Source: Acaryochloris marina MBIC11017 (GTDB taxonomy: Bacteria > Cyanobacteriota > Cyanobacteriia > Thermosynechococcales > Thermosynechococcaceae). From it: 32,000 bases of DNA. The translations under genes were made by a program, and so were the position numbers. Below are positions 1-32,000 of this stretch, one piece after another; within the stretch, counting starts at the first letter, position 1, and each line of letters opens with the position of its first letter. Location of the stretch: assembly GCF_000018105.1 (NCBI RefSeq), contig NC_009925.1:2580001-2612000 (forward strand), written 5' to 3'. Under the pieces are notes generated by a model. The model saw nothing but the letters and a program-made list of their open reading frames with translations. It did not search any database and was not told the origin of the DNA.

Positions 1-977
1 TGACTTTGCTCTTGGATCACCTCCACACTCATCCCGTCCGACAGATTGGCCTGAAACTCTTGGATCTGCTGACGAGCGAGCTGCGACCACTGATCGACTC
101 GCTCTTGAGATTCGACCGTGGCGGAGAGGGTAATGCCTGGCTTACCGTTGATCAGGGTGAGGCTATCAAGGGGAGCGCGGATGCCTTTGGTGACCTGGGC
201 AATATCCTGCAGTTGGGTCACCTGTCCTGCATCCCCCAATTGGATCGGAATCGTCTTAATTCGAGCCAGGGTTTCCAGTTGGGTATCCACTTCTAGCAAA
301 AACTCATCTGCCTCGCCCCGTAAAGTCCCTGCTGAAACCTTGGCATCACTGGCCTGCAATTGCCGTGCCACTTCAGCCGGGGTTAATCCCAAATTCACCA
401 GCTCAGCCTGGTTAATCTCCACCAGAATTTCTTCCTGGGGGTCACCAAATACCTCCACTTTGTCCGTCCCTGGAATGCCGCGCAGTCGGTCTTCCAGCCC
501 TGCCGCCACCCGCGTCAAAATCGTGTAGTTGGGGTCACCTTCCAAATCCCAGGTCAAGGCCACAATTAAGGCCGAAGCTTTGAGGTCACTCTGGTCAAAC
601 TCTGGCTTTAGAGTATCGGGGGGAAGGGCTGGGATCGTATCTTCCACCTTGCTCCGTACCTGAGCCCAGATCGGATCCACATCTGGAACCGCATCACTCA
701 GTTCCACCACCACCACGGACACTCCCAAACTGGAGGTGGAGTCAATTTCCTCAATCTCTTCGATTTCCTGTAGCTCCGTCTCAATCCGTTCTGAGACCAG
801 CGACTCCACCCGCTCGGCACTCGCCCCCGGCCAGAAGGTGGTCACCGTGGCAAATCGAGGCGTAATTTCCGGGTCTTCCAACCGAGGCAAGGTCAGAAAA
901 GAGGACAAGCCCCACACCACAATCAGGGCAATCGACAGAATCAGTAACTGACGGTTGCGGTAGAACAGGTTCAACAT
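1..977 (-). CDS. RND (AcrB/HAE1-type) efflux permease, N-terminal part; the gene continues past the left edge of the window
   Basis: The minus-strand frame is open from ATG at 977 to position 1. It is absent from the ORF track because there is no stop in the window. My translation, MLNLFYRNRQLLILSIALIVVWGLSSFLTLPRLEDPEITPRFATVTTFWPGASAERVESLVSERIETELQEIEEIEEIDSTSSLGVSVVVVEL..., is the canonical RND N-terminus (TM1 followed by the periplasmic porter domain). It lies 29 nt downstream of the adaptor gene. Confidence 0.85.
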   Translation of the reverse strand, partial: MLNLFYRNRQLLILSIALIVVWGLSSFLTLPRLEDPEITPRFATVTTFWPGASAERVESLVSERIETELQEIEEIEEIDSTSSLGVSVVVVELSDAVPDVDPIWAQVRSKVEDTIPALPPDTLKPEFDQSDLKASALIVALTWDLEGDPNYTILTRVAAGLEDRLRGIPGTDKVEVFGDPQEEILVEINQAELVNLGLTPAEVARQLQASDAKVSAGTLRGEADEFLLEVDTQLETLARIKTIPIQLGDAGQVTQLQDIAQVTKGIRAPLDSLTLINGKPGITLSATVESQERVDQWSQLARQQIQEFQANLSDGMSVEVIQEQS

Positions 978-1006
978 GGTAGCCCCGGTATCGTTTCGGT
1001 ATCGCG

Positions 1007-2320
1007 CTAGTTTTTGGTGTTGGCAACTTTGACCAGTTGGCCAGGAGCCAGACGGTGAGTGCCTTTGGCAATCACTTGCTCTTGGGAATTCAGCATGCCG
1101 CGAACATAGATGCGATCGCCCGCCGTATGCAGCACTTCCAGATCGCGTCGAGCCACACTAAACACCTGATCTTGATCTGTAGACTTCAACACAGAGGCCG
1201 ACCATAGGCCCCGCTCTCCTGCAATCACCGCCGTTGAGGGCAGCCAAAATCCCGGTTGAGTTTGCCGTTGAGCCAACACCAGCTTGGCCGTTTGCCCCAT
1301 CGAGACTGCAGCATCCTTGGGTAAGGTCAACACCGCCATCACCGTTCGGCTTTGGTTATCCACTTCCGGTAGCAGGGTTTTTACCTGCCCCTGATAACGC
1401 TGATCGCCGACTTGCACCGGATAGGTCTGACCGGGCTGCATTCGACTCGCCATCGCCTGGGGAATGCCAATTCGGGCCTCGATCTTCGAGGTTTCCACCA
1501 GCCGCAAAATTGGTTGGCCTCCGTTTAAGACCACCCCTTCATCCATAAGGCGCTGCGCCACCTGTCCCGTAAAGGGCGCTCGCAACACACTTTTAGATCG
1601 CTGAATATCTAAGGCTTTTAGACGGGCATCAATTTCGGCCAGCTGGGCGGACTGGGACTCCACCTGCTCTACCCGCGTTCCCGCCAAGAGTTCTTCTAAC
1701 CGCTTCCGAGCTTGGCCCTGACGTTTTTCCAAGGCTTGAGCGGCAAAATATCGTTCTTCAAAGGACTCACGGGAAATAGCGCCTTGCTTATATAGGTCTT
1801 GACGACGCTTACTCTGCTTTTCCGCCAGCAACCGCTGCTGACCTAAATCCTCCACTGCTGCCCGAGCCGCCCCAATCTCTTCCGTTCTTGGTCCAGTTTT
1901 CAATTCTCGGAACTGGGCTTGGGCCTGGGCTTTTTGGGCTAAAAGCTGCTGACGCTGGGCGGCTAGGCTGCGCGTATCTAAACGAGCTAGGGGCATCCCT
2001 TGCTGTACCCAATCCCCTTCATCCACCGCAATTTCGATCAAGGTTCCGGTCAGCTCAAACCCCAGTTCACTGGTGCGATTGGCTTGCACTTCCCCGGCAT
2101 AGGTGCGCTGAATATCATAGGAGGTTGAAGGCTGCAGGGAAAGAGTGGTGACGGGCAAGATGGCTTGTTTGGGAGCGGGGCCAGTCTGAGGCGTCCCCCA
2201 CGTTTTGATGCCAAAAGTGACTGCACCGACTGCTAAAACGGCTAAACCCAGCATCCGTGGGGATTTCCAAACGGGCAGCTTAAAAGTCGGTTTAGGCAGC
2301 GGAGGAGTAGATTGAGCCAT
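1007..2320 (-). CDS. Efflux RND periplasmic adaptor (membrane fusion protein, HlyD family)
   Basis: 437-aa ORF with an N-terminal TM helix (LGLAVLAVGAVTFGI), a long coiled-coil hairpin rich in Q/A/R/E, and barrel-sandwich/beta-barrel motifs (GEVQANRTSELGFELTGTLIEIAVDEGDWVQQG; LRAPFTGQV). It sits immediately upstream of an RND permease. Confidence 0.85.
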   Translation of the reverse strand: MAQSTPPLPKPTFKLPVWKSPRMLGLAVLAVGAVTFGIKTWGTPQTGPAPKQAILPVTTLSLQPSTSYDIQRTYAGEVQANRTSELGFELTGTLIEIAVDEGDWVQQGMPLARLDTRSLAAQRQQLLAQKAQAQAQFRELKTGPRTEEIGAARAAVEDLGQQRLLAEKQSKRRQDLYKQGAISRESFEERYFAAQALEKRQGQARKRLEELLAGTRVEQVESQSAQLAEIDARLKALDIQRSKSVLRAPFTGQVAQRLMDEGVVLNGGQPILRLVETSKIEARIGIPQAMASRMQPGQTYPVQVGDQRYQGQVKTLLPEVDNQSRTVMAVLTLPKDAAVSMGQTAKLVLAQRQTQPGFWLPSTAVIAGERGLWSASVLKSTDQDQVFSVARRDLEVLHTAGDRIYVRGMLNSQEQVIAKGTHRLAPGQLVKVANTKN

Positions 2321-2325
2321 CGTTT

Positions 2326-2394
2326 ATATCCAACTTGTTGATATAAAACTTGTTGAGTATTACATCGATAGCTTATACTCAACTTGTTGGATAT
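2326..2394. promoter_or_regulatory. Divergent promoter/operator region with three CAAC-TT-GTTG motifs
   Basis: caacttgttg occurs at 2331-2340 and 2380-2389, and aaacttgttg at 2346-2355. A nested inverted repeat, GTTGAGTAT (2352-2360) / ATACTCAAC (2375-2383), is also present. All of this lies in the 72-nt gap between the adaptor start (2320) and the probable PadR ATG (2393). Confidence 0.45.
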
Positions 2395-2965
2395 GTCAAC
2401 GCCACCCCATCATCAATTCATGACCCTTGCCCACACGATTTTGACAGTTCTATCTGAGGCTCCCCACAGCGGCTACGACCTTAGTAAGCGCTTTGAGGAA
2501 TCAGTGAGCTGTTTTTGGAAAGCCAGTCAGCAGCAGATTTATCGAGAGTTATCCAAGATTGAAACCCAAGGCTGGGTAACCCATGAGCTGGTTCCCCAAC
2601 AGGGCAAGCCTGATAAAAAGGTCTACCAAATTACCGAGATGGGCAAACAAGAGCTGCTGAACTGGTATGCAGAGCCGTCCACACCGACTCCCATCCGCGA
2701 AGATTTATTAGTAAAGGTCTTGGCAGGCCCCTATGTTCCCCGTCCACTGCTGATCCAGCAGGTCAAAGCTCGTCAAGCATTACATCAGCAACAATTGGAA
2801 CGCTATCTAGAAAAGGAAGCCTGTTTTCAACAGTTAGAAACTGTAGAGCCAGCGTTGAAGTTCCGGTATTTCACCCTTAGACGAGGGATTCGATACGAGC
2901 GAGAATGGATTGATTGGTGCCAAGAAGTGATTGATACTCTAAAAGCAGATACCAGTTTGTACTAA
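2384..2965 (+). CDS. PadR-family transcriptional regulator
   Basis: The winged-helix segment ILTVLSEAPHSGYDLSKRFEESVSCFWKASQQQIYRELSKIETQGWV...GKPDKKVYQITEMGKQEL is typical of PadR. The track start is TTG at 2384; ATG at 2393 (MSTPPHH...) is the more likely start. The gene is divergent from the efflux operon. Confidence 0.8.
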   Translation: MLDMSTPPHHQFMTLAHTILTVLSEAPHSGYDLSKRFEESVSCFWKASQQQIYRELSKIETQGWVTHELVPQQGKPDKKVYQITEMGKQELLNWYAEPSTPTPIREDLLVKVLAGPYVPRPLLIQQVKARQALHQQQLERYLEKEACFQQLETVEPALKFRYFTLRRGIRYEREWIDWCQEVIDTLKADTSLY

Positions 2966-3762
2966 TCCTCAGACTGTTGATGCAGACGGTGTTGCCAGAG
3001 AGTATCAACGATAATGATGAACGCCGTGGGCACACAGCCAAAGATCAACACGAGCACTCCCCATATAATGAAGATAACCAGCGGCCCTTCAAAACCCTCT
3101 ATACCTGCCACTTCAAAGAAGAAACGCTGACCGTCTAAATATTGAATACTGTTGCCATTCTGCTCTATAGCGAACAGTGCTTGATAGTACGGGTAGTGAT
3201 CGTTGGCAACCTGGTCTCCCCTGGCACTGACAAAGGCTCGCTTATGTCCTGCTTTTGTTTTGCCAATCAGAACAACTCCCTGTAGAAAATCTTGGGTATA
3301 TCCTTCATCAGGCGTAGCAATAATCGGAGACTGCAGCATTGCCGAATAGATAGCTAAGGCCTCCTGCACATTATGCTCAAAGGATGAGGGTAGCTTCCCC
3401 TGAGCTTGCAAATGATTCAGAAGAGGCTTGGCATTAGGGGAGTAAGGAGCACCTTGCGAACTATTCAGTATTTCAACCAAGGTCGATTGTTTATCAATGG
3501 TTAATCCACAGGGTTTATCCGTATCGCAGAAATCTGTTCTAATCGGAATTAAGTGCTCTACTTCTATAATGTTTTTAGCGGACCCCAGCAACCCAGGACG
3601 CACAATTAGATAACCCCAAAATTCATAATGCACCCATAAAGTGCCTATCAAAGCAAAAACAGCCATACCAACCAAGTAAGACCAGGCAAATCGGACGAGC
3701 TTTCTTGAAGAGCTGAAGAGATGTATTGGCATCTGTATATCCCGTGAGGAATGGGTCACCAT
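2962..3762 (-). CDS. Uncharacterised two-TM membrane protein, tandem paralog A
   Basis: 266-aa ORF sharing a collinear architecture and motifs with the ORFs at 3979-4764, 4954-5691 and 7200-7985. Shared elements are an N-terminal TM, CDxxxxC, GKLPSSF, QSPIIA, RAFxS, DHYPYYQA, QYLDGQRFF and a C-terminal TM. By alignment to paralog B, the internal ATG at 3732 (MPIHLFSS...) is the likelier start. Confidence 0.7.
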   Translation of the reverse strand: MVTHSSRDIQMPIHLFSSSRKLVRFAWSYLVGMAVFALIGTLWVHYEFWGYLIVRPGLLGSAKNIIEVEHLIPIRTDFCDTDKPCGLTIDKQSTLVEILNSSQGAPYSPNAKPLLNHLQAQGKLPSSFEHNVQEALAIYSAMLQSPIIATPDEGYTQDFLQGVVLIGKTKAGHKRAFVSARGDQVANDHYPYYQALFAIEQNGNSIQYLDGQRFFFEVAGIEGFEGPLVIFIIWGVLVLIFGCVPTAFIIIVDTLWQHRLHQQSED

Positions 3763-3924
3763 TTCTTGAGACCTGAAATTATTTATATGAGAATTGAGGG
3801 AAGCATTACGGTGATCTGGGATCTCTATATTGCAAATCTCAACCTTTTTGTGCGGTGATTTTGAGCACTCCGGTCCCTAGTTTTAACGGGGTATCTTCTC
3901 TAGATATAGCCCCATGTTTCTTCC

Positions 3925-3950
3925 ATAAAAAGGCATCTGGCATTGTGCCT
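3925..3950 (-). terminator. Weak candidate intrinsic terminator after paralog B
   Basis: The minus strand reads AGGCA-caatgccaga-TGCCT followed by TTTTTAT. The stem is only 5 bp with a 10-nt loop. Confidence 0.3.
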
Positions 3951-3978
3951 GTACCTCTCTAGTCAGAGATCAGCTAGC

Positions 3979-4764
3979 TTACTCAAGCGGCGTAAGAGAT
4001 GGAGGACGGTTCCAGAAAGCATCAATAATGATGACGATCGCTGTTGGAAAACCGCCAAAAATAATCACCATAGCGAAAAATAGAAACATGGCAAACGGTA
4101 AACCATCAGCCCCCTCGATACCTGCGACCTCATAAAAGAAACGCTGACCTTCCAGATATTGAGCAGTCCTACCATTCTGCTCTATGGTAAAAATCGCTTC
4201 ATAAAAGGGGTAATGATCATTCTCAACTTGGCCTCCTCGGAGACTCAGAAATGCATGTTGTTGACCAGACGCAGTTCTACCAATCAAAATTGTTCCCCGT
4301 AGGTATCGATTGGTGTAACCCTCAGTAGGATGGGCAATAATTGGAGATTGCATCATCGCACCATACAAATCCAGCCCTTTTGGCAACGTCTGATCAAACG
4401 ATGAAGGTAGCTTTCCCGCAGTCTGTAAATGGCGTAGCAGGCGCTCATCAAGGCTATCGTAGTACGGATCATAATAAGGGTCCTGCTCAGATTTGTTGAG
4501 GATTTCTGAGATCGTCTGAGAGTTGTCCAAGTCAAACTTGCACTCTTCAGGCACATCGCATGTGGATGTATCGACTGAGACCAAGTGTTCCACTTTTGTA
4601 ATCGTTTTGGCAGCTTCGAGTAAACCTGGACGCTCCAACAGAAAGCCCCAATATTCATAGGTCATCCACAGAGAACCCACAAAGCTTACAGGCAAAACAC
4701 CTAAAAAATAGCACAGCGCAATACGAACGGGCTTACTAATAGAGCTGAATAGTGGTTCTTTCAT
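3979..4764 (-). CDS. Uncharacterised two-TM membrane protein, tandem paralog B
   Basis: 261-aa ORF from the same family (CDVPEEC, GKLPSSFD, MQSPIIAHP, HAFLS, DHYPFYEA, QYLEGQRFFYEVAGIEG). Hydrophobic helices are present at both ends. Confidence 0.75.
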   Translation of the reverse strand: MKEPLFSSISKPVRIALCYFLGVLPVSFVGSLWMTYEYWGFLLERPGLLEAAKTITKVEHLVSVDTSTCDVPEECKFDLDNSQTISEILNKSEQDPYYDPYYDSLDERLLRHLQTAGKLPSSFDQTLPKGLDLYGAMMQSPIIAHPTEGYTNRYLRGTILIGRTASGQQHAFLSLRGGQVENDHYPFYEAIFTIEQNGRTAQYLEGQRFFYEVAGIEGADGLPFAMFLFFAMVIIFGGFPTAIVIIIDAFWNRPPSLTPLE

Positions 4765-4893
4765 CTGTCTTTCTCGTTAATAGCACACGCATAACAATGA
4801 GCCTGTCATCCCTTCGCATCGACTTAATCTCTTCTGAATCCTCTTTGAAGAAGGAAAGCATCATTGCCTAATTCAAGGGTGTTTTCGAGTTGG
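4748..4893 (-). repeat. B-type leader: start codon region plus about 130 nt upstream of paralog B; copy 1 of a duplicated non-coding segment
   Basis: Collinear with 5853-5997. The first ~65 nt are close to 80% identical by eye (atagtNgttctttcatctgtNttNctc...aatagcaNacgca...tgtcatc). Later blocks also match (catcaNNNcNNaNNtcaaNgNtgNtttcNagttg). Confidence 0.6.
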
Positions 4894-4953
4894 TTCTTGC
4901 GTCGAACACCACATCTTTATCAAGGCAACAGCAGATCTTAATTCAAGCGCCGA

Positions 4954-5691
4954 TCAAGAAGTCGTTGATCGACGCCAGTACTGAATACCCTTGCTGATAG
5001 CCAAGATTATTACAGAGACAATTCCAAAGACCACTATCAGCAGAATGAAATAGACAATAGGCAACACAGTTTCGTCGAAATCCAAAGAGAAAAATCGCTG
5101 GCCGTCTAAATATTGAACTGTTTGGCTACTCGGCTCTATCTTGAACATTGCTTCATAGTAGGGATAGTAGTCTTCAGCAATCTGGCTCCCTGAGACACTA
5201 AGGAAGGCACGTTTTTCTCCAGAGGCTGTTTCACCCATTAAAATCACCCCTGACAAGTACTCGTTGCTGAACCCAGGTGACGGCGTGGCAATAATAGGAG
5301 ACTGCATTAGAGACGTATGCAAATCTGCAATTCCTTGCAAATTGTGGTCAAAGGAAGAGGGCAGCTTCCCCATAGTTTGTAGATAAAGTAGAAGACGTTC
5401 TTCTTCCCTATGGAGCTGTGGATCGTAGTGAGCCGCGATAGTTTGAGATGTATCAACGATAAACTTACATTGTTCGGGCCTATCGCAATCTGATGTCTTA
5501 ACTGGTATCAATCGATCCAACTTGACAATGGTCTTGGCTGTATCGAGTACAGCAGGACGCTCAAACAAATACCCTAAAGTTTCATAGCTCAGCCACAGTG
5601 AGCCTAAACAGGCCAGAAGAAACGTTCCCAGGAAGTAAAATGGGGCAACCTTAACCCTATTTTTCTTGGGTTTGAAGAACTGTTTAGTCAT
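4954..5691 (-). CDS. Uncharacterised two-TM membrane protein, tandem paralog C
   Basis: 245-aa ORF from the same family (CDRPEQC, GKLPSSFD, MQSPIIATP, RAFLS, DYYPYYEA, QYLDGQRFF). Confidence 0.75.
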   Translation of the reverse strand: MTKQFFKPKKNRVKVAPFYFLGTFLLACLGSLWLSYETLGYLFERPAVLDTAKTIVKLDRLIPVKTSDCDRPEQCKFIVDTSQTIAAHYDPQLHREEERLLLYLQTMGKLPSSFDHNLQGIADLHTSLMQSPIIATPSPGFSNEYLSGVILMGETASGEKRAFLSVSGSQIAEDYYPYYEAMFKIEPSSQTVQYLDGQRFFSLDFDETVLPIVYFILLIVVFGIVSVIILAISKGIQYWRRSTTS

Positions 5692-5750
5692 GAATTTTAC
5701 ACTGCACTAGTCTGAGTAAACGCGCCAAGGCCATCTGTAACAAGGCTATG

Positions 5751-5855
5751 CAGTAGTCATACATCCCTTGCATGTGCCTAAGCGGTGACACGGATAAAAC
5801 GTAAATGTGATCTGGTGATGCTCAAACGATGGATGTAGAGCGGACGTTTAGGTGA
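5751..5855 (-). repeat. D-type leader, copy upstream of paralog C
   Basis: Aligns with 8003-8100. It shares an identical cagtagtcatacat and about 27/32 matches over gtgaYacggataaaMcgNNaatgtgatNtggt, and ends in a shared taggtga. It lies 60 nt upstream of the paralog C ATG. Confidence 0.6.
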
Positions 5856-5997
5856 TAGTAGTTCTTTCATCTGTTTTGCTCATCAATAGCAAACGCAATT
5901 AAGAGTGAACTTGTCATCACTCAGTCCCCACCCAGAATTTTCCACATATCTCATTGGGGGCAGAGTCATCACCCAACTCAAAGCTGATTTCAAGTTG
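5853..5997 (-). pseudogene. Remnant of a fifth paralog: B-type leader plus only the first ~5 codons (ATG at 5870)
   Basis: The minus strand reads ATGAAAGAACTACTAT..., against ATGAAAGAACCACTAT at the start of paralog B. Homology is lost after ~5 codons, where the sequence joins the D-type leader. The upstream ~130 nt are collinear with 4765-4893. Confidence 0.55.
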
Positions 5998-6074
5998 ATG
6001 CATCAGGCGACTTATCCAACTCTTGTGGTCAAGGGACCCGGCAAAGGACTATTTACTCCCTTCCCGCCATAAGA

Positions 6075-6632
6075 TTATGGAACAAGTGAAAATATAAAAT
6101 TCAGGCTGTTTTGAACTTGTTCAGCCGATAGAAACTGGTTAGCAGCAAAGAACTCATGGAGCTGTTGTTTGATCTGTGTCAGGGTCGTTCCAAGAGGGAG
6201 ATGGTGCAGACATCGTAAGCGTAGTAAGTGAATCACATATTCAACCAAGTTCAACTTGGGAGAGTAGGACGGCAAATATAAAAACTCAACTTGAATCGAT
6301 TGGGTGAGCCCCATCTGCTCTAGATGGATAGCGAGTTGGGAGCGCATCTTGCCCTTATGGGTCGGATTGTTATCGAGAATAAGGCACAGTTGAGTGTAGC
6401 CCAGCTCAACGCTATCCAGACATAGGTCTGCAAAGTACTCAGAGATATCTTCTGTTTTAGCCTGTGGGCTCAGAGCGAAATACTCTTCGCCACTGTGGGC
6501 ATCGACGCACAGTAACCCATTGAGCTTGTTGCGAGCCCGCTCATTACTCTTGACCTGTGGACGAGTGTTGCGTTCTGCCCAGCCATAGAACAACCTAGGA
6601 CGCTCAGACACCGCAAATTCGTCAAAGAACAA
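6075..6632 (-). CDS. IS630-family transposase, C-terminal DDE part (ORF B)
   Basis: Motifs LCLILDNNPTHKG and YLPSYSPKLNLVEY are typical of the DD(35)E catalytic domain of the IS630/Tc1-mariner group. The reading frame stays open upstream to the A7 run at 6663-6669. Confidence 0.8.
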   Translation of the reverse strand: MFFDEFAVSERPRLFYGWAERNTRPQVKSNERARNKLNGLLCVDAHSGEEYFALSPQAKTEDISEYFADLCLDSVELGYTQLCLILDNNPTHKGKMRSQLAIHLEQMGLTQSIQVEFLYLPSYSPKLNLVEYVIHLLRLRCLHHLPLGTTLTQIKQQLHEFFAANQFLSAEQVQNSLNFIFSLVP

Positions 6633-6639
6633 GATGCGC

Positions 6640-7173
6640 TCATCCGATTGTCGTGATTGCAGTTTTTTTAACAGCCGCCACCCACTCTTTCTGGGCGTTC
6701 AGGTCAGCATTCGCATAGTCACGATGGGCGCGTTGGTAAGATAACCCCAACTCTGATAGCAATTCGTAGATACGCGAATCTTTCAGCTGCACCTCGAAAC
6801 GCTGCTCAATCACAACGGCTAAAATTGCACCTGTCCACATATTGCGGTCAATACCATAGTCTGTCGGACGTTGCGTCAGAACCATCTCTTTGAGTTGTTG
6901 TTGTTCCTCTGGGCTCAACCGACTAGGTTTTTGATGTCGAATGGGTTGGACCAAGCCCTGGAGTCCACCATCGAGATATTTGTCCATCCAACGCGTTAAC
7001 GTATCATAGCTACACCCCACTTGTTCGCTCACTTGGGTACGACTGTGTCCTTCATTCAGCAATTTGATCGCGGTCAAGCGCTGTCGAATGTAGTGTTGTT
7101 GATTGCGGTAGTAGAATTTCTGCCACTCATCCGCATCAAAAGGCTTGTCCAGAAAGGCTTGTGTTCGATTCAA
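6640..7173 (-). CDS. IS630-family transposase, N-terminal DNA-binding part (ORF A)
   Basis: Helix-turn-helix segments are present (RLTAIKLLNEGHSRTQVSEQVGCSYDTLTRWMDKY; WTGAILAVVIEQRFEVQLKDSRIYELLSELGLSYQR). The ORF ends 8 nt before the first Met of ORF B, in a different frame. Confidence 0.8.
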   Translation of the reverse strand: MNRTQAFLDKPFDADEWQKFYYRNQQHYIRQRLTAIKLLNEGHSRTQVSEQVGCSYDTLTRWMDKYLDGGLQGLVQPIRHQKPSRLSPEEQQQLKEMVLTQRPTDYGIDRNMWTGAILAVVIEQRFEVQLKDSRIYELLSELGLSYQRAHRDYANADLNAQKEWVAAVKKTAITTIG

Positions 7174-7199
7174 TGTGACTATTTGCTCTTTTCCCCATT

Positions 7200-7985
7200 T
7201 TACAGCGGGAAGGGAGTAAAGGGCAACGACGTCGATCTTCCACGCTGCATATCCTCACAAATCGCTGGGATAATGGCAGGTAAACTACAAAAAACCAGCA
7301 GTATAAAAGTGAAATAGAACATCGTCATCCCGATTTCGTCAAAATCTTCATCAAAGCGAAACCCATGCCCCTCAAGATATTGAACGGATTCATCTTTCGC
7401 CCCCATCTTGAAAATCGCTTGATAGTAAGGTACGCCTCTATCCGTAACGGGGTAACTATAGGCACTGATAAAGGCTCGTTGCTCTCCACTGGATGTTTCA
7501 CCGACCAAGAGAATCCCCCGCAGATACCGATTTGTTGCTCCTTCATCCAGAGAGTCGATAATCGAAGACTGCATCATCGGCGTATATAAATCTGCAATCC
7601 CTTGCAAATCACGGTCGAAGGCAGACGGTAACTTGCCTTGCTTGTGCAAATGAAGCAGAAGATATTCTTTCAGCTTGCCATTCTGTTGATAGTAATAAGT
7701 GGAGATAGTCTGAGTGGGATCAACGATAAATTTACAGCTTTCTTGCTGATCACAATCTAAGGTTGTGATTGGAATCAAGCGATCAACTTTGGTAATGGTC
7801 TTCGCCGCATCGAGTAGATCTGGATGCTTAATTACAGCGTCCCAGCCTAGGTATGACAGAATGGTCACCCCTACGAAGTAAGCTAGGACAATCTTCTTCT
7901 TACCCGCAACTTTGAATAGCTTATTGGTCATGAGTTGTACATCACACTGGCCTGATGCAGAGCGGAGCAACGAGGCCAGGTCCAT
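7200..7985 (-). CDS. Uncharacterised two-TM membrane protein, tandem paralog D (most divergent; 3' end altered by the IS630 insertion)
   Basis: Same family (CDQQESC, GKLPSAFD, MQSSII, RAFIS, VPYYQA, QYLEGHGFRF). ATG at 7931 (MTNKLFK...) aligns better with the other paralogs than the track start at 7985. The last five codons and the stop are encoded by the right IS end. Confidence 0.65.
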   Translation of the reverse strand: MDLASLLRSASGQCDVQLMTNKLFKVAGKKKIVLAYFVGVTILSYLGWDAVIKHPDLLDAAKTITKVDRLIPITTLDCDQQESCKFIVDPTQTISTYYYQQNGKLKEYLLLHLHKQGKLPSAFDRDLQGIADLYTPMMQSSIIDSLDEGATNRYLRGILLVGETSSGEQRAFISAYSYPVTDRGVPYYQAIFKMGAKDESVQYLEGHGFRFDEDFDEIGMTMFYFTFILLVFCSLPAIIPAICEDMQRGRSTSLPFTPFPL

Positions 7986-8002
7986 GATTGAAAACGACTA
8001 TT

Positions 8003-8100
8003 CAGTAGTCATACATTGATTGAATGATTCCATGCAGTGATACGGATAAACCGCCAATGTGATTGGTCAGCATTCTCTCAGTGATATCCATCACTAGGTG
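8003..8100 (-). repeat. D-type leader, copy upstream of paralog D
   Basis: See 5751-5855. It lies 72 nt upstream of the ATG at 7931. Confidence 0.6.
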
Positions 8101-8197
8101 ACAATTTAAGCGAATGGGTATGGTTACCAGGGATGGACACTCAACATTCATGATTACAGTACGAAAAGTGAATAGCGAACACCTAGACGACTGCCAA

Positions 8198-9229
8198 TCA
8201 AAAATGTTGTAGGAAATGAACAACATCTAAATGCTGATTTTCTAACGCATAATCTATTGCCGTCTTCTGTTCCGCATCTTCATGTTTTGGATCTGCACCA
8301 GATTCCAGCAAAAGTTTTACAACAGAGAGCGATCCAGATTTAGCAGCTTCCAGTAAAGCAGTTGTCTTGTTATGAGTCATCGCATTGACATCCGCACCAA
8401 AACTGATCAACATCGCAACAATTTCGGGCTGCTTCGTTCGCATAATGGGGGTCATATCGTCATAGTCATCCGCTAAATTAGGATCAGCTCCAGATTCCAG
8501 TAAAGCGAGAGTCACTGGTAGTCGAAACTCTTCGAATCGCTTAATAACGGCAAGGTTTAATAGTGTTGATCCGCTCCGACAAAAATCATTGAGGGGGATA
8601 TCTGCCATTAAGAGTTTTTTGATTCCATCAACATCCCCCTCAAACACCACATCATAAGCAGTTTCCATCACAGGATTGATATTTTCATCTCTATACTTCT
8701 GTCGAATCCCTTTCTGCAAGAAATGCGCTGCATCACCCAATAATTCTGGTTGCGTCATGGGAAGTAAGAAGTCGTAAATATCCTGATGCCCCGACAAGGC
8801 AGCATAAATAATGGGCGGTTCTCCCAATACAGTTTGATTGGCATTCGCCCCAGCGCTAACCAAGAGCTGAACAAGATCTAAATATCCTTTGTCAGCCGCA
8901 ATAAATAATGGAGGATCAACCTCACGATGGATTGGCAGCGAAGGATTTGCACCCGCATTTAGCAGAGTAAAAACAATTTCATAATGATTGGCATATACTG
9001 CAGCAGTGAGTGCCGTTTCTTCCCCTACCGTAAGGTTTATATCTGCACCGTACTTGATCAATCGCTTTAATATTTCTAGACTTCCAGCCTGAGAGGCATG
9101 CTGCGCAGCACTGGCTAATTCCAGATCGCTCCATTGATTCTCAGCCAATATAATCTTGAACTGATCTAGATGATTACTGTTAATGGCATCCGTTAAGTTA
9201 AGCCACTCATAATTGATGCTTTCTGGCAT
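8198..9229 (-). CDS. Ankyrin-repeat protein
   Basis: 343 aa built almost entirely of ANK units (G(A/S)D(I/P/A)N..., LH/LL-A(A)--G----V--LL-(S/A)GA). Examples are LKRLIKYGADINL, TLLNAGANPSL, QLLVSAGANANQ, ALLESGADPNL, MLISFGADVNA and LLLESGADPKH. No signal peptide or TM helix is present. Confidence 0.85.
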   Translation of the reverse strand: MPESINYEWLNLTDAINSNHLDQFKIILAENQWSDLELASAAQHASQAGSLEILKRLIKYGADINLTVGEETALTAAVYANHYEIVFTLLNAGANPSLPIHREVDPPLFIAADKGYLDLVQLLVSAGANANQTVLGEPPIIYAALSGHQDIYDFLLPMTQPELLGDAAHFLQKGIRQKYRDENINPVMETAYDVVFEGDVDGIKKLLMADIPLNDFCRSGSTLLNLAVIKRFEEFRLPVTLALLESGADPNLADDYDDMTPIMRTKQPEIVAMLISFGADVNAMTHNKTTALLEAAKSGSLSVVKLLLESGADPKHEDAEQKTAIDYALENQHLDVVHFLQHF

Positions 9230-9326
9230 GGCAAATCATTATATTTCTATGCAGCTAACTGTTTGCATACCCCATAGCCTCACAAAAAATAATGATGAGG
9301 TCGCTTAACAAGCCAGGAAGCTCTCC

Positions 9327-9851
9327 TCAGAGATCTAAAGTCTGAAGAATAGATCGCAAAGCTTTCTCAGTAGAGATATCAGTCAGATCTCCCTCTGCAT
9401 TGATCTTTGCAGATATAGCTGGAATGCAGAGAATTGCTTCCTCTGGGATATCTGCCATCATCACCCGCAAGGTTTGCACCAATGATGCATTGGCTTTATC
9501 TCCGCCATCTGGAGACGGAGAGGCACTGATTACAGCCGTGGGTTTATCCATAAACTCACCTGAAGACACAATCCAATCCAGAGCATTTTTCAAGGTCCCT
9601 GGCACGCCATGGGCATATTCGGGCGTACAAAACAGGACGCCATCTGCGGCTTGTAATTGAGTCCGCCACTCCTTTACGGCGACAAGATCTAAATCGCCTT
9701 CTAACTCAGGATTAAAGTGGGGCAGTTGAGCAATACCGTTGTAGATTTTGACCTTGATGCCTGGGGGGGCTAAGCCAGCGATGGCATGGACTAGACGCGT
9801 GTTTGAGGATTGCAATCGCAAGCTCCCCGAAATTGCCAATATCGTTTTCAT
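9327..9851 (-). CDS. NAD(P)H-dependent FMN reductase family oxidoreductase
   Basis: MKTILAISGSLRLQSSNTRL...FCTPEYAHGVPGTLKNALDW is the flavodoxin-like FMN_red signature. Length 174 aa. Confidence 0.8.
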   Translation of the reverse strand: MKTILAISGSLRLQSSNTRLVHAIAGLAPPGIKVKIYNGIAQLPHFNPELEGDLDLVAVKEWRTQLQAADGVLFCTPEYAHGVPGTLKNALDWIVSSGEFMDKPTAVISASPSPDGGDKANASLVQTLRVMMADIPEEAILCIPAISAKINAEGDLTDISTEKALRSILQTLDL

Positions 9852-9884
9852 GAAGATTGCAGTTGAGGGAATAGGCGCACCGAC

Positions 9885-10553
9885 CTAATACACACCAATC
9901 GTTTTAATCGTCAGGCGAAACTCCCCCGGACTAAACCGAGGATTCAACGCCCCATCATATTCAAACTTACTCAACATCATCTGCATCGCTCGAATTTGAT
10001 GTGCCCCAATTAAAGGGGCATCATTCACCGTTTTGGCCCGAAATACAGGCGTCAACTGATTAAAGGGAATCCGAACCGTGATCCATTGTTGGGCCACCGT
10101 ATCAAATGAGTAGGCATAGGCAATACTGTCCCACCGATCTTGATCGCGCAGCAAAAACTTGTAGCGTTGGCCGTCCCCCTTCACCTGTAATTCAATCCCT
10201 TGGTGGGCCGATAGATTGAGGGGCGGATCGAAATTGCGCGTCCGCACCGAGGCAAACCCACCCGAATTCGCCGTCGAGACCTTGCCCGTAAATAGAGCAA
10301 CGCCTGACTCTTGACGCAAGCCACTATTGCTTACCCCCCCCATCACCACATCATCGACCGCTCCCCAGAGCTGGCTAATATCATTGACCTGGCTAAAGTC
10401 AAAGATGAGATTGGCTTGCACAGGGGGTGGGGCAGGGGGCGTAAATCCAGGCATCATTTTTTGAAACCAGTTGAGAACAGGAATTTCTTCAAAGTAGGAC
10501 AGGGTTTGCAGAAAACGGCCTGCATCCCAGGATTGGCGGGTCGGTTCAGCCAT
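9885..10553 (-). CDS. CIA30 (complex I intermediate-associated protein 30) domain protein
   Basis: W..VDDVVMGGVSNS...F.G.VS..N.GGFASVR... and the later KF.L matrix are typical of the CIA30 beta-sandwich domain. Length 222 aa. Confidence 0.7.
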   Translation of the reverse strand: MAEPTRQSWDAGRFLQTLSYFEEIPVLNWFQKMMPGFTPPAPPPVQANLIFDFSQVNDISQLWGAVDDVVMGGVSNSGLRQESGVALFTGKVSTANSGGFASVRTRNFDPPLNLSAHQGIELQVKGDGQRYKFLLRDQDRWDSIAYAYSFDTVAQQWITVRIPFNQLTPVFRAKTVNDAPLIGAHQIRAMQMMLSKFEYDGALNPRFSPGEFRLTIKTIGVY

Positions 10554-10608
10554 AGAATTGCTACTCAGCCAAAGAGAGGTCCGCCTTAATTGTAAGCATG
10601 AACTCCCA

Positions 10609-11829
10609 TTAGCCTTCTATTTGAGTCGCTAATTTTTTCCCCGCCCATTCCGACAAAATGGGGCCTAATAGGCAAGTGACGACAATATAGGCAATCACCG
10701 CATTAAAGATATTGTCATCCACTAAGCTGGCTTCTTTGCCAAATAACGTAATCACCAACACTAATGCCGCGCGGGGAATCGTCAAGCTGAACAGAGTCAA
10801 CACTTCCATCGGTTCATAGTTAAACCAGCGACCGACTATCCAGGCCGACAGCCATTTAGAGGCGACAGCACCCCCCACAATAACCCCAGCAATGCCTAAA
10901 CTACCGGGTGCCGATACAAACACGGTCGGATTAGCCAACACGCCCACCGACACCATAAACGCCGGAATAAAGAGACTATTACCGACAAAATCAATCCGGT
11001 TCATCAAATCGCTCTCCATGGGAATCGAACGATTCAAGGCCAAACCGGCAATAAAAGCCCCCACAATCGAATCTACCCCTAATCCCTGAGTGGCAGAGGC
11101 AATCACAAATAATGTGGCCACTACAAAAATAAACTGTAGCCCCAGGGAGACCTCTGCTTTGGGATTAAAAAAACAGTGCCCCAGTTGCGGAACACCCCAA
11201 AAACAGAGGGTCGTTAACAGCGGTAAACCCACCAGTAATTTTAGCCATAGGACTAACCCGATTTGCCCCTCGGCCATCGCCTGAATCAAGGCAAAGCCGA
11301 CTAACGTGAGTATTGCCGTCAGTACCGTTCCTCCCACCGCAACCCCAATAGATTCTCGCTGGGCCAACCCTAGCCGGGTCATACTCGGATAGGCCAACAG
11401 AGTATGAGGTGAATACAAAATTCCCAGTAATGCAGAAGCCAACCCACTCGAACCAGCCACTGCGATGATACCCATGCTGATCATCACCTGACCGGACACG
11501 ACGCCCACTGCGAAAGGCAGGCCAAAGGTGAGCAACCCAAACATAAGCGCTCGTACACCCAATCGCTGTAAGTCGCTCAGATCCATTTGCAGACCTGCTA
11601 GCAACATAATGTAGAGCAGACCCACTTTTTCTAAAAAAATCAGCTGGGTATCTCGGGCAATAATGCCTAAGCCATTACTACCTAACAAACAGCCTAAAAG
11701 GATGAGCACCACCAAAGCAGGCAGCTTTAAAGGCTTGGCAATCAGCGGTGCCAGCAGCAAAATGACCAGCAGCACACTAAAGGCATAGACCGGATCTTGT
11801 AAAGGTAGAATCAACGTCGCCATGGACAT
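10609..11829 (-). CDS. Cation:proton antiporter (CPA family, Na+/H+ exchanger-type membrane domain)
   Basis: 406-aa polytopic membrane protein with about 11-12 hydrophobic helices. The N-terminus (VLLVILLLAPLIAKPLKLPALVVLILLGCLLGSNGLGII) is typical of Kef/NapA-type exchangers. Confidence 0.75.
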   Translation of the reverse strand: MSMATLILPLQDPVYAFSVLLVILLLAPLIAKPLKLPALVVLILLGCLLGSNGLGIIARDTQLIFLEKVGLLYIMLLAGLQMDLSDLQRLGVRALMFGLLTFGLPFAVGVVSGQVMISMGIIAVAGSSGLASALLGILYSPHTLLAYPSMTRLGLAQRESIGVAVGGTVLTAILTLVGFALIQAMAEGQIGLVLWLKLLVGLPLLTTLCFWGVPQLGHCFFNPKAEVSLGLQFIFVVATLFVIASATQGLGVDSIVGAFIAGLALNRSIPMESDLMNRIDFVGNSLFIPAFMVSVGVLANPTVFVSAPGSLGIAGVIVGGAVASKWLSAWIVGRWFNYEPMEVLTLFSLTIPRAALVLVITLFGKEASLVDDNIFNAVIAYIVVTCLLGPILSEWAGKKLATQIEG

Positions 11830-12070
11830 GCAAGCAATCTTCCTGAGCAGGGTTTAAATTATTCTGAACTTCTTAACCTACCCGAATTCTTTTGGGTTAA
11901 ATCAGCCCGTTCGTTCTACGTTGTCGCCAATTTTACCGAGTTTTGGTAGGCAGGGAGTTTGGGCTTAAATCCCAGAATTTATACCAATCTGTCGAACTGT
12001 GATCAATGACATGCTAAGGCTGGTTTGTGCAGTGTATCTTGGATGAAGTGATGACAAGGTTTGGAGATCT

Positions 12071-13138
12071 ATGATTACCTGCACCAACTGCGGCCACGCT
12101 AACCCAGAAGGGGCCATTACTTGTGAAGCTTGCTATGTAGAGCTACCCAAAATGACGTCTTGCCCCAGTTGCCATGCTCAGGTACCCGAAGACGCCGTTT
12201 TTTGCTCCCAATGTGGCGCCTCATTACAACCAGGAGTTGAAGCCCCCGGTCTAGATATGGCGACTGCCCCCACTCAAGTCAATGCAGGTAAAGGTATTCC
12301 CGCCACCGATGTGGTCAACTTTGAGACCCCATCCGGAATCCCCGCCACTGATGTCGTGGTGCCCTTGCCCGATCCTCCCGCCATGGCACCTCCTGACCCA
12401 GTCGAAATGACAGAATTTCCAGATATGGAATTGGGATATGCCCCCACAGAAGTGACCCCTCCGGGCAGCCTTCCCCCTCCTTTGGCCGTCGAAATGAGTG
12501 AGCAACCTACGGAGAATGTGATACCACCGTCCTCTCTGCCCACTCCACCAGAACTCGATTTTGAAGAGCCGACTCCACCGATGCCGCCAGTATCGGAGCC
12601 TCCCATACCGCCCGCGGCCTCTCACCCCCCCATGCCGCCTGCTGCATCCCAACCACCGATGCCGCCCATGGAGTTTACTCCTCCTTCTCCTGCACCAGAG
12701 GCCCCTCCGACTCCTCCAGAACCAGTTGTTTCTGCCGCACCACAGCCCACCACCACTCCGATTCCTGAACAGCCTAAGCCCATGCCTGTCGGTGCCACGC
12801 AACTGCAATTACCCGTCGCACGACTGCTACATGAACGGTCTAACTCGAATCTAGATTTACCTACAAATCTCAACTTGGTCCATATTGGCAAGCCCAATGA
12901 TCGGATTCCTCCCGATATTGATGTATCGGGCTTTCCCGATAGTGATGTGGTGTCCAGAGTCCATGCCGATATCCGGGTTGAACCGGACGGCTATTACATC
13001 GAAGACACGGGCAGCGCCAACGGTACCTACGTCAATAATCAGCCGTTACGCCCTGGCGATCGCTATCGGTTACGGGCGGGCGATCGCATTTCCCTGGGCA
13101 AAGAAGATAAGGTCAGCTTTATCTTCCACCCCGGCTAA
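12071..13138 (+). CDS. FraH-like protein: N-terminal double zinc ribbon, long Pro-rich linker, C-terminal FHA domain
   Basis: Four CxxC pairs are present (CTNCG...CEAC...CPSCH...CSQCG). About 200 aa of P-rich low complexity follows, with internal repeats (GIPATDVV twice; PPAAS(H/Q)PPMPP twice). The FHA signature is VHIGKP...VSRVHADI...YYIEDTGSANGTYVNNQPL...GDRISLG. Confidence 0.8.
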   Translation: MITCTNCGHANPEGAITCEACYVELPKMTSCPSCHAQVPEDAVFCSQCGASLQPGVEAPGLDMATAPTQVNAGKGIPATDVVNFETPSGIPATDVVVPLPDPPAMAPPDPVEMTEFPDMELGYAPTEVTPPGSLPPPLAVEMSEQPTENVIPPSSLPTPPELDFEEPTPPMPPVSEPPIPPAASHPPMPPAASQPPMPPMEFTPPSPAPEAPPTPPEPVVSAAPQPTTTPIPEQPKPMPVGATQLQLPVARLLHERSNSNLDLPTNLNLVHIGKPNDRIPPDIDVSGFPDSDVVSRVHADIRVEPDGYYIEDTGSANGTYVNNQPLRPGDRYRLRAGDRISLGKEDKVSFIFHPG

Positions 13139-13166
13139 ATTCCAACGCATCATATCAAGACGCCTG

Positions 13167-13197
13167 ATGCCCCCAACTCAACTGGGGGCATATTTTG
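13167..13197 (+). terminator. Candidate intrinsic terminator after the FraH-like gene
   Basis: A 9-bp perfect stem, ATGCCCCCA (13167-13175) / TGGGGGCAT (13183-13191), has a 7-nt loop and is followed by ATTTTGT. It overlaps the last codons of the convergent MFS gene. Confidence 0.55.
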
Positions 13198-14347
13198 TGC
13201 GGGTCTGAATCGCCAACAGGAGCACCCCAAAAGTACAGGCACCCGCTAAATAGAGGGGATAGCCATAGCTGGCCAGGTTGGACTGATGAATCAGCACACC
13301 AGCAATGACGGGGCCAATACCATTAGAAATACTGAGATACGAGGAATTTAAGCCCATCGCCATCCCCTGCTGCTGAGCATCCACATTCAGGGAAATCAGG
13401 GTATTGATAATGGGTTGGACCAGGGAGTTAAAGATGGAAAAGAAAATGGTAATCGAGACAAAATAGGTCACATTGGGCCAGATGGGCATCGCCAAGAAAG
13501 CCACACTCCGAATCAGTAAGGCCACAAATAAGATCAACAGCAAATTAAATCTTTTAGTCAGGTTAGGCACCCCGAAGGTCTGCATTAGCACCCCGAGTAC
13601 TCCGTAAACGATAAATATCAGGGCCAAAGACTGGGGAGTTTGGTTAAGGACGTTGAGGAAGTACGGCTGAAATGCGTAGGTGAAAATCGTAAAGGTCGTG
13701 CCAATCAAAAAATTGATCAACAAGAGAATGCCCACTTTGGGAATCGTCAATCCTGTGACTAATTTGGCCAATCCCAACTCAAACCGACGCGGTTGCGATC
13801 GCTCTTCTAAGGTTTCTGGTAAGAAGAAGTAGGTCACCCCTAAGGCTATCCCAGCGATCCAGGCAGATACTAAAAAACTAGCCCCCAGGGAAATCGCTTG
13901 GGCGCCCAAGCTAATAAGGGGGCCGAGGACAAAGCCGACGCCAAAGGCAGCTCCAAACAGACTAAAGCCCCGCGCCCGATTCTCGGCATCCGTGACATCC
14001 GCAATCACGGCCTGAATCACGGAATTGTTGCCTCCAGTAATCCCGTCTAAAAACCGGGCCAAAAATAACACCCATGCCGCCGTCGCCAGACCTGCCATCA
14101 GGTTGGCCAACATTGTCCCCGCCAAACTCACCAGTAATAAAGGTCGTCGCCCCCAACGATCCGAGAGCTGTCCAATCACAGGGGTGGCGATAAATTGAGC
14201 AATCGAAAATATCGAAAAGAGGAAGCTGGTCTCAAAATCATTGAGCCCAAACTGCCGACCGTAGGGATACAGGGTCGGCAGCAAAACCGTAAAACTAAGG
14301 GAGTTGACTAAGGCAATGGCAGAGACGATCCAAACTTCGCGCTTCAT
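13178..14347 (-). CDS. MFS transporter (drug:H+ antiporter / TetA-like)
   Basis: 12-helix profile with the MFS loop 2-3 motif GQLSDRWGRRPLLL. Length 389 aa. Confidence 0.8.
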   Translation of the reverse strand: MKREVWIVSAIALVNSLSFTVLLPTLYPYGRQFGLNDFETSFLFSIFSIAQFIATPVIGQLSDRWGRRPLLLVSLAGTMLANLMAGLATAAWVLFLARFLDGITGGNNSVIQAVIADVTDAENRARGFSLFGAAFGVGFVLGPLISLGAQAISLGASFLVSAWIAGIALGVTYFFLPETLEERSQPRRFELGLAKLVTGLTIPKVGILLLINFLIGTTFTIFTYAFQPYFLNVLNQTPQSLALIFIVYGVLGVLMQTFGVPNLTKRFNLLLILFVALLIRSVAFLAMPIWPNVTYFVSITIFFSIFNSLVQPIINTLISLNVDAQQQGMAMGLNSSYLSISNGIGPVIAGVLIHQSNLASYGYPLYLAGACTFGVLLLAIQTRTKYAPS

Positions 14348-14349
14348 GC

Positions 14350-14982
14350 CTAGCGTCGCCGCTCTTGCAGTTTGCGGTAGACGTCCTTGATATCTACATC
14401 ATGGTGGGCCAGGGCCACGAGACTGTGGTAAATCAGATCGGCCACTTCTCCCGCAATTTCATCCGCATTGTCGTCCTTACAGGCCATCACCACTTCTGCA
14501 GATTCTTCACCAATCTTTTTGAGAATTTTGTTATCACCCGCAGCAAATAGCTTGCAGGTATAGGAGTCCGGGGAGGGATTCTGTTTGCGATCGCAAATCA
14601 CATCAAACACCTGAGACAAAGTATCAGCAGGGGGAGCCGCAATCTGCCCTTCAATCTGATGGAAACAGCTACGTTCTCCCGTATGGCAGGCAATATCACC
14701 AATTTGCTCCACCCCAACCAGTAAGGCATCACTGTCACAGTCGTACCGCAGGGACTTCACCTCTTGCACATGACCCGAGGTTTCACCTTTTGGCCACAGC
14801 TCCTGACGCGATCGGCTCCAAAACCAAGTCCGGCCCGTATCCATGGTCTTCTGCAAAGATTCACGATTCATCCAGGCCATCATCAACACCGTGCCATCTA
14901 AATAGTCTTGAACAATGGCTGGTACGAGCCCTTGAACGTCATACCGAATTTTGTCTACTGGAATTGCAGAAGAAGACATCAA
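14350..14982 (-). CDS. hisIE: Bifunctional phosphoribosyl-AMP cyclohydrolase / phosphoribosyl-ATP diphosphatase
   Basis: The HisI part is LVPAIVQD...[15 protein letters not shown]...G...WSRSR.ELW.KGETSG......[22 protein letters not shown]. The HisE part is L...I.DRK......SYT.KL...G...I.KK.GEE..E.......D......E.ADL.YH..V.L. Confidence 0.9.
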
Positions 14983-15260
14983 TGTGAGCAGCAGAAAACA
15001 ACTCTTTAGATTATCACCTGGGACCGAACAATACGGATATATTAATTGAGATTGGCTTTTTTAATAAGAAATACTAATATTTATTTTTGCAAAACACCTC
15101 ATATTCAATTTAAAAATGTTATATTTGATACAGAAATTAAATCGTTCATCCCTTAACTCGTCTTTAACTCTATTCTTAGTAGTCAAGGGACGGAAGTAGA
15201 GCCTTCGCTCGAAGGAACGCGCCTCAAATCTATACCCATCATTATGATCGGAGGCGAATC

Positions 15261-15710
15261 ATGAAACTTACTTATCGCGGTGTTAATTACGACTACAATC
15301 CCCCTGCAGTAGACATGACTTCTAGTGAAGAAGTCGGTCAATATCGTGGATTGGAGTGGAGATTTAGAAACGCTCAAAAACCCCCGGTGATGCAACCCAG
15401 TCTTAACTTGGTTTACCGAGGCGTTGCCTATGAAACAGGCACCCCAGAGCCAGAAGTTGCACCCACCTATACCCCAGCACCTACCACACCTGTGGCTGCT
15501 CCTGCTATTTTGACCGTTCAAAATATGGCTCGGTCATTAATGACATCCCACCACCGCTGGATCAAAAACCGTCAGCAAGCCCTGCTCAGCCGCTCTGCCG
15601 CTGAAGTTGGCTTAAGTGCGGATGCGGCCCATTACTGGAATCATATTCAAGGCAAGGTCCATCCCAGCTTCCGTGGTAGCTATGATCGCTCCCATGCGGC
15701 CTTGAGCTAA
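15261..15710 (+). CDS. DUF4278 domain protein
   Basis: The N-terminus MKLTYRGVNYDYNPP and a second L.YRGV.Y motif are characteristic of the cyanobacterial DUF4278 family. A GGAGG-like RBS (cggaggcgaatcATG) precedes the start and a strong terminator follows the gene. Confidence 0.75.
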   Translation: MKLTYRGVNYDYNPPAVDMTSSEEVGQYRGLEWRFRNAQKPPVMQPSLNLVYRGVAYETGTPEPEVAPTYTPAPTTPVAAPAILTVQNMARSLMTSHHRWIKNRQQALLSRSAAEVGLSADAAHYWNHIQGKVHPSFRGSYDRSHAALS

Positions 15711-15763
15711 TCTCTACAACTTGTTCCGTTAGGGATCCATTTTTACAACAATCACTTATCTCT

Positions 15764-15792
15764 TCACCTCCTTTAGGGAGGTGATTTTTTTT
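15764..15792 (+). terminator. Rho-independent terminator
   Basis: An 8-bp stem, TCACCTCC (15764-15771) / GGAGGTGA (15777-15784), has a 5-nt loop and is followed by T8 (15785-15792). Confidence 0.85.
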
Positions 15793-15951
15793 GACCATTC
15801 TGTGCTGCACTACCCGATCAAAATGGAGCATGGCATAATTAATTCTCACCCATAAAAAAATAACCGCTTTCCTCCTCAAAGCAGTTAAAAATTCTTCGTA
15901 TTACTGTGTTCCAAAAATGTAATCTTCTATTGAAATAAGTGCTTTACCATT

Positions 15952-16848
15952 GTGTCTTCAGCCCCTAAGCCCCAACTGTTTATCCCTGCAACTTCCTGCC
16001 TGTCTCATCAAGCCCTAACCGAGGGCGGCTTTTGGACTCCATCCGTCTCGATGGCACGGTTTTCTCCTTATCCCCCCCAAGGATATTATCGAACCTTGGT
16101 GGGGCAAGCATTATGGACCCTAGGACGAGAAAAGGCCTGTTCTATCGCCTTTGACGATGTCACCCTATCGCGACAACATGCTTTAATTTTCACGACCCCC
16201 CTACAAGAGTATTACTTGTCAGACCTGGGCAGCTTGAACGGTTCTTTTATCAATGAACAACGGGTGCTCCACCCCACCTGCCTACAGCATGGCGATCAGG
16301 TGAAATTAGGGCGGTTGAGCATGGAGTTTCAGCTGGCCTCAGGATTGGAACCATTCCAACCGCATCGCAACCAAAAGCTCGTCCTCATGATCCAGCCGTC
16401 TGCCACCCAAGGCAAACTCTGGCAAGAGCTGCTGATCTATCAGGGCGTAACCGTCATCTGGGAAAAGCTATCCACCAGCGAGGAGCTAAAAACCTGTTTA
16501 GATAACTATGCTCTAAATGAAAGTCGATTACCGGATCTCTTGCTGATTGAAGCTGAGACCTTAGACCCCAATCCCTATGAGTTCTGTCGCTGGAGCCATG
16601 AAGCCTATCCATCGGTGAAAGTAGTCCTCACCTGTCGAGGACGCACTGAGGTTCTGCCCTCTGAATTGCGATGGGCAAAAGAACAAGGGGCCACGGATTT
16701 ACTCCCAGCTTTCCGAGAAGACAATATGCTGACTCGGGTGGTGGATATGGTGGCCCAAGTCAACATTGTCCTCAAGCTTCTCGGTAGCCAAGAACTTGAA
16801 CAACAGACTGTAGCGACCGACTTTTTCTCGCTCCTCAAGGATCTCTAA
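15952..16848 (+). CDS. FHA-domain protein with a C-terminal receiver-like (degenerate) domain
   Basis: The FHA signature is TLGREKACSIAFDDVTLSRQHALIF...YYLSDLGSLNGSFINEQRV...GDQVKLG. The C-terminal half has a CheY-like beta-alpha pattern (KLVLMIQ, DLLLIEAE, VKVVLTCRG, GATDLLPAF) but lacks the acidic pocket, the phospho-Asp and the Lys. The start is ambiguous: GTG at 15952 or ATG at 16048. Confidence 0.7.
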   Translation: MSSAPKPQLFIPATSCLSHQALTEGGFWTPSVSMARFSPYPPQGYYRTLVGQALWTLGREKACSIAFDDVTLSRQHALIFTTPLQEYYLSDLGSLNGSFINEQRVLHPTCLQHGDQVKLGRLSMEFQLASGLEPFQPHRNQKLVLMIQPSATQGKLWQELLIYQGVTVIWEKLSTSEELKTCLDNYALNESRLPDLLLIEAETLDPNPYEFCRWSHEAYPSVKVVLTCRGRTEVLPSELRWAKEQGATDLLPAFREDNMLTRVVDMVAQVNIVLKLLGSQELEQQTVATDFFSLLKDL

Positions 16849-16861
16849 ACGCCGCAAATGA

Positions 16862-17179
16862 CTAGAGTAAAGGCTGTACGCGACTGACAATATCTTCCGG
16901 CGGTAAGACCCCTTCAATCCGTTCCACGGGTTGACCATCCTTAAATAACACGAGGGTCGGCAAGGCATGGATATGGTATTCCGTTGCCAGCTCTGGGTAA
17001 CGCTCGGTATCAATTTTGACCACTTGGACCTTATCTTTCAACAAGGTGCTGACCTGCTCCAGGATGGGGACCAACATCCGACAAGGCCCACACCAAATTG
17101 CATAGAAATCGACTAGGACAGGTTTATCAGATCCAGCTAAAAGTTCGGCAAAATTTTTGTATTGCTTTTTTGTGGCCAT
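16862..17179 (-). CDS. trxA: Thioredoxin
   Basis: 105 aa with the active site WCGPC (FYAIWCGPCRM) and the overall thioredoxin-fold sequence. Confidence 0.9.
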   Translation of the reverse strand: MATKKQYKNFAELLAGSDKPVLVDFYAIWCGPCRMLVPILEQVSTLLKDKVQVVKIDTERYPELATEYHIHALPTLVLFKDGQPVERIEGVLPPEDIVSRVQPLL

Positions 17180-17312
17180 AGGGAGAGTCTAGGTAGGAAT
17201 CTTTTCAATCCTAGACCCAGAATTTAGGCATTGGCAGGGATGTCGTTATTCATTTCAGGTTTAGGTGTAACCCTAAGATGTAGAGCTACACCAGACTTCA
17301 AATCTCTCCTCT

Positions 17313-19367
17313 TCAGTTCAAATTGAGCTGGGGATTTTCCATCAATTCACTGAAATCATTGAGATCCACACAGCGCTGCTGATCCAGCTGTTGCAAGTAG
17401 CGCTTTTCTTGGTAATAGAGCCGTTTAATTTCATCCAGCTCTTGCAGACAATAGGAGTCTTCCTCTAGTAAACTCTGGGCCTGCTCCGATTCATCCATCA
17501 ACATCTGTTGTAGATAAGTGTTGAGGATTTGCCGCTGACCCAGTTCTTTTTTTGCGGATTTCATCGCCGATTCCCACATTTGCAGCAGATGCCGACAGCG
17601 CTTCTCACACGCGATCCGCTCTAGACTAGCCGCTGCTGCCCGAATGGAGAGGTTGGGGCGGAGGATATCCAGTTCTGTTTTTTCGTTCAGCTGAATCAGG
17701 TGGTAAACCTGCTGCATTTCCTGCGAATACTCGGTACAAAGATCCTGGACCACAGCGATTAGATCAAAGGCAGGGGCTTCCAGTTCAGGATGTAAGGGCT
17801 CTAACTTGGCCTGATCATCTTCAATGGCTAAAATTTGCCGCCATAGAAACCGATGGTGGGAAAAACTGAATTCTATATCCCGCTGTTTCATGGCGTTGTG
17901 AATATCTTGCCGAAACTGGGGTCGATGCAGATAAATACGAAGGATTTGGGCTTCCGCTGCTTCCCGCAGGGTGTAGTCGGCCGGGCGCTGCCATTTTTGC
18001 GATCGCCCATGCCAGCGTTGGCCGCGAACCTGCTGGCGCAGCGCTTCTTCCAGCTGCAGGGCCAAGCGAGAATCCCCCTGACTGAGGAGGCCTGCACAGC
18101 GATGGGTATAGTGGGTGCGCAGGGTGGCGTTGGGCAGCTTTCCTAAAATAGCCGCAATGGCTTCCGTGGCTGCTTGGAACTGTTCGGCCTGCTGCAAATC
18201 CCGATCTTGCAGAGCCCGGTGAATTTGCCAGTCTAGCCACAGGGGGGACTCATCGAGCAAATCCAGATAGTCTTCTGCCGTATACTCCTGCAGATACTCA
18301 TCCGCATCTTTGCCATTGGGCAAATTCAAGACTCGGAGCTGAACTTCACCCCGATAGGCCTGGTCTTCAACTTCAGAAATCGCTCGTTCTGCGGCTTTAC
18401 CGCCTGCTGCATCCGCATCGAAATTGAGAATGACCTGTTTGGATTCGGTGTAACGCAGCAACTGCCGCATCTGGTCCAAGCTTAGGGCTGTTCCCATAGA
18501 GGCAACGGCATTAGTGATGCCTACAGAATGCAGGGCAATCACGTCAAAATAGCCTTCGACCACCACCGCCCGGTCGGCCTTGACGATGGTTTGCCGAGCT
18601 TTATCTAGACCAAATAGGAGTTTGCCTTTATTGAAGAGTTCTGTTTCTGGGGAGTTGAGATATTTGGGTTCCTCTCCTGTGAGGGTGCGGCTGCCAAATC
18701 CCACCACCCGGCTTTGGGCATCGTGGATCGGTATCATTAAGCGATCGCGGAACCGATCGTAATATCCATCCCCAGACTTGCGGGGCACAATCAATCCTGC
18801 CTGCTGGACCAATTCTGGGCTAAATCCCTTCTCCTGAACCAACACATCATGGAGGGTACTCCAGCCTCCCGGAGCATAGCCCAGCTGAAAGGTTTGAATG
18901 GTTTCATTGCTGAGTCCCCGCTGGTTACGCGCATAGCGGAGGGCATTTTGGCCCTGGGGCTGGCGGAGGGCATGTTCGTAATACCGACTTGCGATCGCCA
19001 AAATCTCATAGAGCTGCTCTCGCAGGGACAGCTTACGGGCTAGCTTTTTCTCTTCGTCTTTAGCGAGGGTTTGGATAGGAACTTGACTGCGCTGGGCCAA
19101 ATCGAGGACGACTTCACTAAAGGACCGCTGGCCAATCTCCATCAAAAACTTGATGGCATTGCCACCAGCTCCACAGCCAAAGCAGTAATAGAACTGTTTC
19201 TCGGGGCTAACACTAAAGCTGGGGGTTTTCTCGTCGTGAAATGGGCAGCAGCCCACTAAGTTCCGCCCCTGCTTGCGCAAGCTGACATGCTCGGAAACCA
19301 CATCGACAATGTCGGTAGCTTGGCGAACCTGCTCAATCGTATCGGGGTGGAGGCGGGGCGTAGTCAT
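17313..19367 (-). CDS. dnaG: DNA primase
   Basis: It has a CHC2 zinc finger (CCPFHDEKTPSFSVSPEKQFYYCFGCGAGGNAIKF), an RNA polymerase core and a TOPRIM domain (VVVEGYFDVIALH...ILNFDADAAGGKAAERA). Length 684 aa. Confidence 0.92.
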   Translation of the reverse strand: MTTPRLHPDTIEQVRQATDIVDVVSEHVSLRKQGRNLVGCCPFHDEKTPSFSVSPEKQFYYCFGCGAGGNAIKFLMEIGQRSFSEVVLDLAQRSQVPIQTLAKDEEKKLARKLSLREQLYEILAIASRYYEHALRQPQGQNALRYARNQRGLSNETIQTFQLGYAPGGWSTLHDVLVQEKGFSPELVQQAGLIVPRKSGDGYYDRFRDRLMIPIHDAQSRVVGFGSRTLTGEEPKYLNSPETELFNKGKLLFGLDKARQTIVKADRAVVVEGYFDVIALHSVGITNAVASMGTALSLDQMRQLLRYTESKQVILNFDADAAGGKAAERAISEVEDQAYRGEVQLRVLNLPNGKDADEYLQEYTAEDYLDLLDESPLWLDWQIHRALQDRDLQQAEQFQAATEAIAAILGKLPNATLRTHYTHRCAGLLSQGDSRLALQLEEALRQQVRGQRWHGRSQKWQRPADYTLREAAEAQILRIYLHRPQFRQDIHNAMKQRDIEFSFSHHRFLWRQILAIEDDQAKLEPLHPELEAPAFDLIAVVQDLCTEYSQEMQQVYHLIQLNEKTELDILRPNLSIRAAAASLERIACEKRCRHLLQMWESAMKSAKKELGQRQILNTYLQQMLMDESEQAQSLLEEDSYCLQELDEIKRLYYQEKRYLQQLDQQRCVDLNDFSELMENPQLNLN

Positions 19368-20537
19368 CCAGGTTGAGAGGGCAATTTGACACCCATTCCG
19401 TGGGAGAAGCGGGAGGCTAAGGCAGTGAGGATTTTAAAAGCTGAACACCAATAGGGACGATATCTCTACAGCAGGATCAACAGGGATCAACACGACAGGC
19501 TGATAGAGATTTCAATAGTGCAAGCATACTACTTTATGGTTCCCTATTTGATCGTTTCGGTTTAGATTTTAGCAGTTTAATTTCGATGAGCTGAGGATCA
19601 TTGCAAAGGTTTATTGGCAGATGGGTGTCGAGGAGAGCCAGAAATCCCCGGAGAAAGACTGTTTTCATTCCGCCAGTTAATTTTCACATCCTGAAACCTC
19701 GTGAGTAGCACAAGGATCTATTGATTGATAAACACCCCAGATTTTCTCTCAGAGGTTGACCTTGCTCCTCTTAATACACTCGGCAATCATCACGACTCAT
19801 CAATGGATTGCAAGTATGGATCCCTTTATATTGCTACAGCATGAACCAAAGGAAGCTTGATTTATCCTACACAATGTTCTGGTTTGTTTTGACCCTTTCT
19901 ATCTAGATCTATTCAGAAGAAAAACAAGATTATTATTTATTAAATGAATAATTTGATAGCTTGAATGAGTTAGTAAAATTAATGAATTTTTGTAAGAATA
20001 TGCATAATTTAGCTCAATTGATCAGAAGTTATTATGTGCCTAACCCTTAAAATCTTTAAGGATAGTTATCTATTGCAGACGATCTGTTTTTTAGTGTGTA
20101 TATTTGAATGAGATACAGCTCATCACGTCTAGATACTCATCTCTTGTGGTAGCTTACTATCCTTGTATTGAAAGCTTAATGAACCATTGAGTCTTGAGTC
20201 GTTTCGCCTCAAGAACGTTAAGCCCATTGACCCGCTAAAGCGATAGAAACCTCTTACAATAGTCGTTTCATGATGTGTTATCACTCAATTTATGCTGCGA
20301 ACTAGCTTAGATTTTTGAGTCCTCTACCATACCGTTAGCTGACTGATATCAGACGTCTAATCTAAAGATTCTCCATTTTTAGATAGCCCAGACAATTGGC
20401 TATTCTGAACATCCATAAAATAATGGTTTCTTCGTGAAGCACAATAGCATCTTCGGCAAGATTCAAGCACTTGTACCGCATATTTATATAGCTTTAATTG
20501 GCCTCTTTATTAAATATTTAAAACAGGTATCAGGCTT

Positions 20538-21491
20538 ATGATTATCATTGTTTCAAATCGTCGGGTGAACGAGGATCAAACCGATCACCGCTTGTTTGGA
20601 GAACGGGCGAATGTGAATGGTCTCGATGAAATTCGTTTAGCAACCGCTGACTACGATGAACCCTCACAACGGTGGCATCTATCCCTCGTTCCCGAAGGCG
20701 ATCTAGATGATGAAGACAGCCGCCCTAGCCACCAATTATTTCAGCGCGTTATGGCCGGGATTCAGGCCGGTCAGCATCAGAAAAACTGGGTGTTTTATAT
20801 TCACGGATTTAATCAATCCATGTTAGACAATCTCAATGCTTGTCGTGAAATCCAAACCCTCTATGACGTGGATGTCATTACCTTTGCATGGCCCTCGAAT
20901 CCAGGAGGGTTTGTGCTTGGCGAATATCAGCGCGCGCGACAGGCCGCTAGAGCATCCAGTAATGCCCTAGATCGCACCTTAGAACTGCTCGGGCGCTACC
21001 TAGCTAGCCGTTCCCTGGTAGAGATGCGGAACTGCCAGATTAGCCTAAATCTCCTCGTGCATAGCTTAGGCAATTATTTATTTGAGGATTTTGTCCGGGA
21101 TCCGGTCTTTAGTGATGAAACTCGCATCTTCGACAACATTATCTTTCACCAAGCGGATGCCGATAATCGCAACCATGCTCAATGGGTTGATCGCGTAGAG
21201 CATGGTCGCCGTATCTACATCACCCTCCATGAGGATGATTCAACCCTCAAAGCATCTGACATTATCAATCCAGGTCGCTTGGGCAATACCCTGGCCAATT
21301 TAAATGCCCAACGAGCAATCTATCTCGATTTTACGAATGGAGAGAATGTCGGCCGGTCCCATAACTTTTTTGATGGTCAGATTGAGAATGTCACCATCCA
21401 AACCATTTTTACCCGTCTACTCAATGGTCAGCGAGGAGAAACCGTAGCTGGCTTAAGCTTCGATCCAACCCTGAATGCTTTTCGGCTATAG
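20538..21491 (+). CDS. Alpha/beta hydrolase, DUF900-like (putative lipase/esterase)
   Basis: WVFYIHGFNQS (oxyanion region) and LLVHSLGNYL (nucleophile elbow; Ser codon at 21063-21065) match the DUF900-type alpha/beta hydrolase pattern. Length 317 aa, no signal peptide. Confidence 0.65.
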   Translation: MIIIVSNRRVNEDQTDHRLFGERANVNGLDEIRLATADYDEPSQRWHLSLVPEGDLDDEDSRPSHQLFQRVMAGIQAGQHQKNWVFYIHGFNQSMLDNLNACREIQTLYDVDVITFAWPSNPGGFVLGEYQRARQAARASSNALDRTLELLGRYLASRSLVEMRNCQISLNLLVHSLGNYLFEDFVRDPVFSDETRIFDNIIFHQADADNRNHAQWVDRVEHGRRIYITLHEDDSTLKASDIINPGRLGNTLANLNAQRAIYLDFTNGENVGRSHNFFDGQIENVTIQTIFTRLLNGQRGETVAGLSFDPTLNAFRL

Positions 21492-21583
21492 CCCCATGAT
21501 GTCGGTTTAGCCTCAGTGGGCTCATGACTCTGAACATTTCTGTGTGAGACCTGCATCGTTTTTGTCTTCTAGAGGAGGAATAT

Positions 21584-23335
21584 ATGTCTCGTAAACCATG
21601 GCACCAGCTTAAAACCCCCCTAGCCCTGATTAAGCTGCTCCAATTCCGAAATCGACTACGGGAAAATAATTTGCATGATACGGCTGCGATCGCACCCACA
21701 GATCACCTCCCCAAACCCAAGCCCAGTCCCGATGGTCGCCATTTTCGCGCCCGCACCGATGATGGCAGCTTTAACGATCTAGACCACCCTGAGATGGGAA
21801 TGGCTGGCACTCGGTTTGGTCGAAATGTGCCCTTGCAAGATGTCTATCCCGATGAGAAGGCTCTCTTAACGCCCAATCCGCGGGAGATTAGCCGTAAGGT
21901 GATGACTCGGGATGAGTTTATTCCCGCCACGATTTTGAATGTGCTAGCTGCCGCCTGGATCCAGTTTGAAAACCACGACTGGTTTTCCCATGGCGACAAC
22001 CAAACCAAACAGAAATTTCAGCTGCCCTTGGCGGACGATGATGACTGGCCTGCAGAGCATCGTCCCTTAGAGGTGGGTAAAACCGCCATTGATGAGACCC
22101 GCAAGGGAGATGAAAGCGGTGGTCCCCCCACCTTTATTAACACTGTCACCCACTGGTGGGATGGGTCTCAAATCTACGGCAGTGATAGCGCAACCGTTGC
22201 TAAACTCCGTTCCCATAAAGATGGCAAACTCACCATGGGAGACGATGGCCTATTGCCGTTAGATGATGGTGGCGTGGATTCCACTGGCTTTAACGATAAT
22301 TGGTGGGTGGGGCTGTCCTTACTGCATACGCTATTTGCCAAAGAGCATAATTTTATTTGCGATCGCCTCAAAGCGGAGTATCCATCCTGGTCCGATGACC
22401 AACTATTTGACCAAGCCCGCCTGATCAATGCTGCCTTAACCGCCAAAATCCACACGGCAGAATGGACCCCCGCCATTTTGCCCCTACCTGCCACCGATAT
22501 CGCCCTCAACGTCAACTGGGCAGGCTTCCTCGGGGAAGATTTTAGATATCTCTTTGGACATATCGGCGAAGGAGAACTGCTGAGCGGCATCCCAGGCTCC
22601 TCGACAGACCACCATACGGCCCCCTACTACCTAACGGAAGAATTTGTGTCCGTGTATCGGATGCATCCCCTAATCCCGGATGACTACCAATACTATGACC
22701 TGCAAGGAAAACTTCTGCAGGAGAGTGACTTTATGGCCTCTTCCGGCAAGCGGACCCGAGCCTTGGTGGAGGCGGTGGGGATGGACAATCTGTTCTACTC
22801 TTTGGGTATTACCCATCCAGGGGCCGTGACCCTCCATAACTTCCCTCGGTTTCTGCAGCTCCACAAGCGGGATAACGGGGAAGTCTTCGATCTAGCCGCC
22901 GTCGATATCCTCCGAGATCGCGAACGGGGAGTGCCTCGGTATAACCGCTTCCGAGAGTTAATCGGACGTAGCCGAGTTAAAAGTTTTGAGGAAATCACCA
23001 GCAATCCTGTTTGGGCCAAGGAACTACGGGAGGTCTATAACAACGACATCAACGCGGTTGATCTGATGGTAGGCATGTTTGCCGAAGATCTACCCGAAGG
23101 CTTTGGCTTTAGCGACACCGCCTTTCGCGTCTTTATCCTGATGGCCTCTCGCCGTCTGAAGAGCGATCGCTTCCTAAGCAAGGACTACCGCGCAGAAATT
23201 TATACCCCCTTCGGCTTGGAATGGATCTATCGCAACAATTTCATTACCCTCCTCAAACGTCACTACCCCAAACTGGCTCCTGCCCTAGTCGGCGTCAGCA
23301 ATGGCTTTGCCCCTTGGCGCAATCTTAGTCATTAG
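21584..23335 (+). CDS. Haem dioxygenase of the animal-peroxidase/cyclooxygenase superfamily (alpha-dioxygenase / linoleate dioxygenase-like)
   Basis: Motifs shared with plant alpha-DOX and COX are AAWIQFENHDWF (distal His, 21974-21976), THWWDGSQIYGS, LLHTLFAKEHNFICDRLK, IHTAEWTPAIL, FVSVYRMHPLIPD (Tyr 22655-22657 and proximal His 22664-22666, equivalent to YHWH in COX) and RERGVPRYNRFRE. A GGAGGA RBS lies 7 nt upstream of the ATG. Confidence 0.85.
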   Translation: MSRKPWHQLKTPLALIKLLQFRNRLRENNLHDTAAIAPTDHLPKPKPSPDGRHFRARTDDGSFNDLDHPEMGMAGTRFGRNVPLQDVYPDEKALLTPNPREISRKVMTRDEFIPATILNVLAAAWIQFENHDWFSHGDNQTKQKFQLPLADDDDWPAEHRPLEVGKTAIDETRKGDESGGPPTFINTVTHWWDGSQIYGSDSATVAKLRSHKDGKLTMGDDGLLPLDDGGVDSTGFNDNWWVGLSLLHTLFAKEHNFICDRLKAEYPSWSDDQLFDQARLINAALTAKIHTAEWTPAILPLPATDIALNVNWAGFLGEDFRYLFGHIGEGELLSGIPGSSTDHHTAPYYLTEEFVSVYRMHPLIPDDYQYYDLQGKLLQESDFMASSGKRTRALVEAVGMDNLFYSLGITHPGAVTLHNFPRFLQLHKRDNGEVFDLAAVDILRDRERGVPRYNRFRELIGRSRVKSFEEITSNPVWAKELREVYNNDINAVDLMVGMFAEDLPEGFGFSDTAFRVFILMASRRLKSDRFLSKDYRAEIYTPFGLEWIYRNNFITLLKRHYPKLAPALVGVSNGFAPWRNLSH

Positions 23336-23345
23336 GGCCTGTTCT

Positions 23346-24263
23346 ATGAAACACCAAACCGAAATCCAGCAATACTGGCCAGCAGCTCAGGACTTTGATC
23401 CGTTACCTGCAGACTATTCCAATTGGTCAGCGCAAAAAAAGCAGGCTTTTCTCTGGGATGAACGCATCCTCCAATCCACCTATGACCAAAACCCACCCAT
23501 TCCTCGGATCAATATTGTCGGGCTCATCTTGACCCCACTCATGATCAAAATGGATCGCCTGGAAGATGAAGCCCCCAGCCGTTGGCGCAAAGCTATCCAC
23601 CCCCATGGCGCTGTGGCCAAAATCAAGTTTGTCCCAGCGGGCGATAGTCCCTATACCGGACTGTTTAAAGGCGCAGACTATGGCTTGCTGAGGGCTTCTC
23701 TCACGGGCGATCCAGCAGATCGGGGATTTGCCCCTGGTCTAGCGATTAAGTTGCTGGCAGATGGCCAGCCTTCCGGCAACTTTTCTGCCCTCGTATCCCT
23801 CTCCGGTCAAGGCCAAAACTATAATTTCCTGGCTCATCGATTCTCCAATATTGTGCCTGTGGCTCAGGAGTTTGGCCCCCGATTCACGAACCTAATTTTT
23901 CGTCGGGTCACCAAATACCCTACCCGTATTGACCTTCAACACTTAGGTTCTACTACCCAGCAGGGTCAGGTCGAAGCACAGCCCCATACCCCCACCCAAG
24001 TCTTTCTCGTTCCCAATCCTGACCTGCAGTTTGCTGAAAGCCCCCATGACTTCCGAGCGGATCTGGCCCACATTCCCCCAGGTACCCAGTTGTTTTCTAT
24101 CTATGCAACGGATGCGGTCGATCCAGACGGGGAAACGATGACGGCTGGCGATCAACCTCAAGCCCAACTAATCGGACATTTGGAGACCACCTCCGAGTTT
24201 GTGGCTTCCTTCTACGGCGACAGTCAGCTCTTCTTTCGGCATCAGCGCTTCCGTAACCAGTAG
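23346..24263 (+). CDS. Small catalase-related haem protein (candidate fatty-acid hydroperoxide-transforming enzyme)
   Basis: RKAIHPHGAVAKIKF matches the catalase distal-His motif H-x-x-G-A-x-A-x-x-x-F (His codon 23598-23600). The C-terminal SFYGDSQLFFRHQR resembles the catalase proximal-Tyr motif FSY-x-D-T-Q-x-x-R (Tyr codon 24213-24215). At about 305 aa it is comparable to known ~33-kDa mini-catalases. It starts 10 nt after the dioxygenase stop. The track ORF start at 23301 overlaps the upstream gene and is unlikely to be real. Confidence 0.6.
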   Translation: MKHQTEIQQYWPAAQDFDPLPADYSNWSAQKKQAFLWDERILQSTYDQNPPIPRINIVGLILTPLMIKMDRLEDEAPSRWRKAIHPHGAVAKIKFVPAGDSPYTGLFKGADYGLLRASLTGDPADRGFAPGLAIKLLADGQPSGNFSALVSLSGQGQNYNFLAHRFSNIVPVAQEFGPRFTNLIFRRVTKYPTRIDLQHLGSTTQQGQVEAQPHTPTQVFLVPNPDLQFAESPHDFRADLAHIPPGTQLFSIYATDAVDPDGETMTAGDQPQAQLIGHLETTSEFVASFYGDSQLFFRHQRFRNQ

Positions 24264-24290
24264 TCCGTCACTCTGCCATAAGGAAATCCT

Positions 24291-25799
24291 ATGACCTCAG
24301 ACATTATCTTTCAGCCCTTAGAGTGGCGCAATCTAACGGTTAAAAATCGCATTTTCCGATCCAGCATCTCAGGGCGTTGGGATAACTACGATGGTTCGGG
24401 CACCCAAGCCCGGATCAATTGGGAAGAGCAGTTTGCCCAGGGTGGCGTCGGTGCCATTATCTCGTCCTATACCCCCATTCATATTGAAGGACGGATTGTG
24501 CCGAATGCTGCCATGATTGACTCGGACGACCGCATTCCCTTCTGGAAAAAGGTTGGCGAGACGGTTCATCAGCACGACTGCAAGTTTATCCTCCAGCTCA
24601 GCCATTCGGGGCGTCAGCGCGATATTGATGGGGTCGAAAATACCGTTCCCGATTCCTTTAAGCCCACACCTGCCCTGAGTGCAACGACCCTCTCAGAACA
24701 GATTCATGGGTTCCGCTGTCGCCAGATGACCCAGACAGAAATCCAGCAGACGGTACAAAGGTTTGCGGATGGGGCGCACCGGGCTCGGGAAGCTGGACTA
24801 GATGGCGTGGAATTACATAGCTCCCATGGCTATCTGATTACCCAATTCCTCAGTTCTGGCATCAATATTCGCAATGATGACTATGGGGGGTCTCTCGAAA
24901 ATCGATATCGGTTCCTGCAGGAAATTGTCCAGGCTATTCGCCAAACTGTCGGTGATGATTTTCATCTCCAGGCCAAGATTAGTGCCGTGGACTATAACAA
25001 TGTCTTGCCCTGGGAACGGAAGGGCAACACCCTATCTGAGTCCATTCAAGTCTGTCAGTGGCTCGAACGAGATGGGGTAGATGCTCTCCATATTTCTCGG
25101 GGCAGTACCTTTCCCCATCCCCTATTACCCGCAGGGCCTTTTCCCTTTAAGATTGCCACCTCCACCTACGACACGATGATTTCCAGTGCCCCGTGGCGCA
25201 CCCTCCTCAATTACTTTCTATTTCGCAGTCCCTTACTTCAGCCCTTTTTTAAGTGCATCTGGAATCGCTTGGAGCGGCATTGGCAGCCTCCCGTTAAAGG
25301 CGATCGTCTCTCGTCAGATTCTCTCTCCCACTTGATGCAAGAGCATATCTCTACCCATGAGTTTCAGGCCCTATTAGCCCGCTACCAAGGCACGGTTATG
25401 GAAGATGCCCAGGCCATTAAGGAACAGGTCAATATTCCTGTTATTTGCACCGGCGGCTTCCAGCAAGCCTCTTTTATCCGGCAAGCGATTGAGAAGGGAT
25501 TCTGTGATGGTGTTACCCTTGCCCGCCCGCTGGTCGCCAATAAGGATCTGGCCCACCAGTTTCAGGCAGGAAACGATATTCCCGAGCGACCTTGTACCTA
25601 TTGCAATCAATGCTTGGGGAGTTATCTGGAGTATCCCCTGGGCTGCTATGAACGCCGTCGATATTACCAGCGCTCTATTACTGGCGCAGATAAAGCGGAG
25701 CAAGATAAAGCGGCACGAGAAGCCCATGACGCCATGATTCAAGATGCTATGCGGGTTTATAGCCCACCGCCCTTTAGCCCGGCCGAGCAAACGGCATAA
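24291..25799 (+). CDS. Old Yellow Enzyme-family NADH:flavin oxidoreductase with a C-terminal 4Fe-4S-type Cys motif
   Basis: OYE/2,4-dienoyl-CoA-reductase-like motifs are present: LTVKNRIFRSS, ILQLSHSGRQ, AGLDGVELHSSHGYLITQFLS, RNDDYGGSLENRYRF and ICTGGF. A CxxCxxCx10C motif (CTYCNQCLGSYLEYPLGC, 25593-25646) is also present. At 502 aa, the protein has no C-terminal FAD/NAD(P)H domain. Confidence 0.8.
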   Translation: MTSDIIFQPLEWRNLTVKNRIFRSSISGRWDNYDGSGTQARINWEEQFAQGGVGAIISSYTPIHIEGRIVPNAAMIDSDDRIPFWKKVGETVHQHDCKFILQLSHSGRQRDIDGVENTVPDSFKPTPALSATTLSEQIHGFRCRQMTQTEIQQTVQRFADGAHRAREAGLDGVELHSSHGYLITQFLSSGINIRNDDYGGSLENRYRFLQEIVQAIRQTVGDDFHLQAKISAVDYNNVLPWERKGNTLSESIQVCQWLERDGVDALHISRGSTFPHPLLPAGPFPFKIATSTYDTMISSAPWRTLLNYFLFRSPLLQPFFKCIWNRLERHWQPPVKGDRLSSDSLSHLMQEHISTHEFQALLARYQGTVMEDAQAIKEQVNIPVICTGGFQQASFIRQAIEKGFCDGVTLARPLVANKDLAHQFQAGNDIPERPCTYCNQCLGSYLEYPLGCYERRRYYQRSITGADKAEQDKAAREAHDAMIQDAMRVYSPPPFSPAEQTA

Positions 25800-25831
25800 C
25801 CTCGGATGCAAATTGCAAGCGTGATATCCCA

Positions 25832-27328
25832 ATGAGCAGTACACCCTTTTTCCAGAAAGTCTGTCGTAACTTCAAGCGGTTAGCCCTAGGGCTGGTTAGC
25901 CTAGTTTTAGTGATCGTTTTATGTCTGGCATGGCCCCTATTGACGGCGCGGTCCCCTCAATACACGGACATTACCGACCATTTTAAGTATGGCTCGATTG
26001 GCGGTGCCTCCACCATGGGAATTCCCTATTGGATTTGGCAAGTGATGCCGGTGATGTTTCCGGAGTACCTACCCACTGAGGACTACGCTACCCCTGGGAC
26101 AGGCTATACCCAACTGGGCTTTATGCAGGAACCGGGGCAAGATCTGCCTATTGGGTTTGCCAAGGATACCCAATTAGGGTTGGAAGTGGTGACCAATAAC
26201 TGTGCCCTTTGCCATGTGGGTAGTATTCGCAACACCTCTGATGGCCTACCGCAAGCCATCCCGACGATGCCGTCTAACACTGTTAATTTGTCAGCCTATT
26301 TTCGATTTATTACTGGCGTTGCCGATGATCCTCGGTTTAATGCTCGGGAAATGATGCCCTATATCAAGGATTTGGGGGCCGATCTGAATCCCTTGCAGTC
26401 CCTGCTCTATCGCTATATTGCTATTCCCCAAACCCGGGCGTTACTCAGCATCCAAGCCGAGAAGCTCAGTTTCTTGTCGGATCAGCCCCAGTACGGTCCG
26501 GGGCGAGTAGACACCTTTACCCCTTATAAAACCCGCACCTTTAATATCAACCTAGATGACCTCCCGCCTGAAGAAATTGAAGGAGCAGCCAGCGACTTTC
26601 CCAGTGTTTGGCAGCAACGCCCCCGGGAAGGTATGCAGCTCCACTGGGATGGTGACAATACCTCCGTGGCGGAACGGAATAAGAGCGCTGCTTTAGCTCT
26701 GGTCTCCCCCACCAATATTAATTTGGATGCCATTACCCGAGTGGCCGACTGGTTGTTGGATCTCCCGGCTCCGCCCTATCCCTATCCCGTGAATGAGGAG
26801 CTGGCTGTCCAGGGGCAATCTATCTTTGCCAACACCTGTGCCAGCTGCCATGCCTTTGACGGTCCAAAGGTCGGAATCGTGACGCCCATTGCAGAAATCG
26901 GTACCGATCCAGGTCGCTTAAATTCTTATACCTATGAATTTGCCTCGAATCAGTACACGCTGTTTGCGGGGATTACCTATAAAGGCGAAGATCAGCGGTT
27001 TACTCACTTCCGCAAAACCCACGGCTATGCCAACCATCCCTTAGACGGATTGTGGTTGCGATCGCCTTATCTACACAACGGCTCAGTCCCGACCCTAGAG
27101 GATCTGCTCAATCCGCCTGAGCAACGCCCAGCTAAGTTTTATCGGGGTAATGATGTCTATGACCCAGACAAAGTGGGGTTTGTGGCAGATGTTGCCGCAG
27201 CCAACGGCAGCAAATTTTTCGAATATGATACGTCGCTGCCAGGGAATGGCAAGGAAGGCCATCTCTATGGAACCACTTTGTCTAAGTCAGACAAAACAGC
27301 TCTGATCGAGTATTTGAAGACCCTTTAA
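25832..27328 (+). CDS. Membrane-anchored di-haem c-type cytochrome, CCP/MauG-like C-terminal domain (paralog 1)
   Basis: It has an N-terminal TM (LALGLVSLVLVIVLCLAWPLL) and two CxxCH motifs (CALCH 26201-26215; CASCH 26837-26851). LWLRSPYLHNGSVPTLEDLL resembles the conserved (A/S)PY(F/M)HDGS..TLE motif of bacterial di-haem cytochrome c peroxidases. Confidence 0.7.
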   Translation: MSSTPFFQKVCRNFKRLALGLVSLVLVIVLCLAWPLLTARSPQYTDITDHFKYGSIGGASTMGIPYWIWQVMPVMFPEYLPTEDYATPGTGYTQLGFMQEPGQDLPIGFAKDTQLGLEVVTNNCALCHVGSIRNTSDGLPQAIPTMPSNTVNLSAYFRFITGVADDPRFNAREMMPYIKDLGADLNPLQSLLYRYIAIPQTRALLSIQAEKLSFLSDQPQYGPGRVDTFTPYKTRTFNINLDDLPPEEIEGAASDFPSVWQQRPREGMQLHWDGDNTSVAERNKSAALALVSPTNINLDAITRVADWLLDLPAPPYPYPVNEELAVQGQSIFANTCASCHAFDGPKVGIVTPIAEIGTDPGRLNSYTYEFASNQYTLFAGITYKGEDQRFTHFRKTHGYANHPLDGLWLRSPYLHNGSVPTLEDLLNPPEQRPAKFYRGNDVYDPDKVGFVADVAAANGSKFFEYDTSLPGNGKEGHLYGTTLSKSDKTALIEYLKTL

Positions 27329-27380
27329 GGTCCGTATCATACCTATCTATTTTTACCTACCTAAAATTGGAGCCAGTCAA

Positions 27381-27815
27381 GTGAGCACACAAAATCCCTA
27401 TGCAAAATGGTTTGGCTATGTCGTTTGGCTGGGCATCGCCGTCAATCTTCTATTTATTATTCCCATTTGTTTTTTCCCTGAATGGCTGCTTTCTCTCCTC
27501 AGGATGACTATTCCTATCCCGATTATTTGGGTGCGAGCGGCAGGGTTATTGCTCTTGGAAATTAGCATTCTGTATATTCCGGGAGCGCTGGATCCGTATC
27601 GATATCGAGCGACCGCATGGATGTCAGTTCTGGTCACCCGGGGTGGTGGAGCCTCGTTTTTCTTGATTGCCGTGCTGTTTTTTGGTCAAGAACTGGGCTT
27701 TCTTTCCATTGCCATTGTGGATCTAATTTTTGGGGTCACAGAGGGCATTCTGCTGTATTTAGCGATGCAAGACAAAACGGCTCTTGCAAACCAATCCTAT
27801 TCTGAGCCGGTCTAG
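27381..27815 (+). CDS. Small hypothetical 4-TM membrane protein
   Basis: 144-aa ORF with a GTG start, GGAG 8 nt upstream and four hydrophobic helices. It sits between the two di-haem paralogs on the same strand. Confidence 0.5.
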   Translation: MSTQNPYAKWFGYVVWLGIAVNLLFIIPICFFPEWLLSLLRMTIPIPIIWVRAAGLLLLEISILYIPGALDPYRYRATAWMSVLVTRGGGASFFLIAVLFFGQELGFLSIAIVDLIFGVTEGILLYLAMQDKTALANQSYSEPV

Positions 27816-27913
27816 TCGGCCGACAAACTGGGCCAAATTGGGGCCTCAAAAACTAAGTTCAAGCGGATTAGCAAGAGGGTCGAATGCCCGATCGTTGCTG
27901 ACGTTATCAAGGA

Positions 27914-29338
27914 ATGAAGACTATGCTTGGCAAAAAAATCGCCACCACCTTACTGATTCTGGGCCTGCTCGTGGGCACGGTGGTCTATATTGGCTGGTAC
28001 AATCTCCTGCGCGAAGTGGACACCTATATCGAATCGCCAGCCGAACATTTTAAGTATGGATCAATCGGGACAGAAAATGATCAAGGGGTTCCCTACTGGA
28101 TTTGGATGGTGCTCCCTCGCCTTTTTCCGGAATATTTACCCGGAACCAACGGCTATACTTCCTTGGGCTTTACCTGGGAACCCGGTCAGGAAACCCCGGT
28201 GGGCGTCTCTAAAAAAACGATTGGTTTTCCTCGCCAAGGCATTACCTGTGCCGTTTGCCATTCAGCAACCTATCGCAAAGCGCCTGAGGACAATCCCATC
28301 ATTGTGCCAGCTGGCCCCTCGGTCAAATTTAATTCCTTGGGCTATGTGCGCTTTTTGCAGGCTTGTGCCCAAGATCCCAGATTTACGGCAGACTACATTT
28401 TGCCTGAGATTGAATACAACCATTCCTTATCGGCTTTTGAGAAGTTACTCTACCGATTTCTGATTATTCCCACGACCCGCAAGGAAATGCTTGAGCAGGG
28501 CGAATCCTTTGCCTGGACCAATTCTCGACCCAATTGGGGACCGGGGCGTATCGATCCTTTTAACCCCGTGAAATTCAATATGCTAGCTATCCCCATAGAT
28601 GACACCATCGGCAACTCCGATATGATGTCGCTTTGGAATCAAAAGCAACATCAAGGATTTGCCCTGCACTGGGATGGTTTGGAAACCTCCCTCACAGAAA
28701 CGGTGAATACCGGTGCCTTGGGAGATGGAGCCACTCGTAAATCCATCAATATTGAAGGGCTACAACGGGTCGAAAAATATATCACAGAACTGGATCCACC
28801 CCAATTCCCTTTTGCCATCGATCAAGCTGCTGCCGCCAAGGGCGAAAAGGTATTTGACCAGCACTGTGCCACTTGCCATGCCTTTGGCGGTGAGCGCACG
28901 GGCACCGTTATCCCCCAGCAAGAAGTCGGCACCGATCGCCACCGACTGGACATGTGGACCCAAGAAGCAGCGGATAAATATAACGCCTTTGCGGAAGGGT
29001 ACGACTACGACTTTGACCAGTTACGGAAAACCGATGGCTATCTCTCCGTGAGCTTAGATGGGTTGTGGTTACGAGCCCCCTATCTGCACAATGGGTCAGT
29101 ACCTAGCTTGCAAGATTTACTCAAAACCCCAGATGCACGGACGCCAGTGTTTTACCGAGGCTACGATGTCTATGACCCCGACGCCGTCGGCTTTATTTCG
29201 CAAGGTGCGGAGGCTGAGAGGGTTGGATTTGAATACGACACATCCGTAGTGGAAAATAGTAATCAGGGGCATGTATACGGCACCAATTTACCTGACAAGG
29301 ATAAGGCGACATTAATTGAATATCTAAAAACCCTGTAA
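27914..29338 (+). CDS. Membrane-anchored di-haem c-type cytochrome, CCP/MauG-like (paralog 2)
   Basis: Collinear with 25832-27328. Shared blocks are HFKYGSIG, PYWIW, FPEYLP, GPGR(V/I)D, LHWDG, DGLWLR(S/A)PYLHNGSVP, FYRG.DVYDPD.VGF and LIEYLKTL. CxxCH motifs are CAVCH (28247-28261) and CATCH (28865-28879). ATG at 27923 has better spacing from AAGGA than the track start at 27914. Confidence 0.7.
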   Translation: MKTMLGKKIATTLLILGLLVGTVVYIGWYNLLREVDTYIESPAEHFKYGSIGTENDQGVPYWIWMVLPRLFPEYLPGTNGYTSLGFTWEPGQETPVGVSKKTIGFPRQGITCAVCHSATYRKAPEDNPIIVPAGPSVKFNSLGYVRFLQACAQDPRFTADYILPEIEYNHSLSAFEKLLYRFLIIPTTRKEMLEQGESFAWTNSRPNWGPGRIDPFNPVKFNMLAIPIDDTIGNSDMMSLWNQKQHQGFALHWDGLETSLTETVNTGALGDGATRKSINIEGLQRVEKYITELDPPQFPFAIDQAAAAKGEKVFDQHCATCHAFGGERTGTVIPQQEVGTDRHRLDMWTQEAADKYNAFAEGYDYDFDQLRKTDGYLSVSLDGLWLRAPYLHNGSVPSLQDLLKTPDARTPVFYRGYDVYDPDAVGFISQGAEAERVGFEYDTSVVENSNQGHVYGTNLPDKDKATLIEYLKTL

Positions 29339-29436
29339 GTGATGCAAATAGTTCCCTCTGAGGCTTGCTTGGCTTAGCTGACTAGCGAATGAAGCCTCTC
29401 TGCTGAAGTAGTTTGGCACCAACGTTGGGTACACGC

Positions 29437-29772
29437 TTACATCGTGTCGACTAAAAACAAACCCTGCAATATTTCCTGATGTAAGTTAGTCGCGTTGGCA
29501 GAGGCAAGACCAGCGCAGAGCAATGTGCAGCCATAGTAATAGTGACTGAGGGCCGTTACTGCTTCAGCATCACCATAGGCCAGGGTAGGAAATCGATATT
29601 GTTTAGACCCCAGCAACGGATACTTTTCTTGATCCGGCTGAGAGATCTCGGCCACAAGTTTGCTTTTTTCGAGAATCTCCTGGATTGGCGATAACTGGGC
29701 TATCCGTTCCAGTCGGTTAACTTCACCCGCTGGCTTGATCAAATGGGTCTGGATGTTGAAGAACGTACGCAT
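29437..29772 (-). CDS. Hypothetical protein
   Basis: 111-aa ORF with no recognisable motif. It is the only sizeable ORF in this interval and is divergent from devB. Confidence 0.4.
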   Translation of the reverse strand: MRTFFNIQTHLIKPAGEVNRLERIAQLSPIQEILEKSKLVAEISQPDQEKYPLLGSKQYRFPTLAYGDAEAVTALSHYYYGCTLLCAGLASANATNLHQEILQGLFLVDTM

Positions 29773-29880
29773 TTCTTATCCTGCTGGTTGACCCACCAAC
29801 GCCAATAAAGAAACAACGTCTTGAGAATCTAAGTCTACAATTGAGAAGCTGGCTGATGCTTCATTGTCTTAGAGGTATGC

Positions 29881-31065
29881 ATGACGGTCCCAGAAGCAAA
29901 GCGACGAGGCGGCAAATGGTTGATAGTTATCCTGGGATCCTCGCTACTGATGAGTGCCTGTGGATTGCTGCAAGCACAGCCCACCCCTACCCCCACTCCC
30001 AAAACCGTTAAGTCCAACCGAGTAGTGGCTCGGGGCAAGATCATTCCTGAATTTGATGTGATCAAATTATCGGTATCGAATGCTGAAGACAGTCGAGTCA
30101 ATCGGATTTTGGTCAAAGTCGGCGATCGTGTCCGTGCCAATCAGGTGATTGCGACACTTCAAGGGGCTGATCGGCGGCTCGCCGATCTAAAAGCCGCCCA
30201 AACCAACGTTAAGCTCTTACAGGCCCGCTTGATTAAAGCTAAACAAGGGGATGCCAAACCCGGTGGTATTGCTGCCCAGCAAGCCGTTGTGATCCGGTTG
30301 GAAACCCAGCTACCCGTTGAGATTAAACAAAAGGAAGCCGAGATTGTCAGTGCCCAAGCCTCCTTGCGAGAGGCCGCACTCACCTATCAACGTCGTCAAC
30401 AACTCTTTCAACAGGGCGCGATTAGCAGGGCCGAAGTAGATACTGCTCGTGAGGAATTTGAGACCACGCACGCTACCTTAGCGACCCAAATCGCCTCCTT
30501 AGAACAAACGGTCACTACTTTAAAAGCACAAATCCAAGAGGCAAAGGCCCGACTCGCTGAACTTCAGCAGGTTCGACCCATCGACGTTACCATCGCCCAG
30601 GCCGAACTGGAACGCGCCTTCATTGAAGTTGAGCAACGGCGGGCCGATTATAACGATACCCAAGTGCGAGCCCCCATTCCTGGCCAAATTCTGCGCATCA
30701 ATACCAAGGTGGGAGAGCAGGTGAATACCCAGCTGGGCATTGTCGACCTGGGACGAACCGAGCAAATGTTTGTCCAGGCGGAAGTCTATGAAACGGATGT
30801 GAGTAAGGTGCAGAAAGGCCAACGAGCTACGATTCTCAGTGAATATGGTGGATTTGAAGGGGAGATCCAGGGGGTGGTGGATGATGTTGGTCTCCAGATT
30901 GACCCTCGGACCTTATCAACCGGAAATAACAACCCAACGACCGACGAAAATGCTCGGGTCGTCAATGTTTCCATTCGCATCGATCCAGACGATAGCCCCA
31001 TTGTCGCTGGCCTGACGAATATGCAAGTCAGAGTCACCATTGACTTACAGGAGAAGGCCGGATGA
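29881..31065 (+). CDS. devB: ABC-exporter membrane fusion protein, DevB family
   Basis: RVVARGKIIPEFDVIKLSVSN...RVNRILVKVGDRVRANQVIATL, a long coiled coil and VRAPIPGQILRINTKVGE fit the DevB/HlyD pattern. The N-terminus has a lipobox-like LLMSAC. The gene is followed by devC with an ATGA overlap. Confidence 0.8.
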   Translation: MTVPEAKRRGGKWLIVILGSSLLMSACGLLQAQPTPTPTPKTVKSNRVVARGKIIPEFDVIKLSVSNAEDSRVNRILVKVGDRVRANQVIATLQGADRRLADLKAAQTNVKLLQARLIKAKQGDAKPGGIAAQQAVVIRLETQLPVEIKQKEAEIVSAQASLREAALTYQRRQQLFQQGAISRAEVDTAREEFETTHATLATQIASLEQTVTTLKAQIQEAKARLAELQQVRPIDVTIAQAELERAFIEVEQRRADYNDTQVRAPIPGQILRINTKVGEQVNTQLGIVDLGRTEQMFVQAEVYETDVSKVQKGQRATILSEYGGFEGEIQGVVDDVGLQIDPRTLSTGNNNPTTDENARVVNVSIRIDPDDSPIVAGLTNMQVRVTIDLQEKAG

Positions 31066-32000
31066 AATGGGGCCGCCTGCGCAATTTAACGGCTGAACGC
31101 CCCTTAGCTTGGGCGCAGCTATCTCATCAAAAGGCACGTTTAGCTGTTGCCCTGACGGGGGTAGCTTTCGCCAATATCTTGATGTTTGCCCAGCTGGGGA
31201 TTCGGGCAGTGCTGTTTGATGGCATTACCTTAATTCATGAGAATCTCCAGGGTGAGCTGTTCCTGATATCGTCTTACTCTCGGGCCTTAGGATTTCAGGC
31301 CTTTGCACGGATTTACCTATATCAAGCAAATTCTGTTCCGGGGGTTGCTTCAGCGAGGCCTCTCTATATTTTGGGGCGGGTGGACTGGATCAATCCGGAG
31401 CAACTCCCCGATGAGCATCCGATTCCACCGGAGTTACTGTCTCCTCCAGGGCAAGGCGAGTCGGCAGATAAAGAGATTCAAATTTTTCCAGATCGGGTTA
31501 AAATCTTAGCCTTTAACCTCTCTCAGCCTGCTTTTACCCTACCCGAAATCAATCAGCAACTGGACAAGTTGAAGGAACCCGATTCGATTCTCTTTGACCG
31601 GCTGTCTCAGGATGGGTTGGGACCGATTTCCGATTTAATTACGCAGAAACCCCAGTTAACAACGGTGATGGGAAATCGCCGCACTCAAATTGCTGGATTA
31701 TTTACCTTAGGGAGCACGCTGTTCACCAAAGGGCATGTAATTATGAGTGACTTGAACTATGCCGCCCGCAATGGCCCCGAGAGTTTAGAGAATGTCAGTG
31801 TGGGATTGGTGAGTTTGGATGCAGGTGCTGACCCCCTGCAAGTTAAAGCGCAAATCCAACAAGCCTTACCGCCTTCTATCCAGGTGTTAACTCGAGAAGA
31901 ACTGATCCAAAAAGAAGTGGCGTTCTGGGAAACGGATCCGAGTGGCACGGTCCTTAATTTTGGGGCGATGATGGGGTTTGTGGTGGGGGTGATTGTGGTG
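31062..32000 (+). CDS. devC: ABC-exporter permease, DevC family (FtsX-like); runs off the right edge of the window
   Basis: The frame is open from ATG at 31062 to the window end. My translation, MKWGRLRNLTAERPLAWAQLSHQKARLAVALTGVAFANILMFAQLGIRAVLFDGITLIHENL..., matches the DevC N-terminus (TM1 followed by a large external loop). Confidence 0.8.
   Translation, partial: MKWGRLRNLTAERPLAWAQLSHQKARLAVALTGVAFANILMFAQLGIRAVLFDGITLIHENLQGELFLISSYSRALGFQAFARIYLYQANSVPGVASARPLYILGRVDWINPEQLPDEHPIPPELLSPPGQGESADKEIQIFPDRVKILAFNLSQPAFTLPEINQQLDKLKEPDSILFDRLSQDGLGPISDLITQKPQLTTVMGNRRTQIAGLFTLGSTLFTKGHVIMSDLNYAARNGPESLENVSVGLVSLDAGADPLQVKAQIQQALPPSIQVLTREELIQKEVAFWETDPSGTVLNFGAMMGFVVGVIVV

Follow-up and report, generated by a model that had tools for sequence, protein, structure and literature searches.

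Four selectively maintained tandem paralogs of an un-named membrane protein family in Acaryochloris marina

Our results show that four neighboring genes, here called A to D, are functional and selectively maintained genes that go back to ancient tandem duplications in Acaryochloris marina. They lie within the window, that is, the whole stretch of 32,000 nucleotides that was analysed, as intact minus-strand open reading frames (ORFs) of 245-266 aa. Paralog A occupies positions 2962..3762 (AM1_2544 ortholog, BDM82290; longest ORF 266 aa), B 3979..4764 (AM1_2546 ortholog, BDM82291; 261 aa), C 4954..5691 (AM1_2547 ortholog, BDM82292; 245 aa) and D 7200..7985 (AM1_2551 ortholog, BDM82295; longest ORF 261 aa). 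The true start of A is probably M11 (nt 3732), giving 256 aa, and that of D is probably M19 (nt 7931), giving 243 aa. By their mutual homology (33-50% identity; tblastn E 1e-40 to 1e-85), the four are real paralogs, as the original prediction had stated. According to that prediction, the array originally held at least five copies. However, a tblastn search with all four paralogs against the window (E <= 10) found no additional copy, fragment or remnant, and none came to light when the D-C spacer was compared with that of strain L009, which lacks the insertion sequence (IS) described below and has exactly four copies.

The position and order of the genes are kept in four A. marina strains, either as D-C-B-A or as D-B-A; strains L010 and L011 have three copies each, with C absent. 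All 14 ortholog ORFs examined in these four strains are intact, and the ω values between orthologs are 0.16-0.33 at dS >= 0.3, with every copy under purifying selection. Regional ω does not exceed 0.67, and no protein region comes near ω = 1. The most constrained region is the β-meander of the predicted domain, with ω of 0.08-0.23, and this includes paralog D (0.11-0.23). The paralogs themselves have diverged at dS > 1. The term "diversifying", which had been applied to this array, is therefore not supported, because the paralogs are ancient, each position has its ortholog across strains, and no region evolves near neutrality. At first glance, the genes might be regarded as non-functional remnants, namely decaying duplicates that keep their ORFs by chance, because the IS sits at the end of D, family-invariant residues have been lost from both C and D, and C is missing in two strains. 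However, the integrity of all orthologs, ω values that stay well under 1 in all copies and regions, including the β-meander of D, and an insertion that alters only the last residue of D leave this reading essentially refuted, and we give it almost no credence.

The IS was correctly recognized in the original prediction. It is an IS630-type element of 1161 bp on the minus strand (6056..7216), consisting of a DDE_3 ORF (6075-6632) and an HTH ORF (6640-7173) between terminal inverted repeats of approximately 24 nt, with a TA target duplication at 6054-6055 and 7217-7218. These are the features that define the IS630 family, with the HTH N-terminal to the DDE_3 part of the transposase. The element entered a TA within the penultimate codon of D, and the last five codons and the stop of D (7200-7217) are IS-derived, so that the native end ...LPFK* became ...LPFTPFPL*. 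Strain L009 has the empty site, CCC TTT AAA TAG, and its D-C spacer aligns collinearly with that of the window (89% identity).

Two compositional features had also been attributed to the block. It is AT-richer than its surroundings, with a GC content of 45.3% vs. 49.2% for the window, but the difference is modest and the low-GC stretch runs on to about 9500, beyond the array. The block is indeed free of HIP1 sites (0 in 5 kb; expected 1.9, P(0) = 0.15), but this absence is not significant because the window carries only 12 HIP1 sites in 32 kb. We therefore rejected HIP1 depletion of the array alone as a sign of foreign origin.

All four proteins have a basic N-terminus with 3-6 K/R ahead of the first transmembrane (TM) segment, a hydrophobic segment at each end and a domain of approximately 180 aa in between, which agrees with the architecture originally described. 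The basic N-terminus, the basic C-tails and a Cys pair in the domain agree with a predicted N-in/C-in topology, as judged from the sequence. This Cys pair (C69/C75 in B) is >=90% conserved across the Acaryochloris clade and conserved only within that clade. TM1 cannot be a cleaved signal peptide, because its equivalent is the third TM segment in 4-TM relatives. The collinear motifs that had been listed for the four proteins are all present, although RAF(V/L/I)S is inexact in that B reads HAF. AlphaFold models of B were confident, both for the full length (pLDDT 86.9, pTM 0.78) and for the domain at residues 40-221 (pLDDT 89.9, pTM 0.87), and they predict an α+β domain in which one long strand is followed by a helical insert and then by an antiparallel meander of four strands. 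Foldseek searches with the full and domain-only models against PDB, and against BFVD, returned no significant structural neighbor.

The four proteins belong to a family that is real, widespread, un-named and not specific to Acaryochloris. We define this "WGY-NDH-AGxEG" family by a core of TM segment, ~180-aa domain and TM segment that carries WGYxxxRP, (S)NDHYPYYE and FFYDxAGxEGxEW. A profile search recovered 449 clusters at E <= 1e-3, 265 at <= 1e-10 and 60 at <= 1e-30, including members from metagenome-assembled genomes labelled Fimbriimonadaceae, Armatimonadota, Thermoanaerobaculia and Pedobacter. Outside Acaryochloris, most members are single-copy genes of other phyla whose products have four TM segments, and A-D form a short 2-TM branch. 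Searches against Pfam, NCBIfam, PADLOC, PHROGs and, by profile, PDB sequences yielded no known family for A-D. At the curated cut-offs of Pfam-A and NCBIfam, A, B and D matched 0 families, and C matched only TraL at E 0.012, which is below the cut-off; this match and a saposin match (E 0.15) were discarded as noise. Moreover, 64 members of the broad family share no common Pfam or NCBIfam match. The earlier judgment that the family is uncharacterised is thus upheld. Its novelty is narrow: no characterised relative is detectable, which is different from a demonstrated new mechanism.

Scoring of 181 non-Acaryochloris members identified an invariant set of three blocks: W39-G40-Y41..R45-P46, where the chain leaves TM1; N182-D183-H184..Y188-E189, where the third strand of the meander begins; and D212.A214-G215.E217, immediately ahead of TM2. 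The Asp of NDH is 100% conserved, the flanking Asn and His are 97% conserved, and Glu, Asp and Arg residues are conserved too. Paralog B, the most canonical copy, keeps every one of these residues. Paralog A keeps nearly all of them (WGY..RP, NDHYPYY and AGIEG), with R108P and E189Q substituted, and represents the canonical lineage as well. Paralog C belongs to a degenerate lineage, with W39L, NDH replaced by EDY and the AG.EG motif deleted. Paralog D is the most degenerate (G40D, Y41A, R45H, R108Y, NDH replaced by DRG, A214D and G215F); it contains DRGVPYY and GHGFRF, as had been noted. The motif losses of D are real, yet its ω is far below 1, and both C and D are clear family homologs (E <= 1e-40) despite these losses.

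The family occurs in Acaryochloris as both chromosomal and plasmid copies. In 57/60 bootstraps, the plasmid subfamily falls into one clade with C and D; A and B cluster with proteins that are single-copy in other Acaryochloris species, and L001 has a B-like copy at the syntenic site. Judged by these residues and groupings, two old lineages coexist in the array: in the first the family-invariant residues were kept, and in the second they were lost. Duplicates are ~10-fold more numerous in Acaryochloris genomes than in most bacteria (Miller et al., 2011, PMC3156569; Garber et al., 2024, PMC11086944), and positive dosage is a documented route of duplicate retention in the genus (PMC11086944). The expansion of the array fits this known habit of keeping duplicates. 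We found no mention of AM1_2544, AM1_2546, AM1_2547 or AM1_2551 in the literature, PMC3156569 and PMC11086944 included.

What the proteins do can be approached from the location of the conserved residues. According to the predicted topology, each protein would be a TM hairpin with both termini in the cytoplasm and with the ~180-aa α+β domain on the outer side, in the periplasm or the thylakoid lumen. By chain connectivity, and not by model coordinates, the conserved residues are placed at the end of the domain that is nearest to the membrane. The presence of conserved polar residues near the membrane leads us to propose a putative polar site for binding or catalysis on the surface of the outer leaflet; this site might act on a membrane-embedded or envelope ligand. 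This site would have been retained by one lineage (B and A) and lost in the other (C, D and the plasmid copies), which is still constrained. Because the copies that lost the site are still constrained, they may be non-catalytic partner or regulatory subunits or may have acquired a new function; it is pure inference that they form hetero-oligomers with the canonical copies. We tentatively favor this reading, in which a putative envelope-facing site for binding or catalysis is located at the membrane surface and the subunits are of a canonical and a degenerate kind, and we hold it with less than even confidence.

However, conserved polar and aromatic residues at the ends of TM segments could simply steady the packing of the domain on the helices. 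A-D may thus be structural or scaffolding proteins of the envelope or the thylakoid membrane, in which the motifs lock the domain onto the TM hairpin and the paralogs are dosage or condition-specific isoforms. Aromatics and Gly/Pro abound among the conserved residues at the helix ends (WGY, RP and AG.EG.EW), as would be expected for interfacial anchoring; similarity to enzyme families is absent; and the dosage route cited above is documented in this genus (PMC11086944). Nevertheless, an invariant Asp flanked by nearly invariant Asn and His, together with the conserved Glu, Asp and Arg, goes beyond the usual need of anchoring, and the persistence under selection of lineages that lose these residues argues for functional divergence over dosage alone. 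We regard the scaffolding role as nearly as likely as the favored reading. Returning to the putative site, a more specific version is that the family constitutes an unrecognised class of membrane-surface enzymes or ligand binders, with a putative N-D-H/E/D/R site acting at the outer leaflet, e.g., on a lipid-linked envelope precursor or a lipid head group. The A. marina array would then be a multi-subunit version that pairs catalytic B and A with "dead" but conserved C, D and plasmid paralogs. This version is unlikely.

The original prediction had noted that diversifying arrays of this kind are typical of immunity, receptor or exclusion functions; read in this way, the proteins would protect against a toxin or phage. 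Diverged tandem membrane paralogs in a slightly AT-rich block with an IS within, additional copies on plasmids, and a defence candidate next to the array would be consistent with such a role. However, the Pfam content within ±10 kb comprises PadR, MFP, RND, ankyrin, FMN reductase, CIA30, Na/H exchanger and similar domains, and no toxin, secretion or defence domain occurs in this range. The paralogs had 0 PADLOC hits and no significant PHROGs match, and no family relatives were found in the phage GenBank set or the IMG/VR viral contigs; anti-phage defence and superinfection exclusion are thus not supported. The rapid turnover expected of such an array was likewise not observed, given the ω values, the order kept in four strains and the ancient duplications described above. 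The gene is also single-copy in 92/92 loci outside Acaryochloris, with no recurrent partner. We therefore consider this role very unlikely and conclude that the function is not that of an immunity or exclusion array. The defence candidate is the adjacent ankyrin protein, which matches PADLOC candidate PDC-M72A, probably via its repeats.

Partner genes were surveyed in ~11 curated contexts and the 92 loci, with 286 neighbor ORFs clustered. This survey revealed no conserved partner gene, and the neighbors that did recur were either ubiquitous ABC ATPases or stemmed from near-identical populations. One diverged neighbor or fusion partner recurs, a multi-TM protein with a C-terminal GMTxAQV...DGRV module that is fused in P0029, P0184 and P0189. 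This partner, itself uncharacterised, is limited to one non-cyanobacterial sub-clade and absent from the window. Adjacent GT4 glycosyltransferases (L014 and L015) and GNAT acetyltransferases (L022 and L024) occur in two contexts each, and such small numbers carry no weight.

The array is placed directly upstream of the MFP-RND genes and reads in the same direction as these in all four A. marina strains, and the end of A falls within the stop codon of the PadR gene, which is convergent with it, with a 4-nt overlap of the two stops. The paralogs may accordingly be viewed as accessory or co-regulated parts of this PadR-controlled efflux system, e.g., periplasmic adaptors or substrate-sensing partners. 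However, all three occurrences of the candidate PadR operator AACTTGTTG lie at 2332-2389, between the PadR and MFP genes, and it was found upstream of no paralog. Furthermore, linkage to RND genes is seen only in A. marina chromosomes: the plasmid copies, the single-copy gene of another Acaryochloris species (L002) and all non-cyanobacterial members are not beside RND genes, and at the other single-copy Acaryochloris locus (L001) the contig ends just past the gene. With an operator that is not shared and a linkage that is not conserved across taxa, we consider membership in the PadR regulon or an RND accessory role quite unlikely. No upstream regulatory element is shared by A-D; only the upstream regions of C and D align, because they are co-duplicated DNA. 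A promoter and terminator scan gave 10 promoter-like sites vs. 9.9 expected and 0 terminators.

If the activity of these proteins were defined, a function would be assigned to ~450 sequence clusters from several bacterial phyla that at present lack a name, a domain model and any structural relative. The A. marina array represents a natural experiment in which canonical and degenerate copies adjoin, each under selection, and it should be useful for studying the divergence of duplicated membrane proteins in a genome-expanding genus. Many such orphan families exist and tandem duplication is ordinary; we consider the importance of the case moderate until a phenotype is found.

Several known systems resemble parts of this array. 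The retained Acaryochloris duplicates (Miller et al., 2011, PMC3156569; Garber et al., 2024, PMC11086944) come from the same genus with its unusually many retained paralogs, some of them plasmid-borne, but those duplicates are mostly on different replicons and often recent, whereas here four old copies stand in tandem. The IS shares its HTH and DDE_3 transposase, length (~1.16 kb), terminal inverted repeats and TA duplication with IS630-family elements and differs in that the transposase is split over two ORFs. Polymorphic toxin and bacteriocin immunity arrays likewise place several diverged small membrane paralogs side by side; the present array differs in the absence of a toxin or secretion gene, in purifying selection, fixed order and ancient duplications, and in its single-copy orphans elsewhere. 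Finally, the weak recurring Foldseek matches are all of one type (AtzH, cystatins, fetuin, DUF3225, ToxS, TcpC and Tim21), with a best E of 0.39-0.44 and a TM-score <= 0.3 over 55-100 aligned columns, compared with E < 1e-3 or TM > 0.5 for assignment to the cystatin/NTF2-like fold. As in the membrane-anchored cystatin/NTF2-like rolls (VirB8/TcpC, Tim21/Tim44 and ToxS), an extracytoplasmic domain is held by TM helices, and in our own reading of the models the order of strand, helices and four-strand antiparallel meander resembles the α-β4 core. However, there is no sequence similarity, and the domain described here is anchored at both ends and has its own invariant motifs; the modelled resemblance is a lead and not a case of membership.

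Paralogs A (2962-3762), B (3979-4764), C (4954-5691) and D (7200-7985), all on the minus strand, are intact ORFs that share the collinear motifs proposed to unite them. By sequence comparison they are clear paralogs, with pairwise identities of 33-50% and tblastn E values of 1e-40 to 1e-85. Their proteins are BDM82290-82295 in A. marina MBIC10699 (chromosome AP026075.1; our locus L005 is its reverse complement), and the MBIC11017 equivalents of A, B, C and D are AM1_2544, 2546, 2547 and 2551. The same architecture emerges from hydropathy and from AlphaFold, namely a basic N-terminus, a first TM helix, an outside domain of ~180 aa and a second TM helix (approximately residues 11-39 and 222-252 for the two helices of B). 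The lengths of A and D vary among public annotations because the choice of start codon differs. Alignment with relatives suggests that the true starts are M11 for A (nt 3732) and M19 for D (nt 7931); the 18 additional codons of D match untranslated DNA 5′ of C.

Among 181 members from outside Acaryochloris, W39, G40, Y41, P46, R108, G157, N182, D183, H184, Y188, E189, D212, A214, G215 and E217 (numbering of B) are at least 95% conserved, D183 at 100%. In the AlphaFold model of B, WGY..RP lies at the end of TM helix 1, NDH..YE at the start of the strand 184-195, and D.AG.E between the strand 200-212 and TM helix 2. Judged from chain connectivity, not from coordinates, the three motifs should meet where the domain adjoins the membrane. 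At the surface of the outer leaflet they would then supply a polar N/D/H/E/R cluster, a putative site at which a ligand of the membrane interior or the envelope may be bound or acted on catalytically. All of the family-conserved residues are kept in B and all but two in A; W39, N182, H184 and the AG.E motif are missing from C, and D retains only a minority of the residues, without D183.

The array had been described as diversifying, and this description is not supported by the substitution patterns. Synonymous divergence between paralog pairs is saturated (dS 1.2-2.4); therefore, the duplications are old. Every ortholog in four strains is intact, with ω of 0.16-0.33 (dS 0.3-0.5), and we regard decaying DNA as a very improbable explanation of the locus. 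Regional ω nowhere approaches 1, and the tightest constraint, 0.08-0.23, falls on the β-meander, D included. Because C and D are degenerate yet still constrained, we tentatively favor a set of canonical subunits (B and A) accompanied by degenerate ones (C and D) that may be partners or neofunctionalised. A purely structural role for the proteins is nearly as likely, although still doubtful.

A neighbour-joining tree shows two lineages. The first joins C, D and a plasmid-borne subfamily (57/60 bootstraps) that includes one member on pREB7 (MBIC11017) and two on AP026078.1, a 303-kb plasmid of MBIC10699; the second joins A and B with single-copy proteins from other Acaryochloris species. The two AP026078.1 copies (1179-1964 and 9995-10753 of locus L014) are ~8 kb apart, one beside a GT4 glycosyltransferase and the other beside an eCIS_core-domain protein, and they bring the MBIC10699 total to at least six. 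On the chromosome, four copies occur at locus L009 (order D-C-B-A) and three at L010 and L011 (D-B-A). In Acaryochloris sp. IP29b_bin.176, the syntenic position lacks the ankyrin gene, the FMN reductase, D and C, and a B-like copy directly follows the Na/H exchanger and CIA30 genes; therefore, a canonical copy is the ancestral resident. Tandem duplication is ordinary for Acaryochloris. The genus is known to retain approximately 10-fold more duplicates than most bacteria (PMC11086944, PMC3156569).

Between C and D lies an IS630-type insertion sequence (6056-7216) with ~24-nt inverted repeats, a TA duplication and a transposase split into HTH (6640-7173) and DDE_3 (6075-6632) ORFs. The empty site in the IS-free strain at L009 reads CCC TTT AAA TAG, so the insertion point is the penultimate codon of D, and the effect on D is limited to its tail (...LPFK* became ...LPFTPFPL*). 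The IS-derived tail is present in strain MBIC11017 too. Three independent short-read assemblies end exactly at the D stop codon, which indicates that the element is multi-copy. Outside the element, the D-C spacer aligns collinearly with that of L009 (89% identity), and tblastn (E ≤ 10) found no further copy or fragment of A-D in the window. L009 also carries four copies, and the original prediction of at least five ancestral copies is not upheld. The block is indeed lower in GC than the window average, but the difference is modest (45.3% vs. 49.2%); likewise, it contains no HIP1 site, although such an absence over 5 kb is not significant.

The window also contains an AT-rich stretch of ~1.2 kb (19368-20537; GC ~0.36; longest ORF ≤ 51 aa) between dnaG (17313-19367, minus strand) and a 317-aa ORF (20538-21491, plus strand), with no Rfam or tRNA match inside it. 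A glutamine riboswitch (15141-15223, plus strand; Rfam RF01739, 51.5 bits, E 1e-8) directly precedes a DUF4278 ORF (15261-15710, plus strand), an arrangement that presumably resembles the leaders of cyanobacterial glutamine-synthetase inactivating factors.

The position of the array in A. marina is constant, with an ankyrin-repeat gene on one side and a PadR/MFP/RND efflux unit on the other. The PadR gene (2384-2965) and the MFP/RND genes (1007-2320 and beyond) are separated by a 63-bp divergent region, where the inverted repeat AACTTGTTG (CAAC-N2-GTTG) is found three times without mismatch at 2332-2389 (plus strand); these repeats are candidate PadR operators. An efflux-accessory role for the array is improbable, and weaker than a structural one: AACTTGTTG has no other exact match in the window, including upstream of A-D, and neither the plasmid copies nor the genes of other species are linked to RND genes. 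The 343-aa ankyrin-repeat protein (8198-9229, minus strand), which adjoins D in all A. marina strains, matches the PADLOC candidate PDC-M72A (E 2.6e-33), probably owing to its ankyrin repeats. An immunity or exclusion array, as originally proposed, is unlikely: no relatives were found among phage genomes and viral contigs, 92/92 loci outside Acaryochloris carry one copy, and clustering of 286 neighbour ORFs revealed no partner common to independent lineages. The exception is one non-cyanobacterial sub-clade in which the family gene is fused with, or lies beside, another uncharacterised multi-TM protein (L024 1991-3094; L026 1735-2634 and 3316-4473; L028 2-1063; L049 2238-3200; proteins P0029, P0184 and P0189). 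This partner ends in '...NWNSRKPFLKDFYR..GMTxAQV..YRHT..W..DGRV', it resembles Pfam BamE at no better than E 0.27, and it has no homolog in the window. The adjacency and fusion constitute a Rosetta-stone link joining two orphan membrane proteins.

A word-indexed search returned 24 clusters, all Acaryochloris-like. When 1.84 billion representatives were searched exhaustively with a profile, 449 matched at E ≤ 1e-3, of which 265 reached ≤ 1e-10 and 60 reached ≤ 1e-30. Members with a taxon label come from MAGs of Fimbriimonadaceae/Armatimonadota, Thermoanaerobaculia and Pedobacter; the others are unlabelled metagenomic sequences. The typical member has 320-380 aa and four hydrophobic segments, two additional N-terminal TMs preceding the TM-domain-TM core, and two-TM members such as A-D are a minority. 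In one two-TM relative (P0022; L023 6001-6786), the segment 'DPYYSL.ERIL.HLQAR..LPNSF' is tandemly duplicated inside the helical insert of the outside domain; therefore, this insert tolerates length variation.

The original observation is largely correct, and the family was rightly called uncharacterised, since it matches nothing in Pfam, NCBIfam, PADLOC, PHROGs or PDB sequence profiles, and Foldseek searches of PDB/BFVD with two confident AlphaFold models, full-length B (pLDDT 86.9, pTM 0.78) and its domain alone (85-sequence alignment; pLDDT 89.9, pTM 0.87), gave nothing significant (best E 0.39-0.44, TM ≤ 0.3). Its novelty, taken narrowly to mean that a characterised relative is not detectable, is high. 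The sole recurring Foldseek matches, weak and a lead only, are cystatin/NTF2-like rolls, and the order of strand, helices and four-strand meander in the outside domain fits such rolls.

Follow-up and report, generated by a model that had tools for sequence, protein, structure and literature searches.

A compact gene cluster in Acaryochloris marina

Do seven adjacent genes of Acaryochloris marina MBIC11017 constitute a pathway for the oxygenation of fatty acids, and if so, of which type? The analysis covered a stretch of 32,000 nucleotides of contig NC_009925.1, referred to below as the window. In it, the ORF listing places seven ORFs, all on the + strand, between 20538 and 29338 (Table 1), and reproduces exactly those of the original prediction together with the intergenic gaps given there (92, 10, 27, 32, 52 and 98 nt, from ORF1 to ORF7). 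For ORF3, the longest frame begins at 23301, and the alignment of homologues favours the ATG at 23346. No terminator-like site was found between the genes of the cluster. The only sigma-70-like match 5' of ORF1, a candidate promoter identified by consensus match alone, sits within an AT-rich, ORF-free spacer of 1.17 kb; promoter-like matches are fewer in the region overall than in shuffled sequence.

Table 1. Positions of the ORFs and of the candidate promoter in the window
Feature	Coordinates	Strand	Size	Remarks
Candidate sigma-70-like promoter	20396..20424	+		TTGGCT-17-AATAAT, 9/12 consensus matches
ORF1	20538-21491	+	317 aa	
ORF2	21584-23335	+	583 aa	
ORF3	23346-24263	+	305 aa	
ORF4	24291-25799	+	502 aa	
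ORF5	25832-27328	+	498 aa	
ORF6	27381-27815	+	144 aa	GTG start
ORF7	27914-29338	+	474 aa	

The gene order recurs far beyond chance, the same genes being found in the same order in independent contigs with differing flanks. Inspection of gene neighbourhoods showed that the cluster recurs, co-oriented, around a haem fatty-acid dioxygenase in many cyanobacteria. All linkage counts are based on 80 species-level loci.

The region is a portable, operon-like cassette of 8.8 kb. Its distribution is patchy and cassette-like, and a 91% identical cassette lies between unrelated flanks in a MAG of Acaryochloris. The HIP1 sequence (GCGATCGC) occurs 12 times in the window, versus 0.41 expected, and the four sites originally counted in the cluster were found again, at 21686, 22359, 23163 and 27058. 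These sites had been taken as a sign that the cluster is not a recent import. This does not follow, because all four are at orthologous positions in the 91% identical cassette, in a different genomic context.

An alpha-dioxygenase and its partner form the core

ORF2 matches An_peroxidase (PF03098, 1e-113). Its best solved relatives, aligned over the full length, are the plant alpha-dioxygenases (alpha-DOX) 4kvj (2e-114) and 4hhr (3e-103), and COX structures align to it only locally. As in CalDOX (Calothrix parietina), LepDOX and CsDOX (PMC8720084), the haem His pair and the catalytic Tyr358 are kept, and so are the carboxylate-binding His290, Thr295 and Arg of the CalDOX type. Those three enzymes were studied singly as biocatalysts, and the partner gene and neighbouring modules are not described there. 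Residues H131, H290, W294, T295, T304, F354, Y358 and H361 of ORF2 have the same numbering as in published CalDOX, R524 is the counterpart of CalDOX R529, and ORF2 is 66% identical to the enzyme of Calothrix PCC 6303, which itself fits 16 of 16 published CalDOX positions. By its sequence, ORF2 is a haem-containing fatty-acid alpha-DOX of the peroxidase-cyclooxygenase superfamily.

ORF2 had been likened to a Nostoc punctiforme enzyme, the linoleate 10S-dioxygenase Npun_R5469, reportedly described by Brash et al. in 2014 together with the catalase-related 10S-hydroperoxide lyase Npun_R5468. The two loci share a logic, in that a COX-superfamily haem dioxygenase is followed by an adjacent protein presumed to process the hydroperoxide, but the dioxygenase clades differ. 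The Nostoc enzyme has Tyr342 and an F143-T-D-S-F motif, whereas ORF2 falls in the alpha-DOX clade, with CalDOX-type residues and no 10S-DOX motif. Because that motif is missing from ORF2, the Nostoc pair is a parallel case rather than an example of this module. A motif of the F143-T-D-S-F type was found in 0 of 78 DOX homologues, nearly all of which have alpha-DOX motifs.

ORF3 is a conserved alpha-DOX partner from a large uncharacterised family, with 2135 cluster representatives at E<=1e-3. The DOX is a separate gene adjoining ORF3 in 55 of the 80 loci and is fused to it in 13 more (68 of 80 in total). Each of these DOX::ORF3 fusions forms one ORF (720-954 aa), with the DOX motifs N-terminal and the ORF3 motifs C-terminal, and one is cut by a contig end; two further An_peroxidase::ORF3 fusions were found (P0129 and P0141). 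In the homologue alignment, H85, R116, K135, D292 and H299 of ORF3 are invariant or nearly so.

The description of ORF3 as a catalase-related mini-haem protein is not upheld. Its sole support is that coral catalase-related allene oxide synthase (AOS) gives the top Foldseek matches of the AF2 model (pLDDT 81), and these are weak. ORF3 had no match in Pfam, NCBIfam or PDB-sequence searches, and no signal of a relation to catalases was obtained by Pfam, PDB-sequence comparison or hhalign. A proximal Tyr, considered under a catalase-like reading, was rejected, being Phe in every DOX::ORF3 fusion. Npun_R5468 is called catalase-related, whereas ORF3 shows no sequence relation to catalases. For the six other genes the predicted family labels hold. 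The profiles PF05990, PF03098 and PF00724 found their matches in the cluster, and PF03150 (CCP_MauG) and PF00199 (Catalase) found none.

The hydrolase gene varies between loci

ORF1 matches DUF900 (PF05990, 3e-12; 46.9 bits versus a cutoff of 20.5) and has a nucleophile-elbow-like motif, VHSLG; a solved structural relative was sought and none was found. It is classed as a DUF900 alpha/beta hydrolase, putatively acting on acyl lipids. A DUF900 gene adjoins the DOX only in loci L008, L010 and L070. Elsewhere its place is taken by non-homologous genes of the GDSL-like, patatin, Lipase_3 or fused alpha/beta-hydrolase type. In nearly all cases the accessory modules are accompanied by a lipase-type gene, of varying family.

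A flavoprotein and two di-haem proteins form a second module

The genes ORF4-ORF7 (OYE, di-haem A, 4-TM, di-haem B) are a module separate from the DOX-ORF3 core. ORF4 matches Oxidored_FMN (PF00724, 7e-64), its closest solved relatives are the YqjM-type Old Yellow Enzymes (OYE) and the N-terminal domain of FadH, and its HSSHGYL aligns to the catalytic HAAHGYL. OYEs of the YqjM type act as reductases of activated alkenes, for example 2-enals. In FadH and in trimethylamine dehydrogenase, a four-Cys motif binds a 4Fe-4S cluster. Both enzymes (E. coli FadH is a 2,4-dienoyl-CoA reductase) have an N-terminal TIM-barrel like that of ORF4 (1ps9, E 5e-36), and in ORF4, too, the barrel is followed by a four-Cys motif, with putative cluster binding. 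Unlike FadH-type enzymes, ORF4 ends after this motif, of spacing C-x2-C-x2-C-x10-C, with no FAD or NAD(P)H domains. The motif C-T-[YF]-C-N-x-C-x10-C is present in 26 of 26 ORF4 homologues reaching that region, Rhizobium included. These features identify ORF4 as an OYE-family flavoprotein that lacks an NAD(P)H/FAD domain and has a conserved 4-Cys motif in its C-terminal part. Hydropathy revealed no segment in ORF4 fit for a membrane anchor or a Sec-type signal, and no twin-arginine motif was seen by eye in its N-terminus; the OYE is therefore predicted to be parted from the haems by the membrane.

ORF5 and ORF7 (43% identity) have two CxxCH motifs each and match RoxA-like_Cyt-c (PF21419). The motifs of ORF5 are CALCH128, CASCH340, HWDG271, PYLH415NGSVP and GH477, with a TM-like segment at 19-37; those of ORF7 are CAVCH116, CATCH322, HWDG252, PYLHNGSVP at 389 and GHVYG near the C-terminus, with a TM-like segment at 6-24. 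Among PDB folds, the ORF5 AF2 model (pLDDT 80.8) significantly matches RoxA alone (4b2n; E 1.4e-11, probability 1.0, TM 0.54). Profile alignment places W272 on W302 of RoxA, H477 on H641 and H271 on F301, and the equivalents of W302, H641 and H517 as well as both haem sites are conserved. RoxA, a secreted protein of 70 kDa that cleaves polyisoprene, stably binds O2 in a distal pocket that is hydrophobic throughout (F301, F317), whereas the window proteins have an invariant His at the F301 position and no clearly conserved counterpart of F317. This His points more towards peroxide chemistry than towards stable binding of O2.

From sequence and model together, ORF5 and ORF7 are RoxA-fold di-haem c enzymes, paralogues A and B, with a predicted N-terminal membrane anchor. 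They had been correctly recognised as membrane-anchored di-haem c proteins, but as enzymes of the RoxA/FadCcp type they are not the unexplained additions that they had seemed. Since ORF7 best matches the second Rhizobium di-haem gene (48%) and ORF5 the first (45%), the A/B duplication is older than the spread of the module.

By analogy, the closest functional precedent would be the Pseudomonas aeruginosa oleate-diol synthase PA2077/PA2078 ('FadCcp'), in which a fatty-acid hydroperoxide is formed and then isomerised (PMC4496055). Both are tandem paralogue pairs with about 43% identity within the pair. Set side by side by described features, the two pairs alike consist of RoxA-like, extracytoplasmic di-haem proteins, each having two CxxCH motifs, PY[FL]HNGSVP and, C-terminally, an axial His and a Leu. 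ORF5 and ORF7 differ in being about 130-150 residues shorter, in being membrane-anchored where PA2077/PA2078 are cleaved at a signal peptide, in having His and not Gln at the RoxA Phe301 position, and in being accompanied by a 4-TM protein and an OYE. The activity of PA2078 is independent of its own haems (PMC4496055), which weakens the analogy.

ORF6 has four to five hydrophobic segments by hydropathy and no Pfam match. It is likely a small polytopic protein of about 4 TM and the membrane subunit of the di-haem enzymes. Within the OYE/di-haem module, members of its family always adjoin a di-haem gene, in Rhizobium (37% identity) and Ralstonia as well. Single-linkage clustering of blastp matches also tentatively groups the small membrane protein of a DyP-containing module with this family; tblastn at 1e-5 gave no match to ORF6 in L003 or L005.

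Could the di-haem proteins be electron carriers instead of catalysts? They would then be the cytochrome c components of a membrane-bound dehydrogenase complex, feeding electrons taken from an OYE or GMC flavoenzyme into the respiratory or the photosynthetic chain. Weak matches to cytochrome c and CcoP-type domains agree with this, as do the GMC flavoproteins and small membrane subunit alongside in Rhizobium and Ralstonia, a grouping with di-haem proteins that resembles flavoprotein-cytochrome c dehydrogenases. Such a role is nevertheless highly improbable, given that an oxygenase, RoxA, is the only significant structural match, that the hallmarks of the catalytic families (MauG motif, inter-haem Trp, HWDG) are invariant, that the membrane would part the OYE from the haems, and that no His, Cys or Met by which electrons might be relayed is conserved in the ORF6 family.

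Core and module also occur apart

The OYE/di-haem/TM module lies beside the DOX-ORF3 core in 24 of the 80 loci (complete in 15), either collinear or divergent. Three accessory modules found beside the core, one of which holds a DyP-type peroxidase, are mutually exclusive. On Rhizobium pRL11, counterparts of ORF4-ORF7 are collinear, with 37-48% identity, 1:1 A/B orthology and no DOX, and after them come a 929-aa cytochrome c, then a GMC oxidoreductase and a patatin; in Ralstonia, a GMC::alpha/beta-hydrolase fusion is followed by TM and di-haem genes. Pseudomonas has DOX-ORF3 without the OYE/di-haem module, and Nostocales loci have it with GMC and patatin. Since each unit is found without the other, a shared pathway is deduced only from their repeated co-location.

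These separate occurrences would also be explained by two functionally independent modules, acting on different substrates and joined by cassette assembly. Consistent with this, the two are on opposite strands in Coleofasciculus, and their products are predicted on different sides of the membrane. We regard such independence as improbable. Co-location was found in several cyanobacterial lineages and in at least two arrangements, the OYE/di-haem/TM module never occurs together with either of the other two accessory modules, the gaps at the module junctions of the window are just 27-32 nt with no terminator-like sites, and lipases and GMC oxidoreductases are independently associated with both units.

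A proposed route for fatty-acid oxidation

The family assignments, conserved linkage, modularity and cassette behaviour are direct observations, and the locus is a real, recurrent cluster of predicted lipid-oxidation genes. The cassette probably serves the oxidative processing of lipid-released fatty acids, by two separately inherited units and a variable lipase. ORF1 would release the fatty acids, and ORF2 would add O2 at C-2, giving a 2-hydroperoxy fatty acid and then a one-carbon-shorter aldehyde and CO2. ORF3, as the presumed obligate alpha-DOX partner, would act on the hydroperoxide or a product thereof, or support the dioxygenase. ORF5 and ORF7, which would sit with the 4-TM ORF6 on the outer side of the membrane, may oxygenate unsaturated acyl chains and/or convert hydroperoxides, by analogy with PA2077/PA2078, and the cytoplasmic 4-Cys OYE would reduce products that are enones or enals. 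Lipid-soluble intermediates, and not electron transfer, would couple the two sides of the membrane, since no residue capable of redox chemistry is conserved in ORF6 and the OYE lacks a hydrophobic segment for anchoring or Sec export.

The plant jasmonate route consists of a lipase, a lipoxygenase, allene oxide synthase/cyclase and OPR3. The logical order proposed here is the same: lipase, dioxygenase, hydroperoxide-converting protein, OYE-family reductase. Unlike that route, ORF2 is not a lipoxygenase and would attack C-2, no allene oxide synthase/cyclase is identifiable in the cluster, and ORF4 is YqjM/FadH-like, with its 4-Cys motif, rather than OPR-like. DUF900 is not known to have lipase activity, and this counts against the proposed route, as does the presence of DUF900 in only three related loci. 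The departures of ORF5 and ORF7 from RoxA and FadCcp in the distal pocket likewise weigh against it. Characterised cyanobacterial alpha-DOXs convert C10-C14 acids to saturated aldehydes (PMC8720084). An OYE does not act on saturated aldehydes, so that these products count against an oxylipin/OYE chain.

The same genes could also repair or detoxify damaged lipids rather than serve biosynthesis. The hydrolase would strip oxidised or excess acyl chains, free fatty acids, which are toxic, would be shortened by the alpha-DOX, lipid hydroperoxides would be handled by ORF3 and the di-haem proteins as peroxidases, and the OYE would clear reactive 2-alkenals. In line with this, the di-haem proteins exceed the cutoff of NCBIfam NF040606 ('di-heme cytochrome c peroxidase'; 186 bits for ORF5 and 169 bits for ORF7, cutoff 150), the invariant His beside the inter-haem Trp (Phe in RoxA) fits a peroxidase pocket better, a DyP-type peroxidase belongs to an alternative accessory module, and the N-terminal domain of ORF4 is most like YqjM-type OYEs; mutual exclusivity of the accessory modules fits interchangeable clean-up functions. 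A protective role still seems rather unlikely, as no protein that could donate electrons to a periplasmic peroxidase is encoded, an alpha-DOX produces hydroperoxide and aldehyde rather than removing them, and a patchy, cassette-like distribution is unusual for core stress protection.

Oxidative processing of released fatty acids is thus the preferred reading. From the oxylipin pathway of the original prediction it retains the recurrent haem-DOX cluster with a lipase-type hydrolase, an OYE and di-haem c proteins, and drops the 10S-DOX type and the catalase-related ORF3. The extended combination had been predicted to be new, and no description of it was found in the searchable literature: a DOX, its partner, a flavoenzyme and two rubber-oxygenase-like di-haem enzymes make up an apparently undescribed combination that recurs in many cyanobacteria.

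Alpha-dioxygenase and partner protein

By its sequence, ORF2 is a fatty-acid alpha-dioxygenase (alpha-DOX) of the peroxidase-cyclooxygenase superfamily. The predicted An_peroxidase domain was found by Pfam (PF03098 at 1e-113), and the best relatives among solved structures were the alpha-DOX of rice and Arabidopsis, aligned over their full length (4kvj at E 2e-114, residues 3–578); cyclooxygenase structures matched over a 50-residue stretch only. The functional residues of the Calothrix alpha-dioxygenase CalDOX, including H290, T295 and R529 that position the carboxylate and C-2, have been listed (PMC8720084). The haem His and catalytic Tyr of ORF2 carry the CalDOX numbers (H131, H361, Y358), as do H290, W294, T295, T304 and F354. 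R524, located in 'FRVFILMASRR', corresponds to CalDOX R529, the C-terminal F-x2-F-I-x2-A-x2-R register running from F519 to R529 in CalDOX and ending at R524 in ORF2. In Calothrix sp. PCC 6303 (L001), the dioxygenase matched 16 of 16 published CalDOX positions and is 66% identical to ORF2. On this Calothrix plasmid, transposase-like ORF fragments lie between the characterised CalDOX gene and its ORF3-family partner.

The original prediction had quoted as precedent a two-gene module of Nostoc punctiforme, made of a 10S-dioxygenase and a hydroperoxide lyase (HPL). That dioxygenase is of a different type, with an F143-T-D-S-F motif and a catalytic Tyr at about 342 (PMC13049297). The F[ST]DSF motif was absent from ORF2 and from all 78 dioxygenase homologues collected, alpha-DOX motifs were present in nearly all of them, and the Tyr of ORF2, within YRMH, is residue 358. 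Motif and spacing therefore rule out that ORF2-ORF3 is the Nostoc 10S-DOX/HPL pair, and the Nostoc module is a parallel, not the same system.

ORF3 had no relative in Pfam, in NCBIfam or among PDB sequences, and no description of it was found in the literature. Its family is large, with 242 close clusters and, at E<=1e-3, 2135 representatives. A scan of ORF3 loci with one genome per species gave 80 loci, and in 68 of these the alpha-DOX gene adjoins or is fused to ORF3. This linkage is the strongest single result of the analysis. In 13 loci, from Pseudomonas and Moraxellaceae, a single ORF encodes both proteins (DOX::ORF3, 914–954 aa where complete), with the DOX motifs N-terminal and the ORF3 motifs C-terminal, and two more fusions were present in the protein library (P0129 and P0141). 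The neighbours of the Pseudomonas fusions were a LuxR/MalT-type regulator and type II secretion genes only; no lipase or redox module was detected near the fusion loci. In two Synechococcales MAGs (L065, L066), the 10 kb to each side of the ORF3-family gene (52% identity) are free of dioxygenase genes; the tie of the family to alpha-DOX is therefore not a strict one.

ORF3 had been labelled catalase-related, and this label was not retained. Pfam Catalase (PF00199) matched neither ORF3 nor any of 103 diverse relatives, two ORF3-family profiles found no catalase among PDB sequences, a PROSITE-type catalase pattern was negative over all fetched loci, and hhalign gave a probability of 0.9% against a bovine catalase sequence. 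Catalase membership was therefore not supported at the sequence level. A reading of 'SFYGDSQ' as the signature of the catalase proximal Tyr was dropped, because this Tyr is Phe in all 13 of the 13 DOX::ORF3 fusions; at the Tyr290 position, 52 of the 103 relatives have Y, 35 have F and 14 have W. The residues truly conserved in the family are H85, R116, K135, D292 and H299. Since these form the conserved set and the catalase Tyr is variable, ORF3 is called here an uncharacterised alpha-DOX partner. An AF2 model of ORF3 (pLDDT 81, eight strand segments) was compared with 350,542 PDB chains; the catalase-related allene oxide synthase (AOS) of coral ranked first and second (3dy5 and 1u5u), with weak scores (E 9e-3 and 3e-2, TM 0.35 and 0.33). 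ORF3 is possibly a distant catalase-like barrel.

Accessory modules and hydrolases

Three accessory sets were found beside the DOX-ORF3 core, and they never co-occur. A GMC oxidoreductase set, usually with patatin, is present in 20 loci, mainly of Nostocales, including the CalDOX locus itself. A DyP set, found in nine loci, groups a DyP-type peroxidase with a small TM protein and two proteins of 436 and 408 aa; a Lipase_3 gene lies close by. The 408-aa protein had no PDB-sequence relative; hhalign detected no homology between it and ORF3, and the proposal that the two are homologues was rejected on this ground. The third set, OYE/di-haem/TM, is present in 24 loci (15 complete), either collinear as in the window or divergent as in Coleofasciculus.

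The original prediction had asked whether the seven-gene order recurs in other cyanobacteria. The OYE/di-haem/TM set accompanies DOX-ORF3 in these 24 loci, and a DUF900 hydrolase is the partner in only three loci. Elsewhere the hydrolase is GDSL-like, a patatin, a Lipase_3 or a fused alpha/beta hydrolase. That lipases of non-homologous families take its place argues well, if indirectly, for a lipid-hydrolysing step as part of the system. The DUF900 assignment of ORF1 was sound (PF05990, 46.9 bits versus a cutoff of 20.5), and its 'VHSLG' motif, together with the swap for recognised lipase families in sister clusters, points indirectly to a lipase or acyl-hydrolase acting on membrane lipids. 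In two sister cassettes (L009 and L007), a GDSL-like hydrolase (490 aa) located after di-haem B replaces the upstream DUF900, and a divergent P450-like gene (450 aa) also follows di-haem B; a lipoxygenase gene is found about 3.8 kb further on in L009.

One of the main rival explanations is that two independent modules stand at one locus. To be weighed here are both the 24 loci that join the OYE/di-haem/TM set to the DOX-ORF3 core and plasmid pRL11 of Rhizobium johnstonii, on which no DOX and no ORF3 were found. There, OYE, di-haem A, TM and di-haem B are collinear (48, 45, 37 and 48% identity), the di-haem genes show one-to-one A/B orthology with ORF5 and ORF7, and the module is followed by a 929-aa cytochrome c, a GMC oxidoreductase and a patatin-like phospholipase. 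On the Ralstonia solanacearum megaplasmid, a 1157-aa GMC oxidoreductase::alpha/beta-hydrolase fusion precedes a TM homologue and a single di-haem gene with the HWDG motif. Homologues of the di-haem proteins were present in 127 Ralstonia records.

Di-haem proteins, OYE and TM protein

The di-haem proteins ORF5 and ORF7 had been proposed as members of CCP_MauG (PF03150), for which no match was obtained at E<=0.01. Their Pfam matches were to RoxA-like_Cyt-c, with weak cytochrome c matches in addition, and they bear on a second main rival, in which the cytochromes are pure electron carriers. In NCBIfam, the scores of both proteins exceeded the NF040606 cutoff ('di-heme cytochrome c peroxidase'); RoxA, RoxB and RoxC matched more weakly and in part only. 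Each has an N-terminal hydrophobic anchor, an invariant HWDG, PYLHNGSVP and a C-terminal GH. The CxxCH His are H128 and H340 in ORF5 (MauG motif P412–P420) and H116 and H322 in ORF7 (MauG motif at 389). Two CxxCH and the MauG motif PY[FL]HNGSVP were found in nearly all 36 paralogues, the exceptions being frameshifted or truncated ORFs. Rhizobium di-haem A has Tyr (GY) in place of the C-terminal axial His (GH), a change reminiscent of MauG, in which the low-spin haem has a Tyr ligand.

In a Foldseek search with the AF2 model of ORF5 (pLDDT 80.8), the one significant PDB match was the rubber oxygenase RoxA (4b2n_A, E 1.4e-11, probability 1.00, TMq 0.54), the next being MauG at E 0.17. Alignment of the ORF5 family profile with RoxA placed W272 on W302, the inter-haem Trp, H415 on H517, and GH477 on GGH641, the axial ligand of the C-terminal haem. 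In RoxA, F301 and F317 hold bound O2 in a fully hydrophobic pocket. In contrast, this distal pocket is not found in the ORF5/ORF7 branch, where an invariant His (ORF5 H271) occupies the F301 position and F317 falls in an alignment gap. By comparison with RoxA, the invariant His suggests a different, possibly peroxide-directed, chemistry.

The original prediction had left the di-haem proteins as an unexplained addition to the pathway. A direct precedent for such RoxA/FadCcp-type proteins is the FadCcp pair of P. aeruginosa, PA2077 and PA2078, which are tandem periplasmic RoxA-like di-haem paralogues, 43% identical, acting as oleate 10S-dioxygenase and 7,10-diol synthase (PMC4496055). ORF5 and ORF7, which we likened to this pair from its published description, are also 43% identical to each other. 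By this analogy, they are the prime candidates for a second system of fatty-acid oxygenases.

The OYE label of ORF4 holds (Oxidored_FMN PF00724, 7e-64, 216.7 bits versus a cutoff of 27). Its N-terminal 270 residues are YqjM/FadH-like and contain the catalytic HxxHGY motif, with the substrate-binding His pair and the proton-donating Tyr of the OYE barrel; 'HSSHGYL' aligns with 'HAAHGYL' of the top match, a YqjM-like NADPH dehydrogenase. A four-Cys motif, C-T-[YF]-C-N-x-C-x10-C (C-x2-C-x2-C-x10-C), is shared by all 26 homologues whose sequence extends that far, the Rhizobium protein among them; the FAD/NAD(P)H domains of FadH are absent from all of them. The motif may correspond to the 4Fe-4S site of FadH/TMADH-type OYE members. 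ORF6, without a Pfam match, is a small polytopic membrane protein. It is unlikely to be an electron carrier, since it has no conserved His, Cys or Met.

Cassette borders and flanks

The seven ORFs were confirmed on the + strand at the predicted positions, with gaps of 92, 10, 27, 32, 52 and 98 nt, and no terminator-like sites were found between the genes. A blastn comparison with the closest relative, an Acaryochloris MAG locus (L010), gave 91.1% identity over exactly the cassette and nothing outside it. The flanks encode DnaG, thioredoxin and an HlyD-type protein in the window, versus a methyltransferase and a KatG-type peroxidase in L010. Since the two loci are alike only between the cluster borders and have unrelated genes to either side, the seven genes are either moved or kept together as one block. 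The spacer upstream of ORF1, whose longest ORF does not exceed 51 aa and which gave no Rfam match, is not conserved in L010, and similarity begins exactly at the ORF1 start codon. Mobile-element boundaries were not supported, as the cassette is not flanked by repeats, direct or inverted, and there was no transposase or integrase ORF of at least 60 aa from 17 kb to the window end. An HlyD-type gene, such as the one downstream of the cassette, is also found near the Ralstonia locus. An anti-phage defence reading of the cluster was dropped, PADLOC having given no matches.

The HIP1 motif GCGATCGC occurs 12 times in the window versus 0.41 expected, four of these within the cluster, in agreement with the original count. 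Each of the four recurs at the orthologous position in L010, and more distant copies share some of them. They had been taken as a sign that the cluster is not a recent import; they mark instead the cyanobacterial ancestry of the cassette, not a long residence at the locus.

Positions of the features in the window and in the loci used for comparison
Feature	Sequence	Position	Remarks
ORF1–ORF7	window	20538–29338 (+)	
ORF3 start codon (ATG)	window	23346	set where homologues begin
Segment similar to L010	window	20537–29341	
Counterpart of this segment	L010	7174–16021	
AT-rich spacer, 1.17 kb	window	19368–20537	between divergent dnaG and ORF1; GC about 0.42–0.44
Promoter-like match	window	20396–20424	only one upstream of ORF1; within the ORF-free spacer
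Glutamine riboswitch RF01739	window	15141–15223 (+)	51.5 bits; gathering score 35
149-aa ORF with DUF4278 domain	window	15261–15710	directly downstream of the riboswitch
HlyD-family membrane-fusion protein gene	window	29881–31065 (+)	0.5 kb downstream of the cassette, outside the conserved unit
DOX::ORF3 fusions, Pseudomonas and a Moraxellaceae MAG	L077–L089, L073	L083: 8213–10957	
Transposase-like ORF fragments	L001	8668–9850	
Sister cassette, region of the GDSL-like and P450-like genes	L009	15993–20939	
Sister cassette, region of the GDSL-like and P450-like genes	L007	15993–18834	
Ralstonia solanacearum locus	L092	4794–10323	
Rhizobium di-haem A	L090	6812–8377	
Rhizobium di-haem A	L091	6848–8374	
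Loci listed for the GMC and patatin set	L013–L031, L048, L060, L074, L087		
Loci listed for the DyP set	L003, L030, L035, L036, L041, L047, L050, L053, L059, L075		

Discussion

The best-supported reading of the cluster, whose family assignments and gene linkage are established here, is a portable lipid-oxidation cassette. Under the chemistry that we infer for it, the hydrolase ORF1 would free fatty acids, and alpha-DOX and ORF3 would carry out and process C-2 hydroperoxidation. A membrane-spanning module would act next, with the RoxA/FadCcp-type di-haem enzymes outside and the four-Cys OYE inside; unsaturated chains would be oxygenated or isomerised, and the resulting enones or enals reduced. 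Another main rival reads the cassette as a lipid-damage detoxification system.

A broader reading can be offered only tentatively, and we consider it rather unlikely to hold as a whole. ORF3 would be a new family converting 2-hydroperoxy fatty acids, which would account for the Pseudomonas proteins in which it is fused to alpha-DOX. With its 4-TM subunit and the Fe-S OYE, the HWDG di-haem pair would form a new and widely distributed membrane-bound branch, of di-haem fatty-acid oxygenases as well as hydroperoxide isomerases, in cyanobacteria, Rhizobium and Ralstonia. The two together would yield oxylipins or volatile aldehydes not known before from bacteria, with a part in signalling or in ecology.

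In general terms, clusters of this kind, in which a COX-superfamily dioxygenase and FadCcp-like enzymes serve oxylipin formation or alpha-oxidation in bacteria, are already known. The gene combination described here had been predicted to be new, and indeed none was found in the literature on the cluster, on cyanobacterial RoxA/FadCcp homologues or on alpha-DOX fusions; nor did the literature on cyanobacterial RoxA or FadCcp homologues yield a description of the HWDG di-haem branch. To our knowledge, only a few systems of bacterial oxylipin biosynthesis are known, and cyanobacterial alpha-dioxygenases have so far been handled as stand-alone biocatalysts. This locus shows that these enzymes have a nearly obligatory partner, that the two are joined by one of three accessory modules which exclude one another, and that one such module holds a RoxA-like di-haem pair whose relatives adjoin lipases in plant-associated proteobacteria. 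Its proteins include definite candidates, open to expression, for new haem enzymes that transform fatty acids. The locus thereby offers what may be new catalysts for the production of aldehydes, hydroxy acids or oxo acids, and a testable route to the native role of bacterial alpha-oxidation.

Follow-up and report, generated by a model that had tools for sequence, protein, structure and literature searches.

The window analysed here is a stretch of 32,000 nucleotides from Acaryochloris marina MBIC11017 (contig NC_009925.1). Part of its forward strand carries a row of genes around an open reading frame that can be read as a fatty-acid alpha-dioxygenase (DOX) gene:

20538..21491, + strand: DUF900 alpha/beta-hydrolase, a possible lipase, 92 nt upstream of DOX (Pfam PF05990, E=3e-12)
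21574..21578, + strand: GGAGG ribosome-binding site, 5 nt ahead of the DOX ATG, by sequence reading
21584..23335, + strand: predicted fatty-acid alpha-dioxygenase gene (DOX), peroxidase-cyclooxygenase superfamily, 583 aa, ATG start
23346..24263, + strand: partner gene, 305 aa, from a large unannotated family, with a possible remote catalase-related (cAOS-like) fold
24291..25799, + strand: Old-yellow-enzyme-type (OYE) flavin ene-reductase, 502 aa, C-terminal Cx2Cx2Cx11C (Pfam Oxidored_FMN, E=7e-64)
25832..27328, + strand: di-haem c-type cytochrome, RoxA/FadCcp-like, with an N-terminal membrane anchor (CALCH124, CASCH336, PYLHNGSVP412)
27381..27815, + strand: small hydrophobic protein, 144 aa, co-occurring with the cytochrome pair
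27914..29338, + strand: second di-haem c-type cytochrome, a 42% identical paralogue of the first (CAVCH112, CATCH318, PYLHNGSVP389)

DOX sits in one predicted operon with the partner, the ene-reductase and the two RoxA/FadCcp-like cytochromes. A scan for consensus promoters and terminators was uninformative on operon boundaries: promoter-like sites were fewer than in shuffled controls, and terminator-like matches were internal only. An alternative start of the partner gene at 23301 would give a protein of 320 aa and overlap the DOX stop. The DUF900 hydrolase is tied to DOX by synteny only in Acaryochloris-like loci.

The product of the open reading frame is very probably a cytoplasmic haem enzyme, a fatty-acid alpha-dioxygenase from a cyanobacterium of the Acaryochloris type. 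Its fold is that of the animal haem peroxidases (Pfam An_peroxidase PF03098, E=1e-113, residues 57-564). The residues expected to carry the chemistry are encoded at these positions, given with their counterparts in rice alpha-DOX and in cyclooxygenase (COX) and with their conservation among 82 aligned bacterial homologues:

21974..21976, + strand: distal haem His131 (in FENHDWF), rice His157, aligned with the COX distal His, 82/82
22451..22453, + strand: His290, rice His311 (carboxylate-binding), Val in COX-2, 81/82
22466..22468, + strand: Thr295, rice Thr316 (alpha-carbon positioning), Val in COX-2, 82/82
22655..22657, + strand: Tyr358 (TAT), radical-forming catalytic Tyr, rice Tyr379 and COX Tyr385, 82/82
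22664..22666, + strand: His361 (CAT), proximal haem ligand, rice His382 and COX His388, 82/82
23150..23155, + strand: Arg523-Arg524, rice Arg558/Arg559 (carboxylate anchor), Lys and Gly in COX-2, 82/82

All 82 homologues keep the catalytic tyrosine, the two haem histidines and the distal glutamine; the residues specific to alpha-DOX (His, Thr and the two Arg) are kept in 81-82 of them. An earlier note on this DNA had placed the catalytic Tyr codon at 22655-22657 and the distal His within ENHDW (residues 129-133), and both are found exactly there. It had also aligned the segment around the tyrosine, FVSVYRMHPLIPD (residues 354-366, nt 22643-22681), with the cyclooxygenase motif. BLASTP against human COX-2 (E=1e-19; COX-2 sequence verified against PDB 5F1A and others) bears this out, setting EFVSVYRMHPLIPDDYQ on EFNTLYHWHPLLPDTFQ, and the homology of the Tyr/His pair to COX Tyr385/His388 holds in that the same residues pair in both the BLASTP and the MAFFT alignments. 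In the latter, Gln127 and His131 fall on the Gln and His of COX QHFTH. Overall similarity to human COX-2 is 25% identity over 386 columns by BLASTP, and the phmmer match (E ~1e-16) is local only. A cyclooxygenase (prostaglandin H synthase) was considered and rejected: the similarity is not close, and the substrate-site Gly526/Ser530 region is unmatched, with COX Gly526 opposite Phe517 (MAFFT) and COX Ser530 opposite Ala521 (BLASTP alignment).

The plant alpha-dioxygenases are far closer than COX-2. Rice alpha-DOX (4KVJ/4KVK) and Arabidopsis alpha-DOX (4HHR/4HHS) match at 38% identity over the full length; the rice structure 4KVJ is found at E=2.2e-114, with query residues 3-578 on chain residues 41-617, and the Arabidopsis structure at E=3e-103. 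Rice Tyr379, His382, His157, His311, Thr316 and Arg559 are all matched. The Tyr358 column, which is the rice Tyr379 position, holds Tyr in 4KVJ and Phe in 4KVL. Identity extends to 16 of the 18 catalytic, haem and substrate-channel residues of the rice enzyme, the exceptions being Thr304 and Val310, which are the residues reported for the Leptolyngbya sp. enzyme LepDOX (PMC8720084). Plant enzymes differ in preferring long-chain acids, whereas the cyanobacterial enzymes prefer C10-C14 (PMC8720084).

Characterised cyanobacterial enzymes are the nearest relatives. DOX is 70% identical over 582 residues to CsDOX of Crocosphaera subtropica, an enzyme whose use is described in PMC9468042. The CsDOX sequence compared is USU85610.1, deposited as 'alpha-dioxygenase [synthetic construct]'; clustering at 90% groups it with the C. 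subtropica protein, and name and cluster tie it to the construct of the papers. Identity to CalDOX, a proven alpha-DOX (PMC8720084), is 66%; that sequence comes from Calothrix PCC 6303, where it was recognised by its residue numbering and by peptides matching the published gene. In a neighbour-joining distance tree, drawn without support values, DOX falls within the clade of cyanobacterial alpha-DOXs, between CsDOX and CalDOX, with rice alpha-DOX branching as sister to the bacterial sequences and COX-2 lying far outside. CsDOX, CalDOX and LepDOX share with DOX their length, their residue numbering (His131, His361) and their catalytic and substrate residues, with Thr304/Val310 as in LepDOX.

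The place of Tyr358 in the column that separates 4KVJ from 4KVL, the Tyr/His alignment with COX-2 and the fact that the nearest characterised relatives are all dioxygenases support the claim of the earlier note that this is a hydrogen-abstracting dioxygenase rather than a plain peroxidase. The further view of that note, that the sequence does not reveal regiospecificity, is too cautious, since clade membership, the His290/Arg524 carboxylate anchor and Thr295 point clearly to C2, the alpha position. Because of the 66-70% identity, the anchor with Thr295 and the missing signatures of 10S-dioxygenases (see below), DOX is best placed as an added Acaryochloris member of an already known, characterised alpha-dioxygenase family. 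Regiospecificity and chain-length preference are inferred from the relatives at 66-70% identity; the predicted products are 2(R)-hydroperoxy fatty acids and then Cn-1 aldehydes.

By homology with the rice and Arabidopsis enzymes, a catalytic cycle can be proposed. A peroxide would oxidise the ferric haem, which has His361 as its ligand and His131 on its distal face, and the oxidised haem would generate a tyrosyl radical at Tyr358. A free fatty acid would bind so that His290 and Arg524 hold its carboxylate and Thr295 places its C2. The Tyr358 radical would then take a hydrogen from C2, O2 would add, and the peroxyl radical would regain the hydrogen from Tyr358. The resulting 2(R)-hydroperoxy fatty acid could lose CO2 to give an aldehyde one carbon shorter or be reduced to the 2-hydroxy acid. 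As for CsDOX, CalDOX and LepDOX, the favoured substrates are likely to be saturated acids of medium chain length (C10-C14).

Other readings of DOX are markedly less probable. In vivo, the alpha-DOX fold might serve another regiospecificity or another class of substrate, for instance mid-chain oxygenation of unsaturated acids, as by the 10S-dioxygenase (10S-DOX) of Nostoc, or oxygenation of an acyl compound besides free fatty acid, with the operon partners processing that other product. The predicted co-transcription with a hydroperoxide-enzyme-like partner, an ene-reductase and two RoxA/FadCcp-like cytochromes is in its favour: such a gene set resembles an unsaturated-oxylipin pathway more than simple alpha-oxidation, and the same module in Synechococcus PCC 7336 has a lipoxygenase at its end. 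We nevertheless regard this as unlikely: the carboxylate anchor that places C2 beside Tyr is fully conserved, the partner gene also occurs in the locus of CalDOX, a proven alpha-DOX (PMC8720084), and the published signatures of 10S-DOX, compared by description, are missing. PMC13049297 gives the Nostoc punctiforme enzyme 542 aa, about 31% identity to COX, Tyr342, a distal helix FTDSF that lacks His, and the motif GRxxSxIPAxxARxIGxDA. The counterparts in DOX, set against that published description, are 583 aa, FENHDWF and FRVFILMASRRLKSDRF.

A still smaller chance attaches to an ordinary haem peroxidase that reduces peroxide without oxygenase activity. This is what names would suggest, the Pfam family being called 'animal haem peroxidase' and the current database label of DOX being 'peroxidase family protein', and the distal Gln/His pair is indeed retained. 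True peroxidases, however, match far more weakly (lactoperoxidase E=4e-28 and myeloperoxidase E=1e-8, against E=2e-114 for alpha-DOX), neither the catalytic Tyr nor the anchor for the fatty-acid carboxylate varies, and the characterised close relatives are all oxygenases. The gene might also be a decaying, non-functional copy, a reading for which no supporting point was found and which we consider the least credible, given an intact frame, a good ribosome-binding site, a 99% identical protein in Acaryochloris sp. CCMEE 5410 and conservation of all functional residues.

The product of an alpha-DOX, the 2-hydroperoxide, is generally taken to decay spontaneously. Here it is probably passed to the 305-aa partner, predicted to be co-transcribed, as fusion and synteny suggest. 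The partner family comprises 2,124 representative clusters without annotation. Fusions of it to an alpha-DOX-type domain occur in the proteins P0263 and P0278; in the 919-aa fusion of Thalassolituus the partner domain is at the C-terminus. The partner stays adjacent to alpha-DOX genes down at 36-41% identity. Literature searches on an alpha-DOX partner or gene cluster returned nothing relevant, and for plant alpha-DOX no description of a dedicated partner protein was found in the literature search.

For the partner itself, no Pfam, NCBIfam or PDB sequence match was obtained (for Pfam, none at E<=10). A first model, built with 30 close homologues, reached pLDDT 74 and had no meaningful matches among known folds. 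With an alignment of 109 sequences the model reached pLDDT 94.2, and Foldseek ranked 3DY5 (E=1.2e-3, prob 0.91) and 3E4W (E=4.1e-3, prob 0.96) best, at TM-scores of only ~0.35; no ordinary catalase was among its top 50. The model thus weakly resembles only the catalase-related allene oxide synthase (cAOS) and a mycobacterial catalase-related protein. A motif-based assignment of the partner as a catalase-related haem protein was tried and dropped: it failed in Pfam, in PDB profile searches, which returned no catalase, and when shallow and deep profiles were compared with human catalase by hhalign (prob 0.04-0.14%). Moreover, Tyr290, the only candidate for a proximal Tyr, at a position that may correspond to the catalase one, is not conserved: of 109 family members, 62 have Tyr there, 33 have Phe and 13 have Trp, and the Thalassolituus fusion also has Phe. 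Kinship with catalases survives only as weak fold-level similarity.

Several known systems combine a dioxygenase with a second, hydroperoxide-transforming domain. In the coral cAOS-lipoxygenase (3DY5) such a domain is fused or paired with the oxygenase, a layout like that of the Thalassolituus fusion; the catalase-LOX fusion of Acaryochloris and the fungal DOX-CYP enzymes (Ppo/LDS) follow the same plan. In contrast to the cAOS-LOX and DOX-CYP fusions, the dioxygenase here is of the alpha-DOX type, the partner domain is C-terminal and the proximal Tyr position is unconserved. Nostoc punctiforme offers the same gene-pair logic, with a dioxygenase gene followed by a catalase-fold consumer of the hydroperoxide, a 10S-hydroperoxide lyase, in the account given in PMC13049297. 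Its 10S-DOX shares the superfamily of DOX and is likewise a haem dioxygenase from a cyanobacterium (Brash et al. 2014, cited through PMC13049297); it is set apart, by the description there, as a separate dioxygenase clade with another terminal motif. The Nostoc lyase is catalase-related, whereas the partner in the window has no sequence-level catalase similarity. Orthology with the Nostoc 10S-DOX/catalase-related lyase pair was rejected on the descriptors published in PMC13049297.

The remaining genes of the predicted operon encode redox enzymes. The ene-reductase matches YqjM-type and FadH N-domain structures (E=1e-36 to 1e-40), and of the loci from 80 species, spread over several phyla, about 21 have an OYE ene-reductase within 10 kb of the dioxygenase gene. 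Both cytochromes match Pfam RoxA-like_Cyt-c and have two CXXCH motifs and one PYxHNGSVP (MauG-type) motif each; their scores with NCBIfam NF040606 are 185.8 bits (25832-27328) and 168.7 bits (27914-29338), for a cut-off of 150. They are comparable to the oleate-diol synthase pair PA2077/PA2078 (FadCcp) of Pseudomonas aeruginosa and to RoxA, being tandem di-haem paralogues with two CXXCH and the PYxHNGSVP motif (PMC4496055). The likeness was shown for the C-terminal part, and the proteins in the window are shorter, at 474-498 aa against ~625-635 aa. With the partner and these downstream redox enzymes at hand, the physiological product of DOX may differ from the simple aldehyde seen in vitro. 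The loci of the characterised relatives vary: that of CsDOX has none of the partner, OYE and di-haem cytochrome neighbours found in the window, and that of CalDOX has, besides the partner gene, a GMC oxidoreductase and a patatin-like lipase.

The less ordinary aspect of this locus is the predicted operon with an uncharacterised partner that other bacteria fuse to an alpha-DOX-type enzyme. As a tentative proposal, somewhat more open to doubt than to belief, bacterial alpha-DOX may be coupled to an unrecognised, extremely divergent catalase-fold partner, separate or fused, that steers the fate of the 2-hydroperoxide; the pair, accompanied in many phyla by an Fe-S-type ene-reductase and by di-haem oxygenases of the RoxA/FadCcp-like kind, would then form an undescribed oxylipin or alpha-oxidation pathway. 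If so, a partner that is linked at 36-41% identity and fused in another phylum would mean that the cell controls the hydroperoxide step, and knowing what its family does, with more than 2,000 representative clusters, would improve the annotation of many genomes together. As an enzyme, DOX is ordinary. Its identity as an alpha-dioxygenase would correct the present database label, and it is a small gain as an Acaryochloris addition to a family used as fatty-aldehyde biocatalysts.

The candidate alpha-dioxygenase gene (DOX) and its catalytic residues lie as follows.

21584-23335, + strand: DOX, an intact 583-aa reading frame with an ATG start
Five bases upstream of the DOX ATG, + strand: GGAGG, as read from the sequence
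DOX residues 354-366, + strand: motif FVSVYRMHPLIPD, holding Tyr358 and His361
22655-22657, + strand: TAT codon of the catalytic Tyr358
22664-22666, + strand: codon of His361, three residues after Tyr358
21974-21976, + strand: codon of the distal-side His131, within ENHDW

The earlier note had placed the Tyr codon correctly, and the two His residues it described, one three positions past the Tyr and one in ENHDW, are both present. Pfam An_peroxidase matches DOX over nearly its full length (E=1e-113), so the observation is far beyond chance. Two antisense reading frames, 21421-21699 (- strand, 92 aa) and 22174-22590 (- strand, 138 aa), fall within the gene or overlap it and are probably chance ORFs.

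The best solved relatives of DOX are plant alpha-dioxygenases, which match end to end (rice 4KVJ, E=2.2e-114; Arabidopsis 4HHR, E=2.6e-103). COX-1/2 and true peroxidases give local matches only, with E=1e-16 to 1e-8, and lactoperoxidase gives 4e-28. With the chain numbering corrected by an offset of +3, Tyr358, His361 and His131 are equivalent to rice Tyr379, His382 and His157; the Tyr358 column is exactly the one in which the rice structures 4KVJ (Tyr) and 4KVL (Phe) differ. BLASTP against human COX-2 (E=1e-19; the sequence used agrees with 5F1A and other PDB entries) aligned EFVSVYRMHPLIPDDYQ on EFNTLYHWHPLLPDTFQ, and in a multiple alignment Gln127 and His131 fall on the COX Gln/His pair. 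An alignment check posed beforehand asked whether the Tyr/His pair is non-homologous to COX Tyr385/His388. The alignments show that it is homologous, and the dioxygenase interpretation was right.

The note had also held that regiospecificity is unreadable from the sequence. It can in fact be read with good confidence from residues, identities, conservation, the tree and a mismatch to 10S-dioxygenases. Sixteen of the 18 catalytic, haem and fatty-acid-channel residues of rice alpha-DOX are identical in DOX, including Arg558, Thr316 (Thr295 in DOX), the two Phe stacking on the Tyr, and the carboxylate anchor His311/Arg559 (His290/Arg524). At the other two positions DOX has Thr304 and Val310, as LepDOX, the characterised Leptolyngbya enzyme, is reported to have (PMC8720084). 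In Acaryochloris sp. CCMEE 5410 a 'peroxidase family protein' is 99% identical to DOX. CalDOX, located in Calothrix PCC 6303 and confirmed by matching peptides of the published synthetic gene and by the residue numbers in the paper, is 66% identical. A deposited 'alpha-dioxygenase [synthetic construct]' matches DOX at 70% identity across 582 residues; this construct falls into one 90% cluster with the haem peroxidase of Crocosphaera subtropica ATCC 51142, from which CsDOX comes. Among 82 homologues from genomes of many phyla, the Tyr, His, His and Gln are kept in all 82. The four residues specific to alpha-DOX (His, Thr, Arg, Arg), where COX-2 carries Val, Val, Lys and Gly, are kept in 81-82. 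In a neighbour-joining tree DOX sits within the cyanobacterial clade, between CsDOX and CalDOX; rice alpha-DOX is the sister of the whole bacterial group, and COX-2 has a long branch.

To our knowledge, the only other characterised cyanobacterial haem dioxygenase is the 10S-DOX of Nostoc punctiforme. As far as its published description goes (PMC13049297), that enzyme has 542 aa, about 31% identity to COX, catalytic Tyr342, a distal helix FTDSF without His and a terminal motif GRxxSxIPAxxARxIGxDA. DOX fits none of these features, and a Nostoc-type 10S-DOX was rejected on that description. Judged from its sequence, DOX is very probably an alpha-dioxygenase. It is a further member of a known family, and the enzyme itself is nothing new; the worthwhile parts are the undescribed coupling of DOX to its partner and the cross-phylum neighbourhood of DOX, ene-reductase and di-haem genes.

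By homology to the plant enzymes, Tyr358 would be oxidized to a radical by the peroxide-activated haem and would abstract the C2 hydrogen of a fatty acid held at its carboxylate by His290 and Arg524. Addition of O2 would give the 2(R)-hydroperoxide, which would decay to CO2 and the Cn-1 aldehyde. Acids of C10-C14 are the expected substrates, since characterised cyanobacterial alpha-DOXs favour them (PMC8720084).

DOX belongs to a closely packed series of genes on the same strand, starting 92 nt after a DUF900 hydrolase gene and continuing as follows.

23346-24263, + strand: 305-aa partner, directly after DOX (gap 10 nt)
24291-25799, + strand: 502-aa old-yellow-enzyme (OYE) homologue, YqjM/FadH-like, with C-terminal CTYCNQC...C, Cx2Cx2Cx11C (gap 27 nt)
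25832-27328, + strand: membrane-anchored di-haem c-type cytochrome 1, 2 x CXXCH and PYLHNGSVP (gap 32 nt)
27381-27815, + strand: 144-aa small hydrophobic membrane protein, flanked by the cytochromes (gap 52 nt)
27914-29338, + strand: membrane-anchored di-haem c-type cytochrome 2, 2 x CXXCH and PYLHNGSVP (gap 98 nt; 542 nt to the next gene)

Sequence searches of Pfam, NCBIfam and the PDB gave no match for the partner, and its family of 2,124 representative clusters (E<=1e-3) is unannotated. Two members are natural fusions with the partner domain C-terminal to an alpha-DOX-type domain. In P0263 (919 aa), found in several complete Thalassolituus oleivorans genomes, a DOX domain 43% identical to DOX with all key motifs kept continues straight into the partner domain; P0278 (1,356 aa) has the same domain order. 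As separate genes the two are paired in nine of about 25 cyanobacterial species loci, at the CalDOX locus, and at two of the four loci sampled for distant family members; in one of these two the DOX is 41% and the partner 36% identical to the window proteins. Because fusion and adjacency are kept at such divergence, there is strong evidence that DOX and the partner act together.

An in-frame ATG at 23301 would lengthen the partner to 320 aa (extension 23301-23345), with a 35-nt overlap at the DOX stop. Gene callers on related contigs split between 305 and 320 aa; the homologues start at the position of 23346. In Calothrix (L088, CP003611.1) the CalDOX gene is on an 80.8-kb replicon beside an IS remnant, a partner-family member, a GMC oxidoreductase and a patatin-like lipase. 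Other DOX loci likewise have lipolytic enzymes nearby, from varied families: DUF900 in the window, an esterase in L004 and a PLD-like gene in L092.

Motifs had raised the suspicion that the partner is a catalase-related haem protein. All sequence-based tests of this failed, the candidate catalase-type proximal Tyr is not conserved in the partner, and a model from a shallow alignment was uninformative. A 109-sequence alignment gave a model with pLDDT 94.2 and pTM 0.92. Only two structures match its fold with high probability: 3DY5, the catalase-related allene oxide synthase (AOS) of a coral (probability 0.91, E=1.2e-3), and 3E4W, the 33-kDa catalase-related MAP-2744c of M. avium (0.96, E=4.1e-3); the next hit has 0.07. 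With TM-scores as low as about 0.35, the weak resemblance of the model is suggestive only. One UniRef cluster bears the name 'Catalase'. Tentatively, and with the odds somewhat against it, the partner could be an enzyme with a highly diverged catalase fold that uses the hydroperoxide made by DOX as its substrate; a lipid carrier is the main alternative. Were the catalase-fold reading true, the layout would resemble that of the 10S-DOX/lyase pair in Nostoc, the AOS-LOX fusion in coral and the DOX-CYP fusions in fungi.

The Cx2Cx2Cx11C motif of the OYE homologue resembles the Fe-S site of FadH/TMADH, but the protein lacks their NADPH/FAD domains. Of 80 species loci, about 21, roughly a quarter and from several phyla, have an OYE gene within 10 kb of DOX. 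A RoxA-like cytochrome lies at that distance in about 13, including Chloroflexota, Acidobacteriota, Verrucomicrobiae and Actinomycetes. Cytochromes 1 and 2 are tandem paralogues (42% identity), each with two CXXCH and an exact PYLHNGSVP and both above the NCBIfam di-haem peroxidase cut-off. Their design is that of the P. aeruginosa fatty-acid 10S-dioxygenase/7,10-diol synthase pair (PMC4496055), and the layout recalls PA2077/PA2078 and RoxA. In Synechococcus sp. PCC 7336 (L005, 1-7717) the partner, OYE, two RoxA-like cytochromes and the small protein are divergent from DOX. That module has a lipoxygenase gene at its end, so it may work with fatty-acid dioxygenases of different kinds.

Elsewhere in the window, a transposase is split at 6075-7173 (- strand) into HTH (6640-7173) and DDE_3 (6075-6632) parts, probably a frameshifted IS630-type element. 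A glutamine riboswitch (15141-15223, + strand; Rfam RF01739, 51.5 bits, E=1e-8) lies just upstream of a 149-aa ORF (15261-15710), called DUF4278 in gene tables of related contigs.

Follow-up and report, generated by a model that had tools for sequence, protein, structure and literature searches.

Does the open reading frame that follows a haem dioxygenase gene in Acaryochloris marina MBIC11017 encode a relative of catalase, and what would such a protein do beside that enzyme? An initial annotation of the window, by which we mean the whole stretch of 32,000 nucleotides analysed here, had described the product as mini-catalase-like. The label CATL is used below both for this open reading frame and for its family (Table 1).

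The CATL open reading frame and its homologs

The TAG stop codon of the upstream An_peroxidase open reading frame lies at 23333-23335, which leaves a gap of exactly 10 nt before the CATL start codon; the close adjacency of the two genes that had been noted earlier is thus borne out by the coordinates. An alternative start at ATG 23301, which would overlap the dioxygenase gene, was rejected because the homologs, 300-312 aa in length, begin their alignment at the Met1 encoded at 23346. Close homologs number 242, and at E<=1e-3 the family as a whole comprises at least 2,138 cluster representatives. In UniRef, two members of the family are automatically named "Catalase". Set against an Acaryochloris homolog that is 94% identical (L001), CATL differs synonymously at 55 codons and nonsynonymously at 16, and a one-codon indel separates the two genes; to judge from this codon comparison, CATL is under purifying selection.

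Table 1. Features of the CATL locus (positions are those of the window).
Feature	Position	Strand	Evidence and remarks
DUF900 α/β-hydrolase	20538..21491	+	Pfam DUF900, E=3e-12; upstream of the dioxygenase; in only 2/73 loci
Fatty-acid α-dioxygenase (haem, An_peroxidase family)	21584..23335	+	Pfam PF03098, E=1e-113
CATL open reading frame	23346..24263	+	305 aa; ATG 23346-23348, stop 24261-24263; predicted remote catalase-like fold; family unannotated
His85 codon	23598..23600	+	K82-A-I-H85; candidate distal catalytic His
Arg116-Ala-Ser118 codons	23691..23699	+	Putative counterpart of catalase/cAOS R-x-S/A (cAOS Arg102, haem-propionate ligand)
Tyr290 codon	24213..24215	+	Putative proximal haem ligand of the initial annotation
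His299 codon	24240..24242	+	LFFRH299QRF; near the C-terminus; alternative candidate ligand or catalytic residue
OYE-family NAD(P)H:flavin oxidoreductase	24291..25799	+	Pfam Oxidored_FMN, E=7e-64; starts 27 nt downstream of CATL
RoxA-like dihaem cytochrome c	25832..27328	+	Pfam RoxA-like_Cyt-c, E=2e-15; peroxidase-like; N-terminal TM segment
Small hydrophobic protein	27381..27815	+	144 aa; between the two cytochromes; no Pfam or NCBIfam match; conserved in 16 loci
Second RoxA-like dihaem cytochrome c	27914..29338	+	Pfam, NCBIfam; paralog of 25832-27328

The upstream enzyme is an α-dioxygenase by sequence

The dioxygenase of the window (hereafter the window DOX) carries WIQFENH131DW, F354, Y358 and H361, together with H290, T295 and R524, the last being the equivalent of R529 in CalDOX; the distal His, the catalytic Tyr, the proximal His and the carboxylate-binding His, Thr and Arg that mark α-dioxygenases (α-DOX) can all be recognized in its sequence. 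It is 67% identical to a protein of Calothrix PCC 6303 that has 16 of the 16 published CalDOX active-site residues, and it keeps 14 of the 16 itself. These comparisons identify the upstream enzyme as an ortholog of CalDOX, the α-dioxygenase characterised from Calothrix, and the expected substrate of CATL is therefore a 2-hydroperoxy fatty acid. The window DOX has none of the motifs of the 10S-dioxygenases (FTDSF; IMxxYIxxITP; GRxxSxIPAxxARxIGxDAFxQA), nor has any locus of the 73 surveyed below, and by this absence and the orthology to CalDOX the upstream gene was ruled out as lipoxygenase-like or as a 10S-dioxygenase.

The product of CalDOX is 2-hydroperoxy acids, which decay to Cn-1 aldehydes, and in E. 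coli CalDOX and LepDOX each suffice for aldehyde formation (Kim et al., 2022, PMC8720084), so that CATL is dispensable for the aldehyde outcome. Reactions of α-dioxygenases give 2-hydroxy acids too. The chemistry that the initial annotation had implied for CATL does not suit this partner: the upstream α-DOX would make 2-hydroperoxy acids from mostly saturated fatty acids, to which allene oxide synthase (AOS) chemistry is inapplicable; 2-hydroperoxides of saturated acids cannot form allene oxides.

Genomic linkage and gene neighbourhood

Our survey covered 73 CATL loci, of which 59 had enough flanking sequence. In 54 of these 59, CATL has an α-DOX-type gene no more than 1 kb away (46 co-directional, eight divergent), and two natural fusion proteins join an An_peroxidase domain to CATL (P0167, 919 aa, and P0180, 1356 aa); this linkage and the fusions uphold the proposed partnership of CATL with the dioxygenase. 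A dioxygenase was not nearby in the other five loci, and the neighbourhoods of two members of this kind (L056 and L068) contained neither a lipoxygenase nor another oxygenase. A 35% identical CATL paralog is found near a lipoxygenase, another hydroperoxide-making enzyme. In Calothrix PCC 6303 the gene for CalDOX itself stands 1.5 kb upstream of a CATL that is 62% identical to ours.

Further genes recur around the pair with lower frequency. The OYE gene accompanies CATL in 24 of the 73 loci and a RoxA-like gene in 22; the product of the first of the two RoxA-like genes in the window also matches the NCBIfam model CytoC_perox (185.8 bits, cut-off 150), and the two copies are ~43% identical (tblastn cross-hits). 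The DUF900 hydrolase could be a lipase that frees the fatty-acid substrate, an association that is weak; the clusters of Nostocales have a patatin-like lipase in its place, and a GMC oxidoreductase is also present there. A scan of the cluster for promoters and terminators was uninformative.

Sequence searches and predicted fold

No HMM or profile method ties CATL to catalase, and the likeness to catalase that had been suggested for it is not supported at this level. CATL has no match in Pfam or NCBIfam, PF00199 (Catalase) matched none of 102 members of the family, and neither phmmer nor two family profiles (A1 and A2) retrieved a catalase from the PDB sequences; the sole match of these PDB searches, IFI202 (E=0.003), was judged spurious. 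Alignment of the CATL family with hhalign against E. coli HPII, the catalase-related domain of PCC 7120 and the lyase of locus L079 gave a probability of <1% for each. The best local match of CATL to HPII in hhalign and hmmsearch falls on RIVH128 and is non-significant. A fragment of MAP-2744c came first of 1,004 sequences (1,000 shuffles included) against the CATL family HMM, though with only 5.4 bits, its L-I-R-F-S...G-M-A-V-K-F being aligned with L-L-R-A-S...G-L-A-I-K-L of CATL. The elements [KR]-x-[ILV]-H-x-x-G, L-R-x-S and G-x-A-I-K follow each other in the order seen in the mini-catalases, at spacings of 31 and 19 in CATL and of 35 and 20 in coral AOS (cAOS), and the spacing in CATL is also akin to that of the PCC 7120 domain. 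As a calibration, this genuine and experimentally characterised catalase-related domain of PCC 7120 likewise fails the Pfam Catalase model, and reaches just E=0.042 against MAP-2744c.

Two independent AF2 models of CATL have pLDDT values of 85.6 and 92.9, the better one with a pTM of 0.91. For both models the top two Foldseek matches in the PDB were cAOS (3dy5_A) and MAP-2744c (3e4w_A), with prob 0.92-0.96, E=8e-4 to 6e-3, TM 0.32-0.36 and rmsd 11-17 A; cAOS was the best match of the better model. Each model gave these two as its only notable matches, with values of E=8.4e-4 and 2.6e-3 and prob 0.93 and 0.96, and the match next after them stood at E=0.16. Among the weaker matches were ligand-binding eight-stranded barrels (lipocalins, nitrophorins, PGD synthase). 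The two proteins that the initial annotation had named for comparison are thus the nearest and essentially the sole neighbours in the PDB, and they carry the distal-side motifs in the same order as CATL; the TM scores are only 0.33-0.36. We take CATL, on these predicted models, to resemble the mini-catalases at the level of the fold alone, a resemblance that is weak but specific.

Conservation of the putative haem-pocket residues

Residue counts are given for 102 diverse representatives of the family and, for the close clade, for 69. Both motifs quoted for CATL earlier are present, H85-P-H-G-A-V-A-K-I-K-F95 and F289-Y290-G-D-S-Q-L-F-F-R298, and the Arg expected four residues before Tyr290 is indeed missing: the residue is Val286, and across the family the position is Val or Ile and never a conserved Arg.

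On the distal side, His85 is conserved in 100 of the 102 representatives, and all 102 have Lys or Arg three residues before it; the basic residue of the R-x-x-H pattern is Lys82 in CATL, in a position that corresponds to RIVH128 of HPII, RATH67 of cAOS and RALH of MAP-2744c. A Thr directly preceding the distal His constitutes the "Thr-His connection" of catalase relatives; position 84 of the CATL representatives is Ile in 75, Leu in 14, Val in 10 and Phe in three, and never Thr. No N-T or N-N motif stands for the distal Asn (N137 in cAOS, N147/148 in catalases), its colinear place in CATL being taken by L152/S153, just before the conserved G154-Q155. Arg116 is invariant (102/102) and Ser118 nearly so (95/102). 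Of the three arginines that bind the haem propionates in cAOS (R64, R102 and R360) two have putative counterparts in K82 and R116; at the place of the third (Y+7/+8) CATL has F297 and then R298, a variable residue (R in 44, Q in 32, K in 18). Lys135 is also invariant in the family.

On the putative proximal side, Asp292 (Y+2) is found in all 102 representatives and His299 in 101. Position 290, the site of the proposed proximal ligand, is Tyr in 69 of 69 members of the close clade; the wider family has Tyr in 51, Phe in 35 and Trp in 14. Phe occurs at this position in L059, L067, L069, L070 and P0180, and hence in DOX-linked members (L059, L067) and in a DOX-fused one (P0180). As roughly every second member carries Phe or Trp at position 290, ligation of haem by Tyr is no conserved feature of the family, and if haem is bound this Tyr cannot be its universal ligand.

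Proposed function and alternative explanations

To our knowledge, no enzyme that acts on the 2-hydroperoxy fatty-acid product of α-dioxygenases has been described. Our preferred reading, to which we give an even chance, is that CATL is such a second enzyme in a bacterial operon for fatty-acid α-oxidation or oxylipin formation, a diverged catalase-core protein that handles the 2-hydroperoxy product. The linkage to α-DOX, the fusions, the orthology of the partner, the fold and the colinear motifs speak for this; against a catalase core stand the low Foldseek TM scores, the missing distal Asn, Thr-His and Arg at Tyr-4, the Phe or Trp at position 290 and the lack of any significant profile match. 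The five loci with no dioxygenase nearby, and the aldehydes that CalDOX and LepDOX form unaided, also count against our reading. The upstream haem α-DOX would add O2 at C2 of a free fatty acid to give a 2(R)-hydroperoxy fatty acid; CATL, made from the same transcript, would capture this unstable hydroperoxide and steer its breakdown in competition with spontaneous decay; and downstream flavoenzymes, an OYE reductase here and a GMC oxidoreductase in Nostocales, may then modify the product. Both the co-transcription of the two genes and the substrate of CATL are points that we infer. CATL itself would be an extremely diverged and trimmed catalase-core protein, with a predicted pocket in which the invariant His85 would be the distal acid/base and Lys82 and Arg116 would stand in for two of the propionate arginines, beside Ser118, Lys135, Asp292 and His299. 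Most likely it would hold haem and cleave the O-O bond; the likeliest products would be the Cn-1 aldehyde and CO2, and a 2-hydroxy or 2-oxo acid would be less likely.

It is conceivable, if rather doubtful, that CATL is a haem-free catalase- or lipocalin-like beta-barrel, either an acid-base 2-hydroperoxy-acid decarboxylase or a carrier for the α-DOX product. His85/His299 and Lys82/Arg116/Lys135/Arg237 might then bind and protonate the α-hydroperoxy-carboxylate. Such a protein would explain why Phe or Trp freely replaces Tyr290 when His85, Arg116, Lys135, Asp292 and His299 are invariant, and it would fit the loss of the distal Asn and of the third propionate Arg, the lipocalins, nitrophorins and PGD synthase among the weaker Foldseek matches and the lack of a catalase signal at the sequence level; by chemical inference, a 2-hydroperoxy acid can in principle break down into an aldehyde, CO2 and water with no metal involved. 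However, the matches with prob >0.9 are all haem-binding mini-catalases, the conserved K-x-I-H and R-x-S correspond exactly to the catalase residues that place the haem and the distal His, and the hydroperoxide at the paralog adjoining a lipoxygenase would have no α-carboxylate.

It is unlikely that CATL is instead a haem peroxidase-type accessory, with His299 or another residue as axial ligand, that leaves the carbon chain uncut and either reduces the 2-hydroperoxide to the 2-hydroxy acid or supplies and removes peroxide to activate and protect α-DOX. MAP-2744c, the nearest solved structure of similar size and an organic-hydroperoxide-dependent peroxidase, has Leu-His, comparable to the Ile-His of CATL, and not Thr-His; the invariance of His299, the 2-hydroxy acids among the products of α-DOX reactions, and the GMC oxidoreductase of Nostocales, which could oxidise a 2-hydroxy acid, are all consistent with this idea. 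A partner that would supply the reductant is not evident, though, and the idea amounts to a variant of our preferred reading and no exclusive alternative to it.

We regard as quite improbable a conventional Tyr-ligated catalase-related haemoprotein of the cAOS or hydroperoxide lyase type which, as in the lyase of N. punctiforme, turns an unsaturated hydroperoxide into an allene oxide or cleavage products. The gene order, dioxygenase and then catalase-like gene, is that of the published pair, the close cyanobacterial clade keeps Tyr290 throughout, and cAOS and MAP-2744c head the Foldseek matches; but the upstream enzyme is an α-DOX ortholog devoid of every published 10S-DOX motif, the lyase of L079 is canonical and yet dissimilar to CATL, CATL has Ile-His and neither the Asn nor the Arg, with Phe or Trp for Tyr290 in half of the family, and allene oxides are impossible from the 2-hydroperoxides of saturated acids. 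That CATL is a non-functional open reading frame with an accidental likeness to catalase motifs would agree with its having no database family (Pfam, NCBIfam), but this is refuted, to the point of a negligible probability, by the 2,138 cluster representatives, the 55:16 ratio of synonymous to nonsynonymous differences, the confident AF2 fold and the conserved synteny.

Implications for bacterial α-dioxygenases

The α-dioxygenases of plants and cyanobacteria have been described as stand-alone enzymes whose 2-hydroperoxy product "spontaneously" decarboxylates to the aldehyde or becomes a 2-hydroxy acid. We tentatively suggest, as a broader claim held with clearly less than even confidence, that the large and uncharacterised CATL family, which with its at least 2,000 clusters spans bacteria and possibly eukaryotes, provides the dedicated second enzyme that α-dioxygenase pathways have seemed to lack. 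Its members would derive from the catalase fold, would have dispensed with tyrosinate ligation or with haem, and would channel 2-hydroperoxy acids to a defined product. Should this be true, bacterial and perhaps other α-dioxygenases would be two-enzyme systems and not stand-alone ones with spontaneous decay of the product; a genetically locked and sometimes fused partner would place the fate of the intermediate in bacteria under enzymatic control, and the gene responsible would have been named. CalDOX, LepDOX and CsDOX are in development for the biocatalysis of flavour aldehydes, for which a partner that alters yield or product would be directly useful. The range of the catalase fold would widen beyond the Thr-His mini-catalases, with the change of the Tyr ligand to Phe or Trp as a natural experiment, and over 2,000 clusters of "hypothetical proteins", for which neither Pfam nor NCBIfam has a model, would gain a function.

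Comparison with known systems

The gene order most like that of the window is found in N. punctiforme, where a linoleate 10S-dioxygenase and a catalase-related 10S-hydroperoxide lyase are reported to be encoded by adjoining genes (Brash et al., 2014, JBC 289:13101, as described in PMC13049297, PMC9579011 and PMC9410191). In both cases the gene directly after that of a haem dioxygenase from the peroxidase-cyclooxygenase superfamily encodes a consumer of the hydroperoxide with a catalase fold (for CATL, a predicted role and fold); in contrast, the 10S-dioxygenase belongs to another subfamily (542 aa, with FTDSF and GRxxSxIPAxxARxIGxDAFxQA, which are absent from the window DOX), and the lyase acts on an allylic 10S-hydroperoxide, whereas a 2-hydroperoxy acid is expected for CATL. 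N. punctiforme PCC 73102 was not among the 73 CATL loci or the Nostoc clusters inspected, nor among the best 120 DOX homologs or the six matches of the cAOS/PCC 7120 profile. The pair is represented by L079, which encodes a 10S-dioxygenase with all of the published 10S motifs and a 393-aa lyase, an ortholog of the published 10S-DOX partner lyase. This lyase is a canonical catalase relative (PF00199 at 27.1 bits, above threshold; Thr-His, distal Asn and R-x-x-x-Y present), and no similarity between it and CATL was detectable by BLASTP (E=0.88) or hhalign (prob 0.5%). On this comparison the N. punctiforme pair and the CATL locus are of different subfamilies for both proteins, and orthology of our locus to the 10S-DOX/lyase pair of Brash was rejected, given the absent motifs, a CalDOX-like dioxygenase and an L079 pair unrelated to CATL.

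Coral cAOS shares with CATL the distal [KR]-x-x-H, L-R-x-[SA] and x-[AS]-I-K, colinear and at similar spacing, and likewise has a hydroperoxide-making dioxygenase as its fused or linked partner. It differs in having T66-H67, N137 and R349...Y353...R360 where CATL has I84-H85, no Asn and V286...Y290; moreover, CATL is ~70 residues shorter, with a TM score of only 0.36 and without a match at the sequence level. MAP-2744c, the 33-kDa protein of M. avium ssp. paratuberculosis (PDB 3e4w, 3e4y), is a Tyr-ligated haem peroxidase dependent on organic hydroperoxides, and we know of no pairing of it with a dioxygenase. It is similar to CATL in its size of ~300 aa, in a putative ligand near the C-terminus and in the hydrophobic residue that precedes the distal His (R-A-L-H, and K-A-I-H in CATL), but it aligns to the CATL family with 5.4 bits only and has a TM score of 0.33. 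The domain of Nostoc/Anabaena PCC 7120 (pCC7120gamma, WP_010994078.1) is a cyanobacterial catalase fold fused to a mini-lipoxygenase and, as does CATL, misses the Pfam Catalase model; it has, however, Thr-His and Asn, and a match to cAOS at E=5e-27, whereas hhalign against the CATL family gives nothing meaningful.

On the side of the dioxygenase, the window DOX falls in with CalDOX, LepDOX and CsDOX as an ortholog. In the studies of these three the dioxygenase was characterised alone and the neighbouring gene is unmentioned (Kim et al., 2022, PMC8720084); CATL would be the so far undescribed partner of these cyanobacterial α-dioxygenases.

Gene identity and structure

CATL, our label for a 305-aa ORF and its family, is a real gene, with 242 close homologs, 2,138 cluster representatives in an exhaustive HMMER search (E ≤ 1e-3), and 55 synonymous against 16 nonsynonymous codon differences from a 94%-identical homolog in an Acaryochloris MAG. 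As initially annotated, it starts 10 nt past the stop codon (TAG, 23333-23335) of an upstream 583-aa dioxygenase ORF, and its product contains H85-PHGAVAKIK-F95 and F289-Y290-GDSQLFF-R298, with Val in place of Arg four residues ahead of Tyr290. An alternative ATG at 23301, which would overlap the dioxygenase gene, is unsupported because CATL homologs are 300-312 aa long and align from the Met at 23346.

Features of the window and of compared loci (positions on the window or on the named locus)
Feature	Position	Strand	Remarks
Minus-strand ORFs, window	2962-3762, 3979-4764, 4954-5691, 7200-7985	-	245-266 aa; no Pfam match; possible paralogs within an unannotated family
Ankyrin-repeat protein, window	8198-9229	-	343 aa; Pfam Ank_2, E = 2e-40
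Glutamine riboswitch aptamer, window	15141-15223	+	Rfam RF01739, 51.5 bits (gathering score 35), E = 1e-8; just upstream of 149-aa ORF, 15261-15710
Dioxygenase, window	21584-23335	+	An_peroxidase family
CATL, window	23346-24263	+	ATG at 23346, stop 24261-24263; 305 aa
RoxA-like dihaem cytochrome c, copy 1, window	25832-27328	+	N-terminal TM segment; above NCBIfam CytoC_perox cut-off
Hydrophobic protein between the cytochromes, window	27381-27815	+	144 aa; without family assignment
RoxA-like dihaem cytochrome c, copy 2 (paralog), window	27914-29338	+	N-terminal TM segment; above NCBIfam CytoC_perox cut-off
CATL homolog, L067	3795-4751		Non-cyanobacterial
CATL paralog, L069	7992-8843	+	35% identity; Phe at position 290
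Mini-lipoxygenase, L069	9429-10799	-	455 aa; Pfam lipoxygenase, E = 4.9e-13
CATL homolog, L070	7944-8882		Non-cyanobacterial
CATL homolog, L078	5881-6861		Non-cyanobacterial; Pseudomonas veronii plasmid
Alternative cluster, L075	4776-12700		Calothrix sp. PCC 6303 plasmid CP003611.1
Gene pair of a partial 10S-DOX-type dioxygenase and a catalase-related protein (both coordinate ranges), L079	1963-3144 and 3224-4357	-	Contig OGVQ01000090.1

The upstream gene

The upstream protein belongs to Pfam An_peroxidase (E = 1e-113). Papers citing Brash (2014) describe in Nostoc punctiforme a gene for a linoleate 10S-dioxygenase (10S-DOX) followed by one for a catalase-related 10S-hydroperoxide lyase; 10S-DOX (UniProt B2J5P4, 542 aa) is marked by the motifs F143-TDS-F, IMxxY305IxxIT310P, FxxxY342 and G469RxxSxIPAxxARxI483GxDA487FxQA (2026 review). 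None of these four motifs is present in the window enzyme, which is therefore not a 10S-DOX of that kind; in their place it carries WIQFENH131DW and F354-VSV-Y358-RM-H361. Residues H131, F354, Y358 and H361 are, with identical numbering, the distal His, stacking Phe, catalytic Tyr and proximal His of CalDOX, the characterized α-dioxygenase (α-DOX) of Calothrix parietina, which converts C10-C14 fatty acids to 2-hydroperoxy acids and then to Cn-1 aldehydes (Kim et al., 2022; PMC8720084). In Calothrix sp. PCC 6303, the product of the An_peroxidase gene carried by plasmid CP003611.1 has 16/16 published CalDOX residues; the window protein is 67% identical to this product and keeps 14 of the 16 (exceptions V18L and A310V). 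Given these matches and this identity, the upstream gene is an α-dioxygenase ortholog. The chemistry that the initial annotation implied for CATL is accordingly wrong, since the substrate would be a 2-hydroperoxy acid formed by an α-dioxygenase.

Genomic linkage

Of 73 genomic loci with CATL relatives, 59 extend 2.5 kb or more upstream; an α-DOX-type gene lies directly upstream on the same strand in 46 of the 59 and divergently upstream in 8/59, and five of the 59 have none. All gaps within the pair are below 1 kb, the shortest being 11-20 nt, and in two family representatives (P0167, 919 aa; P0180, 1356 aa) an An_peroxidase domain of α-DOX type and a C-terminal CATL domain are naturally fused. 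The partnership with a dioxygenase, first proposed from adjacency, is thus borne out by 54/59 linked loci and two fusions: the CATL and α-dioxygenase genes are tightly coupled, and fused in some organisms.

Window genes from 20538 to 29338 are co-directional, with gaps of 10-98 nt. The accessory module of the window's type comprises an OYE flavoreductase (24 loci), one or two RoxA-like dihaem cytochromes c (22 loci) and a small membrane protein (16 loci); the trio of cytochromes and 144-aa protein accompanies the α-DOX/CATL pair in 16-22 loci. A second module, in Nostocales, follows the pair with a GMC oxidoreductase (21 loci) and a patatin-like lipase (18 loci). The Calothrix plasmid cluster (L075) has the order CalDOX, IS remnants, CATL, 646-aa GMC oxidoreductase and 583-aa patatin-like lipase, and this GMC/lipase architecture, also found in about 20 Nostocales loci, suggests a complete route from lipid through free fatty acid and 2-hydroperoxide to further products.

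Relationship to catalases

The HMM comparison with catalases recommended in the initial annotation gave no significant sequence link: CATL has no match among Pfam and NCBIfam models, Pfam Catalase is not hit by any of 102 diverse family members, searches of PDB sequences with the CATL sequence and two family profiles found no catalase, and hhalign against E. coli HPII gave only a non-significant 16-column match, covering the distal His (KAIH85 against RIVH128). These negative results are softened by the PCC 7120 haem-lipoxygenase fusion, whose catalase-related domain has been characterized by experiment but likewise has no Pfam Catalase match and matches the M. avium 33-kDa catalase-related protein (MAP-2744c) at E = 0.042 only. 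The CATL motifs K82-A-I-H85-x-x-G, L-R116-A-S118 and G-L-A-I-K135 are spaced by 31 and 19 residues, compared with 35 and 20 in coral allene oxide synthase (cAOS) and 35 and 22 in the PCC 7120 domain, in the same order. A fragment of the M. avium protein ranked first against the CATL family HMM among 1,000 shuffled decoys, with a score of only 5.4 bits, aligning at the R116/S118...K135 stretch; two family members bear the automatic UniRef name "Catalase."

Two AF2 models of CATL, from 69 close homologs (pLDDT 85.6) and from 102 diverse representatives (pLDDT 92.9, pTM 0.91), gave the same two notable Foldseek matches among 350,542 PDB chains, cAOS (3dy5_A) and the M. avium protein (3e4w/3e4y). 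For the better model these had E = 8.4e-4 and 2.6e-3 and probabilities of 0.93 and 0.96, the next match having E = 0.16; TM-scores to the two proteins were only 0.33-0.36. The proposed resemblance to these mini-catalases is thereby borne out by a signal from predicted structures that is weak but specific.

Published residues defining cAOS and catalases comprise three propionate ligands (R64, R102, R360), three residues on the distal side (T66, H67, N137) and Y353 on the proximal side. Like these enzymes, CATL keeps the distal His (H85, 100/102 family members), a basic residue at -3 (K/R82, 102/102), the second Arg (R116, 102/102) and the Ser after it (S118, 95/102). However, Ile, Leu or Val replaces the Thr that precedes the distal His in cAOS, and CATL has no distal Asn (cAOS N137), no Arg at Tyr-4 as in catalase relatives, and no conserved counterpart of the third propionate Arg (cAOS R360). 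With several defining features missing, a haem group, its ligation by Tyr and membership in the catalase-related hydroperoxide-enzyme family, as first suggested, stay putative. Invariance of Tyr290, the putative proximal ligand, is confined to the close cyanobacterial clade (69/69); position 290 is Y51/F35/W14 across the family, and Phe occurs in a Synechococcus MAG (L059) with an α-DOX/OYE/RoxA cluster like the window's, in the DOX-linked L067 (Bacteriovoracales), the lipoxygenase-linked L069, L070, and the fusion P0180. Since Phe or Trp freely replaces it, Tyr290 is not universally required as haem ligand; the truly invariant residues are H85, R116, K135, D292 and H299.

The wider CATL family

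CATL is not restricted to α-DOX partners, since the paralog in L069, an Acaryochloridaceae MAG, lies about 600 nt from a mini-lipoxygenase. The available flanks of L055-L058 (Synechococcales MAGs) contain no dioxygenase or lipoxygenase; their CATL homologs (about 52% identity) retain Tyr290, and in L056 the genes nearby encode a GH38 mannosidase, an RTX-repeat protein, an α/β-hydrolase and a 486-aa protein without assignment. At their N-termini the L067, L070 and L078 homologs carry signal-peptide or lipobox-like sequences, which cyanobacterial CATLs lack; in L067 a hydrophobic leader is likewise present at the N-terminus of the α-DOX, and the next gene encodes a membrane dipeptidase. Several long proteins combine CATL domains with other partners, and the family may reach into eukaryotes. 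P0168 (1546 aa) has two CATL domains alongside PTHB1/BBS9 domains of a kind typical of eukaryotes, and may represent a fused gene model. P0239 joins CATL to DUF2515, and P0171 and P0189 have N-terminal halves matching no family.

Proposed role of CATL

α-Dioxygenases form a 2(R)-hydroperoxy fatty acid, for which spontaneous decay to Cn-1 aldehyde and 2-hydroxy acid is reported. From this product, the gene coupling and the α-dioxygenase orthology, we infer that the hydroperoxide would pass to CATL, which would determine its fate. In the likeliest version, CATL would be a haem-containing, much-reduced catalase-core enzyme, with His85 as distal acid/base and the haem propionates held by Lys82 and Arg116; it would cleave the O-O bond to yield CO2 and a Cn-1 aldehyde, and the product would then go to the flavoenzyme encoded by the next gene. 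The main argument against this lyase version is that, in E. coli, CalDOX by itself already forms aldehydes (PMC8720084), so that CATL is not needed for the aldehyde outcome. Since part of the family does without Tyr290, the axial ligand may instead be another residue, with His299 a candidate, or CATL may function without haem, with a barrel that serves as an acid-base decarboxylase or as a carrier. The α-DOX papers covered here mention no neighbouring gene. The α-DOX/CATL pairing should clearly interest oxylipin enzymologists and is readily open to experimental testing.

Comparison with the published dioxygenase/lyase pair

Scanning metagenome contigs with a back-translated 10S-DOX terminal motif recovered one locus, L079. 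Its partial dioxygenase has all three 10S-DOX motifs (IMEEYINHITPYHFKL, FDFVYRWH and GRKNSTIPALVARLIGIDAFSQA), and directly downstream of it lies the gene for a canonical Thr-His catalase-related protein of 393 aa, which has RD-T-H-AKT, LRFAN, VH-N-TE and R-SIV-Y and scores above the Pfam Catalase threshold (27.1 bits, cut-off 25); the two appear to be orthologs of the N. punctiforme 10S-DOX and 10S-hydroperoxide lyase. CATL has no similarity to this lyase ortholog (BLASTP E = 0.88; hhalign probability 0.5%), and with the 10S motifs also absent, we reject the window locus as an ortholog of the N. punctiforme pair. Because of this dissimilarity, "dioxygenase + catalase-related lyase" and "α-dioxygenase + CATL" are parallel arrangements in which both proteins come from different subfamilies.

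Follow-up and report, generated by a model that had tools for sequence, protein, structure and literature searches.

A RoxA-like di-haem protein pair with a four-helix partner, most likely handling oxidised lipids, in Acaryochloris marina

Results

We analysed a window of 32,000 nucleotides from Acaryochloris marina MBIC11017 (contig NC_009925.1, positions 2,580,001 to 2,612,000 of the forward strand); all coordinates below are positions within it. The window carries a cluster of genes on the forward strand, beginning with a possible lipase and ending with two di-haem c proteins, here called dhA and dhB, which flank a small membrane protein, TM4. The features are listed in order.

20538..21491, + strand: DUF900 alpha/beta-hydrolase, possible lipase, first gene of the cluster (PF05990, E 3e-12)
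21584..23335, + strand: COX-like haem dioxygenase/peroxidase (DOX), 583 aa (An_peroxidase PF03098, E 1e-113)
23346..24263, + strand: protein of about 305 aa, fold unassigned; the longest ORF (320 aa) begins at 23301
24291..25799, + strand: Fe-S old-yellow-enzyme (OYE), 502 aa, cytoplasmic, with HSSHGY at residues 176-181 (Oxidored_FMN, E 7e-64)
25593..25646, + strand: Cys motif of the OYE, CTYCNQCLGSYLEYPLGC, residues 435-452, present in 30 of the 32 cluster OYEs
25832..27328, + strand: dhA, A-type RoxA-like di-haem c protein, 498 aa (ORF, PF21419, NF040606, AF2/Foldseek)
25880..25942, + strand: dhA N-terminal signal-anchor helix, L17-L37 (Kyte-Doolittle peak 2.75; AF2 helix 5-38)
26201..26215, + strand: dhA haem-1 site, CALCH 124-128, aligned with RoxA C191-x-x-C194-H195
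26639..26680, + strand: dhA L270-H-W-D-G274 to E281-R-N283, polar, around the inter-haem Trp (RoxA alignment)
26837..26851, + strand: dhA haem-2 site, CASCH 336-340 (sequence motif, homologue alignment)
27065..27091, + strand: dhA PYLHNGSVP 412-420, the 'MauG motif', aligned with RoxA PYFHNGSVP; core of PF21419
27257..27274, + strand: dhA G476-H477-L-Y-G-T, with H477 the predicted haem-2 distal ligand, aligned with RoxA H641
27381..27815, + strand: TM4, 144 aa, four predicted helices (sequence, AF2)
27914..29338, + strand: dhB, B-type paralog, 474 aa (ORF, NF040606, paralogy to dhA), with anchor I9-L32, CAVCH 112-116, LHWDG 251-255, CATCH 318-322, PYLHNGSVP 389-397 and GHVYGT 452-457

The preliminary description of this DNA had reported two collinear anchored paralogs, each with two CxxCH sites and a PYLHNGSVP motif, on either side of a 4-TM protein, and all of these were found where it had placed them. 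dhA and dhB are 42% identical in an alignment that runs end to end (E 9e-133), and both terminate in KTL. Their anchor helices are hydrophobic stretches of 21-24 residues, and no AxA site was found at either anchor. The motifs HFKYGSIG, GPGRVD and LHWDG are all present in dhA, in which 62 residues separate H415 from H477. Intergenic gaps in the cluster range from -35 to 98 nt. A separate promoter for the di-haem genes had been named as evidence that would speak against their link to the upstream genes; no promoter-like site was found in any intergenic gap of the cluster.

Signal peptides are lacking in all the dioxygenases, in the OYE and in the 305-aa protein, as had been noted for the enzymes encoded upstream of dhA and dhB on the same strand. 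The best PDB matches of the OYE are enzymes of the YqjM/FadH type, and it carries a 4Fe-4S motif without a built-in NAD(P)H module. The 320-aa ORF had been labelled a catalase; searches of Pfam, NCBIfam and the PDB gave no match for it, either by sequence or as a profile. Its relatives, of 302-312 aa and with invariant His-x-His-Gly and S-F-Y-G-D, are nearly all named 'hypothetical', one UniRef cluster (P0473) being named 'Catalase', and the protein adjoins DOX in 6 cyanobacterial loci. The DUF900 hydrolase also adjoins DOX in a second locus (L003).

Within the CCP/MauG superfamily, dhA and dhB fall in the RoxA branch, a placement reached by the HMM and structure searches that the preliminary description had suggested. 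Both proteins exceed the curated whole-protein cut-off of 150 bits for NF040606 (CytoC_perox, a 'di-heme cytochrome c peroxidase' subfamily), scoring 185.8 bits for dhA and 168.7 bits for dhB, and both exceed the gathering score of 26.7 for PF21419, the RoxA-like cytochrome c motif domain, with 56.3 bits at dhA 398-436 and 49.4 bits at dhB 375-413. The sole significant Foldseek match of the AF2 model of dhA (pLDDT 82, pTM 0.83) is RoxA (4b2n_A, E 4e-11, probability 1.00); the second-best match has an E of 0.02 and matches to MauG are weak (E 0.05-0.7). The TM-score of the model against RoxA (TMq) is 0.47, indicating partial similarity, because RoxA is larger by about 150 aa. Given that neither protein matches PF03150 (CCP_MauG) at E <= 0.1 and that the structural match is to RoxA only, a classical CCP identity is ruled out. 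Identity with the RoxA, RoxB or RoxC equivalogs was also rejected, with scores of 51-74 bits against cut-offs of 900-1000. The earlier statement that the N-terminal halves are unlike classical CCPs stands in that no classical CCP Pfam model matches them, but LHWDG, listed there among the unfamiliar motifs, aligns with RoxA Q300-F301-W302-D303-G304.

The profile alignment of dhA with RoxA from Xanthomonas sp. 35Y (4b2n) is collinear, matching the haem-1 CxxCH, LHWDG, PYLHNGSVP and H477, and RoxA shares with both dhA and dhB the order of the two c-type haems, the haem-1 CxxCH, the Trp of W-D-G, PY[FL]HNGSVP, the haem-2 distal His and a C-terminal (Y/F)(L/I)KTL. H128 of dhA aligns with RoxA H195, W272 with the inter-haem Trp W302, and H477 with H641; by this alignment, with ligation predicted, dhA has the RoxA-like combination of a haem 1 with a proximal His only, an inter-haem Trp and a bis-His haem 2. 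However, the hydrophobic distal pocket of RoxA, which includes F301, A316 and F317 (PMC4496055), is not matched: the F301 position is the invariant His271 in dhA, followed by an invariant E-R-N, and F317 falls in an insertion beside S285-A286. RoxA also differs in being about 660 aa rather than about 490 aa and in being secreted rather than membrane-anchored, and dhA and dhB differ from RoxA, RoxB and RoxC in occurring as an A/B pair with a 4-TM partner and an OYE.

Across 90 homologues from many phyla, there is little or no variation in either CxxCH site, in PYLHNGSVP or in the C-terminal GH.YG, the haem-1 site being the same in every homologue, and the pattern in dhA and dhB is therefore not due to chance. 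The His of GH.YG (H477 in dhA) is kept in at least 95% of both A and B types, whereas H-W-D-G and E-R-N are invariant in all 53 A-type sequences and variable in the B type. The B-type proteins, dhB among them, are monophyletic, and the A gene always precedes the B gene. From this asymmetry in conserved residues, we presume dhA to be the catalytic subunit.

TM4 is a dedicated partner of the di-haem proteins. It has no match in Pfam or NCBIfam, and its AF2 model found no fold match in the PDB, the best Foldseek match having an E of 1.6. A MAPEG identity was considered and rejected: there is no Pfam match and that best structural match is not a MAPEG protein. TM4 contains no histidine and therefore offers no haem b to carry electrons across the membrane.

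The family to which dhA and dhB belong comprises about 1,400 clusters at E<=1e-30 in at least six phyla. An OYE adjoins dhA in 41 of 85 loci, lying 18-280 nt upstream in cyanobacteria, Acidobacteriota, alpha- and gamma-proteobacteria, Chloroflexota and Myxococcota, and the co-occurrence of OYE across loci is significant both with TM4 (Fisher p 1.6e-6) and with DOX (p 7.6e-4). A fatty-acid dioxygenase, either the COX-like haem DOX or a lipoxygenase, is present in 21 of the 41 loci with an OYE vs 2 of the 44 without; DOX itself occurs in 20 of the 85, 18 of them with an OYE. Beside the one core module stands either of two unrelated fatty-acid dioxygenases, with a lipoxygenase taking the place of DOX in other cyanobacteria. 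Patatin, GDSL and DUF900 lipases and a P450 are recurrent neighbours. In addition, gene fusions join the same components: P0251 combines an OYE part (47% identity, E 7e-130) with dhA (E 2e-125) through one TM helix, the anchor helix of dhA being the sole transmembrane link; P0243 and P0245 combine TM4 with a dhA-like protein and with dhB, respectively; and P0271 and P0292 combine two copies of TM4 with dhB. Cross-phylum synteny, together with these OYE-dhA and TM4-dh fusions, ties dhA and dhB in function to the oxygenase genes upstream. The preliminary description had centred this link on the DOX pair; the tie to the cluster is upheld, but the constant partner is the Fe-S OYE, DOX being present in only 12 of the 49 loci with full flanks. 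Both OYE and DOX are missing from about half of the loci sampled, where other di-haem genes take their place, and thus the core job of the family need not involve enzymatically made oxylipins.

Discussion

Among characterised systems, the closest analogue of dhA and dhB is the PA2077/PA2078 pair of Pseudomonas aeruginosa, the likeness resting on shared RoxA similarity and published motif positions. PA2077, an oleate 10S-dioxygenase, and PA2078, a 7,10-diol synthase, form a tandem pair of periplasmic RoxA-like paralogs in the 'FadCcp' subfamily (PMC4496055). Like dhA and dhB, they are encoded in one operon, are of similar divergence (43% identity, compared with 42%), and share PY[FL]HNGSVP, a distal His some 58-62 residues on (H553 to H611, 58 residues) and a C-terminal Leu; they act on the periplasmic side, on an unsaturated fatty acid or its hydroperoxide. 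In both pairs one paralog holds the bridging Trp more strictly, PA2077 having W251 where PA2078 has S243 (PMC4496055). In contrast, the Pseudomonas proteins are soluble, of about 65 kDa and 624-634 aa with cleavable signal peptides, where dhA and dhB have 474-498 aa and anchors; their haem sites are 235-245 residues apart rather than 206-212, and no TM4 or OYE partner has been reported for them. PA2077/PA2078 are described as having almost no homologues outside P. aeruginosa (PMC4496055), whereas the clade of dhA and dhB is very large.

Other systems resemble the locus in part. Classical CCP/MauG proteins (PF03150) also have two c haems with a Trp between them and a P-Y-x-H-x-G motif, but their haem-2 distal ligand is Met or Tyr, where His is predicted in dhA and dhB, and their N-terminal half is unrelated in sequence. 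The order of a COX-like An_peroxidase gene followed by the gene for the 305-aa protein recalls Nostoc punctiforme, for which a 10S-DOX and a catalase-related 10S-hydroperoxide lyase are described (Brash 2014 in PMC13049297). As presented in that source, the Nostoc system consists of two cytoplasmic enzymes only, the di-haem, TM4 and OYE genes forming no part of it, and its lyase is catalase-related, a kinship for which the sequence and profile searches with the 305-aa protein gave no match. A further analogy, and only that, may be drawn from the clustering of a lipase-like hydrolase, DOX or lipoxygenase, a hydroperoxide-transforming protein (a P450 in Moorena) and an OYE. The plant octadecanoid (jasmonate) pathway uses a lipase, LOX, AOS (CYP74) and OPR3, an OYE; unlike our cluster, it has neither di-haem c proteins nor a 4-TM partner.

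Gene order, and in some bacteria gene fusion, connects the module with enzymes that oxidise fatty acids, and we therefore believe that its most likely role is to handle oxidised lipids on the membrane's outer face. Building on the family and fold of the proteins, on their conserved residues and on the synteny and fusions of their genes, we propose the following topology, substrate class, catalytic subunit and order of steps. dhA, TM4 and dhB would form a membrane-embedded assembly of the RoxA/FadCcp type that acts on unsaturated fatty acids or, more likely, their hydroperoxides, as one half of a pathway spanning the bilayer; we consider the chances of this to be evenly balanced. In its favour, the relatives that have been characterised, RoxA and PA2077/PA2078, have lipid C=C bonds or lipid hydroperoxides as their targets. 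The two di-haem c domains would face the periplasm or the thylakoid lumen. The reaction may take place at haem 1 of dhA, whose distal pocket would be polar, made up of His271 and possibly Glu281-Arg282-Asn283, and Trp272 would link this haem to the bis-His haem 2 (His340/His477); dhB may be a diverged partner and TM4 a membrane scaffold. In the cytoplasm, a lipase would release fatty acid, from which a hydroperoxide would be made by the haem DOX in this cluster or, in other cyanobacteria, by a lipoxygenase, and the 305-aa protein here, or a P450 elsewhere, together with the Fe-S OYE as an ene-reductase, would process enone or enal products. Lipophilic intermediates may then reach the outward-facing haem enzymes via the membrane. 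The proteins on the cytoplasmic side have no signal peptides, which counts against this reading, since a hand-over of substrate across the bilayer has to be assumed. The merely partial match to RoxA, the absence of histidine from TM4 and the loci with neither an OYE nor a dioxygenase count against it too.

The polar distal pocket would suit a simple peroxidase equally well. dhA and dhB may reduce lipid hydroperoxides or H2O2 at the outer or lumenal face of the membrane, taking electrons from plastocyanin or a soluble c-type cytochrome, while the OYE reduces reactive enals and enones in the cytoplasm, making the module one of damage control after lipid peroxidation rather than an oxylipin-forming pathway. 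We regard this as unlikely, though the NCBIfam name of NF040606 and the polar A-type residues in place of the hydrophobic ones of RoxA speak for it. OYEs commonly detoxify electrophiles, and many loci lack a dioxygenase; furthermore, PA2078 has been proposed in published work to keep hydroperoxide toxicity in check. Against it, PF03150 gives no match, the cluster includes no gene for a donor cytochrome, and two kinds of hydroperoxide-producing dioxygenase with lipases nearby look biosynthetic. The electron-entry haem of classical CCPs is a high-potential His/Met haem, whereas haem 2 of dhA and dhB is predicted to be bis-His as in RoxA, whose haem potentials are low, at -65 and about -130 to -160 mV (PMC4496055).

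That RoxA is the sole significant match, both in structure and among PDB sequences, and that dhA and dhB retain the bridging Trp and the bis-His haem 2, might suggest a C=C cleaving dioxygenase for isoprenoids such as carotenoids, polyprenols or quinone tails rather than for fatty acids. RoxA itself cleaves polyisoprene. We think this very unlikely for dhA and dhB, which score far below the equivalog cut-offs, have His in place of RoxA F301 and are anchored rather than secreted; moreover, their neighbours encode fatty-acid dioxygenases, lipases and an ene-reductase, and no carotenoid or isoprenoid genes are among them. Finally, that they are ordinary electron-transfer cytochromes of a respiratory or photosynthetic side chain, as might be read from the database names of relatives ('cytochrome c', 'mono/diheme cytochrome c family protein', mostly 'c-type cytochrome') and from weak CcoP, c6 and c550 model matches around each CxxCH, is highly improbable in view of some 490 aa for two haems, the RoxA fold, the MauG motif, the invariant polar residues beside haem 1, the missing oxidase or reductase partner genes, the histidine-free TM4 and a single-helix fusion to a cytoplasmic flavoenzyme, which cannot carry electrons.

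Our preferred reading of a membrane-embedded assembly may be taken one step further. dhA, TM4 and dhB, together with the Fe-S OYE, could constitute a previously undescribed transmembrane oxylipin metabolon that spans phyla, with TM4 as its conduit or scaffold; this extension is tentative and somewhat doubtful. The outward RoxA-type enzymes and the inward flavo/Fe-S and haem enzymes would then work one after the other on a single fatty-acid hydroperoxide dissolved in the membrane. If this is true, diffusible oxylipins of the kind that serve P. aeruginosa as quorum signals would be made also by cyanobacteria, Acidobacteriota, Chloroflexota and many proteobacteria.

The di-haem pair belongs to the RoxA branch of the CCP/MauG superfamily

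Seven closely packed open reading frames (ORFs) occupy 20.5-29.3 kb of the window on the + strand, with intergenic gaps of -35 to 98 nt.

Genes of the cluster (window coordinates, strand, product)
20538-21491, +, DUF900 alpha/beta-hydrolase (Pfam)
21584-23335, +, An_peroxidase-family protein, a COX-like haem dioxygenase (DOX; PF03098, E 1e-113)
23301-24263, +, 320-aa ORF without a family match (the 305-aa protein)
24291-25799, +, Oxidored_FMN, an Fe-S old yellow enzyme (OYE; E 7e-64)
25832-27328, +, dhA, A-type membrane-anchored di-haem c protein, 498 aa
27381-27815, +, TM4, four-helix membrane protein, 144 aa
27914-29338, +, dhB, B-type membrane-anchored di-haem c protein, 474 aa

A promoter/terminator scan found no promoter-like sites in the intergenic gaps of the cluster and only intragenic terminator-like hairpins; the scan, in which promoter-like sites were fewer than in shuffled controls, informs no further than that there is no obvious internal promoter. 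Beyond the cluster, a small convergent ORF without a family (29437-29772) separates dhB from a DevB-family membrane-fusion protein of an ABC exporter (29881-31065; TIGR02971, 248 bits), which begins about 540 nt 3' of dhB and is not conserved beside the module at other loci.

The preliminary description of two paralogs flanking a 4-TM protein was accurate. dhA and dhB can be aligned along their entire length (42% identity, E 9e-133), and each has one hydrophobic helix of 21-24 residues behind a basic N-terminus, two CxxCH sites, the PYLHNGSVP motif and a C-terminal GH.YGT...EYLKTL. It had left the choice of di-haem family to HMM and structure searches. Pfam matches on both proteins are confined to the 39-residue RoxA-like_Cyt-c motif PF21419 (56 and 49 bits) and, around the second haem, general cytochrome c signals; there is no CCP_MauG match in either. 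Both exceed the cut-off of 150 bits for NCBIfam NF040606, 'di-heme cytochrome c peroxidase' (dhA 186, dhB 169), and score only 51-74 bits against the RoxA, RoxB and RoxC equivalogs, whose cut-offs are 900-1000. Rubber oxygenase RoxA (PDB 4b2n) was the sole match when solved structures were searched by sequence. An AlphaFold2 model of dhA, built from a 42-sequence alignment (pLDDT 82, pTM 0.83), likewise had RoxA as its sole significant Foldseek match (E 4e-11, probability 1.00, TM 0.47 on the query), with MauG and others at E >= 0.02. dhA and dhB fall within the RoxA branch of the CCP/MauG superfamily, yet they are not rubber oxygenases.

The profile of the same 42-sequence alignment is collinear with RoxA, for which residue roles are described in PMC4496055; the roles given here to dhA residues follow from this profile alignment rather than from coordinates. 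C124/C127/H128 of dhA correspond to C191/C194/H195 of the O2-binding haem of RoxA, PYLH415NGSVP to PYFHNGSVP, and H477 to H641, the distal ligand of haem 2. L270-H271-W272-D273-G274 correspond to Q300-F301-W302-D303-G304; LHWDG, which had been taken as a motif foreign to classical CCPs, therefore holds the inter-haem Trp of RoxA. Since RoxA F301 lines the distal pocket (PMC4496055), His271 of dhA should sit over haem 1, which should render that pocket polar, not hydrophobic.

The A and B types form an ancient, asymmetric pair

In a neighbour-joining tree of 90 sequences with gappy columns trimmed, the B clade was clean, containing 37 of 37 B-like sequences, window dhB among them, and no A-like sequence; the raw alignment with midpoint rooting did not separate the two types. 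Both types were present by tblastn at 65 of 80 loci, and wherever both genes were called the order was A then B (26 loci, against none in reverse). A-type and B-type proteins alike retain the two haem sites, the PYLHNGSVP motif and the distal His. All 53 A-type proteins share an invariant H-W-D-G followed by E-R-N, whereas the B type varies, having LHWDGLETSLTETV in cyanobacteria and N-W-D-G elsewhere, or lacking the Trp. The pair is ancient and asymmetric, and on these residues dhA would be the catalytic subunit. A similar difference is known from the FadCcp subfamily of Pseudomonas aeruginosa, in which PA2077 retains the Trp (W251) and PA2078 has Ser (S243) at that position (PMC4496055), a resemblance drawn from published residues rather than a direct alignment.

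The module is widespread and, at part of its loci, accompanied by fatty-acid dioxygenases

In a word-indexed search, relatives numbered more than 7,500, with those from Acaryochloris-like cyanobacteria the closest. When 1.84 billion representatives were searched exhaustively with a profile, 6,360 clusters passed E<=1e-3 and 1,393 passed E<=1e-30, the latter being the approximately 1,400 family clusters at 50% identity. The best 80 loci fall in Cyanobacteriota, Acidobacteriota, alpha-, beta- and gamma-proteobacteria, Verrucomicrobiota, Chloroflexota, Nitrospirota and Myxococcota. The loci studied comprise the 80 that best match dhA and five that were chosen, and the frequencies below hold for this sample.

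Searching the loci with the window proteins by tblastn revealed two types of context. Type I, which includes the window, comprises OYE and dhA, usually TM4 and dhB, and often an An_peroxidase DOX. Type II, mostly in beta- and gamma-proteobacteria, Nitrospiraceae and Verrucomicrobiota, is without OYE and has the order c1, sol158, c5, dhA, dhB (L013-L060, e.g. L014 324-9162 and L038 4000-12861). Here c1 is a di-haem protein of 650-920 aa whose C-terminal half is homologous to the dhA/dhB family (hhalign probability 99.2%), sol158 is a soluble protein of approximately 150-300 aa without a Pfam match, and c5, of approximately 800 aa with two CxxCH sites, has no homology to the dhA/dhB family detectable by hhalign (probability 15%). 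Type II genes often have GMC oxidoreductases and patatin- or Tle1-like phospholipases in their vicinity.

Among the 49 loci with full flanks, OYE was found at 24, TM4 at 20 and DOX at 12. OYE co-occurs with TM4 (18/6/2/23, Fisher p 1.6e-6) and with DOX (11/13/1/24, p 7.6e-4). Loci with OYE come from at least six phyla, and the gap from OYE to dhA is 18-280 nt in 32 of 34. Across all 85 loci, DOX or a lipoxygenase (LOX) is present at 21 of 41 OYE-type loci and at 2 of 44 others. Occurrence across cyanobacteria without dioxygenase genes, which the preliminary description had held would count against a link, is in the intended sense not what we see: 10 of 12 cyanobacterial loci with enough flank carry DOX or LOX. 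The 92%-identical relative L081 has the same seven genes and a GDSL-like lipase, and Moorena producens JHB (L082) has DOX, P450, SDR, OYE, dhA, TM4 and dhB, with an IS605 OrfB/TnpB-type gene (3354-4616) lying between DOX and P450. The DUF900 hydrolase that opens the window's cluster has a family member adjoining DOX in L003; elsewhere a GDSL (L081) or patatin (other loci) lipase takes its place.

The Nostoc, Pleurocapsa and Aetokthonos loci have no DOX. Their OYE-dhA-TM4-dhB core is followed directly by a lipoxygenase of approximately 546 aa (PF00305, E ~1e-60; L005 13389-15041, L006 6473-8113, L083 13463-15103), in none of which we found a signal peptide, and then by an ABM monooxygenase-like protein, a saccharopine-dehydrogenase-like protein and a multi-TM patatin. 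A fatty-acid dioxygenase of an unrelated kind usually stands in where the haem DOX is absent. The flavoenzyme partner is also exchangeable, since in the cyanobacterial MAG locus L027 a VAO/ALO-type FAD oxidase (8316-9860) stands in the OYE position; an EthD-domain protein (12028-12780) follows TM4.

Partner proteins and natural fusions

The OYE retains a YqjM-type H-x-x-H-G-Y site and ends in CTYCNQCLGSYLEYPLGC (nt 25593-25646), C-x2-C-x2-C-x10-C, in which the cysteines are spaced as in the 4Fe-4S sites of FadH (2,4-dienoyl-CoA reductase) and trimethylamine dehydrogenase. The protein thus resembles the N-terminal module of those enzymes in its Cys motif but lacks the ensuing FAD/NAD(P)H domain. 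The motif is kept in 30 of 32 OYEs adjoining dhA.

The longest ORF of the 305-aa protein overlaps the DOX stop by 35 nt; as relatives are 302-312 aa long, its real start is probably Met16 (23346). These relatives are mostly cyanobacterial, are named 'hypothetical' almost everywhere, and share an invariant H-x-H-G and S-F-Y-G-D. Pfam (E<=5) and NCBIfam gave no match and the PDB, searched with phmmer and with a 25-sequence profile, nothing relevant, and the catalase identity first proposed for the protein found no support in Pfam or in either search of the PDB. In PMC13049297, Nostoc punctiforme is credited, after Brash et al., with a pair of 10S-DOX and 'catalase-related' 10S-hydroperoxide lyase, and the window's DOX and 305-aa protein share the layout of that pair as described there.

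Approximately one-sixth of the best 150 representatives carry an N-terminal extension, whose composition was established by BLAST against the window proteins.

Fusion architectures
P0251, 1025 aa: OYE, about 90 residues, one TM helix and an A-type di-haem domain (E 2e-125)
P0243: TM4, a fifth helix and a dhA-like domain
P0245: TM4 and dhB (53% identity)
P0271, P0292: two TM4 copies and dhB
P0241, P0254: sol158 and dhA
L001 ORF 11011-11865: TM4 and sol158

The OYE part of P0251 is 47% identical over 452 aa (E 7e-130), Cys motif included. P0298, P0263 and P0296 have an N-terminal domain of approximately 300 aa ahead of the anchor, and P0263 additionally has a multi-helix hydrophobic N-terminal region. 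By hhalign, the 305-aa protein had only motif-level likeness to the domain of P0298 (E 0.005, probability 7%) and no match to that of P0263.

c-type haems are attached on the outer side of the membrane, and for this reason the fusions determine one consistent arrangement, in which OYE and sol158 are predicted to be cytoplasmic, TM4 to have both ends in the cytoplasm, and the haem domains to face outward. The fusions also make it very likely that the proteins assemble physically across the membrane. TM4 has four hydrophobic helices and no His, which rules out a haem-b electron wire through it; MAPEG or another known fold was rejected, as the AF2 model (pLDDT 74) had no PDB match (best E 1.6). 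With no His in TM4 and a single helix joining OYE to dhA, electrons cannot plausibly cross the bilayer, and coupling must therefore be via a lipophilic substrate or co-localisation.

Discussion

All of the characterised relatives activate oxygen or peroxide and act on lipid-like substrates. RoxA cleaves the C=C bonds of polyisoprene, while PA2077 and PA2078, periplasmic tandem paralogs with 43% mutual identity, respectively dioxygenate oleate at C10, an activity requiring both haems of PA2077, and turn the hydroperoxide into the 7,10-diol (PMC4496055). Given this chemistry, the genomic context and the fusions, the best-supported model, to which we give an even chance of being correct, is that dhA, TM4 and dhB would form an outward-facing haem enzyme complex acting on unsaturated fatty acids or fatty-acid hydroperoxides, with the cytoplasmic lipase, DOX or LOX, accessory protein and OYE as the other half of the pathway. 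Hydroperoxides are proposed as substrates because of the predicted polar pocket and the neighbouring hydroperoxide-forming dioxygenases.

That polar pocket would equally suit a protective peroxidase acting on lipid hydroperoxides or H2O2, as would the family name 'di-heme cytochrome c peroxidase', and we regard this as the main rival. However, haem 2 is predicted to be bis-His and RoxA-like, the cluster is without a donor gene, and the neighbourhood looks biosynthetic, so that we consider it rather unlikely. Isoprenoid cleavage fits the data poorly and is improbable, and plain electron transfer, also a poor fit, is still more so.

The existence of the family was already known, as a curated HMM and a Pfam motif exist for it. 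Our search of the literature for this module found only the P. aeruginosa and RoxA papers; no paper dealt with a member of the clade, with its 4-TM partner or with the association with OYE, DOX or LOX. The clade differs from RoxA and, by published features rather than direct sequence comparison, from FadCcp in size, membrane anchoring and pocket residues, and in having a dedicated 4-TM partner and a transmembrane pairing with an Fe-S ene-reductase.

To our knowledge, very few bacterial oxylipin enzymes have been characterised: PA2077/78 and LoxA of P. aeruginosa, and the 10S-DOX and lyase of Nostoc. Here, gene order conserved across at least six phyla, together with fusions that occur naturally, links a large uncharacterised clade of RoxA/FadCcp-like haem proteins to ene-reductases, COX-like dioxygenases, lipoxygenases and lipases. 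The putative seven-gene operon and the single-polypeptide fusions offer a clean handle for experiment. If the module makes or transforms oxylipins, this would account for the cyanobacterial DOX and LOX genes that adjoin 'cytochrome c' genes, would provide a source of new C-H/C=C oxygenating haem catalysts, and would mean that a signalling and defence chemistry of plants, fungi and one pathogen reaches much of bacteria.
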